Shown one piece after another: positions 1-64,000 of a DNA stretch of 64,000 nucleotides. How positions within the stretch are numbered: the stretch's first letter is position 1; the number at the start of each line of letters is the position of its first letter. The position numbers were made by a program, and so were the translations under genes. This DNA comes from Acidobacteriota bacterium (lineage in GTDB: Bacteria; Acidobacteriota; UBA890; WLXD01), in the NCBI GenBank assembly GCA_963666215.2, contig CAXWPL010000005.1:1546013-1610012 (forward strand), read 5' to 3'. The notes beneath the pieces are model-generated. The model was not told where the DNA came from. It saw only the letters and a list, made by a program, of their open reading frames with translations, and ran no database searches.

Positions 1-610
1 CGCGACGGCCGGCAGATCTCGACGTCGTCCAACGGTGGTTGAGTTTCCTGCGCAACCACAAGGAATGCATCGCAGCGATGGACTTCTTCACCGTCCCGAC
101 CGCCTCGTTCGTGTTCTGTACTGCTGGTTCGTCATCCACCACGACCGACGACGGATCCTTCACTTCAACGCCACGTATAACCCGAGCTCTGCCTGGGTTA
201 TCCAGCAGCTGAGGGAGGCGTTCCCCTACGACACGGCACCGAGGTATCTGATCTTCGACCGCGACGCCATCTTCAGCAAGGCGGTGGCCGGGTTCGTCCG
301 GTCGATGGGAACCAAGGTGTGTCGAACTGCCTATCGAAGCCCCTGGCAAAACCCTGTGGCAGAGCGCTGGATCGGTGGGTGCCGCCGCGAGCTCTTCGAT
401 CACGTGATCGTGGTCCACGAGCTGCACGCCATCCGGCTCGCCCGCGCCTACATCGACTACTTCCATGAGGACCGCACCCATCTCGGCCTCGGCAAGGACA
501 CGCCGTCTAGGCGACCAGTGACACCGCCCCCGGCGCCGACCGCGAAGGTCGTCTCGATGCCTCGTGTCGGAGGGCTCCATCACCGATACGAGTGGCGCGA
601 AGCCGCCTGA
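1..610 (+). pseudogene. Integrase-core (rve) transposase, 5'-partial, with a frameshift near 110
   Basis: WLSFLRNHKECIAAMDFFTVPTASF shifts frame into RVLYCWFVIHHDRRRILHFNAT...LIFDRDAIF...SPWQNPVAERWIG...VGGLHHRYEW. Confidence 0.8.
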
Positions 611-900
611 ACGTGCGGGCCTCGGAGCGGCTCTCTCCACGGGCTGTCTTGAGGAAACAAAGCCTCACCTGGCCAGCGCTAGCGCACCTGCACCGCGCGA
701 GAGAATCGTTCACCATATCATTCCTACCGATTCTCGCGGTAGATGAGGCCGACTGCCGTTCTGAGCGAACCTCCAGCGTCGACCCTGTCGGCAGACGAGT
801 ATTGAGGAGGCACAAGGTTGCCTTGAAGAGAATTGAGAGAAACGCACCACCCCGGTGTAATCAAGCGGTGTATACTAGTGGTGACTTCAAAGGCACGCCC

Positions 901-1107
901 ATGAGCCGTATGACGATCACGGTCGACCCTGAGCTGTTGGAGCAAGCGAAAGTAGCTCTCGAAGCGCCGACAAAAGCGGAGACCATCCGCATTGCCCTGT
1001 CGGAGGTCGTACGTAGGCGCCGCCTCAGAGCCGCCTTGACGCACCGGGGGCGGATCCAGTTGGATCTCGACCAGGAGGCCTTGCAGCAGCTCCGGCGAGA
1101 TCCATGA
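901..1107 (+). CDS. vapB: VapB-type antitoxin
   Basis: MSRMTITVDPELLEQAKVALEAPTKAETIRIALSE; ATGA overlap with the PIN toxin gene. Confidence 0.85.
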   Translation: MSRMTITVDPELLEQAKVALEAPTKAETIRIALSEVVRRRRLRAALTHRGRIQLDLDQEALQQLRRDP

Positions 1108-1499
1108 TCGTCGTGGATAGCTCGGCTTTCATAGAGTACTACCGGAGCTCCGGTTTGCGGAGCGTCCAGGATGCCGTTGCAAACGTGATCGCCGCGGATC
1201 AGGTCGCTGTCAACGGCGTCATCCAGGTTGAGATCTGCTCCTACGCGTCAGGGGACTCGGAGCGTCGGCAACTGGAGGCGGATTTTCAGGGTTTCCACTG
1301 GCTCGACCTCGGGCCTCCAGATTTTGATCTCGCCACCGATCTCGGATTTCAGCTTCGGCGGCTAGGGCTCACCATTCCAGCCACCGACCTGATAATCGCA
1401 GCCTCTACGATCCTCGCCAACGCGCGCCTCCTTCATCGGGATGCGCACTTCGACCTGCTGGCACAGCACTCGAAGCTTCAGGGCTTTTCCACAGATTGA
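1104..1499 (+). CDS. vapC: PIN-domain VapC toxin
   Basis: MIVVDSSAFIEY...TIPATDLIIAA...LLHRDAHFD PIN motifs. Confidence 0.9.
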   Translation: MIVVDSSAFIEYYRSSGLRSVQDAVANVIAADQVAVNGVIQVEICSYASGDSERRQLEADFQGFHWLDLGPPDFDLATDLGFQLRRLGLTIPATDLIIAASTILANARLLHRDAHFDLLAQHSKLQGFSTD

Positions 1500-1644
1500 C
1501 GAGACGGGAGTAGGAGCCGGAGGGCGTTGAGACGCGGCCCCACGGAGAATACGACGATCAGGCCGAGCCCCAGTCGTCGTAGATAGAGGAGGCCGCCGGC
1601 GAGGGCCGAAGCGGGGCGCTGAGAGGAGAAGGCTCAGGCCCTGG

Positions 1645-1719
1645 CTACTCCGGGCTTTCCCGGATGTCGCCCTTCAAGCTGAAGTTGGGGCTCGCTCCGC
1701 AGACGCAGCAGATCTTCAT
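1645..1719 (-). pseudogene. N-terminal stub of UDP-GlcNAc 2-epimerase (WecB-like)
   Basis: MKICCVCGASPNF resembles the WecB start (MKIxxVxGARPNF); it stops after 24 codons and lies just downstream of the wecC-like fragment. Confidence 0.5.
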
Positions 1720-1742
1720 ATTGGAGATCCGACCCTATGCCT

Positions 1743-2235
1743 TCACACACGGGCATCGACGGAGCTGGGGTCCGAGAAGACGTTGCGCGTATCTACGACC
1801 AGCCCGGCGAGCTTGCCGACGCTCTCCCAGTCAATCGCACGGTGGTCGGTGACGATCAAGACACAGTCCTGCGATCGCAAAAAGTGCTCGCTCAGAGGCT
1901 CCGATGTCAACTCGATGTCGTACCTTCGCATCGGCGGGAAAACGGGGACATGGGGGTCGTGGTACGAAACCTCGGCTCCCTCCGCTAAAAGGCGCTTGAT
2001 GATTTCGGCCGCCGGCGTCTCCCGAACGTCCGCTACGTCGGCCTTGTAGGCGATACCGCAGATGAGGATTCGGGCTCCCCGCAGTGCCTTACCCTCATCG
2101 TTGAGGGCCGTGGCCACGCGGGAGATTACAAAGTTGGGCATCCACGCGTTGATCGCCCCGGCCAGCTCGATGAAACGTGTGTTGAGGCCCACCTCTTTCG
2201 CCTTCCAGGTCAGATAGAAGGGATCGATGGGAATG
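1743..2235 (-). pseudogene. C-terminal part of a UDP-glucose/GDP-mannose dehydrogenase family gene, cut by IS5
   Basis: IPIDPFYLTWKAKEVGLNTRFIELAG...GIAYKADVADVRETPA...YHDPHV...LIVTDH...VVDTRN; the 5' part is absent beyond the IS end. Confidence 0.88.
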
Positions 2236-3345
2236 GGCGTTGGTGCATGAATCGACTTCGGCCCCGACGGTAGCATTGGCTCGGGATCCCGACCATTCAT
2301 GGAGGGGGGCGATGCCATGGCCGCACGCAAGTCGAGCCGAGTCAACCGCGAGTACAAGACGAAGTACAGGGTCAGAAACTGGAGCGAGTACGAGTGTGGC
2401 CTCAGGAGCCGTGGCGATGTCACGATCTGGTTGAGCGAGGAGGCGATCGCTGCGTGGACGCCACAGAAGAACGGTCTGCGCGGAGGGCAGCGACGATACT
2501 CGAACCTCGCGATCTTGACCGGGTTGACGCTGCGCGCCGTGTTCCGCCTACCGCTTCGCCAGACCGAGGGATTCCTGGACTCGCTGCTGAGCTTGATGGG
2601 CCTGGACCTCAAGGCCCCAGACCACACCACACTCTCGCGCCGGAACCAGGACGTCGAGGTGCCACCCCTGACCCGAGCCCAGGACGGCCCGATGCACCTG
2701 GTGGTCGATTCCACGGGGCTCAAGATCCTGGGTTCTGGCGAGTGGAACCAGCACAAGTACAAGGCATCGAGGAAGCGCCGGGACTGGCGGAAGCTGCACA
2801 GCGGAGTGGATGACGAGGGCTTCATCGTGGCGGCCGAGCTCACGGCGAGCAGCGAGGGCGACGCCTCCACGCTCCCTGATCTCCTCGCCCAGATCGAGGT
2901 TCCAATCCGGCGTTTCACGGCAGACGGGGCCTATGACCACAGGTCGATCTACGATCGGGTCGCGGCGGCCGGTACAGAGGACATCATGATCGTGATCCCA
3001 CCTCGTCGCTCGGCGGTGTGTGCGGGGCCCACGGACGGCCCGTGGGCGCAGCGAGAAGCGGCTCTTCAGAGGATTCGTGAGGTCGGACGACGAGAGTGGC
3101 AGAAGGAGTCGGGTTACCGACAGCAGGCTCGCGTTGAGAACGGGTTCTTCCGATACAAGTCACGGCTCGGAGGCGACCTGAAGGCGAGCAACAGCAAGGC
3201 GCAGACGAGAGAGGCCATGATCGGGTGTTTCACATCCTTAACCGGATGGCAGGGCTCGGCAGGCCAGAGTCCTACGCTGTGTCGTGACGGAATGGCTGGG
3301 AAAAGCGGCCCAGGCTCGCTCTGGGTCGAATCGTGCAACAGCGCC
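2236..3345 (+). mobile_element. IS5 family (IS903-like) insertion sequence
   Basis: Imperfect terminal inverted repeats GGCGTTGGTGCATGA (2236) and TCGTGCAACAGCGCC (to 3345) enclose a DDE transposase. Confidence 0.85.
2317..3287 (+). pseudogene. IS5 transposase with a frameshift near the 3' end (about 3228)
   Basis: YRVRNWSEY, LPLRQTEG, PDHTTLSRR, VVDSTGLK, WRKLH, ADGAYD, SGYRQQARVE; the usual tail HILNRMAGLGRPES continues in another frame. Confidence 0.8.
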
Positions 3346-4092
3346 CTAACGCGGTAACAGACGACCGACGAACGACTCGGCGAAGGACCCAGGAGGCGAC
3401 GGCGTCAGCTGCTCCGGGGCACAGATCTGTCGGATCGTGCCACCTTCGAGGATGGCTACCCGGTCGGCCAGGGCGCCGGCCTCGTCGGGATCGTGGGTGA
3501 CCAGAAGCGTCGGCACCTGGCGCTCGGCAAGCAGCTCACGCACCAAACCGATGAGCTGTTCCTTCAGCGCGATGTCCAGACTCCCAAAAGGCTCGTCAAG
3601 CAGCAGAGCTGTTGGCTCGTAGACCAAAGCGCGCGCCAGAGCTACCCGCTGACGCTCGCCTCCAGACAAGTCTCCAGGGTAGGCGCGACCTCGGTCGCCC
3701 AGGCCCACTCTTTCCAGCCACTCATCCACCAGCACGTGTCGATCGGACCTCTTGAAGCCCTTGGCCGAGAGCACGAACCCGAGATTGCGCGCGACGGTGA
3801 GGTGCGGCCACAGAGCCAGATCCTGAAAGACGACGGCGAGGTTCCTCTCCTCCGGAGGAACGAGAATCCGCGCGCCTCGGCTCACCTCGCGTCCCGCGAT
3901 ACGGACGACACCCTGGCGCGGCCGAGCTAGACCGAGCACGGCACGCAAGAGAGTCGTCTTGCCAGTTCCCGAGGCTCCCGCCACCGCGACCACCTCGCCT
4001 TGCGCGACGGCGAGCGAGAGATCGTGGACGACGGCCCTAGTGCCGAATGCGAGCTCGAGGCCCTCGATCTGGAGAACGGTCGATTCTTTCAC
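3346..4092 (-). CDS. Fe3+/polyamine-type ABC transporter ATP-binding protein
   Basis: GASGTGKTT, LSGGERQRVALARAL, LLLDEPF; GTG start overlaps the permease stop. Confidence 0.9.
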   Translation of the reverse strand: MKESTVLQIEGLELAFGTRAVVHDLSLAVAQGEVVAVAGASGTGKTTLLRAVLGLARPRQGVVRIAGREVSRGARILVPPEERNLAVVFQDLALWPHLTVARNLGFVLSAKGFKRSDRHVLVDEWLERVGLGDRGRAYPGDLSGGERQRVALARALVYEPTALLLDEPFGSLDIALKEQLIGLVRELLAERQVPTLLVTHDPDEAGALADRVAILEGGTIRQICAPEQLTPSPPGSFAESFVGRLLPR

Positions 4093-5711
4093 CGGCGTCG
4101 AGCCCCCAACGACAGCAGCAGCGAGCCCACGGTCACCGCCCCGGCTACCAGCACCACTTGAACCAGCGCCAGTGCGGCCACGAGCCGCGGAGGTCCGTTG
4201 GCTTCGAGGGTGAAGAGGCGCACCGTTAGCGGCTCTGCGCCAGGCGGATAGAAGAGGACGACGGTATCGAGGTCTCGCATACAGAAGACAAGAGTGAGCA
4301 GAAAGGCCAGCGCCAACCCCCGCCAGTGGGGCCGTAGCACTAACATGACGAGCCGGCGCAAGAAAGACGCGCCGGCAACCTGGCCGCCCTCCTCCAGCTG
4401 CGGCGAAGACTGCGCGAACGCAACGGCCGAGGAGCGGACCGCCAGAATCGCGTACCGACCACAGCCGGCGATCACCAGAATCGCGGTCGTTGTATACACC
4501 CACTGAGTCGCCGGCCGGTTCCAGGCCGAGATCAACCCCACGCCGAGCACAGCCGACGGCATCACGAAAGCGAGAAAGAGACAGCCGTCCAAGATCGACG
4601 CAATCCTCGACCTCCGCACCAGGGCGTGCCCGACAACGCAAGCGATCGCGGTGGCAGCGGCGGCCGCTATAAACGCCGTCGACAGGCTCGTCCAAAGACT
4701 GTCGCCCAACGCCAGCTTCTGCCCTGGCCGAATCGGGCCTACCATCGCACGCCAGACCAGGCCCGCGAGCGGAGCCACCCCCGCTGCCGCCAATGCGAGC
4801 ACGACCGCTGTCGCAAGGCTCCGCCAACGTCCCAGCTCTATCGGCTGTCGTGACTCGCGAAGGCCGAGCAGATCGAAGCGGCGCCGACCGAAGAGTCGGC
4901 GCTCGGCGACGACCAGGAGAAGACCGGCGACAAGCAGCGGCGTCGCCAGTGCGACCGCCTCGCCGGGGTTGAAGTCGATCCCCGCCAAGCGGGAAAACAC
5001 GACTTCGCTGTAGGCGCGCGTGCCAAAAAACAGAGGCACCCCGAGCTCGGAGATGGCCAGCGAAAAGACGACGACAGAGGCGAGGGCGACGGCAGGCGCG
5101 GCGCCCGGGAGCAGGACCGAGCGGAACACGTGCAGCGGCCTAGCCACCACCAGAGCCGCCTCTTCGAGAGAAGGCTCGATGCCGCGCAGCGCAAACGCGG
5201 TCAGGGTGGTCACGATCGGCGCCAGCGCGAAGGTCAGCACCCAAGTCACGGCCGGCTCACCAGAGAGCGAACGACCGCCGATACCGGCGCCGGCCACACC
5301 GCTCAGATCGACGAGGTGAAACCAACCCAGTGCCAGTAGGAAAGGCGGCAGAAAGAGCGGGAAGGCATGGACCAGCCACAGTATGCGCCGCAGCGGAAGA
5401 TCACTGCGGCCGAAAAGGCACCCCAGCGGGATGCCGACGGCCAGGGAAAGGAGGGTCACGAGGAGAGCTCGTGCTGCAGAGCGAAGAAAAAGCGCCCACA
5501 GATCCCACCGCTGAAGAAGGCTGAGACTGTCGACAGTAGACGAAGTCAGCTCGGCCACGAGGGCGAGAAGAGGCAGGGAGGCGACGAGCGCGACGCAGAC
5601 CGTCGCGAGCACGAGCGCGCCGACTCGCTGGTAACGTCGCCAGCGTTCGTGCACGGCCGTGTGCAGCCAGCCGTGACCGACCCCAGCGCCAAGGCTCAGA
5701 GACCGACCCAT
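4089..5711 (-). CDS. Iron(III) ABC transporter permease (FbpB-like); start uncertain
   Basis: Multi-TM protein with two EAA-type loops (IEPSLEEAALV, PQLEEGGQVAGA). Confidence 0.85.
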   Translation of the reverse strand: MGRSLSLGAGVGHGWLHTAVHERWRRYQRVGALVLATVCVALVASLPLLALVAELTSSTVDSLSLLQRWDLWALFLRSAARALLVTLLSLAVGIPLGCLFGRSDLPLRRILWLVHAFPLFLPPFLLALGWFHLVDLSGVAGAGIGGRSLSGEPAVTWVLTFALAPIVTTLTAFALRGIEPSLEEAALVVARPLHVFRSVLLPGAAPAVALASVVVFSLAISELGVPLFFGTRAYSEVVFSRLAGIDFNPGEAVALATPLLVAGLLLVVAERRLFGRRRFDLLGLRESRQPIELGRWRSLATAVVLALAAAGVAPLAGLVWRAMVGPIRPGQKLALGDSLWTSLSTAFIAAAAATAIACVVGHALVRRSRIASILDGCLFLAFVMPSAVLGVGLISAWNRPATQWVYTTTAILVIAGCGRYAILAVRSSAVAFAQSSPQLEEGGQVAGASFLRRLVMLVLRPHWRGLALAFLLTLVFCMRDLDTVVLFYPPGAEPLTVRLFTLEANGPPRLVAALALVQVVLVAGAVTVGSLLLSLGARRR

Positions 5712-6718
5712 TCGCGGAGCCACGGTTGCAAGCTCTCCATCGTTTTCGCTACTTCGGCGTAGTCGACCTGCATCGCGTTCAGGCTCGACACCGCTGGTAC
5801 CGAAGCAGGGGCCACCGTGTCGTCGCGGAGCGGCATGTGAGCGGCGCTCATTGCCAACAGACGTTCGCTTGTGGCAGAGAGAAGACAGTCGACGAGGCGT
5901 CTGCCCGCAGCAGGATGTGGCGCACCCGCGATCAGCACCACGGAGGTCGGCATCACCAGGGTTCCGATGCCGTCCTGGTCCGGGTAGGCAACCTCGACGG
6001 GATCACCTTCCGAGAGCGCGACGAACGCATCGTCGGTGTCAGTCAGTCCGAAAGCCACCTGCCCAGAAGCGACGAGACGTCTCACCTCACCGTTCGAGCT
6101 GGCGACGCGCACCTGGTTGTCCTGAAGGGCCTCGAGGAAGGCGCGTGCCTCATCTACGCCCCAGATCACCGCCAGCGCGGCGACGTGCATGGTGGTGGTG
6201 CCGAAGAGCGGATTGGCGATGGCGCTCTGCCCACGCCAGCGCGGATCGGCAAGATCGCGGATCGAGTCGGGGCGATCCCCCTCGGAGAGGAGCTCACGAT
6301 TCACCAGCAAGACGCGGGCCCGCGCCGCGATGCCAGTCCAGGTTCCGTCCTCGGCGCGGAACCCCACCGGCACGGCAGCCGCCTCCGGAGAGACGTAGGG
6401 GTCGATGAGACCACGTTCGTCGAGCAGAAACGGCCGCACCGGGTCTCCGGACCAGAAGACGTCGGCCTGCGGATGGTCGGCCTCGGCGAGGAGACGATTG
6501 AGAATGCCGGTGCTCTTCGTCTCCTCGGTGTCGAAGACGCCCCTGACTCGGAGCCCGAGGCGCTCCTCGCACGAGCGGAAGACGGGCTCGGAGAACACCT
6601 GATCGACTGAGGTGTAGACCACGACTTCGCCCTCGCCACTGCCAGAGCCACATCCGAGGGCGAAGACGGAAACTAGCGCGAAGCCGAGCAGGGCACAGTT
6701 GCTGACAGGTTTCCTCAT
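5696..6718 (-). CDS. Iron(III)-type ABC substrate-binding lipoprotein
   Basis: Lipobox ALGC; VVVYTSVDQVFSEP, EADHPQADVFWS, ANPLFGTT, FGLTDTDD. Confidence 0.85.
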   Translation of the reverse strand: MRKPVSNCALLGFALVSVFALGCGSGSGEGEVVVYTSVDQVFSEPVFRSCEERLGLRVRGVFDTEETKSTGILNRLLAEADHPQADVFWSGDPVRPFLLDERGLIDPYVSPEAAAVPVGFRAEDGTWTGIAARARVLLVNRELLSEGDRPDSIRDLADPRWRGQSAIANPLFGTTTMHVAALAVIWGVDEARAFLEALQDNQVRVASSNGEVRRLVASGQVAFGLTDTDDAFVALSEGDPVEVAYPDQDGIGTLVMPTSVVLIAGAPHPAAGRRLVDCLLSATSERLLAMSAAHMPLRDDTVAPASVPAVSSLNAMQVDYAEVAKTMESLQPWLREWVGL

Positions 6719-6722
6719 GGCA

Positions 6723-7514
6723 TCAGTCGCCTTCGGTCAGATCGGCGGCCTCGCCGCTTGCCCCTTCATCGAAGGTCGCCAAGCGCAGATCGTCGAACCA
6801 GGTGACGCTGTCGGCTTTGGTCCACAGGCCCACGCGCCCCGGGTTCTGGAAAGTCTCGTCAGTCACCTGGAACAGCTCGCGACCGTCGAGAAAGGCAGTG
6901 AAGAGCTGCCCCTCTGCGCGCACGCCGAGCTTCGACCAGGACCGCAACGGCACGTCGACGTCTATGCCGTAGGAACGTCCCTTGCCGAGGAGAGGAAGAT
7001 CTGTCCGCTCGCCGTTCTCCATCTTGTAGAGGACCACATTGTCTTCGAGAGCGTTCGCCCGCAGGACATAGTAGTTGTCGGGGTCCTGGTACCTCCATAT
7101 CAAGCCGATGGCCTGGTCCTTTGTGCCCGAGACTGGATGGCCCATCACCGACAGCTCCACATCGCGCGCCCGAGGCGCGTCGAGCACCAACAGCGGAAAG
7201 CGGTAGTTGGTGCGATCGACGTCGAGCTGCGCGACTGCGAGGTGGCCGGACGGAGCGGGTCCGGCCTCGATCACCTCCCACCGGCCCTCGGCACCGCGAC
7301 CTGAGTGGGCCGCTGAGAAGCCGTGGGGAAGCATGCCGAGCGGATCCCCCTCGAAATCGTAGAGCTGTGAAGACGGCACGTTTTCCAGGCCAGCCTGCTC
7401 GCCTGCGGCGGCCCCTGCACTCGCGGCCGCCGGGTCATCTTTTCCCCTGGGCTCACCGCAGGCGACAGCCCAGAGCAGCAATAGGACGGTCGGGCCGAGC
7501 GTTCTGTGTTTCAT
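6723..7514 (-). CDS. Lipoprotein with DUF1080/LamG-like beta-sandwich domain
   Basis: Lipobox AVAC; GLIWRYQDPDNYYVLRANALEDN and GRVGLWTKADSVTWFDDL; first gene of the ABC operon. Confidence 0.7.
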   Translation of the reverse strand: MKHRTLGPTVLLLLWAVACGEPRGKDDPAAASAGAAAGEQAGLENVPSSQLYDFEGDPLGMLPHGFSAAHSGRGAEGRWEVIEAGPAPSGHLAVAQLDVDRTNYRFPLLVLDAPRARDVELSVMGHPVSGTKDQAIGLIWRYQDPDNYYVLRANALEDNVVLYKMENGERTDLPLLGKGRSYGIDVDVPLRSWSKLGVRAEGQLFTAFLDGRELFQVTDETFQNPGRVGLWTKADSVTWFDDLRLATFDEGASGEAADLTEGD

Positions 7515-7668
7515 GCAGGGCACCTTTCTGGCCAACAAGGCTACCGCTAGCTAGTTGTAACACGATCATCTCGCTCCGAGTGTCATTACTCCTTCTACGC
7601 CCTTCAGGTATTAGCCTCCGCGGATTGATGGCAGCTGCGAAGGGAGATTACGGAAGAGCCCTTGGGAG

Positions 7669-8475
7669 AGCATTGTCAACTTGGCCTTGGCCGAGGCGAG
7701 ATCTGGCGTCATCAAGGGTTGGTCGGCTCGGATTCAGCGGGCGCACGTCACCTGCCGCCAGACGCCGAAAGAACGATCTCTCAGCGTACGGTGGTCGCCT
7801 GCGCTCACGAGATGCCGCCCGACGCGGAAAAGGTTCCGGATGACTCCGTGAGCGGAGAGGAATCGCTGCGCCTGGCCGGGCGACTTGAAGCGGCGCATCT
7901 TTCGCTCTCGCTGCCGGGTCGGCTGATGGGAGACCTCAGCCCGATTGTTCGCGTACTGGCTCGTATCGTGCCTGACGGAGGGCATGGTGGTCCGATGCGC
8001 TGCGCCATAACTCCTCAGCTTGTCGGTCACCAGGAGCACCGGTTCTGCCCCTTGGCCCTTCAAGAGCTTGCGGAAGAAGCGTTCCGCTGCTTTTCGATCA
8101 CGGCGTGGCTGCACGAGGATGTCGATCACACCTCCGTCCTGATCGATGGCACGCCAAAGATACTGCCGCTGGCCCTGGATATTCACGAAGACTTCGTCCA
8201 AGAACCACGTGTCACCGAGTCGGCCGCCTCGCCGCTTCAAGTTGCGGGCGTACTCGGTGCCGAACTTCCGGCACCATTGACGGATGGTCTCGTAGGAGAC
8301 GACGATTCCTCGCTCCGCCAGAAGATCCTCGACGTCGCGAAGGCTCAGGCAGAAGCGATGATAGAGCCAGACTGCGTGAGTGATGATCTCGGGCGGAAAC
8401 CGGTGACCGCGGTAGCTGGGCGTGCTGCTTTTCATGGGCCGACTCTGCCACCCATCGGCTCAACCTGACAGTACC
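7669..8475 (-). mobile_element. IS6 family insertion sequence
   Basis: Ends AGCATTGTCAACTTG (7669) and CAACCTGACAGTACC (to 8475) around an IS6 transposase. Confidence 0.88.
7734..8435 (-). CDS. IS6 family transposase
   Basis: YRGHRFPPEIITHAVWLY, WFLDEVFV, YLWRAIDQDG, VTDKLRSY, NNRAEVSHQPTR. Confidence 0.93.
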   Translation of the reverse strand: MKSSTPSYRGHRFPPEIITHAVWLYHRFCLSLRDVEDLLAERGIVVSYETIRQWCRKFGTEYARNLKRRGGRLGDTWFLDEVFVNIQGQRQYLWRAIDQDGGVIDILVQPRRDRKAAERFFRKLLKGQGAEPVLLVTDKLRSYGAAHRTTMPSVRHDTSQYANNRAEVSHQPTRQRERKMRRFKSPGQAQRFLSAHGVIRNLFRVGRHLVSAGDHRTLRDRSFGVWRQVTCAR

Positions 8476-8597
8476 GTCCTGAGGCCTCGAGATCAGATTC
8501 TCCTTGACGCCCTGGGCAAGGATGTAGTCCATGCGCCCGAGCGGCGCCGCTTCTTCCTGCTCACCACGATCGCTTGGTAGCGCCGTCCCCAGAATAT
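8476..8597 (-). pseudogene. Fragment of a REP-associated/Y1 tyrosine transposase
   Basis: IFWGRRYQAIVVS, frameshift, EEAAPLGRMDYILAQGVKENLISRPQD resembles the RAYT FWxxRY...YIxxNPVKxxLVxxPxDW segment. Confidence 0.5.
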
Positions 8598-8647
8598 TGG
8601 CAACGGTTGGAAAGTGAGCCACTCACCGTTTTAGAAGTGAGCCACCC
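8595..8647. mobile_element. IS21-like end remnant
   Basis: TATTGGCAACGG followed by two spaced copies of AAGTGAGCCAC, the tandem-site layout of IS21 ends. Confidence 0.45.
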
Positions 8648-8802
8648 TCGGCAAGTTTGAGTGTACGAGAATTCTCTCCGTTTCTCCTTTTCTTCAGTTC
8701 TTTAGATCGAGCTCGTCGTCGCGGCTACGGTAGCCAGCCTAGCTGCCGCCGCTCTCGTTCAGGGCGCGGCCAGCATCGCCAGCCTCGGCAGCCGGGCTCG
8801 GT

Positions 8803-9951
8803 CTACAGATCGAAGGGCGCCAGGAAGTGCCACTTGTCCCGAGTCTCGCCGGCATTCTTGATCGCTTCGCGCGAATCCAGAATCGCCTTGCCGGCAAGCG
8901 TCTTATGGAAGAACCAGCGTGTCGCCTCGTACGCTTCCGGCGTGTGGTCGGCAAGCGCGATGGCGGCCATCTCGTAGTAGCCGCGGATATCCTGGGCGAC
9001 ACGGGCGGGAATGCCCGGGATACCCGCTTTCTTCCAGTGGGTTCCCTCGGCGCAGCGGGCAAAGGCCCCGACCGCCTCGGGGATCTGGTCGGCGTCCACC
9101 GTCCGACCGGTGCCCACCGCGTTTCCCCAGTCCGAGACGGCGCGATCGTAGGCGCCGCGAATGCCGAGTGCCTCGTCGACCGCGGGGTGCGCGTCGGGGT
9201 CGTGGCGCGGCGGCAGCGGGCACGCCAACGCGGTCTCGCCGTCATCGATGATCGTGTCGGGAAAGTCCTCGATGGTCTGCTCGCTGACGCGATCAACCAT
9301 GCTCAGCGCCTGCCATAGAACGTGGTGCTGGAATTCGGCATCATTGGGCCGCCCCAGAGGACGGCCGAGCGGGAAGTTGCAGTAGAGACCGCGCGGCGCC
9401 GCGGTGCCCTCGAGCTGAGCTCGGATCGAGCCCAGAGTCACGGTTGCCATTCCGGCCGCTTCGAAGGCGTGTGCCAGCGTACTCACGGTACGCGTACAGA
9501 TCTGTCAGACAGGGGTCAGCAGCACGACGTCGACGCCGGCCTCTCGCAGGATCTTCGCCCCGGCCGGTCCGCTGTCGAGCTGGATGCCCGAGAGCTGAGG
9601 TTGGTTGCCGGCAAACGCCATGTGCACATCCGAGACATGCCCGATCTTGCCCTCGGACTCGAGCTCGCGAAGGCGATCGATGGGGAAAACCACGTTGTGG
9701 TCCAGAGCGAAGCCGGTGCTATCGAGGCCGGGACTCCAGTGGCTCAGCACCAGATCATCGCGACGGCCGTCGAGCAACCGGAACGAGATGTCGTGAGGGG
9801 CGTAGTTGTCCTGGTCCGGATGCCGCAATGTCGCCGAGGAGACGATCGCGACCGTGGACTCGGAAAGTGGCTTCGCTGTCGTGAAAACTGGATTCTCGGG
9901 GGGCAGGCACTCCAGCCCCGCCGTCATCGCCTTGAGCTCTTGATCTCCCAT
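8803..9951 (-). CDS. Glycine/sarcosine/betaine/D-proline reductase selenoprotein B-like protein, Sec at TGA 9505-9507
   Basis: ORFs 9505..10029 and 8803..9486 are in frame across one TGA: VDVVLLTPV-U-QICTRTVSTLAHAFEAAGMATV; DHNVVFPIDRLRELESEGKIG and NFPLGRPLG are family motifs. Confidence 0.88.
9476..9493 (-). promoter_or_regulatory. Candidate bacterial SECIS hairpin
   Basis: GCGUAC-CGUGA-GUACGC stem-loop; the loop begins 17 nt after the UGA and has G at position 2. Confidence 0.65.
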
Positions 9952-10019
9952 GGCACTAGCTATAGCTAGTCTACTCCTCGGGAGGGGCTCGACGCTAGTA
10001 GGTAGAATCGCCCAGCAGC

Positions 10020-10275
10020 ATGACTTCATCGAGGCGACACACTTTCACCGCCTTCGCGCTGGCGCCGCTTCTCGCCGCGACCGTCTTCGCCTATGAGCCA
10101 CCACGAACCGCCGACGGCAGACCCGACCTGCAGGGAGTCTGGACCAACTCGTCTCTGACCGGATTGTCGCGCCCGCGAGGGATCGACAAACGGGTGCTGA
10201 GCCCAGACCAGGCCGAGCAGTTGGCTGCTGGCCATTTTCACAACCTCCGCCTGGCCAAAGAGCTCGAGAAAGGGA
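10020..10275 (+). pseudogene. Truncated secreted protein (PRTADGRPDLQGVW-type N-terminus)
   Basis: Signal peptide then YEPPRTADGRPDLQGVWTNSSLTGLSRP; similarity appears to end after about 80 aa. Confidence 0.55.
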
Positions 10276-10365
10276 TAGGCGTTTCCTTGGGCGCCAGGCA
10301 TCGTATCGGTTTGGTCGAGCGAACGCATGGGCAGCTCGACGCCGTAATGCGCGGCTCGACGCGCG

Positions 10366-10624
10366 CCGAGCGGCGTGATTAGCAGGTAATGGCGCCGCTA
10401 TGGCAGCTATGCCGTGCGCGGCGCGGCGCATTGGCTGAACTCGGCTGAGCTAGTGCACAGCTCTGCCACGCCGATGGAATGAGGATCAGCTCACTGGCTA
10501 GGGAGTCGTGCGGTCGCTGCCGGCGCCGATGACCTTCGAGCACGAGGGCAAACAGTACATCGTCGTGGCCTTCGGCGACCGCACGACGAAGCCCGAGTTC
10601 ATCGCCTTCGTGCTCAGGACCTAG
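10366..10624. repeat. About 260-bp direct repeat, copy 1, containing the tail of a PQQ-dehydrogenase-like gene
   Basis: Near identical to 12439-12703; encodes APMTFEHEGKQYIVVAFG. Confidence 0.9.
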
Positions 10625-10759
10625 TAGGCGTCTGCGCGGCAGGAAACGAAACCGCACCAGTGCCCCCACTCTTCCGCCTTCCCGCGTGGTTTCTAGAATA
10701 CCCATCCCTATCGCTACGTCGCCCTTCTTGCCTCGCGCCCAGGCTCATATAATCCAGCG

Positions 10760-12211
10760 ATGCCATTCTATCTCCAGGTCCACTCAGCGAAGCGCGCGAG
10801 TGGATCGCGACTCGCCTGTCTCGCACTGCTCTTCATCGCACTTCTAGGCGCCTCGTGCTCTACAGAGCCGGCGGTCGACAAGCCAAACGTGCTGCTCATT
10901 ACTCTCGACACCTTGCGAGCCGACCACCTTTCTTGCTACGGCTACGAGAAGGAGACCAGCCCCTTCCTGGACAGCCTGGCGGCAACGGGAACTCGGTTCG
11001 ACGCGGCCTATGCAGCCAGCAACATCACCAAGCCATCGCACGCCTCCATTCTGACCGGCCTTTACCCGAAAAACCACGGCCTCCTGAGTAACAGCGAGGG
11101 GCTGCTCAATGATGCCATCACCACCTTGGCGGAATCGTTCAAAGATAGCGGCTACTTCACCTTCGCCGTCGTCGGTACCGATCTGCTGAACGACCGTCGT
11201 AGCGGCCTCGGGCAAGGATTCGACATTTTCGAAAACTCACCCCAACCTCAGCGCCGAGCGGAGGCAGTCACCCAGCTGGCGGTGGACCAGCTACACGAGT
11301 TGCCGAACAAACCGTTTTTCGCCTGGATTCATTTCTACGACCCCCACATCCCGTACAACCCGCCAAAGGTTTTGGTAGAGCATTTTTCATCGCCAACACC
11401 CAACTCCGTGCCGACCAATCTGGAGGTAAGGCCATTTCGCGAGGACCAGATGGTCAAGGGAGCCATCCCTGCTTCATCGAGTCTGCCAGGCGTCACCGAT
11501 CCAAGCGTTTACTCGGCGGCCTATGACGGTGAAATCGCCTACCTGGACTATGCCCTCAAGATCTTGTTTAACAACCTGGAACTTGTCGGTCGGCGCAACA
11601 ACACAATCGTCGGTATCACGGCAGACCACGGCGAGATGCTCGGCGAGCGCGGAATTTTCTACAACCACGCCTCCCTCTACGAGCCCGTGATAAGAGTGCC
11701 CATGATCCTCGTGGCAACCGACCATCGACTGCCTCCGGTAGTCGAAACGGTAGTCGAGAACATCGACCTCGGGCTGACCTTGCTGGAGCTCGCCGGGCTG
11801 GAAGCGCCGAGCAATCTCGACGCCAAGAGCCTTATTCCCGCCTTGGCCGGCCGAGCATCACCAGCAACAAATCGAGCCTTCTCGCAGCACTCCTACGACC
11901 TGTTGATCTCGCTACGCACCTCAACCGACACGCTAGTTCTTCCCATCCCATCGGCGGAAAAGATCATCGTGACCCCCTTCTCACGCTTCGATCGATCGAC
12001 CTATCTACAATACGTCAGCGGCGAGCTGCCCATTCTCATAAGTAGCTCCGAGCCCGGCCAAAACATCTACTCAAAGAATCCCGAGCGAGCGCAGAGCTTG
12101 CAGGCAGACCTGGAAGACTGGTATGCGGAACGCCGGCAAACTCCAGCACCAATTCGGGGAAACCTGAGCGAAGAGGAAAAACGACAGCTGGAAGCTCTCG
12201 GCTATCTGTAG
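10760..12211 (+). CDS. Sulfatase (Ser-type) lipoprotein
   Basis: PNVLLITLDTLRADHLSCYGY, TKPSHASILTGLYP, WIHFYDPH, TADHGE, QLEALGYL. Confidence 0.9.
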   Translation: MPFYLQVHSAKRASGSRLACLALLFIALLGASCSTEPAVDKPNVLLITLDTLRADHLSCYGYEKETSPFLDSLAATGTRFDAAYAASNITKPSHASILTGLYPKNHGLLSNSEGLLNDAITTLAESFKDSGYFTFAVVGTDLLNDRRSGLGQGFDIFENSPQPQRRAEAVTQLAVDQLHELPNKPFFAWIHFYDPHIPYNPPKVLVEHFSSPTPNSVPTNLEVRPFREDQMVKGAIPASSSLPGVTDPSVYSAAYDGEIAYLDYALKILFNNLELVGRRNNTIVGITADHGEMLGERGIFYNHASLYEPVIRVPMILVATDHRLPPVVETVVENIDLGLTLLELAGLEAPSNLDAKSLIPALAGRASPATNRAFSQHSYDLLISLRTSTDTLVLPIPSAEKIIVTPFSRFDRSTYLQYVSGELPILISSSEPGQNIYSKNPERAQSLQADLEDWYAERRQTPAPIRGNLSEEEKRQLEALGYL

Positions 12212-12438
12212 CGCTCTCAGGGCCTAGCCCTGGGCAGAGGTTGGACGCACTCGACAACCGTGACACCGCGGTGTCGATGACGACCGGCGGGAACTGAGTC
12301 GGGCAGCAAGTCCGCTAGCGGCAGGAGCTGAACCTCGCACAGCCTCCTCTCTGACGACCGCCGCTGACTACCGGAACGGATCACACCTGAGGAGCACCAA
12401 GGCCAGAAATCCGATTGCAGAACTTGACGCACACAACT

Positions 12439-12703
12439 CCGAGCGGCGTGATTAGCAGGTAATGGCGCCGCTATGGCAGCTATGCCGTGCGCGTCGCGTC
12501 GCACTCGCTGAACTCGGCTGAGCTAGTGCTAGTGCACAGCTCTGCCACGCCGATGGAATGAGGATCAGCTCACTGGCTAGGGAGTCGTGCGGTCGCTGCC
12601 GGCGCCGATGACCTTCGAGCACGAGGGCAAACAGTACATCGTCGTGGCCTTCGGCGACCGCACGACGAAGCCCGAGCTCATCGGCTTCGTGCTCGGGACC
12701 TAG
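12439..12703. repeat. About 260-bp direct repeat, copy 2
   Basis: Matches 10366-10624 with about 7 substitutions and an extra CTAGTG. Confidence 0.9.
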
Positions 12704-12851
12704 AGGAGCGTGTCCGAGTGTTCCTTCTGAGCCGTTCCCCGGAGCGAATAGGAAGCACCGCCCGGGTGCGCCGTCCTCGGCGCCAAAAGGCAACTAGCCG
12801 GGGCGCGCCTAGCGCAGGAAATGATAGCCATCATTTCCTGCGCTAGGCTAG
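12700..12851 (+). repeat. CTAG-bounded REP-like module, type A
   Basis: GGAGCGTGTCCGAG...GCGAATAGGAAGCA...GCGCCGTCCTCGGCGCCAA...; ends in a perfect 19-bp-arm palindrome at 12807-12848; similar to 19805-19935 and 32443-32574. Confidence 0.85.
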
Positions 12852-14533
12852 TTCTCGAAGCCGATCGGCTCGATGTTGCAGATCGAGTAGGTCAACGGCG
12901 GGCGAGGACCCCAAAGCGGCTCGACCGTGATCGATCGCCAGTCTTCGATCTCCTCCTCGAGCGACTGGATCACCTCGGGGCGCTCACCCGCGAGGTTGTT
13001 CTGTTCGCGCACGTCCACAGATAGGTCGTAGAGGAAGCCCAGGGGCTCATCCTGGTTGGGCTTGATGAGCTTCATATCGCCCTGGCGAACCGCAATGGCC
13101 GGAGACATGCGGAATACCAGACGGTCGTGATGCGAACCCCCACCCCCTTCCTCGAACAGCGGCAGGAGATTGTGACCGTCGAGGGCGAGACCCTCGGGCG
13201 CGGTCTGCCCCGCGGCGGCGATTGCGGTTGGCAGGATGTCGAGTGAAGACACCGGCGTGCTCACCCGGCTACCCGCTTCGATCGCCTGTGGCCACCGCAT
13301 CAAGAACGGCACTCGCACGCCGCCCTCGTAGAAGGTGGCCTTGCCGCCCGAAAGCGGCTCGCAAGAGCACAGTCCCGGGACATAGCCTGCGCAGCCGTTA
13401 TCGCCGAGGAAAACGACGAGGGTGTTGTCGGCAAGACCGTTCTCCTCGAGAGTGTCGAGGATGCGCCCGACCGCATCGTCGAGGGCAGCGATCATCCCGA
13501 AGTAGATGCGCAGGAGCTCGTTTTTCTGGTCCGGAAAGCGGTCGTAGTGCTCCTGGGTGACTTGAAAGGGCGAATGCGGCGCATTGAACGCGGACTAAAG
13601 AAAAAAGGGCTCGTCTTTGTGCCGGCTGATGAAGTCGACCGATCTCTCACCGAATACGTCGGTGATGTACTCCGCCACTTCGCGGACCGTCCTCTCGGGC
13701 CCTTCGACGATTTGGTTGCCTCCGCTTCGGTTGGGCGGAGAGAGGGGCTCGCTTCCACGAACGAGGAGATCAGTGCGCGGGTCTTCAGGCGGTCTGGCAC
13801 GAAGTTCGTCGTCGAACGCCATCGAATGAACCCCTTGCGAGAGCACATTGACGAATTGCGTTGCTCCCGAGAGATGACCGTAGAACTCGTCGAAGCCGCG
13901 ATGGGTCGGATAGTGTTCGTCTTTGAAACCGAGGTGCCACTTGCCAACGATGCCGGTCGCGTAGCCGGCGCGCTTGAGATGATCGGCGATCGTCAGCTCA
14001 CCGGCGATGAGGCCGACATCAGGCACCTCGGGTGACTCGCGAGCGTTGTGCTCGAAGCCATAGCGCTGCTGGTAACGACCGGTCATGAGGGCCGCGCGCG
14101 AAGGCGAGCAAACCGGCGTGGTCACATAGCCCTGCTCGAAGATCGCGCCCTCTTTGCCGATGCGATCGATGTTGGGTGTCGCCACCCGGTCGCCGTAGGT
14201 CGAGATGTCGGCATAGCCGAGATCGTCGGCGAGGATCACGATGATGTTCGGTTGACGTGCCGGCTCCGGAGCCTGGGCTCTCTCCGCCGCTGAGGGATCC
14301 GACCCCTCGTTTGCGCAGGCGCTCAAGGCCAACGCGACAAGACATATCAACCCTAGACCAGCGTTTCCGAAGTTCGCGCCACCTATCTCGGCCCCTTCTG
14401 CCCGCTGGCAGCGTTGCACCTCCTCGACAGATTCCCAATATGCCTGCGTCGGCGCGCCTTGCCAGCGAACAGAATGACCTCGAGCTATGCGACTCGAACT
14501 TCGGAAACGCTGGTCTACTGTCAGCGTTCTCAT
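12848..14533 (-). pseudogene. Arylsulfatase-family lipoprotein with an in-frame TAG (13595-13597) and a MITE in the signal peptide
   Basis: PNIIVILADDLGY, CSPSRAALMTGRY, GKWHLG, EPFFL*SAFNAPHSP, GDNG, YEGGVRVP; both ORF halves are in the same frame. Confidence 0.85.
14356..14515. mobile_element. 160-bp MITE with TA target duplication
   Basis: Perfect 21-bp terminal inverted repeats GACCAGCGTTTCCGAAGTTCG / CGAACTTCGGAAACGCTGGTC, each flanked by TA. Confidence 0.85.
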
Positions 14534-14638
14534 TTACAGTGCCTCCGCCAAATCCGCCAGGGGTCTACAGCCTCGGTGCGCTCATCGCGGGCCGCGCTTC
14601 TTTGAGTATACTACCGGCAACAGAGGAGAGGAGATCTG

Positions 14639-15187
14639 ATGTCGACCTTCACGCAGAGAGTGATCGGAGCCGCGAAACTCGACGTCGATATCTACGAAGA
14701 GGTCGAGGCGGACACCAGCGCCATGGGTCAGGCGATGACCCTGGTGGTTCTGTCGAGCTTGGCGGCCGGCGTCGTGAGCTTCCGCGAGGTCGGCATTGTC
14801 GGTGTCCTAATCACCAGCATACTTTCCCTCCTTGGCTGGTTCATTTGGGCGGGTGTGACCTACCTGATCGGCACGAAGATCCTCCCCGAGCCGCAGACCG
14901 ATTCGAACGTCGGCGAGCTGTTGCGCACCATCGGCTTCGCGTCGAGTCCCGGCTTGCTTCGCGTCTTCGGGTTCCTGCCGGCCGTCGGCTCCATCATCAA
15001 CTTCGTCGTGGGCATCTGGATGCTGGTCGCGATGGTGGTGGCGGTACGACAGGCTCTCGACTACAAGGGCACCGGTCGAGCGATCGGAGTTTGTCTGATC
15101 GGCTGGCTCTTCTACTTTCTTGTGGGGGTCTTTGCCATCTTCATCCTGGCCGGCCTGGGTCTCGTCGCCGGGGACTCCGCCGGCTGA
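14639..15187 (+). CDS. YIP1-family membrane protein
   Basis: IGAAKLDVDIYEEVEAD, LLRTIGFASSPG, VVAVRQALDY; about 5 TM segments. Confidence 0.8.
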   Translation: MSTFTQRVIGAAKLDVDIYEEVEADTSAMGQAMTLVVLSSLAAGVVSFREVGIVGVLITSILSLLGWFIWAGVTYLIGTKILPEPQTDSNVGELLRTIGFASSPGLLRVFGFLPAVGSIINFVVGIWMLVAMVVAVRQALDYKGTGRAIGVCLIGWLFYFLVGVFAIFILAGLGLVAGDSAG

Positions 15188-15455
15188 ATAGCGCCGCCGA
15201 TGGCCTGACGGCACCGGCCCTCGCTTACCGCGGGCGCTAGCGCCAACTCACGAAAGAACGCGCCGAGGAAGCGGTCCGCTGGATCGAGCTCCTGGCACAA
15301 CTGGTTCCAGGATCGCGAAAGTCTCGTGCCGATCGATCGGGATGTCGCCTTCTTCATGGACGCAACACGGAGAGAGGCCTGGTGCCACTTGCGAGGCCGA
15401 CTGTGATAAACAGTCCACGACCTAACGACAATCTCAATCTCGAGGAGGGAACGCT

Positions 15456-16280
15456 ATGACAAGCATGGTGAAGGGGCAGGCCCGTTCCAAAAGCAGCGTG
15501 CTGGGCTGGGTAGGGGTTTCGATCGTGATCGCGGTGGTGCTTGCACTCGGCTGTGGCGGCGGCGGGGCGCCGGACGAGGGCGAGGCAGCCGCCGACGCCG
15601 AGGCGGCCGCCGACGTCGAGGCGCCGGTATCGTACCCGGATGCGGTGACCGCCGATCCGGATCACTACTCGGTGGAGTTCGAGAACGATGCGGTGCGGGT
15701 GCTGCGCATCCGCTACGGCGCCGGCGAGTCGTCGGTGATGCACCATCACCCCCCGAACTGCGCGGTGTTCCTGTCGGACCAGCCGACGACGTTCGAGCTG
15801 CCGTCAGGAGAGGTCGTGGAGCAGCCGCAGGGCGAGACCGGTCAGGTGACGTGCACGGACGGTGAGGACCATCTGCCGACCAACACCGGCGACGAGGGCC
15901 TCGAGCTTATCCTGGTAGAGATGAGTGACAGCGCGATGGCCGGCACGGACGCGATGCCGGAGTACCCGGATGCGGTGACCGCCGATCCGGATCACTACTC
16001 GGTGGAGTTCGAGAACGACACGGTAAGGCTGGTGAGGATTCGCTACGGGCCGGGCGAGACGTCGGTGATGCACCACCATCCGGCGAACTGCGTGATCTTC
16101 CTGAAGGACCAGCCGACGACGTTCGAGTTGCCGTCGGGAGAGGTCGTGGAGCAGCCGCAGGGCGAGACCGGTCAGGTGGCCTGCGACGACGCGGAGGCGC
16201 ACCTGCCGACGAACACCGGCGACGAGGGGCTCGAGGTATTGCTGGTGGAGATGAAGGGGCGCGCGGCGGCCGGCGGGTGA
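15456..16280 (+). CDS. Lipoprotein with tandem cupin domains
   Basis: Lipobox ALGC; two copies of DAVTADPDHYSVEFENDxVRxxRIRYGxGExSVMHHHP. Confidence 0.8.
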   Translation: MTSMVKGQARSKSSVLGWVGVSIVIAVVLALGCGGGGAPDEGEAAADAEAAADVEAPVSYPDAVTADPDHYSVEFENDAVRVLRIRYGAGESSVMHHHPPNCAVFLSDQPTTFELPSGEVVEQPQGETGQVTCTDGEDHLPTNTGDEGLELILVEMSDSAMAGTDAMPEYPDAVTADPDHYSVEFENDTVRLVRIRYGPGETSVMHHHPANCVIFLKDQPTTFELPSGEVVEQPQGETGQVACDDAEAHLPTNTGDEGLEVLLVEMKGRAAAGG

Positions 16281-16448
16281 GGCTCGGCGCGCGTTCTGGC
16301 GCGCTGTGTAGGCAGGCTAGCCCCGACAGATGCTTGCCGCAGTGCCGTAAAGCATCACCTTCCTTCGTCGTCGTCGGGGTGACCGGGGGGATACTAGGAA
16401 AATACAAGCCCTGTGTGGCACGATGAGGCTATCAACCGGGGGAGTACC

Positions 16449-17726
16449 ATGGACCAGCGCAAGGTCATCGCGAATCAAATTGCAGCGGTTGGGGAGACAG
16501 TCTTGTCGGCTTATGTGCCTCCCCCGCAACGCACGAAAGGGCAGCCGGCACCCATCGCTGCGAACGGAGGTTTGTCCTACATGTCGCTCGATCGGGGCGG
16601 GGATGCAGGAACTGCGGCGGCGACGGAGGCGGCGTTCACCCAGATTGCCGAGGGGCACGGGCGGGCGGTTATCGACATGCTCGACAACGCTCCCCCCGGA
16701 CCCATCGAGACCAAGTGGGGCGCCGGGTTTCGTCGCTACGCAGAGTGCCTGGAATATATTAGGGCGAACAACATCGAAGCTCCTGAAGGCGGCCTCGCTC
16801 TTCCGCTGCGCTACACCGTCCACGAGCAGCCGTCCTACTCCATCGTCTCGTCCAACGCCCTCTGGCGGGACCCGGCGCGTGAGGCCGAGGCAGAAGCATT
16901 GCGCAAGGAGGAGAAGGACATCGGGCGGCGATGCCTCTATTTTCCGCAGGTGATGCGCGATGCTCGACGAGTGGAGGAGTACTACCCAGGTCTGAAGCCG
17001 ACCAGCCCCGAGTGTATGGACAAGCTTGGCCTCTCGCTGGCGCACTGCGAGTCCGAGTGCGCGAACTTCTACGACGCAGCGGAGGTGGAGCGCGTGTTCT
17101 ACCCGGAGATCGAGAAGCTCCTGCTGGAGTTTTTCCCGGGCGCGACGGATGCGTTCGTGTACAACCACGACGTATTCGACAAGGACTACCAGGGAGACCG
17201 CACCGAGGACCAGGACAACAAGAACCCCGGTGTGAACGCCAACTACGCCAACCTCGTGCACAACGACTTGAACGACAACAGTGGTCGCATGCGCTGCCGC
17301 GAGCTGCTAACCAAGAACCTGCGAAACTTCGGGCGCGAGCAGCGCTATACGGAAGAGCAGGCCGACGCGAAGATGTCGCGGCGCTTCATGTCGATCAACC
17401 TCGCCAAGCCGATAGAGACTGTGCGTCAGAACCCTTTCGTGCTCTGCGCCTGGCCCTCTTTCGTCGACCAGCCGTACATCACCAACTACCGCGTCTACGA
17501 TGACCGCGTCGGCGAGACCACCCGCTTCACCTACCACCCAGACCACGAGTGGTACTGGTTCCCCCAGCAGACGCCCAGCGAGGTCTCGATGCTCAAGTGC
17601 TACGACTCTGTCACCGACGGCTCCGTCTCGCGCTGGTCTTTCCACACTGCCTGCATCGACCCGACCGCGCCCGACGATGCTCCCTGCCGCAGGAACGTCG
17701 TGGTCCGATCCTACGTCTTCTTCTAG
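16449..17726 (+). CDS. CmcJ/NvfI (AsaB-like) oxidoreductase with N-terminal extension
   Basis: ANLVHNDL, RFMSINLAKPI, HEWYWFPQQTPSEVSMLKCYDS, FHTACIDP...RRNVVVR; GGAG upstream of the ATG. Confidence 0.75.
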   Translation: MDQRKVIANQIAAVGETVLSAYVPPPQRTKGQPAPIAANGGLSYMSLDRGGDAGTAAATEAAFTQIAEGHGRAVIDMLDNAPPGPIETKWGAGFRRYAECLEYIRANNIEAPEGGLALPLRYTVHEQPSYSIVSSNALWRDPAREAEAEALRKEEKDIGRRCLYFPQVMRDARRVEEYYPGLKPTSPECMDKLGLSLAHCESECANFYDAAEVERVFYPEIEKLLLEFFPGATDAFVYNHDVFDKDYQGDRTEDQDNKNPGVNANYANLVHNDLNDNSGRMRCRELLTKNLRNFGREQRYTEEQADAKMSRRFMSINLAKPIETVRQNPFVLCAWPSFVDQPYITNYRVYDDRVGETTRFTYHPDHEWYWFPQQTPSEVSMLKCYDSVTDGSVSRWSFHTACIDPTAPDDAPCRRNVVVRSYVFF

Positions 17727-17849
17727 GCGCGATAGACGCGCGCGGCGATGCCGTAGAACATCGCCTGCTTCTCTCGTCCTCCGAGAAGCCAGCCACGATC
17801 TTCCTTAAGCCGTTCCACAGCACGGGGTAGGAGATCGAGAGTTTGTCGA

Positions 17850-17925
17850 CCGCGATTCGGACTTCTCGGCGGCAGTTTCACCGTGTGCACACCGCTGCAC
17901 TCGAGGATCTCCTTGAACATGTGGG
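17850..17925 (-). pseudogene. Integrase-core transposase remnant
   Basis: RDAHMFKEILECSGVHTVKLPPRSPN resembles the rve segment preceding NxxAER. Confidence 0.45.
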
Positions 17926-18005
17926 CGTCGCGCCAGCGGAGCCTCGACCTTGAACTCTCTCTAGGGTACTGTCGAATTAGACCTCTGGGCGCCAGAGTCG
18001 ACAAA

Positions 18006-19739
18006 ATGGACGACGGCCGTAGACCACCGCTTCCTCGGAAGCCGCTCAGGCTGTGGCCCGGCGTGCTCGCCGCGGCTCTGCTGTGTCTGTTCAGGTTCGT
18101 GGTCCCTTTCGTCTGGCCCGAAACCATGATTTTCGGGATCCTTGGCGGAGCCATCTGCTCGTTGGCGATCATCGTGTGGTGGGCACTCTTGAGTCGGGCA
18201 CCAGGGCTCGAGCGTTGGGGGACACTCGGCCTCATGGTGATCACCCTCTTCGCGACGCGGCCCCTCCTCCACGAATCACTGGCGCAGGCGGGTCAGGGGA
18301 TCTTGTTTTTCGTCTACGCTGTCCCTGCTCTGGTCCTCGGCCTCGTAGCGGGGGCGATGGCCGGCCGTCGCCTTTCCACCGGGGGTCGGCGCGCGACGAT
18401 GGTCGCGACGATCCTGATCGCGAGTGGAGTGTGGATCCTCCTTCGGACTGGTGGCGTCAGTGGCAGCGGCGCATCGGACTTCGCTTGGCGCTGGTCGCCG
18501 ACCCCCGAAGAGCGATTGCTTGCTGCAGCCGACGAGGATATGGCCCGGGTGTCGCCGACTCCGCCGGAGGGGGTTGCGGGCGCCGATTGGCCCGGCTTTC
18601 GCGGGCCGCATCGCAACGGCATCATCCGGGGTGTTCGAGTCAAAACGGACTGGTCCGCTTCGCCGCCGGTCGAGCTCTGGCGCCGGCCCGTCGGACCGGG
18701 CTGGTCGTCTTTCGCCGTCTATGGCGACCTGTTCTACACCCAAGAGCAGAGAGGCGGCGATGAGGTCGTGGCCGCCTACCGTCTAGCCAGCGGCGAGCCG
18801 GTATGGAGACATAGCGATTCGGCTCGGTTCTGGGAGGCGAACGGCGGCGCGGGTCCGCGCGCAACACCGACTGTCAGCAACGGTCGCGTCTACACCTTCG
18901 GCGCGACGGGCATCGTGAACGCACTCGATGCCGCTGACGGCACCCTCTTGTGGTCGCGCAGCGCAGCGGCCGACACGGGAGCCGAGGCCCCGTTCTGGGG
19001 CTTTTCGAGCTCGCCGCTGCTGGTCGGCGACATCGTGGTCATCTCCGCGGACGACGCGCTCGTCGCCTACGAGCTCGCCTCCGGCGATCCGCGTTGGTTC
19101 GGCCCGAGACCGGTGGGGAGCGAGAGCTATAGCTCCCCACATCTGGCGACGATCGACGGGATCGAGCAGATCCTGCTGATCAGCGGAGCCGGAGCGGTCG
19201 GCGTAGCGCCGGCCGACGGCACGCTGCTCTGGCAGCACCCCTGGCCCGGTAGCCCCATCGTACAGCCGGCCCTGACCGCCGACGGCGATGTCCTGATAAC
19301 CATTCCCGGTGCCAGTGGTTCGCTCGGTATGCGCCGCATCGGTGTCGCTTACGCATCCGGCCGATGGAGCATCGAAGAGCGCTGGACCTCGAACCGGCTG
19401 AAGCCGTTCTTCAATGATTTCGTCATCCACAAGGGCCACGTTTACGGCTTCGACGGTGGCATTCTCGCCTGCATCGACATCGAGGACGGCACTCGTCAAT
19501 GGAAAGGTGGGCGCTACGGTCACGGCCAGCTCGTCTTGCTGGCCGACCAGGACGTGCTGCTGGTGTTGTCTGAGCGCGGCGAGCTCGCGCTGGTCGGCGC
19601 GACCCCGGACGAGTTCACAGAGCTCGGGCGCTTCCCGGCGATCGAGAGCAAGACGTGGAACCATCCGGCGCTGGTCGGCGACATCCTTCTGGTACGCAAC
19701 GCCCAGGAGATGGCCGCCTTCCGGCTGGCCCTCGAGTAG
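18006..19739 (+). CDS. Membrane-anchored PQQ-binding-like beta-propeller protein
   Basis: N-terminal TMs; DWPGFRGPHRNG, GPGWSSF, GAGPRATPT, KTWNHPALVG. Confidence 0.85.
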   Translation: MDDGRRPPLPRKPLRLWPGVLAAALLCLFRFVVPFVWPETMIFGILGGAICSLAIIVWWALLSRAPGLERWGTLGLMVITLFATRPLLHESLAQAGQGILFFVYAVPALVLGLVAGAMAGRRLSTGGRRATMVATILIASGVWILLRTGGVSGSGASDFAWRWSPTPEERLLAAADEDMARVSPTPPEGVAGADWPGFRGPHRNGIIRGVRVKTDWSASPPVELWRRPVGPGWSSFAVYGDLFYTQEQRGGDEVVAAYRLASGEPVWRHSDSARFWEANGGAGPRATPTVSNGRVYTFGATGIVNALDAADGTLLWSRSAAADTGAEAPFWGFSSSPLLVGDIVVISADDALVAYELASGDPRWFGPRPVGSESYSSPHLATIDGIEQILLISGAGAVGVAPADGTLLWQHPWPGSPIVQPALTADGDVLITIPGASGSLGMRRIGVAYASGRWSIEERWTSNRLKPFFNDFVIHKGHVYGFDGGILACIDIEDGTRQWKGGRYGHGQLVLLADQDVLLVLSERGELALVGATPDEFTELGRFPAIESKTWNHPALVGDILLVRNAQEMAAFRLALE

Positions 19740-19804
19740 AGCGCTCGCTCCGGGCGCATGATGAGTGGGAACCAGCTCACTCAGCCGCTCCCCCAGCAGC
19801 ACGC

Positions 19805-19935
19805 CTAGCCTCCAGAAATGATTCCTATCATTTCCTGCGGCTAGTTGTCCTTTGGCGCCGAGGACGGCGCACTCAGGCGTTGCTTCCTATTCGCTCACGG
19901 AAACGGCTCAGGAAGAATACTCGGAACGCTCCTGG
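19805..19935 (-). repeat. CTAG-bounded REP-like module, type A (inverted copy)
   Basis: Reverse complement of 32443-32574 with scattered mismatches. Confidence 0.85.
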
Positions 19936-20046
19936 CCCAGTCAAAGCGACGCAGTCCGTGTCCGTCTGGGGCCGCTGGTATTGCGGTCTCGAGTCGGTTC
20001 ATGGGAGGTAGAATGCTCGACGCGAACCACCACCAAGGAGAGAACC

Positions 20047-21141
20047 ATGAAGGCCGCAGTGCTCCGAGAAGTAGGAAAGCCCCTTGCCATCGAAAACGTC
20101 GAGATTGACAAGCCGGGCCCCTTGGAGGTGCTCATCCGCACCGCCGCTGCCGGGGTCTGCCACAGCGACCTCCATTTCGTCGACGGGCTGTGGCCGACTC
20201 AGCTCCCGATCATTCTCGGCCACGAATCAGCCGGTATCGTCGAGCAGGTGGGTGAGCTCGTGCGCCACGTTCAGCCGGGCGATCACGTCATCACCTGCCT
20301 TTCCGTCTTCTGCGGTCACTGCGATCACTGTCTCAGCGGGTCCCCGGCCCGCTGCGGTGGACGGGAAACGGACCGTTCTTCTACGGAGCCCGCACGCCTG
20401 CGCCGCGGCGAGGAGAGCATCGGGCAGTTCGCCCATCTCTCGTCTTTCGCGGAGCAGATGCTGGTGCACGAGAACGCCGTAGTGAAGATCCGTGAAGACA
20501 TGCCGCTGGACAAAGCCGCCCTCATCGGCTGTGGCGTCATGACGGGTGTCGGCTCGGTCTTTCGTACCGCCGCCGTCGAGCCTGGCAGCACCGTGGCGGT
20601 GATCGGCTGCGGCGGCGTTGGCCTTTCGACGATCAACGGCGCCGACCTGGCAGGTGCCAGCAGAGTGATTGCGGTCGACGTGGTGCCGTCGAAGCTCGAG
20701 CTGGCTCGGGTCTTCGGAGCTACTGATGTGGTCAATGCAAAAGAGTGCGACGCGGTGCAGGCCGTAAAGGAGCTCACGAGCGGGGGCGTGCATTACTCCT
20801 TCGAGGCGATCGGTTTGAAGCAGACCGCGGAGCAGGCCTGGTCGATGCTTCGGCCCGGGGGAACTGCCACCATCATCGGCATGATCCCCTTCGGGATCAA
20901 GATCGAGATCACCGGGCATCAGCTGCTGGCGGAGCGCAAGCTACAGGGCTCGAGCATGGGCTCGAACCGCTTCCGCATCGACATGCCTCGCTTCGTCGAC
21001 TTTTATCTCGCAGGGAAGCTCCGCCTCGACGATCTGCTTTCGGCTCACATCGAGCTGCCTCAAGTGAACGAGGCGCTGCAGAATCTGAAGACGGGGGAGG
21101 TGGCTTGTCAAGTCATTCTCTTCGACGGTGCTGAAGCTTGA
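20047..21141 (+). CDS. Zn-dependent alcohol dehydrogenase
   Basis: GVCHSDLH, GHESAG, CGHCDHC, GCGGVG. Confidence 0.93.
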   Translation: MKAAVLREVGKPLAIENVEIDKPGPLEVLIRTAAAGVCHSDLHFVDGLWPTQLPIILGHESAGIVEQVGELVRHVQPGDHVITCLSVFCGHCDHCLSGSPARCGGRETDRSSTEPARLRRGEESIGQFAHLSSFAEQMLVHENAVVKIREDMPLDKAALIGCGVMTGVGSVFRTAAVEPGSTVAVIGCGGVGLSTINGADLAGASRVIAVDVVPSKLELARVFGATDVVNAKECDAVQAVKELTSGGVHYSFEAIGLKQTAEQAWSMLRPGGTATIIGMIPFGIKIEITGHQLLAERKLQGSSMGSNRFRIDMPRFVDFYLAGKLRLDDLLSAHIELPQVNEALQNLKTGEVACQVILFDGAEA

Positions 21142-21209
21142 AGGAGTGCCTACCCTCGACCCGGACAACCTCTCATCCCTCGATCGCAGGCAGGATGAAC
21201 TTCTCGACG

Positions 21210-21837
21210 GGAAGCCAGGGATCGCCTTCATCCCGAGAGGTCGGAACAGACGCTCGTTGGCGAGCTCTCGCGCCGACATCCCGGTGGTGCGTGTGAGGAT
21301 CGCGGAGAGCAGGTGGGGACAGACGCTGCTGTACTGGAACCGCCCAAGCTCGCCGCTTCGGCCCAGTAGATCCAGGCCGTACTGGACCCAGTCCCGCTGC
21401 CTGCGCAGGCGATTGAGCGGCTCGGCTCCCCAGGCTCCCGTCTTCCAGGCTACCGGCGCGGTCATCGTGAGAAGGTGCCGGAGGGTGAGGATGCGCTTCT
21501 GCGTCTCATCGGCTCCAGGGACGTACTCGGGAAAGAACTCGAGGACCTCCTGATCCACACTATCGATGCAGCCGTCCTCGATGGCGATCCCGACCAGGGC
21601 GGAAAGGAAGCTCTTGGTCACCGAGGCGACGTTGTGGGTGTCGGTGAGACCCCATCCCGCGCCATATCGCTCGAAGACCACATACCCTCTCCTGACGACT
21701 ACGATGCCGTTCATGTGGCGGTACCGGGAGCCGAGGGCCCTATCGAGCTCGTCAAGAGGGTGGGCGCACATGCCCACCGCTTCGGGCTCGGCCGTCCGCC
21801 AGCTCTCCGTCGGCCAGTAGTCGCGCGCATCGATCAT
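21210..21837 (-). pseudogene. Serine hydrolase (beta-lactamase/NylB-like), C-terminally truncated
   Basis: SVTKS, LTLRHLLTMT, FQYSS, RLFRPLGM; then runs into unrelated sequence. Confidence 0.75.
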
Positions 21838-21847
21838 GCGTGTTGTT

Positions 21848-24035
21848 TCAGAAATCGATCGGCAGATACCTGCCGGTGATCGAGTCCGGATCTCTCCGCA
21901 GGTTTGCTGGTGTCCCCTGTGCGATGATCCGACCTCCGTTCGCGCCTCCTTCCGGACCGAGCTCTATGATCCAGTCACATCTCGAAAGAACGACCGGATC
22001 ATGCTCGACGACGATCGCGGAGCTCCCGCTGCGGACCAGCTCGTACAGCAGCTCGATGAGTCGGGCCGTGTCGAAGAGGCTCAGGCCGGTCGTGGGCTCG
22101 TCGAGCACATAGAGCACGTTGCCCTTCCGCCGCCTGCCGAGCTCCTTCGCGATCTTGATTCTCTGAGACTCGCCTCCGCTCAGACTCGGCGTGGGTTGCC
22201 CGAGCCCGATGTAGCCCATGCCGATCCGATCCAGCAGTCCCAGCCTGGATCGGATCCCCTTGTCGTCCGCGAAGAACGAGACGGCCTCCGAGACGCGCAT
22301 CTCCAATACCTCGACGATCGTCTTTCCCCGATAGCGCGCCGACAGAGCTTCGTCGTTGTATCTCTTGCCCTCGCATTCCGGACAGGGGCTGTCGAGCCTG
22401 AGATTGCCACCCAGCAGGATCGTCTGACGGCCGCTGCCGCCGCACGCGGAACACGCCCCCTTCGAGTTGAAGGAGAAGTGGCCCGCAGACAGCTGGCGCG
22501 CGACCGCTTCCGGAGACGCCCGCTATCCCGACGAGGACTCCGAGTGGAAACGACACGGTCAGATCCTGGAGATTGTGGGTCCGGGCATGCCGGAGCGTCA
22601 GGCAGGGGATCAAATCGTTCAAGGCGTTCGCGGCTCCCGTCTCGGCACCGGCGAGAGCGGAATCGATGGACCGCGTCGGCATCTCGACCCGCCCGGAGAG
22701 ATACTGCCCGGTGATCGATTGGTCGCACCGGAGGAGGCCCTCGAAGTCACCCTGGTACACGACGCGTCCGCCTTCGATTCCCGCTCCCGGTCCCAGATCG
22801 ACGATCTGATCCGCCATCTCGATTGTGTTGCGGTCGTGCTCGACCACGATCACCGTGTTCCCCAGCTCCTTCAACGCGTTGATCCCGCGCAGCAGCTCGG
22901 CCTTCTCCGATTCGTGCAGCCCCACCGTGGGCTCATCGAGGATGTAGATCAGAGAGTCCATTCGTGAGTCGAGATGAGAGCTCAGGAACAGGCGCTGGAT
23001 CTCACCTCCGCTCAACGAAGGCATCTCCCTGTAGAGAGACAGATGGCCCAGGCGGGAATCGACCAGTGCACTCGTCTTGCGCAGGATCTCTGCCAGTAGG
23101 CTGGTTCCGTAGGACGTCAGCGCATTCCGTTTCGGCAGCGCTTGCAGCCAATCCCTGGTCTCGGTCAGGGTCATCTTCCCGAGAGCGCCGATATGCCTCC
23201 CGCCCAGCAGGACTCTGCGGGCTTCCTCGCCGACCCGGAACCCATCACAGCCCGAGCACACACGCAGCGCATAGATGCCGCTCGGGTCTTCGCCGTACTT
23301 GAGGACCCGACCTTCGAAGATCCGCGTCAGGCAGTAGCTGCGTCTCCGGGAATTGCTGTCGACATGGTGGCCATGGACGGCATCTTCCTTGACCTCATCC
23401 GGGAGCTCGGAGAAGGGCGTATCGAGGAAGTCACCAAACGACCTCAGCAGCAGCCTCGCATAACCGGGTGTCATTCCGAGCGAGTCGAAGACCTCCTTCA
23501 GTGTGGTGCACCGGTCCGGAACGAGGCGGTCCAGGTCGATCTCGTAGTACGCCCCCCGGCCGGAGCACTTCATGCACATGCCGTCGGGTGCGTTGTACGA
23601 GAAGCAGCGCGCCTCCAGGCGTTCTTCCGTTGTGCCGCAGGCGCCGCAGCTCAGGTCGTCATCCACCGGCGTGCCGCAGGAGGAGCAGGTGACCCCTCCT
23701 TCCGCGGCGTCGAGGACACCAAGCAGGCTCAGGATCCGGGTCCGCGAGCCGACCGTCGAGCGCGGATTGCTCTGGCGGATGATGCTCTGTTGCACCGCGA
23801 TCGTGGGTGCAAGGCCCGAGATCGTGTCGAACATGTCCTCGTCATCAAGTCCGGAGAGGATGCCCAGCGACCGCAGGTATTGCTTGCGTCCTTCCTCGAA
23901 GAGGATGTCGAATACGAGGCTGGACTTGCCCGAGCCGCTCACTCCGGTGACGACGATCAGCTGGTTCTTGGGGATCGAGACGTCGATGCCCCTGAGGTTG
24001 TGGGCCCGCGCGTTGGTGATCCGGATGTCGTGCAT
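21848..24035 (-). pseudogene. Short (class II) UvrA-like ATPase with an internal deletion and frameshift
   Basis: GVSGSGKSSL, LSGGEIQRL, LDEPTVGLH; the second Walker A GVSGSG joins directly to EAVARQLSAGHFSFNSKGAC in another frame; tail LSGGESQRIKIAKEL. Confidence 0.85.
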
Positions 24036-24288
24036 GGACTCGCCTCAGCGTGTGTCCCTGGCCCGAAGAATCCTCCCTTCTTGCCCGGGTGGCGTCAACT
24101 CGATCCTAGCCAAGAAGGCGGCGCTACACCATGGGTCGCCGAGCCTAGGGCGACATGCGGGGGCAGGAAAGCCGTAATCTGTGCGGCGCTGCGGCGGGTG
24201 CGCATGCCGGGCTTTGGGCCTTCGCCCTGTCGGAATATCATTCTCGAGAGAGAGAGGCTCTAGACCGACAACCCACATCGGAGATCTC

Positions 24289-24835
24289 ATGAATAGACCT
24301 GTCGACTACCACGCCGAGAACGGGATCGCCACGGTAACGCTCAATCGACCGGAAAAGCTAAATGCCATGAACGCCGATCTGATGCGCGGTGCGATTGCGG
24401 CACTGGAGGGCGCCGCCGCCGATGAGAGCATCCGCGTGGTGGTACTCACCGGCGCCGGACGAGGATTCTGCGCCGGTGGCGACCTGGGCGCCAAGAACAC
24501 ACTGGGCACCGGCGGCACGGATTCACGGATCGGCGTTCTCCAGGACCTGCAGCGCTCCTCCAAGCTACTCCGTGAAATGCCGAAGGTTACGATCGCGGCG
24601 ATCAACGGACCTTGCGCCGGCGGTGGTTTCTCGTGGGCGGCTGCGGCTGATCTGCGTTATGCGGCGGCGTCGGCAAAGTTCACCACGGCATATCTGAACG
24701 CTGGGTTGTCCGGCGACTTCGGAGGTACCTGGACCCTGCCTCGCATCGTCGGCTCGGCACGGGCCCGTGAGCTGTACCTGTTGTCAGAAAAGTTCAGCGC
24801 CGAGGAAGCCGAGCGATTCGGCTTCGTCTCAAAAG
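24289..24835 (+). pseudogene. Enoyl-CoA hydratase/isomerase, truncated
   Basis: TLNRPEKLNA, FCAGGDL, AAINGPCAGGG, AEEAERFGFVSK then loss of similarity. Confidence 0.8.
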
Positions 24836-25139
24836 CGAGTTTCAGGACGACGACCCGAAGCGCACGGCCGAGCGATGGGGCGCGATTGCCGGAATCGAGG
24901 TGGCGCAGCGGGCCGACGGCTTCTGCCTCGCGCTGGCCAATGGCGAGTTGCGCTTCGTGCCTGACGAGGACGGTCGTGGAGCGGGGATGAGTGGCGTTGA
25001 TCTCGAAGTCCAGGGCCGCGTCGGTGTTCTAGGGGCTGCGGAACGGGTGGGAGCTTGCCGAAGCGACAGATGTATCGAGCTTTGCGGCACACGCTTCTAC
25101 CTCAGCGAGGTGGCGCGCTCAACCGAGAATTCGCCTTAG
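24836..25139 (+). pseudogene. C-terminal fragment of a probable VOC/glyoxalase-like protein
   Basis: DDPKRTAERWGAIAG...LRFVPDEDGRGAGMSGVDL...IELCGTRFYL. Confidence 0.45.
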
Positions 25140-26042
25140 GGCCTCCCGGCCTAGCAGGGTGGCGCCTCTACCCGCGCCCGCGCGGCCGGCCGAGACGAAC
25201 ATCACGGCTAGATAGAGACCCCATGCCTTGCCACGCTGCCAGGTGTCGTCGTCGAGCCGGCCACATGTTTCACGGAAGCGCGGGTGTTCCGACCGTGGCA
25301 GCAGGAGCCACGCGACGGCGAGGTCCGGGGCCGGTTCGGCGGCATGGAAGTCACCCCAGTCGAGCACCGCGGAGAGCCGACCGTTCTCGACCAGGAGGTT
25401 GAAAGGGTGCAAATCTCCATGGCACCACACCGGCGGCCCGGTCCAGTCCTGAACGTCAGTGAGTGCATGCCAAACTCTGGCGATCCGGTCTCCATCGACC
25501 GAGTCGCGGAGCCCGGCAAGGGTGGAGAGAAAGGGCTCGCCGCGCAGGCGGGGCGGCACGCCTCGGTGCGCGCTCGACGGGGCACCCTCAGGCACTTCGA
25601 GCGCGTGGAGGGCGGCTAGGAACCGTCCGAGAACCGTCGCCGCGCCATGCGGATCGAGATCGGAGCCCGCTGCCGGGCGTCCCGGTAGCCAGCGCGAGAT
25701 CGACCAAGGCCAGGGATAGCCCGCACCGGGGAGGCCCGCTCGAATCGGAACCGGGAGCGCCAGGGGCAGCTCGGGTGCAAAGCGCGGCAACCACTCGAGC
25801 TCGAGCGCGACGAGCGGCGCGGCCACTGAACGACGAGGGAGACGGGCGAGCCAGGACTCTCCGATACGAAAGAGGCTGTTGTCCCAGCCTTCGGCGTATT
25901 TGGAGATCGGCTGCGTCGCCAGATCAGGATGCTGCGCCTCGAGCAGCCGGCGAACGAGATCGGCATCGACCTCGACTTCGGCAGCGACGCTGCTCGGCGG
26001 TGATAGGAGAAGGGGCTCCGGATCCTCTCCACGCTCAGACAC
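25119..26042 (-). CDS. Aminoglycoside phosphotransferase-family kinase; start uncertain
   Basis: EGWDNSLFRIG, YPWPWS, WCHGDLHPFNLLV, AVLDWGD. Confidence 0.88.
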   Translation of the reverse strand: MSERGEDPEPLLLSPPSSVAAEVEVDADLVRRLLEAQHPDLATQPISKYAEGWDNSLFRIGESWLARLPRRSVAAPLVALELEWLPRFAPELPLALPVPIRAGLPGAGYPWPWSISRWLPGRPAAGSDLDPHGAATVLGRFLAALHALEVPEGAPSSAHRGVPPRLRGEPFLSTLAGLRDSVDGDRIARVWHALTDVQDWTGPPVWCHGDLHPFNLLVENGRLSAVLDWGDFHAAEPAPDLAVAWLLLPRSEHPRFRETCGRLDDDTWQRGKAWGLYLAVMFVSAGRAGAGRGATLLGREALRRILG

Positions 26043-26206
26043 GGCCAGCAGCCTACCAATCACTCGAGCCCGCGCTCGCCCAGCCCGCATGGGGAGAGGG
26101 GAAAAGTTGGTTTCGCCCCTGTCGCCGTCTTGGAGCGGGCGCCCAGCGAGCAATGCCGAGTCGCTGGCTATACATAACGCGATCACGACTGTTCCTCTTC
26201 TGTACA

Positions 26207-27724
26207 ATGAGTGGCATGTGGAATGAAGAAAGACCCTTTGCAGAGGGTGTGGCGGCTCTTGCCTATTGCAACCCCTTCCTGCCGCGCCGAGTCGAGCTCG
26301 AAAGGGCCGCGCTGGGGAGTGATTTCGAGGCTCATGGCGAGACCTGGAATCCGATTGCCGGTTCCATTTCCAGCCCTAACGTCGCCAAGATCCAAGATCG
26401 ACTCGGAGCACGGATACCGGTATGGAGAGATCGTCTGCTGACGGGCTCGACAACCAAAGCCGGCGACCTTGCGCTCTATCGAGATGTCGTCTACTACGCG
26501 CTCTACAACCACTACGCGGAGGAGCTACTCGAGCTCATCAAGGCGGAAGGCTCCACCGTCCGGATGCCGAATTGGGAGACGTTCTTGGAAGATCTCGAGA
26601 CCTTCCTGCCTGCGGAGATCGAGGTGCAAGGACGCGTCCCGCCCGATCTCCTCCTCGCCTGGTTCTTCCAATTGCGCCGAGCATTTCACCACATCTTCAG
26701 GTCGATCTACGGCTCCTCGTTACCCGTGGCCGAGCTGCGGGCGCAAGTTTGGCAGTCGGTCTTCACCCACGATATGCGGCGCTACCAGTCGGGTCTCTAC
26801 GAGCGAATGCGGGAGACCACGACCCTCATCACCGGCCCTTCCGGCACCGGCAAGGAACTGGTGGCGCGGGGAATCGCGCTATCGCAGTACATACCTTTCG
26901 ATTCGCGCCGCAAGGTTTTCAAGGCCGATTTCAGAGACGCATTTCGCGCGCTGAATCTCTCGGCACTATCACCGACCCTGATCGAGTCCGAGCTCTTTGG
27001 GCATCGAAAGGGCGCCTTCACCGGAGCGCTCGACGACCGGCGGGGCTGGCTTGAAGGCTGCCCGGCGCATGGGACTGTCTTTCTCGACGAGATCGGCGAC
27101 GTGTCGGAGGAGATCCAGGTAAAGCTGCTTCGAGTTCTCCAGACCCGGGCATTCCAGCGCCTGGGAGACACCGAGGATCGATCCTTCGAGGGGAAATTGG
27201 TGGCCGCAACCAACCGCGAGCCCGAGGCGGAGATGGAGGCCGGCAGAATGAGGACCGACTTCTACTACCGGATCTGCGCCGACCAGGTCCGGACGCCGTC
27301 ACTGCAGCAGCAGCTCGACCGGTCGGGCAAGGAGCTGACTCTTCTTCTGCAGGTGATCGTCAGCGATCTCGTTGGGCCCGAGAACGCAGAGTCACTGACC
27401 CACGAAGTCGCGGACTGGGTCGTGACCCACCTCGGCCACGACTACCCGTGGCCCGGGAACTTCCGGGAGCTGGAACAGTGTGCGCGCAATGTGATGATCC
27501 GCGGCAGCTACCGGCCCGCTCATCCGGCCACCTTGACGCCGAGTCTGGCGAGCGAGATCTCGGAGCTGAGTCTCGATGCCGAGACCTTGCTTCGACGCTA
27601 CGCTACTCTCGCTTACCACCGCACCGGTAGCTACGTGGGCGCTGCGGACAAGATCGGCCTCGATCGCAGAACAATCAAGGCCAAAGTCGACCCTGAGTAC
27701 CTGGCCGCACTTCGTAGCGCCTAG
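26207..27724 (+). CDS. Sigma54-dependent enhancer-binding protein
   Basis: GPSGTGKELVA, ESELFGHRKGAFTGA, FLDEIGD, AATNR, WPGNFRELE, C-terminal HTH. Confidence 0.9.
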   Translation: MSGMWNEERPFAEGVAALAYCNPFLPRRVELERAALGSDFEAHGETWNPIAGSISSPNVAKIQDRLGARIPVWRDRLLTGSTTKAGDLALYRDVVYYALYNHYAEELLELIKAEGSTVRMPNWETFLEDLETFLPAEIEVQGRVPPDLLLAWFFQLRRAFHHIFRSIYGSSLPVAELRAQVWQSVFTHDMRRYQSGLYERMRETTTLITGPSGTGKELVARGIALSQYIPFDSRRKVFKADFRDAFRALNLSALSPTLIESELFGHRKGAFTGALDDRRGWLEGCPAHGTVFLDEIGDVSEEIQVKLLRVLQTRAFQRLGDTEDRSFEGKLVAATNREPEAEMEAGRMRTDFYYRICADQVRTPSLQQQLDRSGKELTLLLQVIVSDLVGPENAESLTHEVADWVVTHLGHDYPWPGNFRELEQCARNVMIRGSYRPAHPATLTPSLASEISELSLDAETLLRRYATLAYHRTGSYVGAADKIGLDRRTIKAKVDPEYLAALRSA

Positions 27725-27728
27725 AGAG

Positions 27729-28850
27729 TCAGATCAGGGCCCTGAAGATGGGCATTTCTGCCGACACCTCAATCCCGAGCCCTGGCCGAGAAGAAAGGTC
27801 GAGCGCATCGCAGTCGAGCACACCTCCGGCGCCGAACATGAGAGGCGGATCGCACACATCCTCGGCGAGAAGGAGAGTGCCGAAGGCGCCCTCTTGTGCT
27901 ACCAATGAGGCGCCGGCAACGCCGGCGACCACGATACCGGCACGGGTCAGTAGGCTGGTCTCTCCCACCTGTGCCCCGACGATGATTGGAAGCCCTAACT
28001 CTCGGGCGCGTCGAAGCACTTCTAGAGAGCGTCGGATCCCGCCCATCTTCGAAACTCGGACATTGAGGATCCAAGTCTGGGGGTCGGAGGCCAATGCCTC
28101 TAGCTGTGAGGCTCGCGAAAAGCTCTCATCGAGAATGATTCTGCACTCCGTGCGCCGATGGATCTCTCGCAGGGCGTTGAGGTCACTCGCAGCGACCGGT
28201 TCCTCGATACCGAAGAAGGCTGCCTCCATTCCGGAGAGGTGGCGCAGCGCCTCCGTCGCGTTGCTCCAAAGGTTGTTGGCGTCGACACGAACGCTGTCGT
28301 CCGCAATGCCCTGAGATCGCAGGATCGAGAGCTTGTTCGAGTCTCTCGCCAGGTTGCGGGAGAGTTTGATCTTGAATTCGCAAAAGCCCATCTCTCGGTA
28401 GCGCTCGACGGTCTCTTCGAAGCCGGCGGCGTCATCGTCCCCGACCACCGCCGTGTATCGAAAGACCCCGCGAGTAGGCGCCAGTGAAAGGCACTCCTCA
28501 ATCGACTGGCCGCGTTGCTTGGCGAAGAGGTCAAGGTAAGCGAGCTCGACCGCGCACCAGGCGGCTGGATCGGCATCGATCAACGGCTCGTGCGCGCTCG
28601 CCCAATCGGCCAAGTCTCGGTAGCTGTGGAAGCTCGACTCCCACGACGCCTGATGCTCCGCGAAGAAGCTGGCGGCAGAGTCGAGGGTCTCCCCGGTGAC
28701 GTACTCTCGCGGGCAGCCCTCGCCGACACCTCGCAGGCCTCCTTGCGAAGCTTCCACCCACACCGCTTGCGTTTCGGCTCGCTCCGCCGAGCCGTGCTTG
28801 AAGCGTTGCCGAAAGGGAATGACGACGCGGAAGAAGCGAAGCTGGCTCAT
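27729..28850 (-). CDS. Enolase-superfamily (muconate lactonising/dipeptide epimerase-like) enzyme
   Basis: GEGCPREYVTGET, FKIKL, RVDANNLW, IEEP, ILDES, KMGGI, GETSLL. Confidence 0.85.
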   Translation of the reverse strand: MSQLRFFRVVIPFRQRFKHGSAERAETQAVWVEASQGGLRGVGEGCPREYVTGETLDSAASFFAEHQASWESSFHSYRDLADWASAHEPLIDADPAAWCAVELAYLDLFAKQRGQSIEECLSLAPTRGVFRYTAVVGDDDAAGFEETVERYREMGFCEFKIKLSRNLARDSNKLSILRSQGIADDSVRVDANNLWSNATEALRHLSGMEAAFFGIEEPVAASDLNALREIHRRTECRIILDESFSRASQLEALASDPQTWILNVRVSKMGGIRRSLEVLRRARELGLPIIVGAQVGETSLLTRAGIVVAGVAGASLVAQEGAFGTLLLAEDVCDPPLMFGAGGVLDCDALDLSSRPGLGIEVSAEMPIFRALI

Positions 28851-28857
28851 CGCGGCT

Positions 28858-30528
28858 CTAGCCAGTCCTGCGAGGCCGCATCGTCGAGAAATCGAAGGAG
28901 CAGTCTTCGGCATACTGCAGCGGCAACAATTTGAATTGACCCTCTCGCTGACCCTGGGCAAGCATGTGCCGCTTGTAGGCCTCTCCAGCACCGGCCGCCA
29001 CCGGAACGATGTCGAGGGGCCCTAGCCTCCCGCTCTTTCTCTTTGAACCGTACTCGATGTTGATCTCGCCTAGAGCGCTCTCCACGGCTTCCTCCCATCG
29101 CCCGACCTCCGAAACATCGAGGTCGAGCTCGAGAACGAGTCGGTATCGCGACTCCCTGGCTTGCGCCAGCATCAACATGAAGGCCGGCGAAGTACCGAGC
29201 TCTCGTTCCGCTCTCCGGACCGCGGCGATGACCTGGCTCTCGTAGAGCTTCTCACCGGTGATACTCGTGACGCCCTTTCCCTTCTGAACGAACCGGATCG
29301 TGGGAGTGGCGTGGAAGCTCCCACTGACTTCGATCAGGTCGTTCATGAAGTAACGCCACAGCCCGGCGTCGGTAGTGACGATCACGTAGTACTGGACCCC
29401 CTCTTGCAGCTGATCGACGGTGAGGGTGCGAGTGTCTCCGCCATCCCAGCTGTCGCGCTCCGCAAACTCGAAGTAGTTGTCGAGTATCGTGGGCATTCCC
29501 AGACCGTGTTGGAGGTCGACCGTTATGGTGCCGCGAAACTCACTCGAGAGGTAGCCGAGCTCGGCGATCTCGGTAGATTCGGGGAGAGCCGACAACACCC
29601 CTCCCAATGCGATGCCACAGCTTCCACCGGTCCAGGTGGTGAGCAGGCGGAGCTCCGGCCATACGTCCTTGAAGGCCGGAGCGGGCAAGCGGAGAGCACT
29701 TTCCAATTCCGAGACTCTCTTGGGAGTCGTTCGGAGGCGGGCTCGAATGGCAGCCTTGATCGAGTCCGGCAGTCGCTCGAGGTAGCGGAAGTCCTGAGCG
29801 CAGATATCTTCGAGTAGCTCCTCTCGTCGCTCTCGCATCAGCTCGAGCAGGCGAACAAAGGTCGAGGGGTTAGCGCTGCCCATGAAACTCACGTCGCGGT
29901 AGGGGAGGGCGAGACGGAGAATGGTGAGGTATTTGAGATCGTAGTCCTCGATCTCGAATACCTCGTAAGGCAGAACGTACTTAGCTCGCGCCAATCGAGG
30001 CATGTTTTTGTAGACGTGACCCGAGGCCGAACCGAAGGGCCTGCCCGAGGCGAGTGCGCCTTCGACAGCCGGGCTGACAATCGGCAGAAGTCGGCCGGAG
30101 TAGGCGCCAGGCACCTTCCTGTATTGAATGTAGGCCTGAGCTCCTTGGCTCCTTCGATGGGCGTCCAAGGTCGATTGGAGGTAGGGGATCAACTTGGGCT
30201 TGCCGGTGGTTCCGCTGGTCTGCGCGTACAGGACCGGCGGGTCACGGTTCAGTGAGCGCTCACCGGTCTCCTCCTGCTCTTCGATGTAGGGCCTCAGCGA
30301 CTCGTAGCTCTGGATGGGCACCCGGCTGGAGAATTCGTCGATCGTCCTGATCGACGCGAAGTCGTGCTCGCGGCCGAAGCGTGTTTCGGCGTTGCGAGCC
30401 AACTGTCGCATCAGCCAACGCTCTTGCTCCGCGCGTGGGTTCTTTGCCGCCGCAACCAAGGGCCTCCAATGGGTCCAGCGATAGAGCTGCATCCGACACC
30501 AGAGCATGAGATTCAGCGCGGCCCTCAT
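28858..30528 (-). CDS. GH3-family acyl-adenylate/amido synthetase
   Basis: YAQTSGTTGKPKLIP, GYLSSE, GLWRYFMNDLI, SITGEKL, NIEYGSKRKSGRL. Confidence 0.88.
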   Translation of the reverse strand: MRAALNLMLWCRMQLYRWTHWRPLVAAAKNPRAEQERWLMRQLARNAETRFGREHDFASIRTIDEFSSRVPIQSYESLRPYIEEQEETGERSLNRDPPVLYAQTSGTTGKPKLIPYLQSTLDAHRRSQGAQAYIQYRKVPGAYSGRLLPIVSPAVEGALASGRPFGSASGHVYKNMPRLARAKYVLPYEVFEIEDYDLKYLTILRLALPYRDVSFMGSANPSTFVRLLELMRERREELLEDICAQDFRYLERLPDSIKAAIRARLRTTPKRVSELESALRLPAPAFKDVWPELRLLTTWTGGSCGIALGGVLSALPESTEIAELGYLSSEFRGTITVDLQHGLGMPTILDNYFEFAERDSWDGGDTRTLTVDQLQEGVQYYVIVTTDAGLWRYFMNDLIEVSGSFHATPTIRFVQKGKGVTSITGEKLYESQVIAAVRRAERELGTSPAFMLMLAQARESRYRLVLELDLDVSEVGRWEEAVESALGEINIEYGSKRKSGRLGPLDIVPVAAGAGEAYKRHMLAQGQREGQFKLLPLQYAEDCSFDFSTMRPRRTG

Positions 30529-31442
30529 TTGTTTGGCTCGGTCCTTTTGTCGAGTCCGGCCGAAAAGGGTGTCTTCATCTGGGAGCCGAAATCGAGTGGA
30601 TAGCCGCGATTGACCAGGCCTAGATCGCCGACTCGCCGATCCTTGGGGAGAAACCAGCTGCCGAATAGGAGGTCCCACAGAATCAGGTTGTTGCCGTAGT
30701 TTCGATTGGACTCCTCGATGACCATGGAGTGGTGCCAGCGGTGCAATTCGGCGCCGCTGATCACGTAGTTGAGAAGGCCGTACCTCGCGTCCACGTTCGA
30801 GTGCTGGAAGAATCCGTTGACGGCGTAAAAGACGAAGTAGAGCGCTAGCACCTCTTCGCTCACTCCGACCAGGATGAACGGCAGCATGTCGAGCATGTAC
30901 TGCAGAGCTTTCTCTATCGGGTGGAAGCGACCGACGTTGAGCCAGTAGAGCTTGTGGGGAGAGTGATGCACTGCGTGCAGACGCCACAGAAGCGGTACCT
31001 TGTGAGCCGCGACGTGAAGCCAGTAACGAAGGAACTCGGCAACGAGCAGCATGATCCCAACCTGGGCGATCAGCGGAAGGTGGTGAGGCCAGATCGCCAG
31101 AGCTCGATTGGATGCGCTCAGGATGCGCACCAGGCTCACTCCGGCCAGGAGAGTCAGCATCTGCGGCAGAACCATCTGCACCAGCATCATGAAGATGAGA
31201 TCGTTCTTGACGTCGCCGGTATCCGGCTGCCACTCGCGGTCGTAGGGGATGACCATCTCCAGCAAAGTGACTGCGGCGGCGCCCAGGACCACGGCCGCGT
31301 ACGAGCTCAGCAGGATCGAGGCGTCCATGAAGTCGAGTTGGGCATAGAGCGCGAACGCCCCCAACATCGTGCCCGGGTATGCGATCCAGGGCAGGAGCTG
31401 ACGTCTGAGTCTGTTCACAAAGGCTGTTTTGCGGTGAGGCAT
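30525..31442 (-). CDS. Sterol desaturase/fatty acid hydroxylase family protein
   Basis: His boxes YWLHVAAH, LHAVHHS, FQHSN, HRWHHS; NYGNNLILWDLLFGS. Confidence 0.9.
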   Translation of the reverse strand: MPHRKTAFVNRLRRQLLPWIAYPGTMLGAFALYAQLDFMDASILLSSYAAVVLGAAAVTLLEMVIPYDREWQPDTGDVKNDLIFMMLVQMVLPQMLTLLAGVSLVRILSASNRALAIWPHHLPLIAQVGIMLLVAEFLRYWLHVAAHKVPLLWRLHAVHHSPHKLYWLNVGRFHPIEKALQYMLDMLPFILVGVSEEVLALYFVFYAVNGFFQHSNVDARYGLLNYVISGAELHRWHHSMVIEESNRNYGNNLILWDLLFGSWFLPKDRRVGDLGLVNRGYPLDFGSQMKTPFSAGLDKRTEPNK

Positions 31443-31455
31443 CCTACCCGTCTGT

Positions 31456-31472
31456 AGCACTTCCCATGCCAA
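31456..31472 (-). promoter_or_regulatory. Sigma54 -24/-12 promoter of the desaturase-GH3-enolase operon
   Basis: TTGGCATGGGAAGTGCT has exact GG-N10-GC spacing just upstream of the first gene. Confidence 0.65.
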
Positions 31473-31567
31473 CTCGGCGGCAGAGCCATGGCTCTGCCGC
31501 TGAGGGCGCCCTCGCTTCGCACGCACACTCCGGTCTACAATCACTCATCGACCCAAGAGGAGAGCGT

Positions 31568-32359
31568 ATGCAGTCAGTGACGGCTCAGGTCCGATATCTC
31601 AACCCTGATTGGAGAGGTCGCAGCGAAATGCCTCGCATCGGCGATCGCGAGTCGCGGCATGCCAACACCAGCAAGCGCGCGGTCGACATCTTCGACGCAC
31701 GGGGCATGGACCTCGGCCTCGACTCGGCAGGCTTCATGCTCACCAAGCACCGATCGAAGGTCGGAGACTTTCACCAGGATGGGGAAGTCCGCGCCACTTA
31801 TTACGTCGAGATCGCTCGTCTACTCCAAGAGCTCACCGGGGCGGAGCATGCCCTCATCCTCCAGCATGTCGTTCGGACCGAGGACACCAGCGACTTCAAC
31901 AAGGCCTACGCGCGCTTCGTTCACTGCGACTACTCGGTCAGAGATGCTCGAGGAAACGCCGAGAGAACCTTGCTCGCTCACGGCTTGGAGCTGACTCCGT
32001 CCCAGCAATGGGAATTCGCCTGGTTCAACACCTGGCAGCCGATCGAGCGCGAAGTGCTCAAGAATCCGCTGGCGATGATCGACGCAAGAACTCTCTCGTT
32101 CGACGACGTTGTCGACTATGAGTACAGTGGGTACGGAGAGCCGGTGCGCAGCTCGATGCCGGCCTTCAATCCGGACCACAAGCTCTATTTCTTCCCGCGA
32201 ATGCAGACCGACGAAGTGCTCGTGATGAAGCAGCTCGACACGCGACTCGACCGCGCCAGGCTGTGTCCGCACACTTCCTTCGACATCGACGCGCCGGCGG
32301 ACGCGCCGGGCCGCCGCAGCATCGAAGTAAGGATCATGTGTGCCTTTCGTAAACGCTAG
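31568..32359 (+). CDS. CmcJ/NvfI (AsaB-like) oxidoreductase
   Basis: IFDARG...LDSAGF, ARFVHCDYS, NTWQPI, PLAMIDA, FPRMQTDEVLVMKQLD, PHTSF, RRSIEVR. Confidence 0.85.
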   Translation: MQSVTAQVRYLNPDWRGRSEMPRIGDRESRHANTSKRAVDIFDARGMDLGLDSAGFMLTKHRSKVGDFHQDGEVRATYYVEIARLLQELTGAEHALILQHVVRTEDTSDFNKAYARFVHCDYSVRDARGNAERTLLAHGLELTPSQQWEFAWFNTWQPIEREVLKNPLAMIDARTLSFDDVVDYEYSGYGEPVRSSMPAFNPDHKLYFFPRMQTDEVLVMKQLDTRLDRARLCPHTSFDIDAPADAPGRRSIEVRIMCAFRKR

Positions 32360-32581
32360 GAGCGTGTCCGAGAATTCGGACAGGCGAGTAGTTCTCAGGC
32401 GGGGATGGGCCGGAGAACGGGCCGCAGGTCCGTTCTCCGGGGCTAGGAGCGTGTCCGAGTATTCGTCCTGAGCCGTTTCCGTGAGCGAATAGGAAGCAAC
32501 GCCCAAGTGCGCCGTCCTCGGCGCCAAGAGACAACTAGGCGGAGGAAATGATAGCCATCATTTCTGGAGCCTAGGAGCGTG
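32356..32581 (+). repeat. Array of CTAG-bounded modules (B, A, start of an interrupted B)
   Basis: CTAGGAGCGTG at 32356, 32443 and 32571; internal hairpins TGTCCGA..TCGGACA and CCGGAGAACGG..CCGTTCTCCGG. Confidence 0.88.
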
Positions 32582-32599
32582 TATCTGGACTCCCGTGTC

Positions 32600-32894
32600 A
32601 AGTAGTTGATTTCAACTCATAGAGAGATTCTGGTTTTCTCGGTCTTCGGGCTGAGAGTGGTAGGTCAGACAGCAGACGTATCTCCGGCCTCAGATTGGCG
32701 TGACGATGTGTGCACGCCGGGCCATGATGGAAAAGTGCGCGTGAGGGAGCCGAATCGTCCGAGAAAACGGCCTCGAGGGCCAACGCTCCTAGCGGCTTGT
32801 GCCCTCACGCCAGTCTGACTGGAAACCATCAAAGTCCTTGGATCGAGCTGTGAGTGGATGGGGGTTACGAGTAGGTTGTGGTCGTTCGGTCGTC
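32600..32894 (-). ncRNA. Predicted bridge/seek RNA region
   Basis: Segments 32783-32794 and 32757-32765 match opposite strands of the two halves of the target; RNA boundaries are not determinable. Confidence 0.75.
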
Positions 32895-33932
32895 TTAGGC
32901 AGCAGCGAGCAACGGCTTGGGCTCGAAGGCGCGCTTACGGGTCCACACGGCCCAGACAATGCGGGCCAACTTGTTGGCGAGGGCAACGGCGGCTTTGTTG
33001 GATCCTCGGCGGGTATCGACGTGCAGCGCCCACTGTTGGAGGCGGCCTTGGGGTTGTTTTCTCTTCGCCCACGACAGCACGGAGCGGGCCCCGTGGATCA
33101 GGAGCGTGCGCAGATAGCCGTCGCCGCGTTTGCTGATGCGTCCGAGCCAGCGTCGTGCGCCACTGGAGTGTTCGCGCGGCGTGAGCCCGAGATAGCTGGC
33201 AAGATGGCGTCCGCTCTTGAAGCGAGAGACATCTCCGATCCAGGCCACCAGGGCCGTGGCGGTCAGGACCCCGATGCCAGGAATGGTCATCAGCAGCTGC
33301 ACGGCTTCGAGCTGTTTGGCGAGCGCTTGGATGTGGTTGTCGATCTCCGCGATACGCTCGTGGAACTGCTCGATCTGATCGCATTGCGCTGCGAAGTGAG
33401 GGCGCAATGCCATGGGGATGTCCGTCTCGGCGTCGGCGATCAGCTCTCGGACCCTCGGCACGACGCGCGCACGTCCTAGAGGGATGAAGTGTCCGAATTC
33501 TCGCAAGTGCCCGCGTAGAGCGTTGCAGTGAGCCGTACGATCGCCGATGTAGGCCGCGCGCATCCGATGCAGAGTGGTGAGCGTTTGTTGCTCGAGCGAC
33601 TTGACAGGGACAGGCAGGATGTCTTCGTTGCGATACGCCTCGAGCATGCCTTTGGTGTCGGTTCGATCGGTCTTGTGGGCGCCGACATAGCGGTGGGTCA
33701 GGTGGGGTGGCAGCAGGACGACCGAGTGGCCGAGCTCTCCTATTTCCCGGCCCCAGTAGTGCGCGGAGCCACAGGCCTCCATGACCACCGTCGTGGGCTT
33801 GCGTTGTGCGAAGAAAGACAAAAAGCCAGCTCTTCGGACTCGATGCCGGTCCGCCACCTTTCCCGGCTCATGCGACACGGCGATCTCGAACACATCCTTG
33901 GCCAGGTCGACACCGATAACGGTATGCTTCAT
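32895..33932 (-). CDS. IS110-family DEDD recombinase
   Basis: IGVDLAK, VVMEACG, KTDRTD, TIPGIG, GLTPREHSSG, GRISKRGD, VALANKLARIVWAV. Confidence 0.95.
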   Translation of the reverse strand: MKHTVIGVDLAKDVFEIAVSHEPGKVADRHRVRRAGFLSFFAQRKPTTVVMEACGSAHYWGREIGELGHSVVLLPPHLTHRYVGAHKTDRTDTKGMLEAYRNEDILPVPVKSLEQQTLTTLHRMRAAYIGDRTAHCNALRGHLREFGHFIPLGRARVVPRVRELIADAETDIPMALRPHFAAQCDQIEQFHERIAEIDNHIQALAKQLEAVQLLMTIPGIGVLTATALVAWIGDVSRFKSGRHLASYLGLTPREHSSGARRWLGRISKRGDGYLRTLLIHGARSVLSWAKRKQPQGRLQQWALHVDTRRGSNKAAVALANKLARIVWAVWTRKRAFEPKPLLAAA

Positions 33933-34020
33933 GGGGCTCCCTTCCAGTACTAGAGTTTCGGTTTGGGCGACCCGCGGCACACAGATGCCGATCGAAGTCG
34001 CCAGGGAGTCCATTTCATCA

Positions 34021-34099
34021 TCCGAGTATCGGACAGGCGAGTAGTTCTCAGGAGGGGATGGGCCGGAGAACGGGCCGCGGGCCCATTCTCCGGGGCTAG
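34021..34099 (+). repeat. Distal part of the type B module interrupted by the IS
   Basis: TCCGAGTATCGGACAGGCGAGTAGTTCTCAGG...CTCCGGGGCTAG matches 32367-32446. Confidence 0.88.
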
Positions 34100-35322
34100 G
34101 TGGAGCTCTGCCGTTTAAAGGAGCTGGAGCGGCGCAGCCAGAGGACTACTGAACCGACCGCGAGACCCATGACGGCCAAAGCCGTCCGCTCGCCCAAGAC
34201 GTCGGCAAGATAGCCGATCGGCAGTCCCATCAAACCGAAGCCGGCGAAAGAAAGCATGGTCAGCGACATCACTCGCCCCACGTATCTCGGCTCGGTCGCG
34301 CCTACGATCACGGCGCCGGCGAGAGTCTGGAAACCGCCACTGAACACTCCCGCCACGAAGACGATCACGGTAAGGCCGAAGAAGCTCGGGGCGGCGGCGA
34401 CGGCCAATAGACTTAGGGCGAACCCCAGGGCCATCAGTGAGAAGAGAGCGGGGGAGCGGGGAGAGTCGGCGTAGCGCGCAACCACCACGCTCGCCGTCAG
34501 AGCACCGAGAGCAGTGACTCCGAATTGCACACTCGAAGACTCGGTGGGCAAGCCGAGCTGGTTCTGTACAAAGCCAGGCAATAGGGTGATGTATGGAAAG
34601 CCGAGGATGATGACAAGCGTAAAGAGGAGCATGAGCGGGCGCAGCTGGGGGTGATCACGCACGTAGCGAAGGCCGGCGAGGATGTCATCGAGTAGACGGG
34701 CTCGGGACGCGCCGCTAGACACGACGGATCGCGGGAGCAAGCCCAGGCTCAGAACCGAGATCAGGTAGAGAACGCCCATCACGATGTAGGCGGCCCACAC
34801 TCCGTCGGTCGACCACGCCAGAAAAGCCCCCGCAACCGCTGGGCCGAGCACCCTGCATCCACTATTCGCGACCTGAGTCAGTGCTATTGCGTTGCCTCGG
34901 CGTGCCTTTCCGACCAGCTCCACCGCCAGTGACTGGCGCGCCGGGCCCATGAACGCGAAGGAAGTGCCCATCACCGCCGAGCCCATCATCAGCCAACCAA
35001 TCTGGATGCGCTCGCTGGCGATACCCCACGCGATCCAAAAGAAGACCGACATCGTCAACAGCTGGCAGACTGCGATCACCCGGCGCTTGGGCCAGCGATC
35101 GGCAAGCGCGCCGCCCAGAGGGGCGAGGGTGAACATCATGATGCCCTGCGAGAAGACCACAAACCCCACGGCTCGGTTCTGCCCGGTGAGCTCAAAGGCC
35201 ACCACACTCTGGGTAACCATCGACATGAAAAAGGCGACGAAGGCGAAAATCGTTCCGATCCACAGGATGCGGAACGGGCGAACGGAGAGCGCCGCAAAAG
35301 TCTGTCTCAGATGTCCAGGCAC
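34096..35322 (-). CDS. MFS transporter
   Basis: About 12 TMs; GGALADRWPKRR, GPARQSL, GRVMSL. Confidence 0.88.
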   Translation of the reverse strand: MPGHLRQTFAALSVRPFRILWIGTIFAFVAFFMSMVTQSVVAFELTGQNRAVGFVVFSQGIMMFTLAPLGGALADRWPKRRVIAVCQLLTMSVFFWIAWGIASERIQIGWLMMGSAVMGTSFAFMGPARQSLAVELVGKARRGNAIALTQVANSGCRVLGPAVAGAFLAWSTDGVWAAYIVMGVLYLISVLSLGLLPRSVVSSGASRARLLDDILAGLRYVRDHPQLRPLMLLFTLVIILGFPYITLLPGFVQNQLGLPTESSSVQFGVTALGALTASVVVARYADSPRSPALFSLMALGFALSLLAVAAAPSFFGLTVIVFVAGVFSGGFQTLAGAVIVGATEPRYVGRVMSLTMLSFAGFGLMGLPIGYLADVLGERTALAVMGLAVGSVVLWLRRSSSFKRQSST

Positions 35323-35479
35323 GATCAGCTAGCGGGGAGGGAGAGGAACCGAGGTCGGAGTCCCGGGGGCTCCTCGCGGCCGACACTAGCACTATGATCG
35401 TGCTTGGATCGGCGCGAAGACGATAGGGTTGGGCCCGCGGTCGCGGACCTCCACGACCCGAGCTCGGAAGGGAAGGATC

Positions 35480-36958
35480 ATGAGACTGAGAGGCCGGCTC
35501 TTGCCATCGGCGGCACTGGTTTGGGTGGGCTGCGCCGGGCCCACGGAGGAGGTCGTCCTGCCAGCGGCGATCGAGACAGTGGCCTCGGCACCCACACGGG
35601 CTCGTACGCAGCAGGGGAGCTACATTTCCTGGCGCGAACACCTGATCGACACTGAGTCCATCGGCGGAGTCCCAATCCGCGGCAGCGACGGGCTGAAGAT
35701 GGCCGATCTAGACCTCGACGGTCACCTGGATATTGTGTCCGTTCACGAATCGGACACCACCTACGATGGAGTGGCCGACGGTCATATCCGGCTGGCCTTC
35801 GGATCTGAGAGCCCCGACCAGTGGGAGCTGGTGACTCTCGGAGAAGGGCAAGAAGTAGGGGCGCCGGAAGACGTCTCTATCGGCGATATGAACGGCGATG
35901 GCTATCCCGACGTGGTGGCTGCCTGCGAGCTGGCGCATCTCATCTATTTTCAGAACCCGGGGAAGAATGCGCGCAGTGAAACCTGGGAGCGTGTCATTCC
36001 CGAGGCGACGCTCGGCCGCGGCTCTTTCATCCACGCCTATCTTGCCGATCTCGATGCGGACGGCCGTCTCGAGGTAGTGACTCCAAACAAGGGAGGCCAA
36101 AACCCGGATAACGCCGCTGCTGAGCCGACGTCGATCTCCTGGTTTCGAATCCCCGACGATCCACTCCAGGGTGATCGCTGGGAAGAGCACGTGGTGGCGA
36201 GGATGCCGGTCCCGATCAACTCCCGCCCGGTGGATCTCGACGGCGACGGTGATCTCGACATCGTCGGCGGTACCCGCGGGGAAGAGCGAGTCATGTGGTT
36301 CGAGAATACCGGCAGCGCCGAGGTCGAGCTCGTGGAGCACCGGATCGAGGTCGTCGAGGCCGAGCCGGAGCTCGTCGGTACCGAACGCCGGATCGCCGGC
36401 AACCACATCGAGTTTGCCGACCTCAGTGGCGACGGACGCCTCGACATTCTGATGACCGAGGCGGTCGTCAACATCGTGTGGTTGGAGCAGCCGGCGGACC
36501 CACGCTCCCCGGATGCACGCTGGCGACTCCATCCCCTGGGTGACATTGCACCGGACCACCCGGCAGGCTTCGCCGTCGCCGACATCAACGGCGATGGCCT
36601 CGTCGATATCATCGCCGGCGGTTATAGCGCCGGAGCGCGAGACCACGATGCCGACGTGCCGCTCACCGATCGGATGGGCCGGCTGGCCTGGTTCGAGCAA
36701 GCGGAGAACCAGGCCGGTGCATGGACCCGCCACGACATCTCGCGGCGCAAGCGCGGCGTTTTCGACGAATTCGTGCCCCGCGACATGGATGGCGACGGCG
36801 ACATCGACTTCGTCGGAACCCGAGGAAACTGCGCCCCCTATGACGGCGTCTACTGGCTCGAGCAGGTACGAAGCGACGCTCCACGCCCGGCCTTCGAGGG
36901 CGCCCGTGAGAACGAGAGTGAGCAGATGCCCTTGCCCGAGGCACTGCGACAGCGGTGA
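35480..36958 (+). CDS. FG-GAP/VCBS repeat lipoprotein
   Basis: Repeated DxDGDGxxDI motifs; lipobox WVGC. Confidence 0.85.
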   Translation: MRLRGRLLPSAALVWVGCAGPTEEVVLPAAIETVASAPTRARTQQGSYISWREHLIDTESIGGVPIRGSDGLKMADLDLDGHLDIVSVHESDTTYDGVADGHIRLAFGSESPDQWELVTLGEGQEVGAPEDVSIGDMNGDGYPDVVAACELAHLIYFQNPGKNARSETWERVIPEATLGRGSFIHAYLADLDADGRLEVVTPNKGGQNPDNAAAEPTSISWFRIPDDPLQGDRWEEHVVARMPVPINSRPVDLDGDGDLDIVGGTRGEERVMWFENTGSAEVELVEHRIEVVEAEPELVGTERRIAGNHIEFADLSGDGRLDILMTEAVVNIVWLEQPADPRSPDARWRLHPLGDIAPDHPAGFAVADINGDGLVDIIAGGYSAGARDHDADVPLTDRMGRLAWFEQAENQAGAWTRHDISRRKRGVFDEFVPRDMDGDGDIDFVGTRGNCAPYDGVYWLEQVRSDAPRPAFEGARENESEQMPLPEALRQR

Positions 36959-38360
36959 GCGCGGTCGGGCGCTGGTGGCAGAGGCTCGCCCAGGCTGACG
37001 CGCCGCCTGTCGCCGCCGAGGCGGACGAGCACGATTACGCAACTCTCGACGCCATTCGCGAGATGGAGAAGGGGTTGCTCCCCATGGCTGACACTGAGCT
37101 AGTGCTAGTCGAGTGAGCCGGCACCCTTCGACCTCGATGAGTACGCGAACAACATCTTCCTGACTAATCCCGGCATCGCAGTGGCGGATGTTTGCTGCAA
37201 TGCGGGAACCTCTTCGGCGCCGACAACATTCAGCTGCAGGCCGAGCTGCGCAACGCACTTCACGTCGAGTCTCTACTGCAGCGGGACGTTGATTACATCG
37301 TGCGAGAGAAACGCATCGAGCTCGTCGACGAGCTCACCGGCCGTGTTGCAAAAGATCGCCACTGGGCCGACGGAATTCAAGCGGCACTCGAGGCAAAGGA
37401 AGGCCTGTTCTTGGGCCACGAGGGACAGGTTCTCGGCTCGATCACGGTCCAGCACTTCTTGCACAAGTACCCGCAGCTTTGTGGCATGACCGCCACTGCG
37501 AAGACCGCTGTGCCTGAGCTCGCCGAAGTCTATGGCCTGACGGTGCAAAGGATCGCAACCAACCGAGCCTGCGCCCGAATCGACGCTCCCGACCTCATTT
37601 TCCGAAGCCAGGAGAGCAAGCGCCCTGCGTTGGTCGATGCGATCTCCTGCGCTCACCGCCGTGTGCAGCCTACGCTGGTCGGCACCCTCAGTGTCAGAGA
37701 GTCCGAAGAGCTGGCCGGTGAGCTCGAGCGCGCCGAGGTACCCTGTCGCGTCCTCAACGCCAAGAGGGACGAAGAGGAGGCCTCGATCATCGCCGAGGCC
37801 GGAGCGCCGGGCGCGGTGACGATCTCTACCAATATGGCAGGGCGAGGCACCGATATCCGCCTCGGAGGGTCAAACGAGAGTGAGCGAGACCAGGTGTTGG
37901 CTGTCGGCGGCTTGGCGGTCTTTGGCACCAACCGACACGAGAGCCGTCGCATCGACGACCAGCTGCGCGGGCGAGCCGGTCGACAAGGCGATCCAGGCTC
38001 TTCTCGCTTCTTCGTCAGTCTCGAGGATCCGCTACTCCGGCGCTATGGCATCGAGCGACTGCTTCCCTCACGGAGCGCCGAGGCGCTCGATCACCCCATT
38101 GTTGCGCGGGAAGTCGCACGCGCGCAGCGCATCATCGAGGGGCAGCACGCCGACGCCCGCACCCGCCTGGTGCGCTACGAGCAGGTCCTGGAGCGGCAGC
38201 GCTCGGAGCTCCAGGGGCGGCGTCAGGCTGTCCTCGAGGGCAGAGAAGACTCGGGCCTGGTGGCGAAGCTCAGCCCGGAGCGGTGGCGCGAGCGTCGATT
38301 GGCTTCCGCAAGGGAGAAGTCGTAGAATGCCACGGCGAACCTACGGGAAGCCTCCTCGGG
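36955..38360 (+). pseudogene. Degraded SecA paralog (SecA2-like)
   Basis: VDELTGR, ALEAKE, GMTATA, VLNAK, STNMAGRGTDIRLG, HESRRIDDQLRGRAGRQGDPGSSRFFVSLED; most of the first nucleotide-binding domain is missing after about 37105. Confidence 0.8.
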
Positions 38361-38453
38361 GTTACCCGCCCTCCGAAAAAGACCAGCGTCCTTGTTCCCA
38401 CCGTCGGCACGGCGCAATCGCTGCGCGCAAAGTGATCTCTTGAGTTTCCAATT

Positions 38454-39677
38454 TTGAGTAATCTAGTCGTTCACGGCATACCTCAGCCCTCGACCGATGA
38501 ATCCGGTCAGGGGTTCGCCGATCTCGGCCTCGGAGAGTCGGTCATCGAGGTGCTCGATCAGATCGGCTTCGAGCGACCGACTCCGATTCAAGCCGCCATC
38601 ATTCCGCTCGCCCTGGAGGGCGGCGATCTCATCGGACTGGCCCAGACCGGATCGGGTAAGACCGCGGCCTTCGTGCTGCCGATGCTCGAGACTTTGGAAC
38701 CGCGTGGTGGGGTTCAGGCGCTGATCGTATGTCCGACCCGAGAGATCGCGGTCCAGACCAAAGAGTTCCTCGATGCGACCGCCCCCTCCCAAGATCTCTC
38801 TTCGGTGGTCCTGATCGGAGGAGTGAGCATCGGGCCGCAGCTCGATCAGCTAAAGAGAGGGATCGAGATCGTGGTGGCGACACCCGGTCGCCTGCTCGAC
38901 CACATGGACCGTCGCACCGTGCGCTTGAATCGACTCAGAGAGCTGGTGATCGACGAGGCGGACCATATGCTCGATCTCGGCTTCTTGCCGCAGATCCGAG
39001 ACATTCTCCAGGAGCTACCCGAAAAGCGTCGCACGATGATGTTCTCGGCGACGATGTCTGCCCCTATCGAGCGTCTAGCGCAGCGCTTCATGGCTGACGC
39101 CGTAAGAATCGATCTGCGACCTGCCAGCCGCGCCGCCGAGGGGATCGAGCACCGCCTCTACCTGATCGAGTCCGCCGACAAGAAGGCCTGTCTTCTTGCT
39201 CTGGCAGAGGAGGAGAAGGGGTGCATCCTGATGTTCATGCGTCGCAAGATCGACACCGAGTGGGCGTGTCGGCAGCTTGCCCTGGAAGGGCATGCGGTCG
39301 AACGGATGAACTCGGATCTGTCCCAACAGCAGCGCCAGGCGGCTCTGCGTGGCTTCAAAGATGGTAAATATCGAATCCTCGTAGCCACCGACGTCGCCGC
39401 GCGGGGGATCGACATCCCCAAGATCGAGCACATCATCAACCATGACCCCCCGGAGACGGTCGAGGACTACATCCATCGAGCGGGGCGCACCGCAAGGGGA
39501 AGTCTCGGCGGTACGGTCTCGACAGTTGCGACTTGGCGCGACAAGGGAACGGTAGAGGCCATCGAGAAGGCCATCGGCCAGAGTCTCCCACGCTGCAAGG
39601 CGCCAGGCGTCGAGCCTTGGGTCGAAGCCAAGGACCGCCCGCGAGCGCGCAGAATCGTACGAGGCCGCCTACGCTGA
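38454..39677 (+). CDS. DEAD-box RNA helicase
   Basis: AQTGSGKT, PTREIA, TPGRL, DEAD, SAT, HRAGRTAR. Confidence 0.93.
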   Translation: MSNLVVHGIPQPSTDESGQGFADLGLGESVIEVLDQIGFERPTPIQAAIIPLALEGGDLIGLAQTGSGKTAAFVLPMLETLEPRGGVQALIVCPTREIAVQTKEFLDATAPSQDLSSVVLIGGVSIGPQLDQLKRGIEIVVATPGRLLDHMDRRTVRLNRLRELVIDEADHMLDLGFLPQIRDILQELPEKRRTMMFSATMSAPIERLAQRFMADAVRIDLRPASRAAEGIEHRLYLIESADKKACLLALAEEEKGCILMFMRRKIDTEWACRQLALEGHAVERMNSDLSQQQRQAALRGFKDGKYRILVATDVAARGIDIPKIEHIINHDPPETVEDYIHRAGRTARGSLGGTVSTVATWRDKGTVEAIEKAIGQSLPRCKAPGVEPWVEAKDRPRARRIVRGRLR

Positions 39678-39696
39678 GCCTCGCCCCGGCGGCGGG

Positions 39697-40089
39697 CTAC
39701 CAGCGACTCTCTCTCTGCTCGCCCGCGGTCAGAAAACGGAGGCCCACGCCGCGCAGCTCAGGGTGCGGGGCGCCACCGTCGTCTGTATGACTCCACATCA
39801 CGAGGGCGTCGGTACGCCGGCTGGGAGCGCCGGTCTTTTCGAGCTCGAGTCGGATGCGAGTGCCCTGGGAAACGCCGTCGGCCTCGACGAAAGCTCCAGT
39901 GGCGGAAATGTCACGCAGGTAGCCGAGGTGCGGCTGCGAGTCGCCCTGGATCCAAAAGCGCACGGCTTCTCGCCGGTCGTGGCGCCTTGCTCCTCTTCGC
40001 TCGGCCTGTTTGTCGAGAGATGCGAGAATCTGGCCCCACGATCGCAGGTCGTGGGTGGGCGGTGGATCGTTGTTCATTGGCCCCTCCAA
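39697..40089 (-). CDS. PilZ-domain protein
   Basis: RRGARRHDR and DISATG motifs; GVGLRF. Confidence 0.75.
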   Translation of the reverse strand: MEGPMNNDPPPTHDLRSWGQILASLDKQAERRGARRHDRREAVRFWIQGDSQPHLGYLRDISATGAFVEADGVSQGTRIRLELEKTGAPSRRTDALVMWSHTDDGGAPHPELRGVGLRFLTAGEQRESRW

Positions 40090-40268
40090 CGCGTCAGCTC
40101 GAACACTCTCGCGAGTTCCCCAGGGTTCGTCGCAGATTGCGCAAGGTGTTCCGTCTACGGTAGTTAACTAACCTAGTCTACTATGATTCTCTGTTTCAGT
40201 CCCGGCGCAATCGCCAAGCAATCCCATTCTCAGAGCGCTCCTCACCGATCCCGAAAGGAGAAGTCCGC

Positions 40269-41016
40269 TTGAGCGCTACATTCTGGTGGATCCTCGGCAG
40301 CGGGCTTGTGATGAGCTCGTTTGCTCTCGTCGGCGCAGTCGGACTTCTGGTCGAGGAAAGGACCTTGCGCCGCTTCCTGCTGCCGCTAGTGGCGCTCGCC
40401 GCAGGCTCCCTTCTCGGCGGCGCCTTTTTCCACATGATCCCTGCAGGCGTGGATACTCTGGGCAACACGACGGCTCTCTGGGTCTGGGTAACGCTGGGTT
40501 TCGTTACCTTTTTTTGCTTCGAACAGTTTCTTCACTACCACCACTGCCACAGCGCTACCCACGACCACAGGCATCCGGTGGGGCACATGATTCTCTTCGC
40601 CGACACGCCACAACTTCGTCGGTGGTCTGGCGGTAGAGGGAGCTTTCTTGGTCGACACCCGGGTTGGGATCACGGCTTGGCTGGCTGCGGCCAGTCACGA
40701 GATCCCCCAGGAGCTTGGCGACTTTGGAGCTCTCGTTCACGCCGGCTGGAGTCGCCGCGCGGCGCTTCTTTTCAACGGGCTCTCCGGTCTCGGGTTTCTG
40801 GCCGGCGGCATGTCCACCCTATTGCTGTCCCGCGGTGCGGACGTCCGCTTCCTGGTCCCCTTTGCGGCCGGGAACTTCATCTACATTGCTTGTGCGGATC
40901 TGGTCCCGGAAATCAATCGACATGAAGATTGGCGCACCAATGTGCTTCATTTCCTCGCTTTTGCCAGCGGATTGGGGCTTCTCTTGGGCGTCAAATTGGC
41001 ACTTTCGCACTCTTAG
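40269..41016 (+). pseudogene. ZIP-family metal transporter, frameshifted at about 40608
   Basis: LAAGSLLGGAFFHMIP; ADT, shift, HNFVGG; HEIPQELGDFG; IACADLVPE. Confidence 0.85.
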
Positions 41017-41051
41017 TGCTCAATTTTTTGTCAACTGAACGCGAAAACGCC

Positions 41052-41080
41052 TTGACGGGAGCTCCTGAATGATCTATAGT
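41052..41080 (+). promoter_or_regulatory. Sigma70-type promoter of carD
   Basis: TTGACG-N17-TATAGT. Confidence 0.65.
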
Positions 41081-41171
41081 TCTGTTCCTAAGTCTTGTCC
41101 CTCCAATACTTTACTTTGAATCTCCCCGCCCGTCTCCTGGGCCCAACGCGTCGACATCGGAAAGGATTTCT

Positions 41172-41687
41172 GTGGCATTCAAGATAGGTCAGAAAATCGT
41201 GTATCCGAATCACGGGGTCGGCGTTGTCGAGAAGATCGAAGACGGGGATATTGCAGGTCTGGAGCAGACCTTCTACCACCTTCGTCTGCTCACGAACGAC
41301 TCGAAAGTCATGGTCCCGATCGACAACCTCGACCTGGTCGGTCTACGCAGCCTCGGTGGCAAAACAGAGATTCGCGACCTCTTCAAAGTTCTCGAGAACG
41401 GCGATATCGATACCTATAAAGACTGGAAGGGCCGCTACAAGCAGAATCTCGACAAGATGAAGACCGGGCGGCTCATCGACGTTGCTGAAGTGCTCAAGAA
41501 TCTGCGCTTGGTCAGTCAAAAGAAGAGTCTCTCCTTCCGCGAAAAGAAGATGTATGAGCGCGCCAAGCAGTTCATCGTCAGTGAGATATCCCATGTGCAG
41601 GACATGGAAGCCACCGATGCGGCGAAGAAGGTCGAGAAGTCTCTCGAGGAAAGCCTGGCCAAGAGGGTCCAGGCTGAGGCGAGCTAG
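41172..41687 (+). CDS. carD: CarD-family transcription factor
   Basis: FKIGQKIVYPNHGVG, WKGRY, LSFREKKMYERA. Confidence 0.9.
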   Translation: MAFKIGQKIVYPNHGVGVVEKIEDGDIAGLEQTFYHLRLLTNDSKVMVPIDNLDLVGLRSLGGKTEIRDLFKVLENGDIDTYKDWKGRYKQNLDKMKTGRLIDVAEVLKNLRLVSQKKSLSFREKKMYERAKQFIVSEISHVQDMEATDAAKKVEKSLEESLAKRVQAEAS

Positions 41688-41716
41688 GAGCCGAACGCCG
41701 GCCTCGAGACCGGAGC

Positions 41717-42025
41717 GTGACGAGACTCCTAGCGATCCTCCTGTTCCTGGTGCTCGCCTGGGTGGGGTTGCAGCGAGCGCTAGCCCGCTTTCGCCTGTCG
41801 CCCCTTGCACGTCAGCTCATCGCCATCTTCCGGGCCTTGAACGGAGCGCAGCGTCGTCAGCCGGGAGCCTCGCAAGGGCCGTCTTCGCCGCGAGCGGCTC
41901 CGGCGCAGCTGGTCCGTTGTCGGGTGTGCAGCACCCACATCCCCGCGGAGCGAGCGGTTCGGTCTCAAAGTGGGGAAGCCGCCTATTGCTCTGAGGAGTG
42001 CCTGCGCGAGGCGGCTGCCAGTTGA
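41717..42025 (+). CDS. Small membrane protein with a CxxC..YCS motif (PP0621-like)
   Basis: N-terminal TM; LVRCRVCSTHIP...YCSEEC. Confidence 0.7.
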   Translation: MTRLLAILLFLVLAWVGLQRALARFRLSPLARQLIAIFRALNGAQRRQPGASQGPSSPRAAPAQLVRCRVCSTHIPAERAVRSQSGEAAYCSEECLREAAAS

Positions 42026-44472
42026 GCGAGGTCGCGGCGGCCCCTTCACAGCCGGCCCGTTTCGCTGAAGTAGCGGTTCCGATTCCGCTTCACGGTGCCC
42101 TCACCTACGCCATTCCCGAGCCACTACTTGGCTTCGTTCAGCCAGGATGTCGCGTGCGAGTCCCGGTGGGGAAGCGACACCTCACCGGAATCGTAGTTGA
42201 CCTCGTGGATGCGGCGCCGGTCGCCATCGAGGAGGTGCGCGAGATCGAGGACCTCCTCGACCCGACCCCGGTCCTCACCGAGGAGATGCTGCGCCTCGCT
42301 GCCTTCGTTTCCGAGTACTACGTAGCGCCCTTGGGGGAGACCCTGCGTGGCGCGGTGCCCGCCCGCTTGCCGGCCTGGGGAGCGGCCCGCCTGCGGCTGA
42401 CTCGCAAGGGCGCCTTCCTGCCATCGAGCGACGAGGGAGACTTACCGATACTGCAGACCCTGCTCGAGATGGGAGAGCTGAGCCTCGCCGAGCTACGGCG
42501 GCGAATCAGCGCCCCCGACTTGGAGCGAAGGATCGAAGAGCTCAAGGAGCGCGGCCTGGTCTCCCTGGAGAGCAAGGAGGGCTCGAGGGGGCGCTACCGC
42601 AGCGCCGTGGAGCTACCCGCGGGCGTCCTCGCGGATCAGCTCGAAGCCTGCGGTAGGTCTCAGCAGGCGCGAGGGGTGGTCGAGTACCTTGCCAGCCTAG
42701 AGCGGCCCGCTACCGTCGACGAGGTCGTTCGCGAGGTCTCCTGCGGAGCCAGCGTAGTGCGCAGGTTGGTTCAGCTCAGGGTACTGCGCTCTTTCACCCA
42801 GCTCGAGCACGTGCCTCTGGATCGGCACCTCACGGCCGCCAAAGCGCGGATCGAGCACCAGCTCACCGACGAACAGGGGAGCGCGCTGGCGGCTCTCGAA
42901 GGCGCGATCGAGATCGGGGCGTACTGCGGATTTCTGCTTCGAGGCGTGACTGGATCCGGCAAGAGTGAGGTTTATCTGAGGGCAGCGAAGCGGGTTCTCG
43001 ACAAGGGTGGGGCTGTAATTCTGCTGGTCCCGGAAATCTCCCTGGTTCCGGCCCTTGCCTCCGAAGCCAAGGGGCGCTTTGGCGAGGAATTGGCGATTCT
43101 CCATTCAGCGCTCAGCGAAAGTGAGAAAGCTCAGGAGTGGGAACGGGCTCGATCGGGGAGAGCGCGAGTGGTCCTCGGGCCGCGTTCGGCGGTATTCGCA
43201 CCGGTTCCCAATCTGGGATTGGTGGTTGTCGACGAGGAGCACGACTCGTCTTTCAAGCAGGAGCACACCCCGCGCTACAACGCCAGAGACCTCGCACTGG
43301 TTCGAGCGCGGCAGGCGGGGGCAGTCTGTGTGCTGGTTTCGGCAACGCCCAGCTTGGAGAGTCGCTACAACGTAGAGAGCGCAAAACTGTCGGGCCTGGA
43401 CCTACCACGCCGAGTCGGAGGGGCGACCTTGCCGGAGGGCATCTTGGTGGACCTGAGGAAAGAGGCCACCGAAAGCCGAAAGCCCGGAGAGATCCAGTTC
43501 TCCGGCCGTCTCCTCGAAGAGATTGAGCGATCCCTGGCCGCGAAGGAGCAAATCATTCTTCTGCGCAACCGCCGGGGCTACGCTCCGGTCCTTCTTTGTC
43601 GGGCCTGCGGCGACAAGCTCGAGTGTGACGACTGCGGTCTGCCTCGAACCTTTCATCGCAGAGACAGTCGCCTGGTCTGCCACTACTGTGGCTCGACCCG
43701 AGGGGTGCCCGAGGTCTGCCCGAGCTGCGGAGAAAGAGCTTTCGAGCCTGTGGGCTCGGGGACCGAAAGGATCGAAGAACGCATCAAGGAGCTCTACCCC
43801 GGTGTGCCGATCGACGTGCTCGATCGCGATGCGAGTCGACGACCGGGTGGAGCCGCAGTGGTGTTGGATCGTTTCGGAGCAGGGGAGACCCGGATCCTGG
43901 TGGGCACCCAGATGGTGGCGAAGGGCCATCACTTCCCTGGAGTCGCTCTGACCGCGGTGCTTTCGGCCGATAGTTATCTTGGCTTCCCGGACTTTCGGGC
44001 AGTGGAGAGGACCTATTCTCTTCTCACCCAGCTGGCCGGACGGGCGGGCCGAGGGACAACGCCGGGTCGAGTGGTGGTGCAGACCTACTACCCCGACCAC
44101 TACGCCATCAAGGCGGCGCTTCGCCACGACGATCGCTCCTTCGCGGCCGAAGAGAGGCGCTTTCGGGAGACCTTCGGCTACCCCCCCTTCTCGCGCATGC
44201 TCCAAGTGATCATTCGCGGGCGCAACCGCCAGTCGACTCGTGAGAAGGTCCAGGCCTTCGCTCAACGCCTTCGTGCCCACCCGCTGGCACGCGAGACGCG
44301 CATCTCGGGGCCCGCTCCGGCACCGTTGGAAAGGTTGAAGGGCTACTGGCGCTTTCAGCTACTGTTGCGGCACGGCTCGAGCCGCCGGCTGCGCGAGCTG
44401 GTGACAGCGACAATGCCAGAGGACCAGCGCGCCAATGTGGTGATCGACGTCGACCCACAGGATCTGTTCTAG
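42022..44472 (+). CDS. priA: Primosomal protein N'
   Basis: GVTGSGKSEVY, VDEEHD, four CxxC, GTQMVAKG, IDVDP. Confidence 0.95.
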   Translation: MSEVAAAPSQPARFAEVAVPIPLHGALTYAIPEPLLGFVQPGCRVRVPVGKRHLTGIVVDLVDAAPVAIEEVREIEDLLDPTPVLTEEMLRLAAFVSEYYVAPLGETLRGAVPARLPAWGAARLRLTRKGAFLPSSDEGDLPILQTLLEMGELSLAELRRRISAPDLERRIEELKERGLVSLESKEGSRGRYRSAVELPAGVLADQLEACGRSQQARGVVEYLASLERPATVDEVVREVSCGASVVRRLVQLRVLRSFTQLEHVPLDRHLTAAKARIEHQLTDEQGSALAALEGAIEIGAYCGFLLRGVTGSGKSEVYLRAAKRVLDKGGAVILLVPEISLVPALASEAKGRFGEELAILHSALSESEKAQEWERARSGRARVVLGPRSAVFAPVPNLGLVVVDEEHDSSFKQEHTPRYNARDLALVRARQAGAVCVLVSATPSLESRYNVESAKLSGLDLPRRVGGATLPEGILVDLRKEATESRKPGEIQFSGRLLEEIERSLAAKEQIILLRNRRGYAPVLLCRACGDKLECDDCGLPRTFHRRDSRLVCHYCGSTRGVPEVCPSCGERAFEPVGSGTERIEERIKELYPGVPIDVLDRDASRRPGGAAVVLDRFGAGETRILVGTQMVAKGHHFPGVALTAVLSADSYLGFPDFRAVERTYSLLTQLAGRAGRGTTPGRVVVQTYYPDHYAIKAALRHDDRSFAAEERRFRETFGYPPFSRMLQVIIRGRNRQSTREKVQAFAQRLRAHPLARETRISGPAPAPLERLKGYWRFQLLLRHGSSRRLRELVTATMPEDQRANVVIDVDPQDLF

Positions 44473-44520
44473 GCGGCCACCAGAGCCTTCCGCAACGGCG
44501 ATCGCTCGATCGCGATCGTT

Positions 44521-44847
44521 TTGCTGGTTGACCCTCCTTTCTTTCGGCGTTCTCGGAGAGGAGTTGAGCTGGGGACAGCGTATCTTCGGATGGTCGACGC
44601 CGGCGTCCTGGCACGAGCTCAACTACCAGGCGTCTCGGTCCTCATCGGGCGTCGGCTCGATCTCGGTGGCCTCGCCCCCGGTCCCGAGCTACTGATCCCC
44701 GCCGCGACGGTGCTCGTCGCCAACTACGGATTCGATGCCAGACTCGTCGAGGCGGAGGTTACGGAGCTCCAGCTCTTCCTCTGCCTCGCTCTCTACGCGG
44801 CGCATCAGTGGCGACTTCGGAAGCTCGGCGATCGCTCGGCTCCTTGA
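44521..44847 (+). CDS. Hypothetical protein
   Basis: ORF filling the priA-accA gap; no recognised motif. Confidence 0.35.
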   Translation: MLVDPPFFRRSRRGVELGTAYLRMVDAGVLARAQLPGVSVLIGRRLDLGGLAPGPELLIPAATVLVANYGFDARLVEAEVTELQLFLCLALYAAHQWRLRKLGDRSAP

Positions 44848-44879
44848 CCTGTGATCCAGGCGCTTGCTAACTTGCCCGC

Positions 44880-45833
44880 GTGGCGGAACATAGCCCAGCG
44901 TTCGACGCACCCCTGAGCGATCTGCGCAAGCGTATCGAGGAGCTCGAGGCCTACCCGGCGGCAGCGGGGGCGGAGCGCGAGCTGGAGAAATTGCGTAAAG
45001 AGCTGCGGCGGAGCACGAGGGAGGCCTACCATGGCCTGAGCGCTTGGGAAAAGACTCGCATCGCCCGCGACTTCGAGCGCCCCTATACTCTCGATTTCGT
45101 CAGCGGTTTGATGTCCGACTGGGTAGAGCTGCACGGAGACCGAGCCTTCGGCGACGACACCTCCATGATCTCGGGTCTTGCCACTTTTCGAGGCCGCTCC
45201 ATCGCGGTCGTGGGCCACGAGAAGGGACGAGGCACGACCGAACGCATTCACCGCAACTTCGGCCAGGCCCGACCTGAGGGTCACCGCAAGGCGCTGCGAG
45301 TGATGGAGCTCGCCGCTCGTTTCGGACTGCCGATCGTTTCTTTCATCGACACCCCCGGTGCCTACCCGGGTATGGGAGCAGAGGAGCGGGGGCAAGCCGA
45401 GAGCATCGCTCGTAACCTCATCGAGATGGCGGGGCTTCCGGTTCCGATCGTCGCCGTCATCACCGGCGAAGGTTGGAGTGGCGGCGCACTGGCGCTGGCG
45501 GTCGCCGATCGAATCTTGATGCTCGAATACGCGGTCCACTCGGTCATCACTCCCGAGGGTTGTGCTGCGATTCTTTGGCGCGATCAAGAGAAGAAGACCG
45601 AAGCCGCCGAAGCTCTCAAGATCACCGGGCCCGACCTGGTGGACCTCGGAGTCATCGACGAAGTGGTCCCCGAGCCCCTCGGTGGCGCTCAGGCGGACCA
45701 CGCGGAGGCCTGCCTGCTGCTCGGCGACCGCTTGGACGCCCAGCTCCGCAAGCTCGAGAGCCTCGACCCACAGAGGCTTCTCGACCGCCGTTATCGGAAG
45801 TACCGCGAGATCGGCAGCTTCAACGAGAGGTAG
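44880..45833 (+). CDS. accA: Acetyl-CoA carboxylase carboxyltransferase alpha
   Basis: ELHGDRAFGDD, FIDTPGAYPG, AEERGQ, SVITPEGCAAILW. Confidence 0.95.
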   Translation: MAEHSPAFDAPLSDLRKRIEELEAYPAAAGAERELEKLRKELRRSTREAYHGLSAWEKTRIARDFERPYTLDFVSGLMSDWVELHGDRAFGDDTSMISGLATFRGRSIAVVGHEKGRGTTERIHRNFGQARPEGHRKALRVMELAARFGLPIVSFIDTPGAYPGMGAEERGQAESIARNLIEMAGLPVPIVAVITGEGWSGGALALAVADRILMLEYAVHSVITPEGCAAILWRDQEKKTEAAEALKITGPDLVDLGVIDEVVPEPLGGAQADHAEACLLLGDRLDAQLRKLESLDPQRLLDRRYRKYREIGSFNER

Positions 45834-45836
45834 GTC

Positions 45837-47516
45837 GTTACGCTCGCTGACGATTGGTCGCAAAAGCCGACTCCCCCCGAGACGGCTCGGCTTCTCGCCG
45901 AAGGCATAGCGGCCCGTCTGGCGCCGCTTCTCGCTCGCCGCGGCATTCACGATGCCGAGGCGGCGCGAAGCTTCTTTGATCCCTCTATTTCGGGGCTCCA
46001 CGACCCATTTTTGCTGCACGGCATGAACGAGTCCGTCGAGCGGCTCTTTCAGGCCCGGGAGCAGGGCGAGCGGGTTGCTATCGTCGGTGACTACGATGTA
46101 GATGGGGTCAGCGGAACTGCGCTCCTAGTGGCGGTTCTGAGCGCCTGTGGAATTGCTGTCGAGGCGATCCTTCCGAACCGGCTGGTCGACGGCTACGGCT
46201 TTCGGGCCCCTCAGGTAGAGCGCGCCAAGGAGGCTGGCTGCAGCGTCATCGTTACCGTGGATTGCGGGACCACTTCAGCGCCGGCGGTGGCGATGGCTCG
46301 CGAGGAAGGTCTCGAGGTGATCATTACCGATCACCATCTCCCGTCTTCCGACCTACCCACGGAGACTCTCCAGATCAACCCTCGGCAGCAGGAGTGTAGC
46401 TACCCGTTCGCCGATCTCTCGGGAGCGGGCCTAGCGCTCAAACTGGCGCAGGCGGTGGCGCATAGGTGCGGTCGCGATACTCCGATCGAGCCACTCCTGC
46501 GAGTCGCCTGCCTTGGCACCATTGCCGATTTGGTTCCACTCGTGGGCGAGAATCGAATCATCGCCTCGCTCGGACTCAAGGCTCTCGAGCAGACTCGATC
46601 ACTCGGTCTTCGCGCGCTGATGCGAATCTCGCGAGTACGCCCACCTTTTCGCGCTTCCGACGTCGGATTTCGGCTCGGCCCGCGCCTCAATGCCGCCGGC
46701 CGCCTCCGCCGCCCCGACGAAGCGCTCGAGCTGCTGCTCACTCGCGACGAAGATCGAGCGAACCGACTGGCGGAGGAGCTCGACCAGTGCAACACCGAGC
46801 GCCGCGCCGAAGAGGTCAAGGCGGCGTCTGAAGCTCATAAGCTCTTCGCCGAAAGGGATCCGCTTCCTCAGATCCTGGTCGGATGGAGCGAGACTTGGCA
46901 TCGGGGTGTGGTTGGAATCGCTGCTTCGCGCATCGCCAGGGCCTTTCACCGCCCGACGGTGTTGCTCGCGATCGACGGAGACGAGGCCGTCGGCTCGGGC
47001 CGTAGCGTTCCAGGCATCTCACTCCATGCTTTCTTGGTCCAGTGGGAAGAGGAGCTCGAGCGTTTCGGCGGTCATGCCCAGGCGATCGGAATGAGTGTCG
47101 CCGTCGACAAACTCGAAAGTCTTCGCGAGCACTGGGAGAGCGTGGCCGACTGGCCCGAAGAACTGTTGCGGCGGCGAGAGCACTACGAGCTCGAGCTTGA
47201 CCCGTCCGAGGTCAATGAAGAGCTGCTCGCCGAGCTTCGCTCTTTCGAGCCTCATGGCATGGACAATCCACAGCCGATACTGCGCGTGGGGCCCCTGACT
47301 GCGACGAGCCCGCCAAGAGAGTTCGGGAGGGGGCATCTCAAACTGCGTGCGACCGGCGATAGCGGCGGCGAGGTCAATCTTCTCTGCTGGAAGCGCGAAG
47401 GTCAGCCGGCCCCAGATTTTTCTGGGCGCTTCGAAGTGCTTGCCCGCCTAGAGTGGGATTCCTACGCTCGAGCACCGGTACTCGAGATACAGGCCGCACG
47501 ACCGCTGGGTGGATAG
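45837..47516 (+). CDS. recJ: ssDNA exonuclease RecJ; start uncertain
   Basis: GDYDVDG, TVDCG, ITDHH, GTIADLVPL, GPRLNAAGR, FGGH; N-terminal LLARRGI..LHDPFLL lies upstream of the ORF-track start. Confidence 0.9.
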   Translation, partial: VTLADDWSQKPTPPETARLLAEGIAARLAPLLARRGIHDAEAARSFFDPSISGLHDPFLLHGMNESVERLFQAREQGERVAIVGDYDVDGVSGTALLVAVLSACGIAVEAILPNRLVDGYGFRAPQVERAKEAGCSVIVTVDCGTTSAPAVAMAREEGLEVIITDHHLPSSDLPTETLQINPRQQECSYPFADLSGAGLALKLAQAVAHRCGRDTPIEPLLRVACLGTIADLVPLVGENRIIASLGLKALEQTRSLGLRALMRISRVRPPFRASDVGFRLGPRLNAAGRLRRPDEALELLLTRDEDRANRLAEELDQCNTERRAEEVKAASEAHKLFAERDPLPQILVGWSETWHRGVVGIAASRIARAFHRPTVLLAIDGDEAVGSGRSVPGISLHAFLVQWEEELERFGGHAQAIGMSVAVDKLESLREHWESVADWPEELLRRREHYELELDPSEVNEELLAELRSFEPHGMDNPQPILRVGPLTATSPPREFGRGHLKLRATGDSGGEVNLLCWKREGQPAPDFSGRFEVLARLEWDSYARAPVLEIQAARPLGG

Positions 47517-47525
47517 AATCAGCTT

Positions 47526-49544
47526 GTGTCTGCGCGATCGCATCAGATTGTCATCCGACTGCTACGGGGATCTCTAGCGCTGGGGTTTCTGTGCTTCCTC
47601 GGAGTGGTCGGTCTCTATCTCTTTGGAAGGACGGGCCGTCCCGAATCAGCTGAGCAGATCAATCGCACGAACTCCTCATCCAGCGACACCGAGTTTGCCA
47701 TTCGGACCGAAGGTTTCGAGTTCGCGCTGACTCGTGGAAATCAGGTGGTCTTCGAGATCGAGGGCGGAGAGCAGGTGACCGGTCGCGACGGCAAGGTGCA
47801 CCTCAAAGAAGTAGCCATTTCGATTGCCCGCAAGGACGGGATGTACAAAGTGGAAGGAGCCGAGGCTCTGTTCAATCCGGATACCAACGACGCGCGTCTC
47901 GAGGGCAACGTCGTCGTTCGCGGACCTCGCGGGCTGAGGGTCGAGACCGACTGGCTCGACCTTGGCGAAGGAGGCCGCAGCCTCCACGCCAGGAATGGAG
48001 TCCGTTTCCGCTCCGAGGACGGGATCGAGGGCAGCTCAGACGAACTGCGCGCCGATCTCGAGGGAAGGGCGATGGAGATGGCAGGCAACGTCGTGGTCAG
48101 CAGCACCTCGCAGGCCCAAACGCCTTTCAGGTTGGAAGCCCGTGAGCTTTCGATGATGCAGGGTGGCTCATCGCTCAATGCTCGCGGAGACGTGACCCTG
48201 ATCAGTCGCGGCGATCGCATGCTCGCCCAGCGGCTGAACATTCTTCTAGACCCCGACACTCGAGAGGTCACATTGCTGCGATTTCGGTCGCAGGTGCGGG
48301 GCCAGTTGGTTTCTTGGAAGGCGGGGCAGGTGAGTGGGAAGGCCGCCGCGGGAGCGCTCGCGCTGCGAGGTACATCCCTGACTCTCCGCTTCGACGCGGT
48401 GAGTGGAGAACCCACCGAATTCGAGCTCCACGGTCTGAGAAGGAGACCGGCACTGGTGCGACAAGTGCAACCCAATGGCAGAGTGTCGAGCCTCAGTGTC
48501 GGTGCGATGACCTCCACCCTGATCGGCGGGGTCCTCACTCAAGCCCAGCTTTCGGGCCCGGTCGAGATCGTCGAGCGTGGCGCCGGAGGCGAGCAGAGAA
48601 AGGCACAGGCCCTCGACGGCGAGGTGCGTTTCGACCCGGATACCGGAGACATCTCCGGCCTGACGTTGGTCGGCGAAGTGGTCATCGAGGACGAGGAGAT
48701 CTTGGCCTGGGGAGATCGTGCCTATCTCACCGCGAACGGAGAGGATGTGGAGATACTGGGCAGCCCGTGCAGAATCGAGCATTCTCGAGGTGAGCTCGAG
48801 AGTCCTCGGGCTGTATTTCGCAAAAGTGCGGGAGTCCTGCGCGCGCAAGAGGGTGTGACGACGATCCTCCGCGCCGGCAACGAAGCCAGCGGACTCCGAC
48901 TGGGCGCCGGGGGAGGGGACGAGCCGGTTCACGTGCAGTCCGAAGAGGCGATCTGGCACACCGCGGACGAGCAGGTCGTCTTTACCCGTTCGGTTCGCGC
49001 CTGGCAGGGGACTAACACGATCTTCGCCGATCAGCTCCGCGGCGAGCCGCGGGCCGGGCGAATGTCGGCGAGCGGCAATGTGCGCACTCTGTGGCAACCT
49101 CCCGAGGAGGAAGACGGTAACGCCGAGGTCGACGAGGATCCGGAGCCTACCGGTCCCATGAACATTACCTCCGATGAGATGACGTACCGAGAAGGAGACG
49201 GTGAGCTGATCTATACCGGTTCGGTACACGCGGAGCAGGCGTGGACCTCGTTGCGGTGCGAGACGCTCCGTGTCCTTCTCGATGAGGAGGGTGAGACCCG
49301 CGAGCTCTACTGCGAGGAGGCAGTCCGCATCGACGACACCCGCAACGGCCGCATCCTCGAAGGAGACGAGGCGGTCTACGACCCCTCGACCTTGATGGTT
49401 CAGGTCTATGGCAATCCGCTGAAGATGACCGATCGCGAGGGCGGCAAGGTCGAGGGCGGCCGCCACTTCATCTACGACCTCGAGAACGGAAAGCTTCGTC
49501 TCAGCTCGAAGGAAAGAGGCGCTTCAGAGGTAGCGACGCCATGA
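47526..49544 (+). CDS. lptC: LptC/LptA (OstA-like) LPS transport periplasmic protein
   Basis: N-terminal TM, repeated beta-jellyroll segments (LEGNVVV, ASGNVRT, YTGSVHA); directly upstream of lptB. Confidence 0.75.
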
Positions 49545-50269
49545 CGAGCGGCTCGTTGAGCGCCGAGGGCTTGCGAAAGGTCTATCGGGGGAAAGTGGCG
49601 GTCGACGACGTCTCGCTCGAGATCAACCTCGGCGAAATTGTCGGTCTCTTGGGTCCGAACGGCGCCGGAAAGACCACTACCTTCTATATGGTCGTCGGTC
49701 TCACGCCGCCAGACGCAGGCAAGGTCATACTGAACGGTGAAGACATCACCACCTTGCCGATGTACCTCCGAGCCAAACAGGGAATCAGCTATCTGCCGCA
49801 GGAGCCCTCGGTCTTTAGGCGGATGACGGTGGAGGACAACCTGAGAGCGATTTTCGAGATTCTGGATCTGAGCGCTCAAGAGCGTCGGCGCCGCACCGAG
49901 CAGCTACTGCAGGATTTCGGGCTCGCTCGCGTGCGCGACAATCTGGGACACAATCTGTCCGGCGGCGAGCGGCGGCGGGTAGAGATCGCGAGGGCCCTGG
50001 CGATCAATCCGAGCTACCTGCTCCTCGACGAACCCTTTGCCGGCATCGATCCCATCGCCGTGGAGGACATTCAAGGTATTATCGAACACTTGAAGTCGAT
50101 TGGAATCGGCGTTCTGATCACCGATCACAATGTCCGCGAGACCCTGAAGATCACCGACCGCGCATACATCATCAACAATGGCAAGATTCTACGAAGCGGC
50201 GCCCCCCAAGACCTCTCGCAGGACCCGGAAGTGCGAAAGATCTACCTGGGCGATGACTTCACCCTGTAG
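49541..50269 (+). CDS. lptB: LPS export ABC ATPase
   Basis: [45 protein letters not shown]. Confidence 0.95.
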
Positions 50270-50290
50270 TCGCTAGCCTCGACGAGGCTC

Positions 50291-51760
50291 ATGGCTCTCG
50301 AACAGAAACTATCCCTCAAGCTGCATCAACGACTGGTGATGACGCCGTCGCTTCAGCAGGCGATCAAGCTGCTGCAGATGACGCGGATGGAGCTTGAAGG
50401 GGCGGTCAGCCAGGAGCTTGAGGAGAATCCCGTCCTCGAAGAGCAAGAGGACGGGCCTGAAGAGGAAGAGACGCCGGAGCCCGAGACCGCTGCCGATGGG
50501 ACCCCGGAGGAGAGCGCGGCGGAGGCCGAGGTCGCGGAGCGTGAGTCGATGGAAGACATCGATATCGAGGCTTACTTTCGTGACTATATCGAGAGCTCTT
50601 CCACGCCGAACAACTACGAGGAAAGGGAGGCGACGGGCCTCGAGAACCGAGTCACTCGTGAGCCGGATCTCTACGATCATCTGCTGTGGCAATTGCACAT
50701 GTCGGAGGCGGACCCGGCGACCCGTCAGATCGGCGAGCTGCTGATCGGGAATCTGGAGCCCGACGGTTTTCTGGTAGCCACGCTCGAAGAGATCAAGGCG
50801 ATGGGGAATGAGAACGGTACCAAGCAGTTCTCCGACGAACAGATCGAGGCCGCCGAGCAGCTTCTCCAGAGCTTCGATCCACCGGGCGTGGGGTGCCGTA
50901 CTCTGCGTGAGAGCCTGCTTATCCAACTCGACTTCGCCGGTGAAGAGGAAGACTCCCTTGCCATGGTCATCGTTCGAGACCACTGGGAGCTCTTCCTCAA
51001 ACGTCACTTCCAGGCCCTGGCAAAGACGCTAGTGGTTCCTCTCCGCGATCTCGAGCCCATAGTGGAGGCGATCCGCTGTCTCGAGACCCATCCCGGACGC
51101 CGCTTCAGTACTGAGCGCACGCACTACGTCGAGCCTGACGTGCTGATCGTCAAACTGGATGGCGAGTACGTCATCCAGCTCAACGACGACGGTCTTCCAC
51201 GCCTCCGGGTCTCGCACCACTACCGCCGCCTTCTCCAGCAGTGGCGCTCAGGCAAGCGCCAGTCCGAGGCCCAGCAATACGTCAAGGAGAAGATGCGCTC
51301 AGCGATCTGGTTGATCAAGAGTCTCGATCAACGCCAGCGAACGATATACAAAGTCGCTGAATCCATTGTGCGCCAGCAGCGCGACTTTCTTGACCGTGGG
51401 CTGGATCACCTGAGGCCGATGGTCCTACGCGACGTCGCAGATGACATCGATATGCACGAGTCGACGGTCAGTCGCGTCGTGTCGAACAAATACATTCATA
51501 CGCCGCGCGGGCTCTTTCCGATGAAGTTCTTCTTCCACAGCGGCATCGATCGCGAGTACGGCGAGAGCATCTCTTCGCTTATTGTAAAGCGTAAGATCGG
51601 CGCCCTAATCCAAGGTGAGCAGCCAAAACGGCCGCTGTCGGATAGCGAGTTGATGAGAGCGCTCAATCGAGAGGGCATTCATATCGCACGACGCACCGTC
51701 GCCAAGTATCGCGACGAGCTCGGCATCGCTTCATCGACAGATCGAAAGCAGATTTTTTGA
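50291..51760 (+). CDS. rpoN: RNA polymerase sigma-54
   Basis: LQQAIKLLQM, HESTVSRV, RpoN box ARRTVAKYR. Confidence 0.97.
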   Translation: MALEQKLSLKLHQRLVMTPSLQQAIKLLQMTRMELEGAVSQELEENPVLEEQEDGPEEEETPEPETAADGTPEESAAEAEVAERESMEDIDIEAYFRDYIESSSTPNNYEEREATGLENRVTREPDLYDHLLWQLHMSEADPATRQIGELLIGNLEPDGFLVATLEEIKAMGNENGTKQFSDEQIEAAEQLLQSFDPPGVGCRTLRESLLIQLDFAGEEEDSLAMVIVRDHWELFLKRHFQALAKTLVVPLRDLEPIVEAIRCLETHPGRRFSTERTHYVEPDVLIVKLDGEYVIQLNDDGLPRLRVSHHYRRLLQQWRSGKRQSEAQQYVKEKMRSAIWLIKSLDQRQRTIYKVAESIVRQQRDFLDRGLDHLRPMVLRDVADDIDMHESTVSRVVSNKYIHTPRGLFPMKFFFHSGIDREYGESISSLIVKRKIGALIQGEQPKRPLSDSELMRALNREGIHIARRTVAKYRDELGIASSTDRKQIF

Positions 51761-52242
51761 AATTGACGAACTCGCCGAATCTCGACGTCCTCCTCGACCC
51801 CGCTCACGTCTTCCCTGACCTTCACGGCGAGGACAAGAGCGGCATCCTGCTCAGCCTGTCCTGTGAGCTCGAGAAGCTTGGCGCCGTTCCGAGCTCAGAA
51901 GAGCTCTATCGCAAGCTGCTCGAGCGTGAAGAGCTCGGCTCTACCGCGGTCGGCCAAGGCGTCGCCATACCTCACTGTAAGCTCTCCGAGCTCGACAAAG
52001 TCGTGATGGCGGTGGGCTTGGTCCCGGAGGGTGTGGCGCTGGAGACCCCAGACAGCGAGCCGGTGCGCGTCTTCTTTCTCCTCGCGTCTCCTGAAGCCTC
52101 GCCCAGCGCACATCTGCAGGGCCTGGCGACCATCTCGAAATGGCTCAAGAACGGCGACAACGTGGACCGGATCCAGAGGGCAACCTCCAAGGAGGACTTG
52201 TTCGCCTGTCTATCCGAGGACGCCGGAGAGGGCGGTGAGTGA
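51757..52242 (+). CDS. ptsN: PTS EIIA (Ntr-type)
   Basis: EREELGSTAVGQGVAIPH. Confidence 0.88.
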   Translation: MKLTNSPNLDVLLDPAHVFPDLHGEDKSGILLSLSCELEKLGAVPSSEELYRKLLEREELGSTAVGQGVAIPHCKLSELDKVVMAVGLVPEGVALETPDSEPVRVFFLLASPEASPSAHLQGLATISKWLKNGDNVDRIQRATSKEDLFACLSEDAGEGGE

Positions 52243-53203
52243 GACCACCGACTCGGTGACCGTCGCCGAGGTCCTAGGAGAGGAGCTCCAAGGGCTGCAG
52301 CTCGAAATTCTGTGCGGGCGCGGGCATCTAGAGAACAGGATCACCAACCCTAGAGTGCAGAAGCCCGGACTGGCTTTCGCCGGTCACTACCCCTACATCA
52401 AGCCGGGTCGGGTGCAGATTATCGGTGAGAGCGAGCTCGCCTATCTTCACACTCTGGATCCGGCGGAGCGTTTCGAGCGCTTTCGAGCGATCACCGCTCT
52501 TCCGGTGCCGCTTTTCATTGTCACCAAGGGGCTCGATGCTCCCCCGGAGTTTCTCGACCTGTGCCGCGAGAGAGAAGTGCCGGTCTTCAGGTCACCAAGA
52601 CTCTCATCGGTGGTGATCAAGCGGGTTGGCTACTTCCTCGAGGAGCATCTCGTCCCGTCGACAACGGTTCACGGTGTGCTGATGGACGTCTTCGGCTTGG
52701 GAGTCCTTCTCATTGGGCGTAGCGGAGTCGGCAAGAGCGAGTCGGCGCTCGATCTCATCACGCGCGGTCATAGTCTGATCGGCGACGACCGGGTTCGTAT
52801 TCGCCGCTACCCCAACGACGAGCTGATGGGAGACTGCGCGGAGCCGCTGCGGCATCATATGGAGCTGCGCGGAATCGGCATCATCAACGTCAAAGACCTT
52901 TTCGGGCTGGCGGCGGTGCGCTCCCGTAAGGCGATCGATCTGGTAGTCGAGCTGGAGCGCTGGGAGCCCGGCAGAGCCTACGACCGCCTCGGCCTCGAAG
53001 AGAGTGTCTACCGGATCCTCGATTCGCCTTGCCCCTATCTTCGAATGCCGGTGGCGCCGGGTCGCAACGTCGCCATTCTGGTCGAGATCGCGGCTCGCAA
53101 TCACGTGCTGAAACTTCAGGGACACTTCTCGGCGCACGAGTTCGCGCGCTCTCTGGAGGAGGAGCTCGAGCGAAAGCGCTCGGTCAAGCGCAAGCCGGCA
53201 TGA
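52235..53203 (+). CDS. hprK: HPr kinase/phosphorylase
   Basis: HGVLMDVFGLGVLLIGRSGVGKSESALDLITRGH, ELRGIGI, PGRN. Confidence 0.95.
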   Translation: MSETTDSVTVAEVLGEELQGLQLEILCGRGHLENRITNPRVQKPGLAFAGHYPYIKPGRVQIIGESELAYLHTLDPAERFERFRAITALPVPLFIVTKGLDAPPEFLDLCREREVPVFRSPRLSSVVIKRVGYFLEEHLVPSTTVHGVLMDVFGLGVLLIGRSGVGKSESALDLITRGHSLIGDDRVRIRRYPNDELMGDCAEPLRHHMELRGIGIINVKDLFGLAAVRSRKAIDLVVELERWEPGRAYDRLGLEESVYRILDSPCPYLRMPVAPGRNVAILVEIAARNHVLKLQGHFSAHEFARSLEEELERKRSVKRKPA

Positions 53204-54084
53204 GGGTCGAAGTCGCACTGATCACAGGGCTCTCGGGCTCCGGCAAGAGCTCGGTGGCCAAGTGTTTCGAGGACCTTGGCTATTTTTGCGTCGACAACTT
53301 GCCCTTGAGCCTCCTCGGACCCCTTCTGCGCTCACCCCGAGAGCACGTCGGTGATCGCGATCGACTCGCAGTGGTAGCCGACGTCAGGGCACCGGGCTTC
53401 ATCGACGAGATTCCGCGGCTTCTCGATCTCCGTGACGCGCAGGAATCCCACCTGACTCTGCTCTTTCTCGAAGCTTCCGACGAGACCCTCGTCCGCAGGT
53501 TCTCCGAGACGAGAAGGCGCCATCCTTTGACGCGAAGTCACTCCGGCAGTCTCATTGACGCGATCGTCGAGGAGCGCCGAGTCCTGGCCGATCTAAGGGG
53601 CGTGGCCGACATGATCTTCGATACCAGCGAATGGTCCGTCCACGAGATCCGACGCCAAGTCTGGGAGCGGTTCGCCGATCCGGAGGTGGCGAGTCCGCAG
53701 TTGGTGGTCTCGCTCGTGAGCTTCGGGTTCAAACACGGAATACCCTACGGCAGCGACCTCCTCTTCGACGTCCGCTTCCTCTCCAACCCCTACTTCGTCG
53801 CCGAGCTTCGCGAGCTCAGCGGCAGGGATCTGCCGGTGCAACGTTTTCTTATGGAAGAGGGGGACTTCAGCGAGCTGGTGGAACGTATGCTCGATTTTCT
53901 GAGTTTTCTCCTACCGAGATATGCGGAGGAGAAACGCAGCTATCTCTCGGTGGCGGTAGGCTGCACGGGTGGGCAGCACCGTTCCGTTGCTGTCTGCGAA
54001 CGACTCGCCGAGCTCCTCGGCGAGAGCGGCTGGCCGGTACGGGTCGAGCATAGAGACCTCGACAAAACCCAAACGGCGAAGTGA
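53200..54084 (+). CDS. rapZ: RNase adapter RapZ
   Basis: GLSGSGKS, CVDNLP, RRFSETRRRHP, DVRFLSNP, GCTGGQHRS. Confidence 0.95.
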   Translation: MRVEVALITGLSGSGKSSVAKCFEDLGYFCVDNLPLSLLGPLLRSPREHVGDRDRLAVVADVRAPGFIDEIPRLLDLRDAQESHLTLLFLEASDETLVRRFSETRRRHPLTRSHSGSLIDAIVEERRVLADLRGVADMIFDTSEWSVHEIRRQVWERFADPEVASPQLVVSLVSFGFKHGIPYGSDLLFDVRFLSNPYFVAELRELSGRDLPVQRFLMEEGDFSELVERMLDFLSFLLPRYAEEKRSYLSVAVGCTGGQHRSVAVCERLAELLGESGWPVRVEHRDLDKTQTAK

Positions 54085-54088
54085 AGGC

Positions 54089-54523
54089 ATGATCAAGAAA
54101 CTCATCGTTGGTCACGGCCAACTCGCGGCCCATCTGGTTCATGCGGCGCGACGCATCAATGCCGGATCCCTGGGTGATATTTCTGTGGTGTGCCTGGAGT
54201 GGGATATCTCGCTCGAGAAAGCTCGGCGCCAGGTCGAGGAGATGCTCAAAGAGATCGGTCGCGAGGATGGAGTGCTGATTCTCACCGATGTCTTTGGTGC
54301 TACGCCATCCAACGCCTGTACACCCTTCCTCGAGCCGGGTCGGGTCGAGATGGTGACCGGCGTGAATCTGCCCATGGTGATGCGGCTGGGGAGCCTCCAA
54401 AGCCAGCCCGAAGCAGTCGGCGAGCTCGCAGAGTGGATGCGAGCGAAGGCCACCAAGAGTATCGTCCGGTTGAGCGATCCGCCGCCCGGCAGCGCTCCCG
54501 GCTGCGACGAGGACGGGGACTAG
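54089..54523 (+). CDS. PTS EIIA (mannose-type)
   Basis: IVGHG, LTDVFGATP, GVNLPM. Confidence 0.88.
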   Translation: MIKKLIVGHGQLAAHLVHAARRINAGSLGDISVVCLEWDISLEKARRQVEEMLKEIGREDGVLILTDVFGATPSNACTPFLEPGRVEMVTGVNLPMVMRLGSLQSQPEAVGELAEWMRAKATKSIVRLSDPPPGSAPGCDEDGD

Positions 54524-54527
54524 GTCG

Positions 54528-54797
54528 ATGGTCGATGCCGAGTCTGAAATCGTCAATCGCCTCGGGCTTCATGCGCGAGCTGCAGCCAAGCTGGTTCAAA
54601 TGGCCTCCAGTTTCGAATCGGAGGTGTACCTCGTGAGCGATGCCGAGGAAGTCGACGCAAAGAGCATCCTCGGGATTCTGCTTCTGGCCGCGGCGCAGGG
54701 GATGAGGGTCACGGTTCGCTGTAGCGGAGTCGACGAGCTTGCGGCTCTCGAAGCGGTCACACGTCTGATCGCCGACGGCTTTGGAGAGGAGGGTTGA
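54528..54797 (+). CDS. ptsH: Phosphocarrier HPr
   Basis: GLHARAAA, DAKSILG. Confidence 0.93.
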   Translation: MVDAESEIVNRLGLHARAAAKLVQMASSFESEVYLVSDAEEVDAKSILGILLLAAAQGMRVTVRCSGVDELAALEAVTRLIADGFGEEG

Positions 54798-54801
54798 GCG
54801 C

Positions 54802-56550
54802 GTGAGCATGCGCGTCATGGAAGGGCTCGGAGTCTCGGGTGGCGTTGCGATCGGCCGAGCCGTTTGCGTAGAAGACGCCGGCGACGAGGTCTTGCGCTTC
54901 CACCTCGGTAGAGCGGATATCGGGCCCGAGATTCGCCGCTTCGAGGAGGCTCGCGATGCGGCCTTCGCCGATCTTTCGAAGGCTCGCGTCAAGATGGAGC
55001 AGGCTCTCGGCGACGACATGGCCAGCATCCTGGAGGCACAGGCCCTTCTCCTCAACGACAAGGCCTTCGCTCGACGAATCGTCGATCGCATTCGCTCGCG
55101 GCAGGTCAACGCGGAATGGGCGGTCGCCCGCACTTGTAACGAGCTCGAGATCCGATTCGCCGAGATCGAGAGCGAGTATCTCCGGGAGCGGAGCGAGGAT
55201 CTTCGTAACGTCAGCCGCTACCTGCTGAGGAGCCTTCAGGGCATCGGTCATCATGAGCTCTCCGAGATCGAGGGCAACGTGGTGTTGGTGGGCAAAGAGC
55301 TCGCGCCGTCTGACGCCCTGCGCTTCTCTCGCGAGAACGTCGTGGGTTTCGCGCTCGAGGTGGGTGGCAAAGCGACCCATACAACCATCATCGCGCGCGG
55401 CCTGAACCTACCGATGGTGGTGAATCTCACCGGCATCCTTGAACTGGCCACGGACCAGGATCCGGTGATCATCGACGGGGATGAGGACAGGATCATTCTC
55501 CACCCGACCCCAGAGGTTCTGGCCCTCTACGAGGCTAAGCTCGGTCGTCTTCAAAGTGCCGACGAGGACGTGGCTCGACAACCCGGCGTCCAGGCACGGA
55601 CAGGCGACGGAGTCGAGATCGAGCTGTTGGCGAACCTGGAGCTAGTCGACGAGATCGATGACGCGATCCGCTTCGGCTGCTGTGGCGTTGGGCTGTACCG
55701 CAGCGAGTTCTTCTTCATCGAGAAGAGTCCGGAGATCCCGACCGAGGAAGAGCACTTCGCTCTGTTCTCAGCGCTCCTCGAGGGACTTCATCCTCGCCCG
55801 GTCACCGTGCGCACCTTCGACCTTGGCGGTCGGCAGCTCGCGCGTGAGCTCTTCCCGGGCGAAGAGGAGAATCCCGTTCTGGGCCTGCGGGGTATCCGCC
55901 TTACCCGACTCCATCCCGAGATCATGAGGTCCCAGCTCCGAGCCCTGTACAGAGCCGCAGTCAAAGGTGACCTGCGGATCATGATTCCGCTGGTGAGCAC
56001 GCTGGAGGAGGTACGATTCTTCAAGGCTCTCTGCACTGAGATCGTCGCAGAGCTCGCGGCCGAGGGGCTGGCGCACGACCCAGACGTTCGGCTCGGTGCC
56101 ATGATCGAGGTACCTGGAGCGGCCCTACTGGCCGACCACTTCGCTCGCGAAGTCGACTTCCTTTCAATCGGGACCAACGATCTGATTCAGTACTCACTTG
56201 CCGTGGACCGCAACAACGAGCACGTAGCCGAGCTCTATCAACCAACCCATCCCGCAGTTCTTCGCCTACTGAAGAGCATCGTGGATGGCGTTGCCGGCAC
56301 GCCCTGCGAGCTCTCCCTATGCGGCGAGATGGCTTCCGATCCGCTGCTGACACCCTTCCTTCTCGGCATCGGCCTGCGACGTCTCTCGATGGGACCCCGC
56401 TCCATCCCGGTCATCAGCGAGAAGATCGGCGAACTGCAGATTGAAGATCTCGGCCCTGTCACGGAGGCCTGTCTCGCTCTCCAGACCGCTGACGAGGTGC
56501 GAGAACTGCTCGCTGGCCTGCCATCTCCTTCCGGCGTAACTAGGGCGTAA
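54802..56550 (+). CDS. ptsI: PTS enzyme I
   Basis: THTTIIAR, GLYRSEF, RTFDLGG, SIGTNDLIQY, CGEMA. Confidence 0.95.
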   Translation: MSMRVMEGLGVSGGVAIGRAVCVEDAGDEVLRFHLGRADIGPEIRRFEEARDAAFADLSKARVKMEQALGDDMASILEAQALLLNDKAFARRIVDRIRSRQVNAEWAVARTCNELEIRFAEIESEYLRERSEDLRNVSRYLLRSLQGIGHHELSEIEGNVVLVGKELAPSDALRFSRENVVGFALEVGGKATHTTIIARGLNLPMVVNLTGILELATDQDPVIIDGDEDRIILHPTPEVLALYEAKLGRLQSADEDVARQPGVQARTGDGVEIELLANLELVDEIDDAIRFGCCGVGLYRSEFFFIEKSPEIPTEEEHFALFSALLEGLHPRPVTVRTFDLGGRQLARELFPGEEENPVLGLRGIRLTRLHPEIMRSQLRALYRAAVKGDLRIMIPLVSTLEEVRFFKALCTEIVAELAAEGLAHDPDVRLGAMIEVPGAALLADHFAREVDFLSIGTNDLIQYSLAVDRNNEHVAELYQPTHPAVLRLLKSIVDGVAGTPCELSLCGEMASDPLLTPFLLGIGLRRLSMGPRSIPVISEKIGELQIEDLGPVTEACLALQTADEVRELLAGLPSPSGVTRA

Positions 56551-56638
56551 TGAATTGCGTCGGAGAGCCGCCCAGAGGGGCGTCTTGGTCCTCTCCTCGG
56601 CCTCGACTACAATGGCCTAGTTAACGGAGACAGCGGAC

Positions 56639-57556
56639 GTGGCCAAGCCCAGAGACTACTGCCAAGGCACACTCTTGCTCATGTTTCTGACCGGGCTCGC
56701 GTTCACCCTGGGATGCGGGACCAGTCTGCTCTCCAAGGAAGTCGAGCTACCTTCGCAGACCTTGACCGAGGCTCCCTCTCCAGAGGGGGAGGTGCCCGAT
56801 CGGTCCAGCGGCGACGATCTCGCCGAAGGCGCCGAGCTCGGCGAGGGGACCGATCTGGCCGAGGGTAGCGTTTCCCTGCCGGAGGGGGAGCCAGCGCCCC
56901 CAGTAGAAGACGTCCCTACTCTCAGAGACAACCAATCGATCACCATCGTCACCGTCAGCGAGCAGCCGACTGAGGCTACGCCGAGAACTCTCTTCGAAGC
57001 CTCACAAGAGGCCCGGCGCCAGCGAGCCGGCCGTACCGCGCCCCCGACCACCGTCATTACCAACAGCAACATTGCCGAACAGGCCGAGGGAGGGCAGCTC
57101 ACCATCCTGACGGAAACCAACGAGCCGGAGAACATAGCCGCACCGACCACCACGGACGGCGTGTCGGAGCAGTATTGGCGCGGAGAGGCGTTACGCCTGC
57201 GACTCAACTGGAAGGCAGAGGTCGAGGAGGTCAGTGCGCTTCAGACCGAGGTCGCTGAGCTGCGCCGGCGCTTCTACGATGAAGACGACCCCTTTTATCG
57301 CGACAACGAAATCAAGCCGGCGTGGGATAGGGCCCTGATTGCCATCGAGGAAGCCAGAGAAGAAGTGGCCGAGTACCAGGATCGAATGGATGCCTTTCTC
57401 GAGGACGGGCGGCGCTCTGGAGCCCTCCCCGGCTGGCTACGCGAAGGTATCGAGTTCGAGCCGGCCCGGAGCAAGCCGGACACAGCCCCCGAGCGACGCC
57501 GCGAAGAGGACCCGCGGGAGCCCAAGCTTCTCAACGAAGAAGCGATTCGGCAATGA
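56639..57556 (+). CDS. Hypothetical lipoprotein
   Basis: Lipobox TLGC; acidic linker; EQYWR coiled coil ending GALPGWLR. Confidence 0.7.
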   Translation: MAKPRDYCQGTLLLMFLTGLAFTLGCGTSLLSKEVELPSQTLTEAPSPEGEVPDRSSGDDLAEGAELGEGTDLAEGSVSLPEGEPAPPVEDVPTLRDNQSITIVTVSEQPTEATPRTLFEASQEARRQRAGRTAPPTTVITNSNIAEQAEGGQLTILTETNEPENIAAPTTTDGVSEQYWRGEALRLRLNWKAEVEEVSALQTEVAELRRRFYDEDDPFYRDNEIKPAWDRALIAIEEAREEVAEYQDRMDAFLEDGRRSGALPGWLREGIEFEPARSKPDTAPERRREEDPREPKLLNEEAIRQ

Positions 57557-58953
57557 ACTACCCGAAGGCCGATCGCTTCTTCATCGAGACCTGGGGCTGC
57601 CAGATGAACGAGCTCGACAGCCAGCGGCTCTCAGGCCAGCTGATGCAGGATGGGCTGCTGCCCACAGCCACTCCTCGAGACGCAGATGTGATCCTGCTCA
57701 ATTCGTGCAGTGTGCGAGAGAAGGCTGCGCAGAAGGCCTATTCGAGGCTGGGAGAGTACCGCCTGCTCAAAAGCGATCGCCCCGAGCTCCTCATCGGCTT
57801 CTGTGGATGTGTGGCGCAGCAAGAGGGAGAGCGAGCGCTACGACGGGTCCCCGAGCTGGACTTCGTTCTTGGAACCGGCAGAGTCGGAGAGATGCGCTCG
57901 GTGATGGCGAAGGCCCGCAAGGGGATGCGACCTGTTGCAGTGGGCTTTCCGGAGGATCGCCCGTACGAGATCGACGCCATCAGTCGAGACGGTCTATACA
58001 AGGGCATGGTTACGGTGGTCGAAGGCTGCGACAAGAACTGCACCTTCTGCATCGTGCCCCAAACCAGAGGCCCCGAGCGTAGCCGGCCTCTCGCGGCCAT
58101 CGTCAACGAAGTACGCCATCTCGTCGACTTCGGGTTCCTCGAGATCGAGCTTCTCGGCCAGACCGTGAACCATTGGCGTGGAACGGACGCCGACGGAGGC
58201 CAAATAGACTTCGCTGATCTGCTCGAGGCTGTGGCCAACGTGCCCGGCTTGCGCCGCCTTCGCTTCGTGACCTCTTATCCACGAGACTTCTCACCTCGCA
58301 TGGTCGACCAAGTTGGCAGCCAGGAAGTGATCTGCCCCTATATTCATCTCCCGGTCCAGTCCGGGAGCAATTCGGTTCTCCGCCGAATGGGCCGCGGCTA
58401 CACCGTGGGCGAGTATCGCGATTTGGTTACGAGCCTACGCGCTGCGCGCAGCGGAATAGCCCTCTCGACCGACATCATCGTTGGCTTTCCCGGCGAGACC
58501 GAAGACGAATTCGAAGGAACTCTCCGGCTCGTCGAGGAGCTGCGCTTCGCGTCTCTCTATGCCTTCAAGTACTCTCCGAGGCCCGGCACAGCTGCGCTTC
58601 GTATTGGTGAGCCCGTCGACCTCGCTACCAGCGATCGCCGTCTCCAGCAGATCTTTGCGACCCAGAAGGAGATTCAGCTGGAGCTCAACCAGAGCCTCGT
58701 CGGCCGGGAACTGGAGATCCTGGTCACCGGTCCAGGAAAGACTCCTGGGACTGTCGTCGGAAGGAGCGCTTGCCATCGGGTCGTCCATCTCGACGCAAAC
58801 GCGGGTTTAGGGGTTGCGCCGGGGGAGATGTGTCAGGCGAGGGTGGACCGAGCGTTTCCGCACAGCCTGTCAGCCACAGTCGAGGCACGAGCACCCCTGG
58901 CACGCGTCGATGAGGCGCGCCGGCCCCTGGTGAGACTTGGAGAGGGCGGATGA
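57553..58953 (+). CDS. miaB: tRNA methylthiotransferase MiaB
   Basis: TWGCQMN, NSCSVRE, CDKNCTFC, YSPRPGT, TRAM domain. Confidence 0.95.
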   Translation: MNYPKADRFFIETWGCQMNELDSQRLSGQLMQDGLLPTATPRDADVILLNSCSVREKAAQKAYSRLGEYRLLKSDRPELLIGFCGCVAQQEGERALRRVPELDFVLGTGRVGEMRSVMAKARKGMRPVAVGFPEDRPYEIDAISRDGLYKGMVTVVEGCDKNCTFCIVPQTRGPERSRPLAAIVNEVRHLVDFGFLEIELLGQTVNHWRGTDADGGQIDFADLLEAVANVPGLRRLRFVTSYPRDFSPRMVDQVGSQEVICPYIHLPVQSGSNSVLRRMGRGYTVGEYRDLVTSLRAARSGIALSTDIIVGFPGETEDEFEGTLRLVEELRFASLYAFKYSPRPGTAALRIGEPVDLATSDRRLQQIFATQKEIQLELNQSLVGRELEILVTGPGKTPGTVVGRSACHRVVHLDANAGLGVAPGEMCQARVDRAFPHSLSATVEARAPLARVDEARRPLVRLGEGG

Positions 58954-59462
58954 CGACACGCGACCCAGACGACCTGATTCTGATGGAAGTCAAAGGCCTG
59001 ATGATCGATCCTTCGTCGAATAACCCGATCGTCATTCTCAAAGACCCGGAATCTCAAGCCTTTCTTCCGATCTGGATCGGGCTCTTTGAAGCGAGCGCAA
59101 TCCAACTTGGCCTCGAGTCCTCGGAGTCGCCAAGGCCGCGCACCCACGATCTACTAGCGACCACCATGGCAGCCCTCAACTCCGAGGTGGTGAAAGTGGT
59201 CGTGGCGGATCTTCGAGACCAGACCTTCTACGCCACCATCTACGTCCAGCGAGCGGGGGAGTCCCAGACTCTCGAGATCGATGCTCGACCCAGCGACGCG
59301 ATTGCCCTCGCTCTTCGCACTGCGGCTCCGGTACTGGTCGCCTCTTCCGTCCTCGAGAAGGCAAAGGCGGGCGATGAAAGCGTCATGCGTGACGAGCAGG
59401 AACGGATTCGAAAGCTATTGGAGGATCTCGACCCTGATGATCTGGGCGAGTATGAGATGTAG
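58950..59462 (+). CDS. Bifunctional nuclease (DUF151)
   Basis: LPIWIG, PRPRTHDL, IDARPSDAIALA. Confidence 0.9.
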   Translation: MTTRDPDDLILMEVKGLMIDPSSNNPIVILKDPESQAFLPIWIGLFEASAIQLGLESSESPRPRTHDLLATTMAALNSEVVKVVVADLRDQTFYATIYVQRAGESQTLEIDARPSDAIALALRTAAPVLVASSVLEKAKAGDESVMRDEQERIRKLLEDLDPDDLGEYEM

Positions 59463-59561
59463 TCCCTGGAAGTGTGTCGTTAACTGCGTGGATTCAGATA
59501 TTTAGGAACATTGTCTGCCGGCCGACATGAGCACGCAGGGTCCCCGGGCTAGGTTCGCTGA

Positions 59562-60323
59562 ATGATCATCGCGATCACCAATCAAAAGGGCGGAGTGGGG
59601 AAGACCACGACCGCCATCAATCTGTCTGCCGCCCTGGCAGGGAAGAGCCTGCGCACCCTTCTCGTCGATCTCGACCCCCAGGCTAATAGCTCACTCTCCT
59701 TCGTCGACATTCACGATCTGGAAGGGTCGATGTACGATGTGCTGGCGGACTCGAGCGTCGGAATCGCCGACATCATTGTACCCGCGGAGAAGGTGCCGAA
59801 TCTGGATATCGCTCCTTCTCATATTTCGCTTGCCAAGCTCGAGGGTGCGCTCGTCGGCCAATTCGACAGTCACTTTCGACTCAAGGACGCCCTTGCGAAG
59901 GTTTCCCGTAAGTACGACTACATCGTGCTCGATACGCCCCCTACGCTGGGAATCATTACGGTGAACGCGCTGGTTGCATCGGGACACGCAATCGTGCCGA
60001 TCCAGTCGAGCTACTACGCCCTGGAAGGAACCGACGACCTCCTAGAGACGATCGATCGGATCAAGAAGAGGGGAGGGAATCCTCGGCTGCAGATTCTCGG
60101 CGTGTTGATCACGCTGCACGATAAGCGAACCCTACTTGCGCGCGACATCCAAAAAGAGATTGAGAAGGTCTTCGGGGAAAAGCTCTTCAATACGGTGATC
60201 ACGAAGAGTGTACGACTCGAAGAGAGCCCGGCCTATCGGGAGCCCATCTTCTCTTTCGCGCCGCGCTCTGCAAGCGCTTACCAGTACTACGCTCTGGCCG
60301 AAGAGGTGCTGAGTCGTGTCTGA
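59562..60323 (+). CDS. parA: ParA/Soj ATPase
   Basis: NQKGGVGKTT, DLDPQAN, DTPP. Confidence 0.93.
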   Translation: MIIAITNQKGGVGKTTTAINLSAALAGKSLRTLLVDLDPQANSSLSFVDIHDLEGSMYDVLADSSVGIADIIVPAEKVPNLDIAPSHISLAKLEGALVGQFDSHFRLKDALAKVSRKYDYIVLDTPPTLGIITVNALVASGHAIVPIQSSYYALEGTDDLLETIDRIKKRGGNPRLQILGVLITLHDKRTLLARDIQKEIEKVFGEKLFNTVITKSVRLEESPAYREPIFSFAPRSASAYQYYALAEEVLSRV

Positions 60324-60756
60324 TGTAGAAGATCGCAAGCGGGGGCTGCCTGAGCAGGTCCGGATGCGCCACGATCGCCACTTCGTAGATAATCTCGCGA
60401 CGCAGAACGCCCCGCCGGTGGGGCGCCTGGTAGCTCTTTCGTTGATCCAGCCGGACCCGAATCAGCCGCGCAGGGGTGTTGGCGACCTCTCGGAGCTCGT
60501 CGGATCTATCGAAGACAAGGGTGTGCTCGAGCCGATTCTCATTCGTCCCAATCCGGATAGCGAGGGCGATTCAGGCCCTGCGTTTGTGATCATTTCCGGC
60601 GAGCGAAGGTATCGGGCATCCCTCGAGGCCGGGCTGTTCGAGATCCCGGCGATCGAAATGGACGTTTCGGCACAGGAGGCGATGGAGATCGCCCTGGTCG
60701 AGAATCTCCATCGCGAGAACCTGACAGTGTTCGAAGAGGCAGAGGGTTATCGCCGG
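60316..60756 (+). pseudogene. parB: ParB, truncated at the duplication junction
   Basis: PDPNQPR, GVLEPI, GERRYRA, ALVENLHRENL then out-of-frame hprK sequence. Confidence 0.85.
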
Positions 60757-60997
60757 GCTGGGAGCCCGGCAGAGCCTACGACCGCCTCGGCCTCGAAGAG
60801 AGTGTCTACCGGATCCTCGATTCGCCTTGCCCCTATCTTCGAATGCCGGTGGCGCCGGGTCGCAACGTCGCCATTCTGGTCGAGATCGCGGCTCGCAATC
60901 ACGTGCTGAAACTTCAGGGACACTTCTCGGCGCACGAGTTCGCGCGCTCTCTGGAGGAGGAGCTCGAGCGAAAGCGCTCGGTCAAGCGCAAGCCGGC

Positions 60998-61882
60998 ATG
61001 AGGGTCGAAGTCGCACTGATCACAGGGCTCTCGGGCTCCGGCAAGAGCTCGGTGGCCAAGTGTTTCGAGGACCTTGGCTATTTTTGCGTCGACAACTTGC
61101 CCTTGAGCCTCCTCGGACCCCTTCTGCGCTCACCCCGAGAGCACGTCGGTGATCGCGATCGACTCGCAGTGGTAGCCGACGTCAGGGCACCGGGCTTCAT
61201 CGACGAGATTCCGCGGCTTCTCGATCTCCGTGACGCGCAGGAATCCCACCTGACTCTGCTCTTTCTCGAAGCTTCCGACGAGACCCTCGTCCGCAGGTTC
61301 TCCGAGACGAGAAGGCGCCATCCTTTGACGCGAAGTCACTCCGGCAGTCTCATTGACGCGATCGTCGAGGAGCGCCGAGTCCTGGCCGATCTAAGGGGCG
61401 TGGCCGACATGATCTTCGATACCAGCGAATGGTCCGTCCACGAGATCCGACGCCAAGTCTGGGAGCGGTTCGCCGATCCGGAGGTGGCGAGTCCGCAGTT
61501 GGTGGTCTCGCTCGTGAGCTTCGGGTTCAAACACGGAATACCCTACGGCAGCGACCTCCTCTTCGACGTCCGCTTCCTCTCCAACCCCTACTTCGTCGCC
61601 GAGCTTCGCGAGCTCAGCGGCAGGGATCTGCCGGTGCAACGTTTTCTTATGGAAGAGGGGGACTTCAGCGAGCTGGTGGAACGTATGCTCGATTTTCTGA
61701 GTTTTCTCCTACCGAGATATGCGGAGGAGAAACGCAGCTATCTCTCGGTGGCGGTAGGCTGCACGGGTGGGCAGCACCGTTCCGTTGCTGTCTGCGAACG
61801 ACTCGCCGAGCTCCTCGGCGAGAGCGGCTGGCCGGTACGGGTCGAGCATAGAGACCTCGACAAAACCCAAACGGCGAAGTGA
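60998..61882 (+). CDS. rapZ: RapZ (duplicate copy)
   Basis: Same translation as 53200-54084. Confidence 0.85.
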   Translation: MRVEVALITGLSGSGKSSVAKCFEDLGYFCVDNLPLSLLGPLLRSPREHVGDRDRLAVVADVRAPGFIDEIPRLLDLRDAQESHLTLLFLEASDETLVRRFSETRRRHPLTRSHSGSLIDAIVEERRVLADLRGVADMIFDTSEWSVHEIRRQVWERFADPEVASPQLVVSLVSFGFKHGIPYGSDLLFDVRFLSNPYFVAELRELSGRDLPVQRFLMEEGDFSELVERMLDFLSFLLPRYAEEKRSYLSVAVGCTGGQHRSVAVCERLAELLGESGWPVRVEHRDLDKTQTAK

Positions 61883-61886
61883 AGGC

Positions 61887-62321
61887 ATGATCAAGAAACT
61901 CATCGTTGGTCACGGCCAACTCGCGGCCCATCTGGTTCATGCGGCGCGACGCATCAATGCCGGATCCCTGGGTGATATTTCTGTGGTGTGCCTGGAGTGG
62001 GATATCTCGCTCGAGAAAGCTCGGCGCCAGGTCGAGGAGATGCTCAAAGAGATCGGTCGCGAGGATGGAGTGCTGATTCTCACCGATGTCTTTGGTGCTA
62101 CGCCATCCAACGCCTGTACACCCTTCCTCGAGCCGGGTCGGGTCGAGATGGTGACCGGCGTGAATCTGCCCATGGTGATGCGGCTGGGGAGCCTCCAAAG
62201 CCAGCCCGAAGCAGTCGGCGAGCTCGCAGAGTGGATGCGAGCGAAGGCCACCAAGAGTATCGTCCGGTTGAGCGATCCGCCGCCCGGCAGCGCTCCCGGC
62301 TGCGACGAGGACGGGGACTAG
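61887..62321 (+). CDS. PTS EIIA mannose-type (duplicate copy)
   Basis: Same translation as 54089-54523. Confidence 0.8.
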   Translation: MIKKLIVGHGQLAAHLVHAARRINAGSLGDISVVCLEWDISLEKARRQVEEMLKEIGREDGVLILTDVFGATPSNACTPFLEPGRVEMVTGVNLPMVMRLGSLQSQPEAVGELAEWMRAKATKSIVRLSDPPPGSAPGCDEDGD

Positions 62322-62325
62322 GTCG

Positions 62326-62595
62326 ATGGTCGATGCCGAGTCTGAAATCGTCAATCGCCTCGGGCTTCATGCGCGAGCTGCAGCCAAGCTGGTTCAAATG
62401 GCCTCCAGTTTCGAATCGGAGGTGTACCTCGTGAGCGATGCCGAGGAAGTCGACGCAAAGAGCATCCTCGGGATTCTGCTTCTGGCCGCGGCGCAGGGGA
62501 TGAGGGTCACGGTTCGCTGTAGCGGAGTCGACGAGCTTGCGGCTCTCGAAGCGGTCACACGTCTGATCGCCGACGGCTTTGGAGAGGAGGGTTGA
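62326..62595 (+). CDS. ptsH: HPr (duplicate copy)
   Basis: Same translation as 54528-54797. Confidence 0.85.
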   Translation: MVDAESEIVNRLGLHARAAAKLVQMASSFESEVYLVSDAEEVDAKSILGILLLAAAQGMRVTVRCSGVDELAALEAVTRLIADGFGEEG

Positions 62596-62599
62596 GCGC

Positions 62600-64000
62600 G
62601 TGAGCATGCGCGTCATGGAAGGGCTCGGAGTCTCGGGTGGCGTTGCGATCGGCCGAGCCGTTTGCGTAGAAGACGCCGGCGACGAGGTCTTGCGCTTCCA
62701 CCTCGGTAGAGCGGATATCGGGCCCGAGATTCGCCGCTTCGAGGAGGCTCGCGATGCGGCCTTCGCCGATCTTTCGAAGGCTCGCGTCAAGATGGAGCAG
62801 GCTCTCGGCGACGACATGGCCAGCATCCTGGAGGCACAGGCCCTTCTCCTCAACGACAAGGCCTTCGCTCGACGAATCGTCGATCGCATTCGCTCGCGGC
62901 AGGTCAACGCGGAATGGGCGGTCGCCCGCACTTGTAACGAGCTCGAGATCCGATTCGCCGAGATCGAGAGCGAGTATCTCCGGGAGCGGAGCGAGGATCT
63001 TCGTAACGTCAGCCGCTACCTGCTGAGGAGCCTTCAGGGCATCGGTCATCATGAGCTCTCCGAGATCGAGGGCAACGTGGTGTTGGTGGGCAAAGAGCTC
63101 GCGCCGTCTGACGCCCTGCGCTTCTCTCGCGAGAACGTCGTGGGTTTCGCGCTCGAGGTGGGTGGCCAAAGCGACCCATACAACCATCATCGCGCGCGGC
63201 CTGAACCTACCGATGGTGGTGAATCTCACCGGCATCCTTGAACTGGCCACGGACCAGGATCCGGTGATCATCGACGGGGATGAGGACAGGATCATTCTCC
63301 ACCCGACCCCAGAGGTTCTGGCCCTCTACGAGGCTAAGCTCGGTCGTCTTCAAAGTGCCGACGAGGACGTGGCTCGACAACCCGGCGTCCAGGCACGGAC
63401 AGGCGACGGAGTCGAGATCGAGCTGTTGGCGAACCTGGAGCTAGTCGACGAGATCGATGACGCGATCCGCTTCGGCTGCTGTGGCGTTGGGCTGTACCGC
63501 AGCGAGTTCTTCTTCATCGAGAAGAGTCCGGAGATCCCGACCGAGGAAGAGCACTTCGCTCTGTTCTCAGCGCTCCTCGAGGGACTTCATCCTCGCCCGG
63601 TCACCGTGCGCACCTTCGACCTTGGCGGTCGGCAGCTCGCGCGTGAGCTCTTCCCGGGCGAAGAGGAGAATCCCGTTCTGGGCCTGCGGGGTATCCGCCT
63701 TACCCGACTCCATCCCGAGATCATGAGGTCCCAGCTCCGAGCCCTGTACAGAGCCGCAGTCAAAGGTGACCTGCGGATCATGATTCCGCTGGTGAGCACG
63801 CTGGAGGAGGTACGATTCTTCAAGGCTCTCTGCACTGAGATCGTCGCAGAGCTCGCGGCCGAGGGGCTGGCGCACGACCCAGACGTTCGGCTCGGTGCCA
63901 TGATCGAGGTACCTGGAGCGGCCCTACTGGCCGACCACTTCGCTCGCGAAGTCGACTTCCTTTCAATCGGGACCAACGATCTGATTCAGTACTCACTTGC
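62600..64000 (+). pseudogene. ptsI: PTS enzyme I duplicate, +1 frameshift, runs off the window
   Basis: GGTGGCCAAAGCG here versus GGTGGCAAAGCG in copy 1. Confidence 0.8.

Follow-up and report, generated by a model that had tools for sequence, protein, structure and literature searches.

A selenoprotein gene on the minus strand

The window analyzed here is the whole stretch of 64,000 nucleotides, and the gene under study occupies its minus strand from 9951 to 8803. With the in-frame TGA read as selenocysteine (Sec, U), the gene encodes 382 amino acids with a single recoded codon, U149, in the context LLTPV-U-QICTRTVS (motif U149-x-x-C152). Translation by table 11 gives two ORFs, 9505-10029 and 8803-9486, in place of this one chain. 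The original prediction, that two ORFs join in frame via TGA 9505-9507 into a 382-aa protein containing TPV-U-QIC, was reproduced on the minus strand, a strand it had left unstated. The features of the gene are as follows.

8803-9951, minus strand: whole gene, 382 aa, Sec at codon 149; TAG stop at 8805-8803
9505-9507, minus strand: in-frame UGA, Sec149; TGA in 80 of 80 loci (the best 80 of at least 581), Cys in 56 of 77 full-length relatives
9477-9493, minus strand: bSECIS upper stem (6 bp) and CGUGA loop (9487-9483), codons 153-158, from comparative data and the bSECIS model
9496-9498, minus strand: Cys152 codon, invariant in Sec, Cys, and Gly forms
9256-9951, minus strand: PrdB/GrdB-like catalytic domain, residues 1-232, predicted Rossmann-like alpha/beta, from TIGR04483, PF07355, the structure model, and the fold search
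9697-9756, minus strand: loop-helix 66-85 (H71, S73, D77, D84), modelled as the surface on which the C-terminal domain docks, from the P0006 interface and conservation
9352-9375, minus strand: FPLGRPLG loop (193-200), a signature of the family that lies within the modelled interface
8806-9255, minus strand: predicted all-helical C-terminal domain, residues 233-382, with E260, D321-x-R323-x-x-Y326-E327, W346, T351, and G354

The closest relative among the matches listed lies in locus L001 on a Candidatus Multivorans chromosome (Acidobacteriota, Thermoanaerobaculia; 93% protein identity). Because DNA identity to L001 (88.6%) spans 9954 to 8803 only, the start was placed at ATG 9951 and the longer start at 10029 was dropped. 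No protein results from a plus-strand reading of 8803-9951, and a promoter scan for the selenoprotein gene found none.

Recoding of UGA149

A scan of GTDB genomes matched at least 587 stretches, at least 581 of which were confirmed; the best 80 were kept, so this set leans to close relatives. Codon 149 is TGA in all of these best 80 of at least 581 loci, with no further internal stop and with 231 to 248 open codons past the TGA. Together with the window's own gene they form a set of 81 Sec genes with pairwise protein identities of 56 to 100% (median, 69%). The internal TGA is present in 81 of 81 while the terminal stops vary (TAG in 37, TGA in 27, and TAA in 17), which argues against an ordinary stop and against a code in which TGA means Trp.

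Alignment of homologs at codon 149 had been proposed as a check. Besides the TGA in the 80 best of at least 581 loci, the 77 full-length database relatives had Cys in 56, Gly in 15, Ser in 2, and Ala, Leu, Arg, and a gap in 1 each; none had Trp. Homologs with Trp or Arg at this position, named in the original prediction as refuting it, are not the rule. The share of Cys is 29 of 32 in nearer relatives and falls to the above 56 of 77 once more distant relatives are included.

Gene callers split this protein. Of 371 database proteins aligned to the query, 207 start just past the site and 15 end there; 77 cover the whole protein, 24 cover the site but lack the extension, and the remaining 48 are fragments of other kinds. 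This split, together with a GTG at codon 156 that is retained in 76 of the 81 Sec genes (best 80 of at least 581 loci plus the window's), would favor two separate genes; a pseudogene or a TGA read as Trp might also be considered. We find any of these extremely improbable, since the TGA is internal in 81 of 81 genes yet also terminates 27 of them, the break sits within one domain, codon 156 is GTC in five genes, and Trp is found at position 149 in 0 of 77 full-length relatives. The original prediction had raised the concern that homologs might be encoded as two genes; the "two genes" of the databases break exactly at the TGA, and the recoding stands. The comparative sequence data indicate that UGA149 is almost certainly recoded as selenocysteine through the hairpin located 17 nt downstream, producing one 382-aa chain.

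No tRNA-Sec was found in the window or in the best 80 of at least 581 loci. Homologs of selA, selB, and selD were not detected by tblastn in the window, no sel gene was present in the same 80 loci, and Rfam gave 0 matches in the window. Indirect support for Sec machinery in the hosts comes from L014 and L043, two loci with a further selenoprotein-type gene that contains a TGA. According to the available part of one sponge study, SelA and SelB occur together in most bins (PMC5649159), and an excerpt of a report on Actinomarina describes Sec machinery in all genomes (bioRxiv 10.64898/2026.04.03.716425).

The SECIS hairpin is conserved

The predicted hairpin, GCGUAC-CGUGA-GUACGC, was located at 9493-9477, where a 6-bp stem carries a 5-nt loop that begins 17 nt past the UGA. 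A 48-nt stretch folds at -12.0 kcal/mol. Considered as a single sequence, this fold is within chance (z = -0.11; 85 of 200 shuffles of the 48 nt fold equally well). A comparable stem occurs at 86 of the 211 window TGAs that have long open frames on both sides, and 4 of these 211, the selenoprotein gene's among them, passed a hairpin-plus-Cys filter.

While the single-sequence fold is unremarkable, comparative data place the hairpin beyond chance. Codons 153 to 158, which coincide exactly with the hairpin, are the six least variable of 141 conserved degenerate sites in the 81 genes (best 80 of at least 581 loci plus the window's), with 0 to 0.47 bits as opposed to 0.98 for the next site and a median of 1.71. 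Among 61 distinct sequences, 98.6% of stem cells were paired. Two stem pairs vary on both sides (8 U-A→C-G and 1 A-U→G-C), and these compensatory changes entail an amino acid substitution at 158 or 155. The 9 compensatory cells were matched by 0 of 500 shuffles, a figure inflated by the kinship of the sequences. Residues 153 to 158 occur in 7 forms in the 81 Sec genes compared with 40 forms in 56 Cys proteins, as expected if the RNA constraint is lifted in the latter, although the Cys set is also more divergent.

A bacterial SECIS check had also been proposed. The bSECIS model, as quoted in the available part of PMC13188914, calls for a loop of 3 to 9 nt, a stem of 4 to 16 bp, a G in the first two loop positions, a spacing of 16 to 37 nt, and an MFE of ≤-7.5. 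The hairpin agrees with it in every respect (5-nt loop, 6 bp, 17 nt, and -12.0 kcal/mol).

Relationship to PrdB and GrdB

The PrdB model TIGR04483 matches residues 20 to 224 with an E value of 5e-35, scoring 121 bits against a curated cutoff of 300. PF07355 (GRDB) gives 28.3 bits, above its gathering score of 22. Scores for the GrdB, GrdF, and GrdH models (B subunits of glycine, sarcosine, and betaine reductase) are 42.5, 51.1, and 46.4 bits against cutoffs of 602, 800, and 775, and the subfamily model TIGR01918 gives 47.3 against 65.45. U149 aligns with the Sec and C152 with the Cys of PrdB, and 13 columns are invariant across PrdB and the single-chain family. The kinship to PrdB/GrdB proposed originally is supported by the TIGR04483 and PF07355 matches and by the aligned UxxC, but the protein is not PrdB itself.

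The full length of PrdB aligns to residues 20 to 224 at ~30 to 35% identity, and both proteins have a UxxC motif and a SECIS within the ORF, with Sec at 149 here and, according to an excerpt of PMC3091704, at 152 in Clostridium sticklandii PrdB. However, PrdB is ~240 aa long and ends past the core, whereas the family protein has 382 aa, 150 of them extra. The motifs TPV-U-xxC-TR and FPLGRPLG of the family stand in place of TAG-U-GTC-HR and PMGANAG of PrdB. PrdB is encoded in an operon with prdA (the pyruvoyl proprotein) and prdC/D/E/F, none of which lies near the family gene. The hosts differ as well: Bacillota for PrdB, and Acidimicrobiia, Gammaproteobacteria, Binatia, Entotheonella, and Multivorans for the family.

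In the GrdB group, it is the C-terminal half of the GrdB/GrdF/GrdH and FarB models that matches residues 74 to 226. These proteins have a long N-terminal part, Sec near position 350, and a UxxCxxC motif (available parts of PMC13188914 and PMC3091704), in contrast to UxxCTRTVS at 149 in the family, and no GrdE-like or GrdA gene was found near the family gene. GrdH/GrdI and FarB/FarE provide a precedent for Se attack without a pyruvoyl group (PMC10838667, seen in excerpt); FarB and GrdH keep a separate partner subunit, whereas the family protein is a single chain. GrdB-like proteins of ~300 aa (Haematobacter WP_035710215 and a paralogue in L014) share the core and the C/UxxC and also have no PrdA homologue nearby, but they are only ~29 to 30% identical, have a short, different C terminus, and form a separate branch. 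The L014 gene (1148-2101, plus strand) is a second, shorter GrdB-like gene in that locus. It has a TGA in frame (LVPV-U-PVCHQT) and a hairpin of its own whose loop is likewise CGUGA; it is 48% identical to the Haematobacter Cys protein and belongs to another partnerless subfamily.

A tree of the core domain was built from 84 rows: 32 of the 81 Sec genes, 24 database proteins of the family, 5 of a sister group, 4 PrdB, and 19 others. In this quick tree, which has a midpoint root and no GrdB rows, the family makes up one side of a branch with SH-aLRT 98 (56 rows), and PrdB makes up one side of another (100). That the Sec genes fall on one branch is a selection effect of using the best 80 of at least 581 loci, as the GOS file has Sec in other branches. 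We assign the gene, with a probability of about 0.85, to a clade of the GrdB/PrdB superfamily that is distinct, consists of single-chain proteins, and has no gene for a pyruvoyl subunit in its neighborhood.

Genomic neighborhood

Partner genes were sought by tblastn (E≤1e-3) with annotated PrdA, PrdD, PrdE, PrdF, and PrdC from four plasmid regions. No prdA, prdD, prdE, or prdC homologue was detected in the window, and PrdA, PrdD, and PrdE were absent from the window and the best 80 of at least 581 loci (1.33 Mb), 51 of which have flanks of at least 5 kb on both sides. The sole Prd match in these 80 was a weak one, of PrdC to a NuoF-like gene in L069. Pfam revealed no other Grd/Prd/Sel family among 104 window ORFs (chosen from 533 by a codon model) and no Grd/Prd partner in 383 of 403 neighbor-family representatives drawn from loci ORFs of at least 80 aa; left out were 2 target halves, 5 with ambiguous bases, and 13 window ORFs. 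The statement in the original prediction that the window has no prdA/grdE/grdA partner thus held by tblastn for PrdA and by Pfam (104 ORFs) for PrdA, GrdE, and GrdA, the latter two by Pfam only.

These data bear on whether the protein could be a genuine B subunit of D-proline (or glycine/sarcosine) reductase that has its PrdA/GrdE partner gene at a distant genomic site. TIGR04483 is its best family match, JGI calls several Cys forms "D-proline reductase PrdB," and the examined flanks span only about 10 kb per side. Nevertheless, this is very unlikely given the 121 bits against a cutoff of 300, the separate clade, and the position of prdA within 0.5 kb of prdB in 3 of 3 annotated regions compared with 0 of the best 80 of at least 581 loci. 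A fourth prdB region has an unannotated PrdA-like stretch directly upstream.

An MFS transporter gene follows on the same strand, no more than 600 bp downstream, in 29 of the best 80 of at least 581 loci, 28 of the 29 being Actinomycetota. Its best models are monocarboxylate and oxalate/formate transporters, below cutoff. The Acidimicrobiia often have a same-strand run of genes for a PhyH dioxygenase (23 of the same 80), an SDR (27), the family protein, the MFS transporter (29), and a fused protein of the indolepyruvate-oxidoreductase (IOR) family (28). In one Binatia locus, a 40% identical MFS occupies the same place. Because this neighborhood is almost all from Actinomycetota, it may be inherited gene order, and as a pointer to the substrate it is suggestive only. 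The PhyH and SDR neighbors indicate no specific substrate, and no gene for a dedicated reductant recurs near the family gene in the best 80 of at least 581 loci. A molybdopterin oxidoreductase gene directly follows the family gene in L012, L018, L027, L036, and L070; with family proteins 90 to 93% identical, this is probably a single event.

The window copy is without neighboring MFS, SDR, PhyH, and IOR genes, and its own neighbors are a transposase and sulfatases. The IS6-type transposase gene lies just downstream (7734-8435). Other transposase/integrase genes are at 2299-3357, 32895-34013, and 35-610, and the left half of the window has a mobile, decayed appearance.

The C-terminal domain

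AlphaFold2 modelled the full chain as two domains (pLDDT 97.3, pTM 0.94), and the extension alone as eight helices (pLDDT 91.2, pTM 0.87). In the fold search, the core gave only generic Rossmann/periplasmic-binding matches (best Z 9.1, rmsd 3.4, 136 aligned). No GrdB/PrdB relative was found among solved structures, the best E value in a PDB sequence search being 0.19. For the extension, the best match had Z 3.7 (rmsd 3.3, 72 aligned), and none of 48,161 chains reached Z≥5; the best Foldseek E value was 1.3, with none ≤0.001, and Pfam had no match at E≤1. The lack of a structural match is no proof of a new fold. No similarity to PrdA, PrdD, PrdE, or PrdC was found (hhalign to PrdA, probability 0.2%). 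The ~150 extra C-terminal residues of the original prediction were confirmed as residues 233 to 382 and as a family-wide feature, given the 231 to 248 open codons past the TGA in 80 of the best 80 of at least 581 loci. The structure prediction that it had proposed gave a confident all-helical domain without a PDB or Pfam match. Among 889 candidates, no longer fusions of the extension were found by a search that also missed known members of 400 to 458 aa.

The halves of P0006, a natural Cys homologue, were also folded as separate chains. They scored 0.85, as opposed to 0.00 for the best of 3 controls, with at least 98% of contacts agreeing between runs and a partner pLDDT of at least 90. Of solved pairs, 116 of 157 attained the docking mark, as did 2 of 215 mismatched ones; these counts are only roughly valid with a self-supplied alignment. 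Halves of one protein are an easy case, and no solved relative was found that could have been remembered. The modelled interface joins core residues 66 to 85 and the PLGR loop to the R323/E327 helix, the 337-344 loop, and the C terminus, which supports packing of the C-terminal domain against two loops of the catalytic domain, 66-85 and FPLGRPLG. Residues 149 to 153 are not among the named interface residues, so a direct cap over the UxxC is unsupported by the model.

A sister group (P0160, P0170, P0174, P0175, and P0184; 394 to 415 aa) has a divergent form of the same C-terminal domain, and similar Sec-read sequences are present in the GOS supplement, as far as it was available.

Conserved residues and possible chemistry

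Cys152 is invariant in the 81 Sec genes (best 80 of at least 581 loci plus the window's) and in the wider family (13 of 13 Sec forms, 53 of 53 Cys forms, and 14 of 14 Gly forms). Position 149 has no sulfur or selenium in 17 of 70 near-full-length database relatives (14 Gly, 2 Ser, and 1 Ala), so some members of the family can do without this atom. All 17 (P0280, P0284, P0291, P0293, P0294, P0297-P0299, P0301, P0302, P0305, P0306, P0308, and P0310, and further P0142, P0311, and P0314) have Cys157, compared with 12 of 53 Cys149 forms. They sit in about four lineages in a FastTree phylogeny, and are not 17 independent cases; the largest lineage is a clade with support of 99 that comprises 13 Gly forms and 1 Ala form. 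Hence, the constant element is C152 plus one partner, at 149 or 157. This pattern would fit a shifted nucleophile-resolver pair and a plain dithiol redox protein equally well.

Away from the motif, the polar residues H71, S73, D77, D84, N86, R187, and Q208 are invariant. Four Cys/Sec columns (149, 152, 191, and 244) are invariant in the same 81 Sec genes; in the wider family, C191 and C244 are retained in 44 and 49 of 53 Cys forms and in 9 and 7 of 14 Gly forms.

From sequence, we infer that the family protein is a reductase. By analogy, the chemistry of the superfamily may be kept, with reductive cleavage of a C-X bond by a selenolate; the bond would be pre-activated, and no pyruvoyl group would take part. 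We consider this to be plausible, at somewhat less than even odds. For PrdB, it was proposed that the selenol attacks the alpha-carbon of pyruvoyl-bound proline and that a PrdB cysteine cleaves the selenoether (excerpt of PMC3091704); the C-Se steps are called hypothetical in the available part of PMC10298544. Since no pyruvoyl subunit is encoded nearby, attack on a carbon activated by a leaving group would be the simplest carryover. The U149 selenolate would attack a carbon bearing a good leaving group (an onium, a halide, or the like, carried by a small carboxylate), which would pre-activate the carbon so that no Schiff base to a pyruvoyl group would be needed. C152 would then resolve the selenoether to a selenenylsulfide, to be re-reduced by a general cellular thiol or a thioredoxin-type system. 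The C-terminal domain might take on the stabilizing and substrate-capping job of the clostridial PrdA/GrdE pieces. The betaine GrdI and fluoroacetate FarE proteins are without pyruvoyl processing cysteines, and the far operon includes an MFS of the oxalate/formate-antiporter type (both from an excerpt of PMC10838667), the type whose models also score among the best for the MFS downstream of the family gene. Against C-X cleavage stand the Gly149 subclade, which has no sulfur or selenium at 149, the docked interface, in which the UxxC residues are not named, the extension, which is unlike PrdA, the largely actinomycetotal gene neighborhood, which may be inherited gene order, and the lack of a recurring reductant gene nearby.

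A general thiol-dependent oxidoreductase (a peroxidase or a sulfoxide or disulfide reductase), in which U149/C152 would be the redox pair and the C-terminal domain would set the target, is possible but doubtful. The pattern of C152 plus 149 or 157 fits a dithiol pair, and peroxiredoxin-like and DsbA-like genes flank the family gene in L050. Thiol oxidoreductases account for most abundant marine selenoproteins (PMC2398784, Table 2, available in part), and GrdB peroxidase activity appears in the title of a reference in the accessible part of PMC3091704. On the other hand, the fold is Rossmann-like, with a thioredoxin-fold chain in none of the 50 best rows; the seven invariant polar residues named above exceed the needs of a simple redox pair; and the transporter and catabolic neighbors point to a metabolite.

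We consider it unlikely that the protein detoxifies or binds soft electrophiles or metal(loid)s with U149, C152, and the likewise conserved C191, C244, and H161 as ligands or transfer sites. The four Cys/Sec columns that are invariant in the 81 Sec genes (best 80 of at least 581 loci plus the window's) would agree with such a role, and mycothiol-dependent (MDMPI/DinB, Rv2466c-like) genes adjoin in L022, L023, L050, and L072, an association without a background rate. However, C191 and C244 vary once the wider family is considered, and metal-resistance genes recur in no neighbor family found in two or more loci.

Distribution and earlier records

Judged from record titles, the hosts of the best 80 of at least 581 loci were 66 Actinomycetota (mostly Acidimicrobiia), 9 Gammaproteobacteria, 3 Binatia, 1 Entotheonella, and 1 Multivorans. 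The original prediction called the selenoprotein an orphan, which holds in that no partner is nearby; it is no one-off, as the family is large (at least 581 loci). In a quick tree, the protein encoded in the window is placed beside an Acidimicrobiales sequence (SH-aLRT 96), which suggests transfer without proving it.

Sec-read family members, such as JCVI_READ_1091141751968 and JCVI_READ_1092955404107, are contained in the available part of GOS supplement file 3 (PMC2398784), the latter including the extension to its C terminus. The string UPLCTR occurs 23 times in that file, and 14 of those places were examined. The recoding was therefore already predicted in 2008 and is not new. The GOS paper counts 235 "Proline reductase PrdB" selenoproteins, in the part of PMC2398784 available; the family members were apparently counted among them, the file headers being without a family label. 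The Sargasso set has 42 PrdB compared with one GrdA and one GrdB, and PrdA is never mentioned in the accessible portion of that paper (PMC1088965). In the available parts of both papers, the class is treated as PrdB, with no mention of a separate family, an extra domain, or a missing PrdA. The literature searched, which excludes most subscription papers, contained no description that sets the family apart or that mentions the extra domain or the missing partner.

PrdB-like genes are among the commonest marine selenoproteins and have been read as proline reduction, yet at least part of the class is something else. Pathway calls from "prdB" in sponge, marine, and freshwater MAGs are therefore unsafe. 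Most databases hold the family protein as two fragments, split or mislabeled. Speculatively, much of the abundant marine "PrdB" might not be proline reductase but a selenoenzyme that works on its own, needs no pyruvoyl group, and carries a new helical domain. It would reductively cleave C-N+, C-S+, or C-halogen bonds in a marine osmolyte or in an organohalide from sponges, and its hosts would be bacteria for which Stickland chemistry is not known. The subclade with Gly149/Cys157 would perform the same chemistry in a shifted catalytic register. If so, the protein would be the first single-chain, crystallizable model for the C-Se chemistry of a family without a solved structure. A one-chain version with natural Cys forms eases testing of the C-Se mechanism.

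Other features of the loci and the window

A gene for a UGSC-family selenoprotein (YGH-U-GSC) is located in L043 (132-716, minus strand), ~9 kb from the family gene. Two genes in the window, at 16413-17726 and 31466-32359, encode CmcJ/NvfI-family oxidoreductases. L001:11155-11438 is 91 to 92% identical to the first of these and lies directly downstream of the selenoprotein gene in convergent orientation.

A 3.2-kb repeat at 99.97% identity (window 52959-56201 and 60757-64000) contains the end of hprK, rapZ, and PTS genes, the second ptsI copy being cut to 220 aa; it is either an assembly artifact or a recent duplication. A single sulfatase gene sits between direct repeats of ~265 bp (95%; 10366-10628 and 12439-12706) that contain a 28-bp inverted repeat, and the first copy of the direct repeat starts at the end of a short divergent ORF (10020-10382). 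A second repeat family is found at 12704-12801, 19804-19938, 32367-32575, and 34021-34100. Apparently frameshifted or partial genes are located at 21848-24035 (UvrA-like ABC ATPase), 12848-14533 (sulfatase), 40269-41016 (ZIP transporter), and 37192-38325 (SecA fragment).

What the first reader, a model, noticed from the sequence alone, without database searches (positions are those of the whole stretch)
32354..34099. IS1111-type recombinase whose non-coding RNA appears programmed against the host's own repeat family
Seen: the element (32582-34020) splits a repeat module at CTAGGAGCGTG|TCCGAG. Its region downstream of the transposase reads, in RNA sense, CGCUAGGAGCGU (32794-32783), a short GGCC..GGCC hairpin, then UUCUCGGAC (32765-32757). 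These match opposite strands and together cover 21 contiguous bp of the empty site CGCTAGGAGCGTGTCCGAGAA at 32354-32374. Further along, CAUCAU (32729-32724) and AGAUA (32683-32679) match the two halves of the predicted circle junction AGATA|TGATG in the same order, though these are short. Established: IS110/IS1111 elements use bridge/seekRNAs, and IS1111 members carry the non-coding region downstream and often target REP or attC sites. Inference: recombinase, guide, occupied site and empty sites are all visible, with long (12+9 nt) target matches to a repeat family I do not recognise.
Basis: partly seen in the sequence, partly recalled or inferred. Interest (0 to 1): 0.9.

Follow-up and report, generated by a model that had tools for sequence, protein, structure and literature searches.

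The report
RNA-guided IS1111 element in repeat head
This is an intact jumping gene of the known RNA-guided IS110/IS1111 kind, whose own small RNA spells out the short repeat sequence it inserts into; it is a clean example, not a new type of system.

Summary
A 1439-bp element (32582-34020, minus strand) encodes a 345-aa IS110-family DEDD transposase, followed by a 313-nt non-coding region. In RNA sense, 12 nt and 9 nt flank a small hairpin. They match opposite strands of 21 contiguous bp of the empty site at 32354-32374. No shuffle reached this score (0 of 2000).

A covariance model built only from seven distant relatives finds one hit in the 64-kb window. That hit is this RNA (32663-32819, E 1.6e-10), with both matches in the homologous loop. 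In relatives, the same loop positions match each element's own flanks.

Six insertions with both junctions visible, across two genomes, sit at the same phosphodiester bond in the same orientation. They comprise this element and a 71%-identical relative.

The target is the roughly 20-bp head of small CTAG-flanked repeat modules. This genome has only two exact empty heads, both beside the element. Another genome has 61.

The element is 99.9% identical between the two genomes, which are otherwise unlike at the DNA level, so transfer was recent. Expression and activity were not shown.

Verdict: a new member of a known kind (IS1111-type bridge/seekRNA element). Moderate-to-low interest.

The parts
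32582..34020 (-). Whole insertion sequence, 1439 bp
   Evidence: Limits come from comparison with the empty sites. They also come from two copies in another genome that align end to end, 1439 of 1439 bases at 99.86 and 99.93% identity.
32898..33932 (-). Transposase gene, 345 aa (stop codon 32895-32897)
   Evidence: Pfam PF01548 (9.6e-14) and PF02371 (8.3e-29). NCBIfam NF033542 'IS110 family RNA-guided transposase', 336.6 bits against a cut-off of 140. The motif GLTPREHSSG is read in the translation.
32663..32819 (-). Bridge/seekRNA gene, about 157 nt, with a target loop and a donor loop
   Evidence: It is the only hit in the window of covariance model R1, which was built from 7 distant relatives: 39.5 bits, E 1.6e-10, model positions 1-151 of 151. 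It coincides with the block conserved against the 71%-identical relative, whose flanks fall to 32-42% identity.
32783..32794 (-). 5' target guide (complementary to the top strand of the right half of the target, in element sense)
   Evidence: 12 of 12 with 32354-32365 (I5). 10 nt match at the occupied site. Lies in the homologous loop columns of alignment A3.
32768..32782 (-). Small GGCC/GGCC hairpin between the two target guides
   Evidence: folds. Helix 3 of the family structure.
32757..32765 (-). 3' target guide (same sense as the top strand of the left half of the target)
   Evidence: 9 of 9 with 32366-32374. 7 nt match at the occupied site, counting the C just past the insertion point.
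32802..32810 (-). 5' arm of the stem that closes the target loop (pairs with 32739-32747)
   Evidence: The 71% relative changes A-U to G-U here. Homologous to helix 2 of the family.
32739..32747 (-). 3' arm of the stem that closes the target loop
32724..32729 (-). 5' donor segment CAUCAU (complementary to the last base of the right end plus the first five bases of the left end)
   Evidence: The 71% relative has an 8-nt match here. Same columns as in relatives.
32678..32683 (-). 3' donor segment AGAUAC (last 5 bases of the element plus the first flanking base)
   Evidence: The homologous 7-mer of the RNA recurs at the element's right end in 41 of 58 rows (the 6-mer in 48 of 58), against 9 of 638 for foreign 7-mers. 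In the window the 6-mer recurs 76 nt downstream.
34004..34012 (-). Left sub-terminal inverted repeat TGGACTCCC, preceded by the 8-nt extension 34013-34020
   Evidence: Read. 9 bp, perfectly complementary to 32586-32594.
32586..32594 (-). Right sub-terminal inverted repeat, followed by the 4-nt extension 32582-32585
32596..32601 (-). TTGACA near the right end; inferred -35 box of a promoter formed when the ends are joined in a circle
   Evidence: Inference. With the ends abutted there is a 17-nt spacer and then TGAAAT (34017-34012), preceded by TG. PMC11187229 (Introduction read) says circles of these families create such a promoter.
32571..32581 (+). Left half (plus strand) of the occupied target head
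   Evidence: D3.
34021..34026 (+). Right half (plus strand) of the occupied target head, start of module A'
   Evidence: D1.
32354..32374 (+). Empty target site 1 (21 of 21 match to the guides); head of module A (32356-32442)
32442..32462 (+). Empty target site 2 (19 of 21); head of module B (32443-32570)

Best explanation
It is an intact IS1111-group member of the IS110 family, an RNA-guided insertion sequence. The transposase gene is followed by a gene for a bridge/seekRNA of about 157 nt with two loops.

In the first loop, a 5' guide pairs with the top strand of the right half of the target, and a 3' guide pairs with the bottom strand of the left half. A small hairpin separates the two guides. 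In the second loop, two short segments match the joined ends of the excised circular element.

By analogy with tested relatives, the recombinase bound to this RNA brings the circle and the target together and exchanges strands. Exchange occurs between ...CTCGGA and CACGCTCCTAG... (element sense), always in one orientation and without a target duplication. The target is the head of small CTAG-flanked repeat modules.

Shown here: family membership, RNA homology, guide-target and guide-end matches, and repeated insertion at one bond. Inferred: that the RNA is made and bound, that a circle forms, and that the element is active now.
For: Protein. Pfam PF01548 and PF02371 both match. NCBIfam NF033542 scores 336.6 bits against a cut-off of 140. 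The closest named relative is an ISPa25-family transposase, 49.9% identical over 98% of the length.

RNA. Model R1 was built from 7 relatives with transposases at most 43% identical, and excluded the window. It hits the window once, full length, E 1.6e-10. It finds an RNA in 60 of the 65 sources searched.

Family structure. 88.5% of cells are paired, 9 of 27 pairs show changes on both sides, and 0 of 500 shuffles reach the covariation score.

Guides. 21 of 21 at the empty site, with 0 of 2000 shuffles as good.

Covariation with flanks. For 8 elements with exact ends, the own-flank score averages 15.25 (minimum 13) and foreign flanks 9.7 (maximum 12). Two pairs of about 95%-identical elements (L026/L037 and L031/L025) differ in the guides and, correspondingly, in the flanks. 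Over 45 unique guide pairs, without set ends, own flanks average 15.3 and foreign 10.9.

Donor segment. The RNA's 7-mer recurs at the right end in 41 of 58 rows, against 9 of 638 for foreign 7-mers.

Insertions. Six have both junctions visible: the window, 2 copies in G001, and 3 copies of the 71% relative. One truncated copy and one metagenome contig add the right junction only. All lie at the same bond and in the same orientation.

The 71% relative keeps the RNA core at 72-82% identity, while the flanking non-coding DNA falls to 32-42%.
Against: There is no evidence that the RNA is made. The only RNA-library contig covers 32483-32673 and not the RNA core, and contigs cannot show transcription. 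No sigma-70-like promoter was found inside the element.

The fold of the whole non-coding region is no more stable than shuffles (z -0.65; 32 of 100 shuffles fold as well).

The window's RNA is among the weakest hits of the model (39.5 bits, against 72-164 bits for most relatives).

The donor matches are short (6 and 6 nt).

The two bases next to the crossover differ among partners. The left junction reads TG, the right junction and empty sites read CA, and the RNA reads CG at the homologous positions. In most relatives these two bases match.

In the 45-row test, the own flank was the unique best in only 20 rows, and 11 rows ranked poorly.

There is only one copy and two perfect free sites in this genome.
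Confidence: 0.9

Rival explanations
1. The element is a dead passenger here. It arrived by transfer together with its flanking repeat modules, and it no longer moves in this genome, whatever its RNA encodes.
For: There is one copy in 4.65 Mb and only 2 exact free heads, both adjacent. The local modules are 97-100% identical to copies in G001, while 12.3 kb of neighbouring genes have no real DNA match there. This fits import of the whole A-B-element-A' block.
Against: The reading frame, both ends and the RNA are intact. They are 99.86-99.93% identical to copies elsewhere, so any loss of activity would be very recent. Two perfect target sites lie within 230 bp. This reading concerns present activity, not what the element is.
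Confidence: 0.3
2. The target is chosen by the protein recognising the DNA hairpin in the repeat head. The matches in the non-coding region would be a captured fragment of the repeat, not a guide.
For: The head contains a near-palindrome (GTCCGAG-WAT-TCGGAC, D2/D4). A further 14-nt copy of it lies inside the transposase gene (I2), which shows that pieces of the head sequence do occur in the element outside the RNA.
Against: The two matches lie on opposite strands, abut exactly at the insertion point and flank a conserved hairpin. A captured fragment would not do that. Relatives with unrelated, non-palindromic targets carry their own target halves at the same loop positions. Experiments on family members show that the RNA is required and programmable (PMC11187229, sections 9 and 10 read).
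Confidence: 0.03
3. The 12+9 match is chance similarity between a GC-rich non-coding region and a GC-rich repeat.
For: Single short matches (6-7 nt) between foreign guides and flanks are common. Foreign-flank scores reach 12-18.
Against: 0 of 2000 shuffles reach the observed score. The position agrees with an independently built RNA model. The guides are kept in a 71% relative with the same target.
Confidence: 0.01

Closest known systems
IS1111-group insertion sequences with seekRNA (ISEc11, ISPa11, ISKpn4/ISPst6, ISPa25; Siddiquee et al. 2024, PMC11187229; abstract and sections 4, 6, 9, 10, 13 read)
   Same: DEDD transposase of 330-350 aa with the GL-P----SG motif. Long non-coding region downstream of the gene. 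Sub-terminal inverted repeats. The top-strand match lies 5' of the bottom-strand match in the RNA. One orientation and no target duplication. Closely related elements are naturally re-aimed. A repeat serves as target (ISPa11 targets REP sequences).
   Different: The transposase is at most 49.9% identical to a named member (ISPa25 family). The inverted repeat is 9 bp where 11-13 is said to be usual. The terminal extensions are 8+4 nt rather than 7+3. The two target matches abut (12+9), whereas the paper describes them as overlapping. The target sequence is new. The host is from a little-studied lineage; the record holding identical copies is labelled Thermoanaerobaculia.
IS621 and other IS110-group bridge-RNA recombinases (Durrant et al. 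2024, PMC11208160; passages on IS1111 read)
   Same: One RNA with a target-binding loop and a donor-binding loop. Each loop reads two strands either side of the crossover. That paper predicts such RNAs in the right end of 93% of IS1111 elements.
   Different: Here the RNA lies downstream of the gene, not upstream. The order of the strand matches is reversed. The sub-terminal repeats are long. The two bases beside the crossover are not the same in target (CA) and element end (TG). That IS621 uses an identical core dinucleotide in both partners is recalled, not checked in a call.
[quoted passage not shown]
   Same: An IS1111-type element whose target is the end sequence of another mobile element. 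In genome G007 the same head motif forms the terminal inverted repeats of small CTAG-flanked elements.
   Different: In the window's genome and in G001 the head stands at one end only of modules that lie in direct tandem arrays. It does not form inverted pairs there.
ISPpu9 of Pseudomonas putida (PMC12288879; search listing and abstract only)
   Same: An IS110-family element inserted in repetitive extragenic palindromes, with a small-RNA gene downstream of the transposase.
   Different: No extra stand-alone copies of the RNA gene were found here. The whole-element DNA search of the genome gave only the element and one 65% relative.

Membership tests
IS110 family (DEDD, RNA-guided transposases) | Transposase with the N-terminal DEDD/RuvC-like domain and the C-terminal PF02371 domain | tested here: met
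   PF01548, 51.9 bits (cut-off 29). PF02371, 100.2 bits (cut-off 21.3). NF033542, 336.6 bits (cut-off 140).
IS1111 group | Longer non-coding region downstream of the transposase gene | tested here: met
   313 nt lie downstream and 88 nt upstream of the 345-aa frame.
IS1111 group | Sub-terminal inverted repeats (7-17 bp in PMC11208160; usually 11-13 bp in PMC11187229) with short asymmetric terminal extensions (7 left, 3 right) | tested here: met
   A 9-bp perfect repeat, 34004-34012 with 32586-32594. The extensions are 8 and 4 nt (or 9 and 3, given the one ambiguous base), so each is one base longer than the stated norm. Relatives such as L012 show 7+3.
IS1111 group | Transposase 330-350 aa with a GL-P----S(t)G motif | tested here: met
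   345 aa. GLTPREHSSG is read in the translation. The criterion comes from PMC11187229, section 6.
IS1111 group | RNA holds a top-strand complement 5' of a bottom-strand complement of the target | tested here: met
   This assumes that 'top' means the strand read in the direction of the transposase gene.
IS1111 group | Site- and orientation-specific insertion without target duplication | tested here: met
   6 of 6 insertions with both junctions, and 2 of 2 with one junction, lie at the same bond in the same orientation. No bases are duplicated beyond one ambiguous A.
IS1111 group | Non-coding RNA homologous to that of other members | tested here: met
   A model built from 7 relatives hits the window at E 1.6e-10, full length. 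However, Rfam 15 gave no match at E up to 1 over 31500-35000. No RNA of an experimentally studied member (ISEc11, ISPa11, ISKpn4) was compared.
IS1111 group | RNA co-purifies with the transposase and is needed for movement; a circular intermediate forms with abutted ends | not testable with these tools
   Only an inferred junction promoter (TTGACA, 17 nt, TGAAAT) supports a circle.
REP/RAYT systems (considered for the target repeat) | Repeats associated with a Y1 (PF01797) transposase gene | tested here: not met
   No PF01797 match in the window's genome or in G007. There are 12 over the cut-off in G001, but 0 of these 12 loci carry the head motif within 1.5 kb.

The most novel reading that the evidence does not exclude
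The small non-coding modules that begin with the target head may not be mere landing pads. They may be passengers of the same recombination system. Recombination between heads, or excision of larger circles that take neighbouring modules along, would build the direct head-to-tail arrays and carry modules together with the element into new genomes.

Pointers are as follows. In G001, 15 neighbour pairs of heads lie on the same strand and 1 on opposite strands (read off). Mixed A-B-A arrays recur. In this genome the A-B-element-A' block is 97-100% like copies in an otherwise dissimilar genome. A genome that lacks this element uses the same motif only as inverted ends of MITE-like elements, with 6 opposite-strand pairs and 0 same-strand.

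Nothing here shows a mechanism. Unequal crossing-over between heads, or an unknown CTAG-specific transposase, would explain the arrays equally well.
Probability: 0.05. Interest if true: 0.7.

Novelty: new member of a known kind. Interest (0 to 1): 0.3.

Why it matters
The locus shows every part of an RNA-guided recombination system in one place: recombinase, RNA, both guides, donor ends, one occupied site and two empty sites. The host lineage has few studied mobile elements. The long target match (up to 21 nt) and the well-defined ends make it a usable candidate for bench characterisation as a further programmable recombinase.

The set of relatives gathered here includes two pairs of about 95%-identical elements aimed at different sites. 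They give natural examples of re-aiming.

It does not change what is known about how these elements work. For annotation, the practical point is that 32663-32819 is an RNA gene, and that the small hairpin-rich modules around it are mobile-element targets rather than regulatory sites.

Tried and rejected
Rfam 15 over 31500-35000 at E up to 1 gave no family. The RNA model therefore had to be built here.

RNAalifold on a plain MAFFT alignment of 9 RNAs gave only 9 pairs. The window's stems were shifted by 1-3 columns against the relatives. This was replaced by a hand-set structure on the 7 relatives and a covariance model.

Fold stability of the whole non-coding region is not better than shuffles and gives no support.

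Expression. One metatranscriptome run held a small share of the element's words. When laid, its contig covers 32483-32673 only. That is no evidence for or against transcription of the RNA.

RAYT/REPtron origin of the repeat was rejected.

Synteny test for the block having been inserted between the two convergent genes. The downstream gene (34099-35322) has no match at E 1e-30 in 10 genomes of the same family, so no empty locus could be compared.

A first Pfam call failed on a frame slip and was repeated with corrected coordinates.

The second IS110-family element of this genome (L002) was examined as a further guide-flank test. Its right end is rearranged 32 nt after its RNA, so it could not be used.

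Supplementary files of the two key papers could not be seen. They hold the RNA sequences and target logos of named elements, which might show a closer relative or the same target.
Full report
WHAT IS THERE

The plus strand of 32354-34100 reads as follows: head + module A (32356-32442), head + module B (32443-32570), half a head (32571-32581), a 1439-bp element (32582-34020), then the other half of the head and a second A-type module (34021-34095).

The element lies on the minus strand. It carries one long frame, and the 345-aa version (33932-32898) is the real one. It has a Shine-Dalgarno-like AGGGAG before it. It aligns from residue 5 to position 1 of the NCBIfam model NF033542, 'IS110 family RNA-guided transposase' (336.6 bits, cut-off 140). 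Pfam finds both family domains. The closest named relative in the plasmid collection is an ISPa25-family transposase at 49.9% identity.

Behind the gene lie 313 non-coding bases. The ends carry a perfect 9-bp sub-terminal inverted repeat, with 8 further bases on the left and 4 on the right.

All four strings sit at the stated coordinates. The 12-mer and the 9-mer lie on opposite strands, abut on the target, and together cover 21 of 21 bp of the empty site at 32354-32374. None of 2000 dinucleotide-preserving shuffles of the non-coding region reaches the observed combined score, either for that site (21; shuffle maximum 17) or for the occupied site (16; maximum 15).

In the predicted fold the two matches are the two sides of an internal loop. 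A 9-bp stem closes the loop and a GGCC hairpin separates the two sides. The two short matches to the element's ends flank a second stem-loop. The fold as a whole is no more stable than shuffled sequence, so the structure argument rests on comparison, not on energy.

COMPARISON WITH RELATIVES

A scan of one genome per species found 154 relatives of the transposase, of which the best 80 were kept. Two of these encode the identical protein in another genome, G001, a 6.8-Mb chromosome whose record is labelled Thermoanaerobaculia. All the others are at most 43% identical, and most are labelled Alphaproteobacteria.

G001 holds two full copies of the element at 99.86 and 99.93% DNA identity. It also holds a truncated copy, some fragments, and three copies of a relative that is 71% identical at the DNA level.

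Against that relative, the non-coding region is conserved only from about 70 to 230 nt behind the stop codon (72-82% identity). The DNA on either side of that block is 32-42% identical. So the RNA gene is about 160 nt long.

I built a covariance model from the corresponding stretch of seven distant relatives, leaving out the window and the 71% relative. Its hand-set structure of five helices is paired in 88.5% of cells. It has changes on both sides in 9 of 27 pairs, and it beats all 500 column shuffles and all slid controls.

The model finds exactly one match in the 64-kb window: 32663-32819 on the minus strand, full length, E 1.6e-10. I gave the model 65 sources, roughly one per group of near-identical loci, leaving out short or duplicate loci. 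It finds an RNA in 60 of them. The window's RNA is among the weakest hits.

DO THE LOOP POSITIONS READ THE TARGET?

Ends could be set exactly, from several copies, for eight elements. In each, the stretch in the first loop position is the reverse complement of the element's own right flank. The stretch 17-25 nt further on repeats its own left flank. Own-flank scores average 15.25 (minimum 13), and foreign flanks average 9.7 (maximum 12).

Two pairs of elements about 95% identical to each other (L026/L037 and L031/L025) differ in these loop bases and in their flanks in the corresponding way. This is natural re-aiming of the kind described for ISEc11 and ISXne4 (PMC11187229, section 10).

A cruder test needs no ends. 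It was run on 45 unique guide pairs taken from the model alignment. Own flanks average 15.3 and foreign flanks 10.9. The own flank is the unique best in 20 rows, within two of the best in 14 more, and poor in 11.

For the donor side, the 7-mer after the second stem recurs at the right end of the element (last 5 bases plus 2) in 41 of 58 rows. Foreign 7-mers recur in 9 of 638 comparisons. In the window only the first 6 bases recur.

WHERE IT INSERTS

Six insertions show both junctions: the window, two copies in G001, and three copies of the 71% relative. The truncated G001 copy and a marine-sediment contig show the right junction only. All lie between ...CTCGGA and CACGCTCCTAG... (element sense), in the same orientation and without duplication.

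Across these sites the bases always matched by the guides are 10 on the right and 7 on the left. The full 12+9 is met by some sites only.

THE TARGET

The 17-mer head occurs 61 times exactly in G001, and 85 times at up to 2 mismatches against 18 for the reversed control. It is often spaced at 87 or 128 bp, the lengths of modules A and B. Mixed A-B-A arrays recur there, and the A-B composite of the window matches five G001 loci at 90-97% over nearly its full length, with B alone up to 100%.

In the window's own genome there are 2 exact heads, both beside the element, and 7 sites at up to 2 mismatches, against about 1.4 expected by composition and 5 for the reversed control.

Among the 26 genomes of the same class, including the window's own, 4 have the motif at up to 1 mismatch. 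In one of them, G007, it forms the inverted ends of CTAG-flanked elements of about 40-280 bp. That genome has only a 34%-identical relative of the transposase.

The repeats are not tied to a Y1 transposase. So the target is the end sequence of a small mobile-element-like repeat family of this lineage. This parallels REP-targeting and transposon-end-targeting IS1111 members.

ORIGIN

12.3 kb of genes next to the locus have no real DNA match in G001; the best is 81% over 54 bases. Yet the element is 99.9% identical and the modules 97-100% identical. The element, and probably the block of modules around it, therefore reached one or both genomes recently.

The element's words are held by 20 of 22 listed public runs from 9 studies, among them runs labelled marine sediment and sponge metagenomes.

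WHAT DOES NOT FIT NEATLY

The two bases beside the crossover read TG at the left junction, CA at the right junction and in empty sites, and CG at the homologous positions of both RNA segments. In most relatives these two bases agree.

A G-T wobble would let the RNA pair with the CA site. That is inference. The true circle junction is unknown.

The terminal extensions are each one base longer than the 7+3 given as the rule. No transcript evidence was obtained.

VERDICT

This is a well-preserved new member of the IS1111 group of RNA-guided insertion sequences, with a new target. Confidence is 0.9.

It is not a new kind of system. The RNA-guided mechanism, the downstream RNA, the order of the strand matches, repeats as targets and natural re-aiming are all in print (PMC11187229; PMC11208160).

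Noticed in passing
window 33490-33503 versus 32369-32382: A 14-nt perfect inverted match between the transposase coding sequence (codons for REFGH) and the hairpin part of the target head (I2). 0 of 300 codon shuffles reach 14; the maximum is 12. The 71% relative lacks it. No explanation.
   Followed up: partly
window 32357-32359 and 34096-34098: The whole A-B-element-A' block is bounded by CTAG on both sides. These two CTAGs hold the stop codons of the two convergent flanking genes (31466-32359 on plus, 34096-35322 on minus). Without the block, the genes would share one CTAG. No empty locus was found in kin to test this.
   Followed up: partly
window about 12702-12830 (G000:C5:1558714): A diverged copy of module B with a head carrying 2 mismatches (AGAGGAGCGTGTCCGAG). 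It is the only other B-like module seen in this genome.
   Followed up: no
L002 (G000:C5:1318709-1322791) and L090 (G001): A second IS110-family element with its own RNA (60.5 bits) is shared by both genomes at 99.8% over 1268 bp, running from codon 2 of the gene to 32 nt past the RNA. The next 1223 bp, 100% identical, lie on the opposite side and inverted in the two genomes. The copy in the window's genome lacks its right end within 200 nt. This may be an inversion or rearrangement at the element.
   Followed up: partly
L050:2787-3172: Behind the RNA gene of an alphaproteobacterial relative lie three further tandem copies (period 142) of a 102-nt partial RNA. Each has the donor domain but lacks the target loop.
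   Followed up: no
L026 versus L037, and L031 versus L025: Pairs of about 95%-identical elements whose target-loop bases and flanks differ together. These are natural re-aiming events.
   Followed up: yes
G001:C1:6023784-6026844 and 5984690-5984921 (L085, L089, L091): One copy of the element in G001 is broken. Bases 282-1439 stand 86 bp (one A module) upstream of a full copy. Bases 233-286 lie 1.85 kb further on. Bases 1-232 lie 39 kb away.
   Followed up: no
G001 and G007: Heads that lie within 300 bp of each other are on the same strand in G001 (15 pairs, against 1 opposite). In G007 they are on opposite strands (6 pairs, against 0 same). The motif heads one-way tandem modules in one genome and forms inverted ends in the other. 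Counts were read by eye from the two lists.
   Followed up: partly
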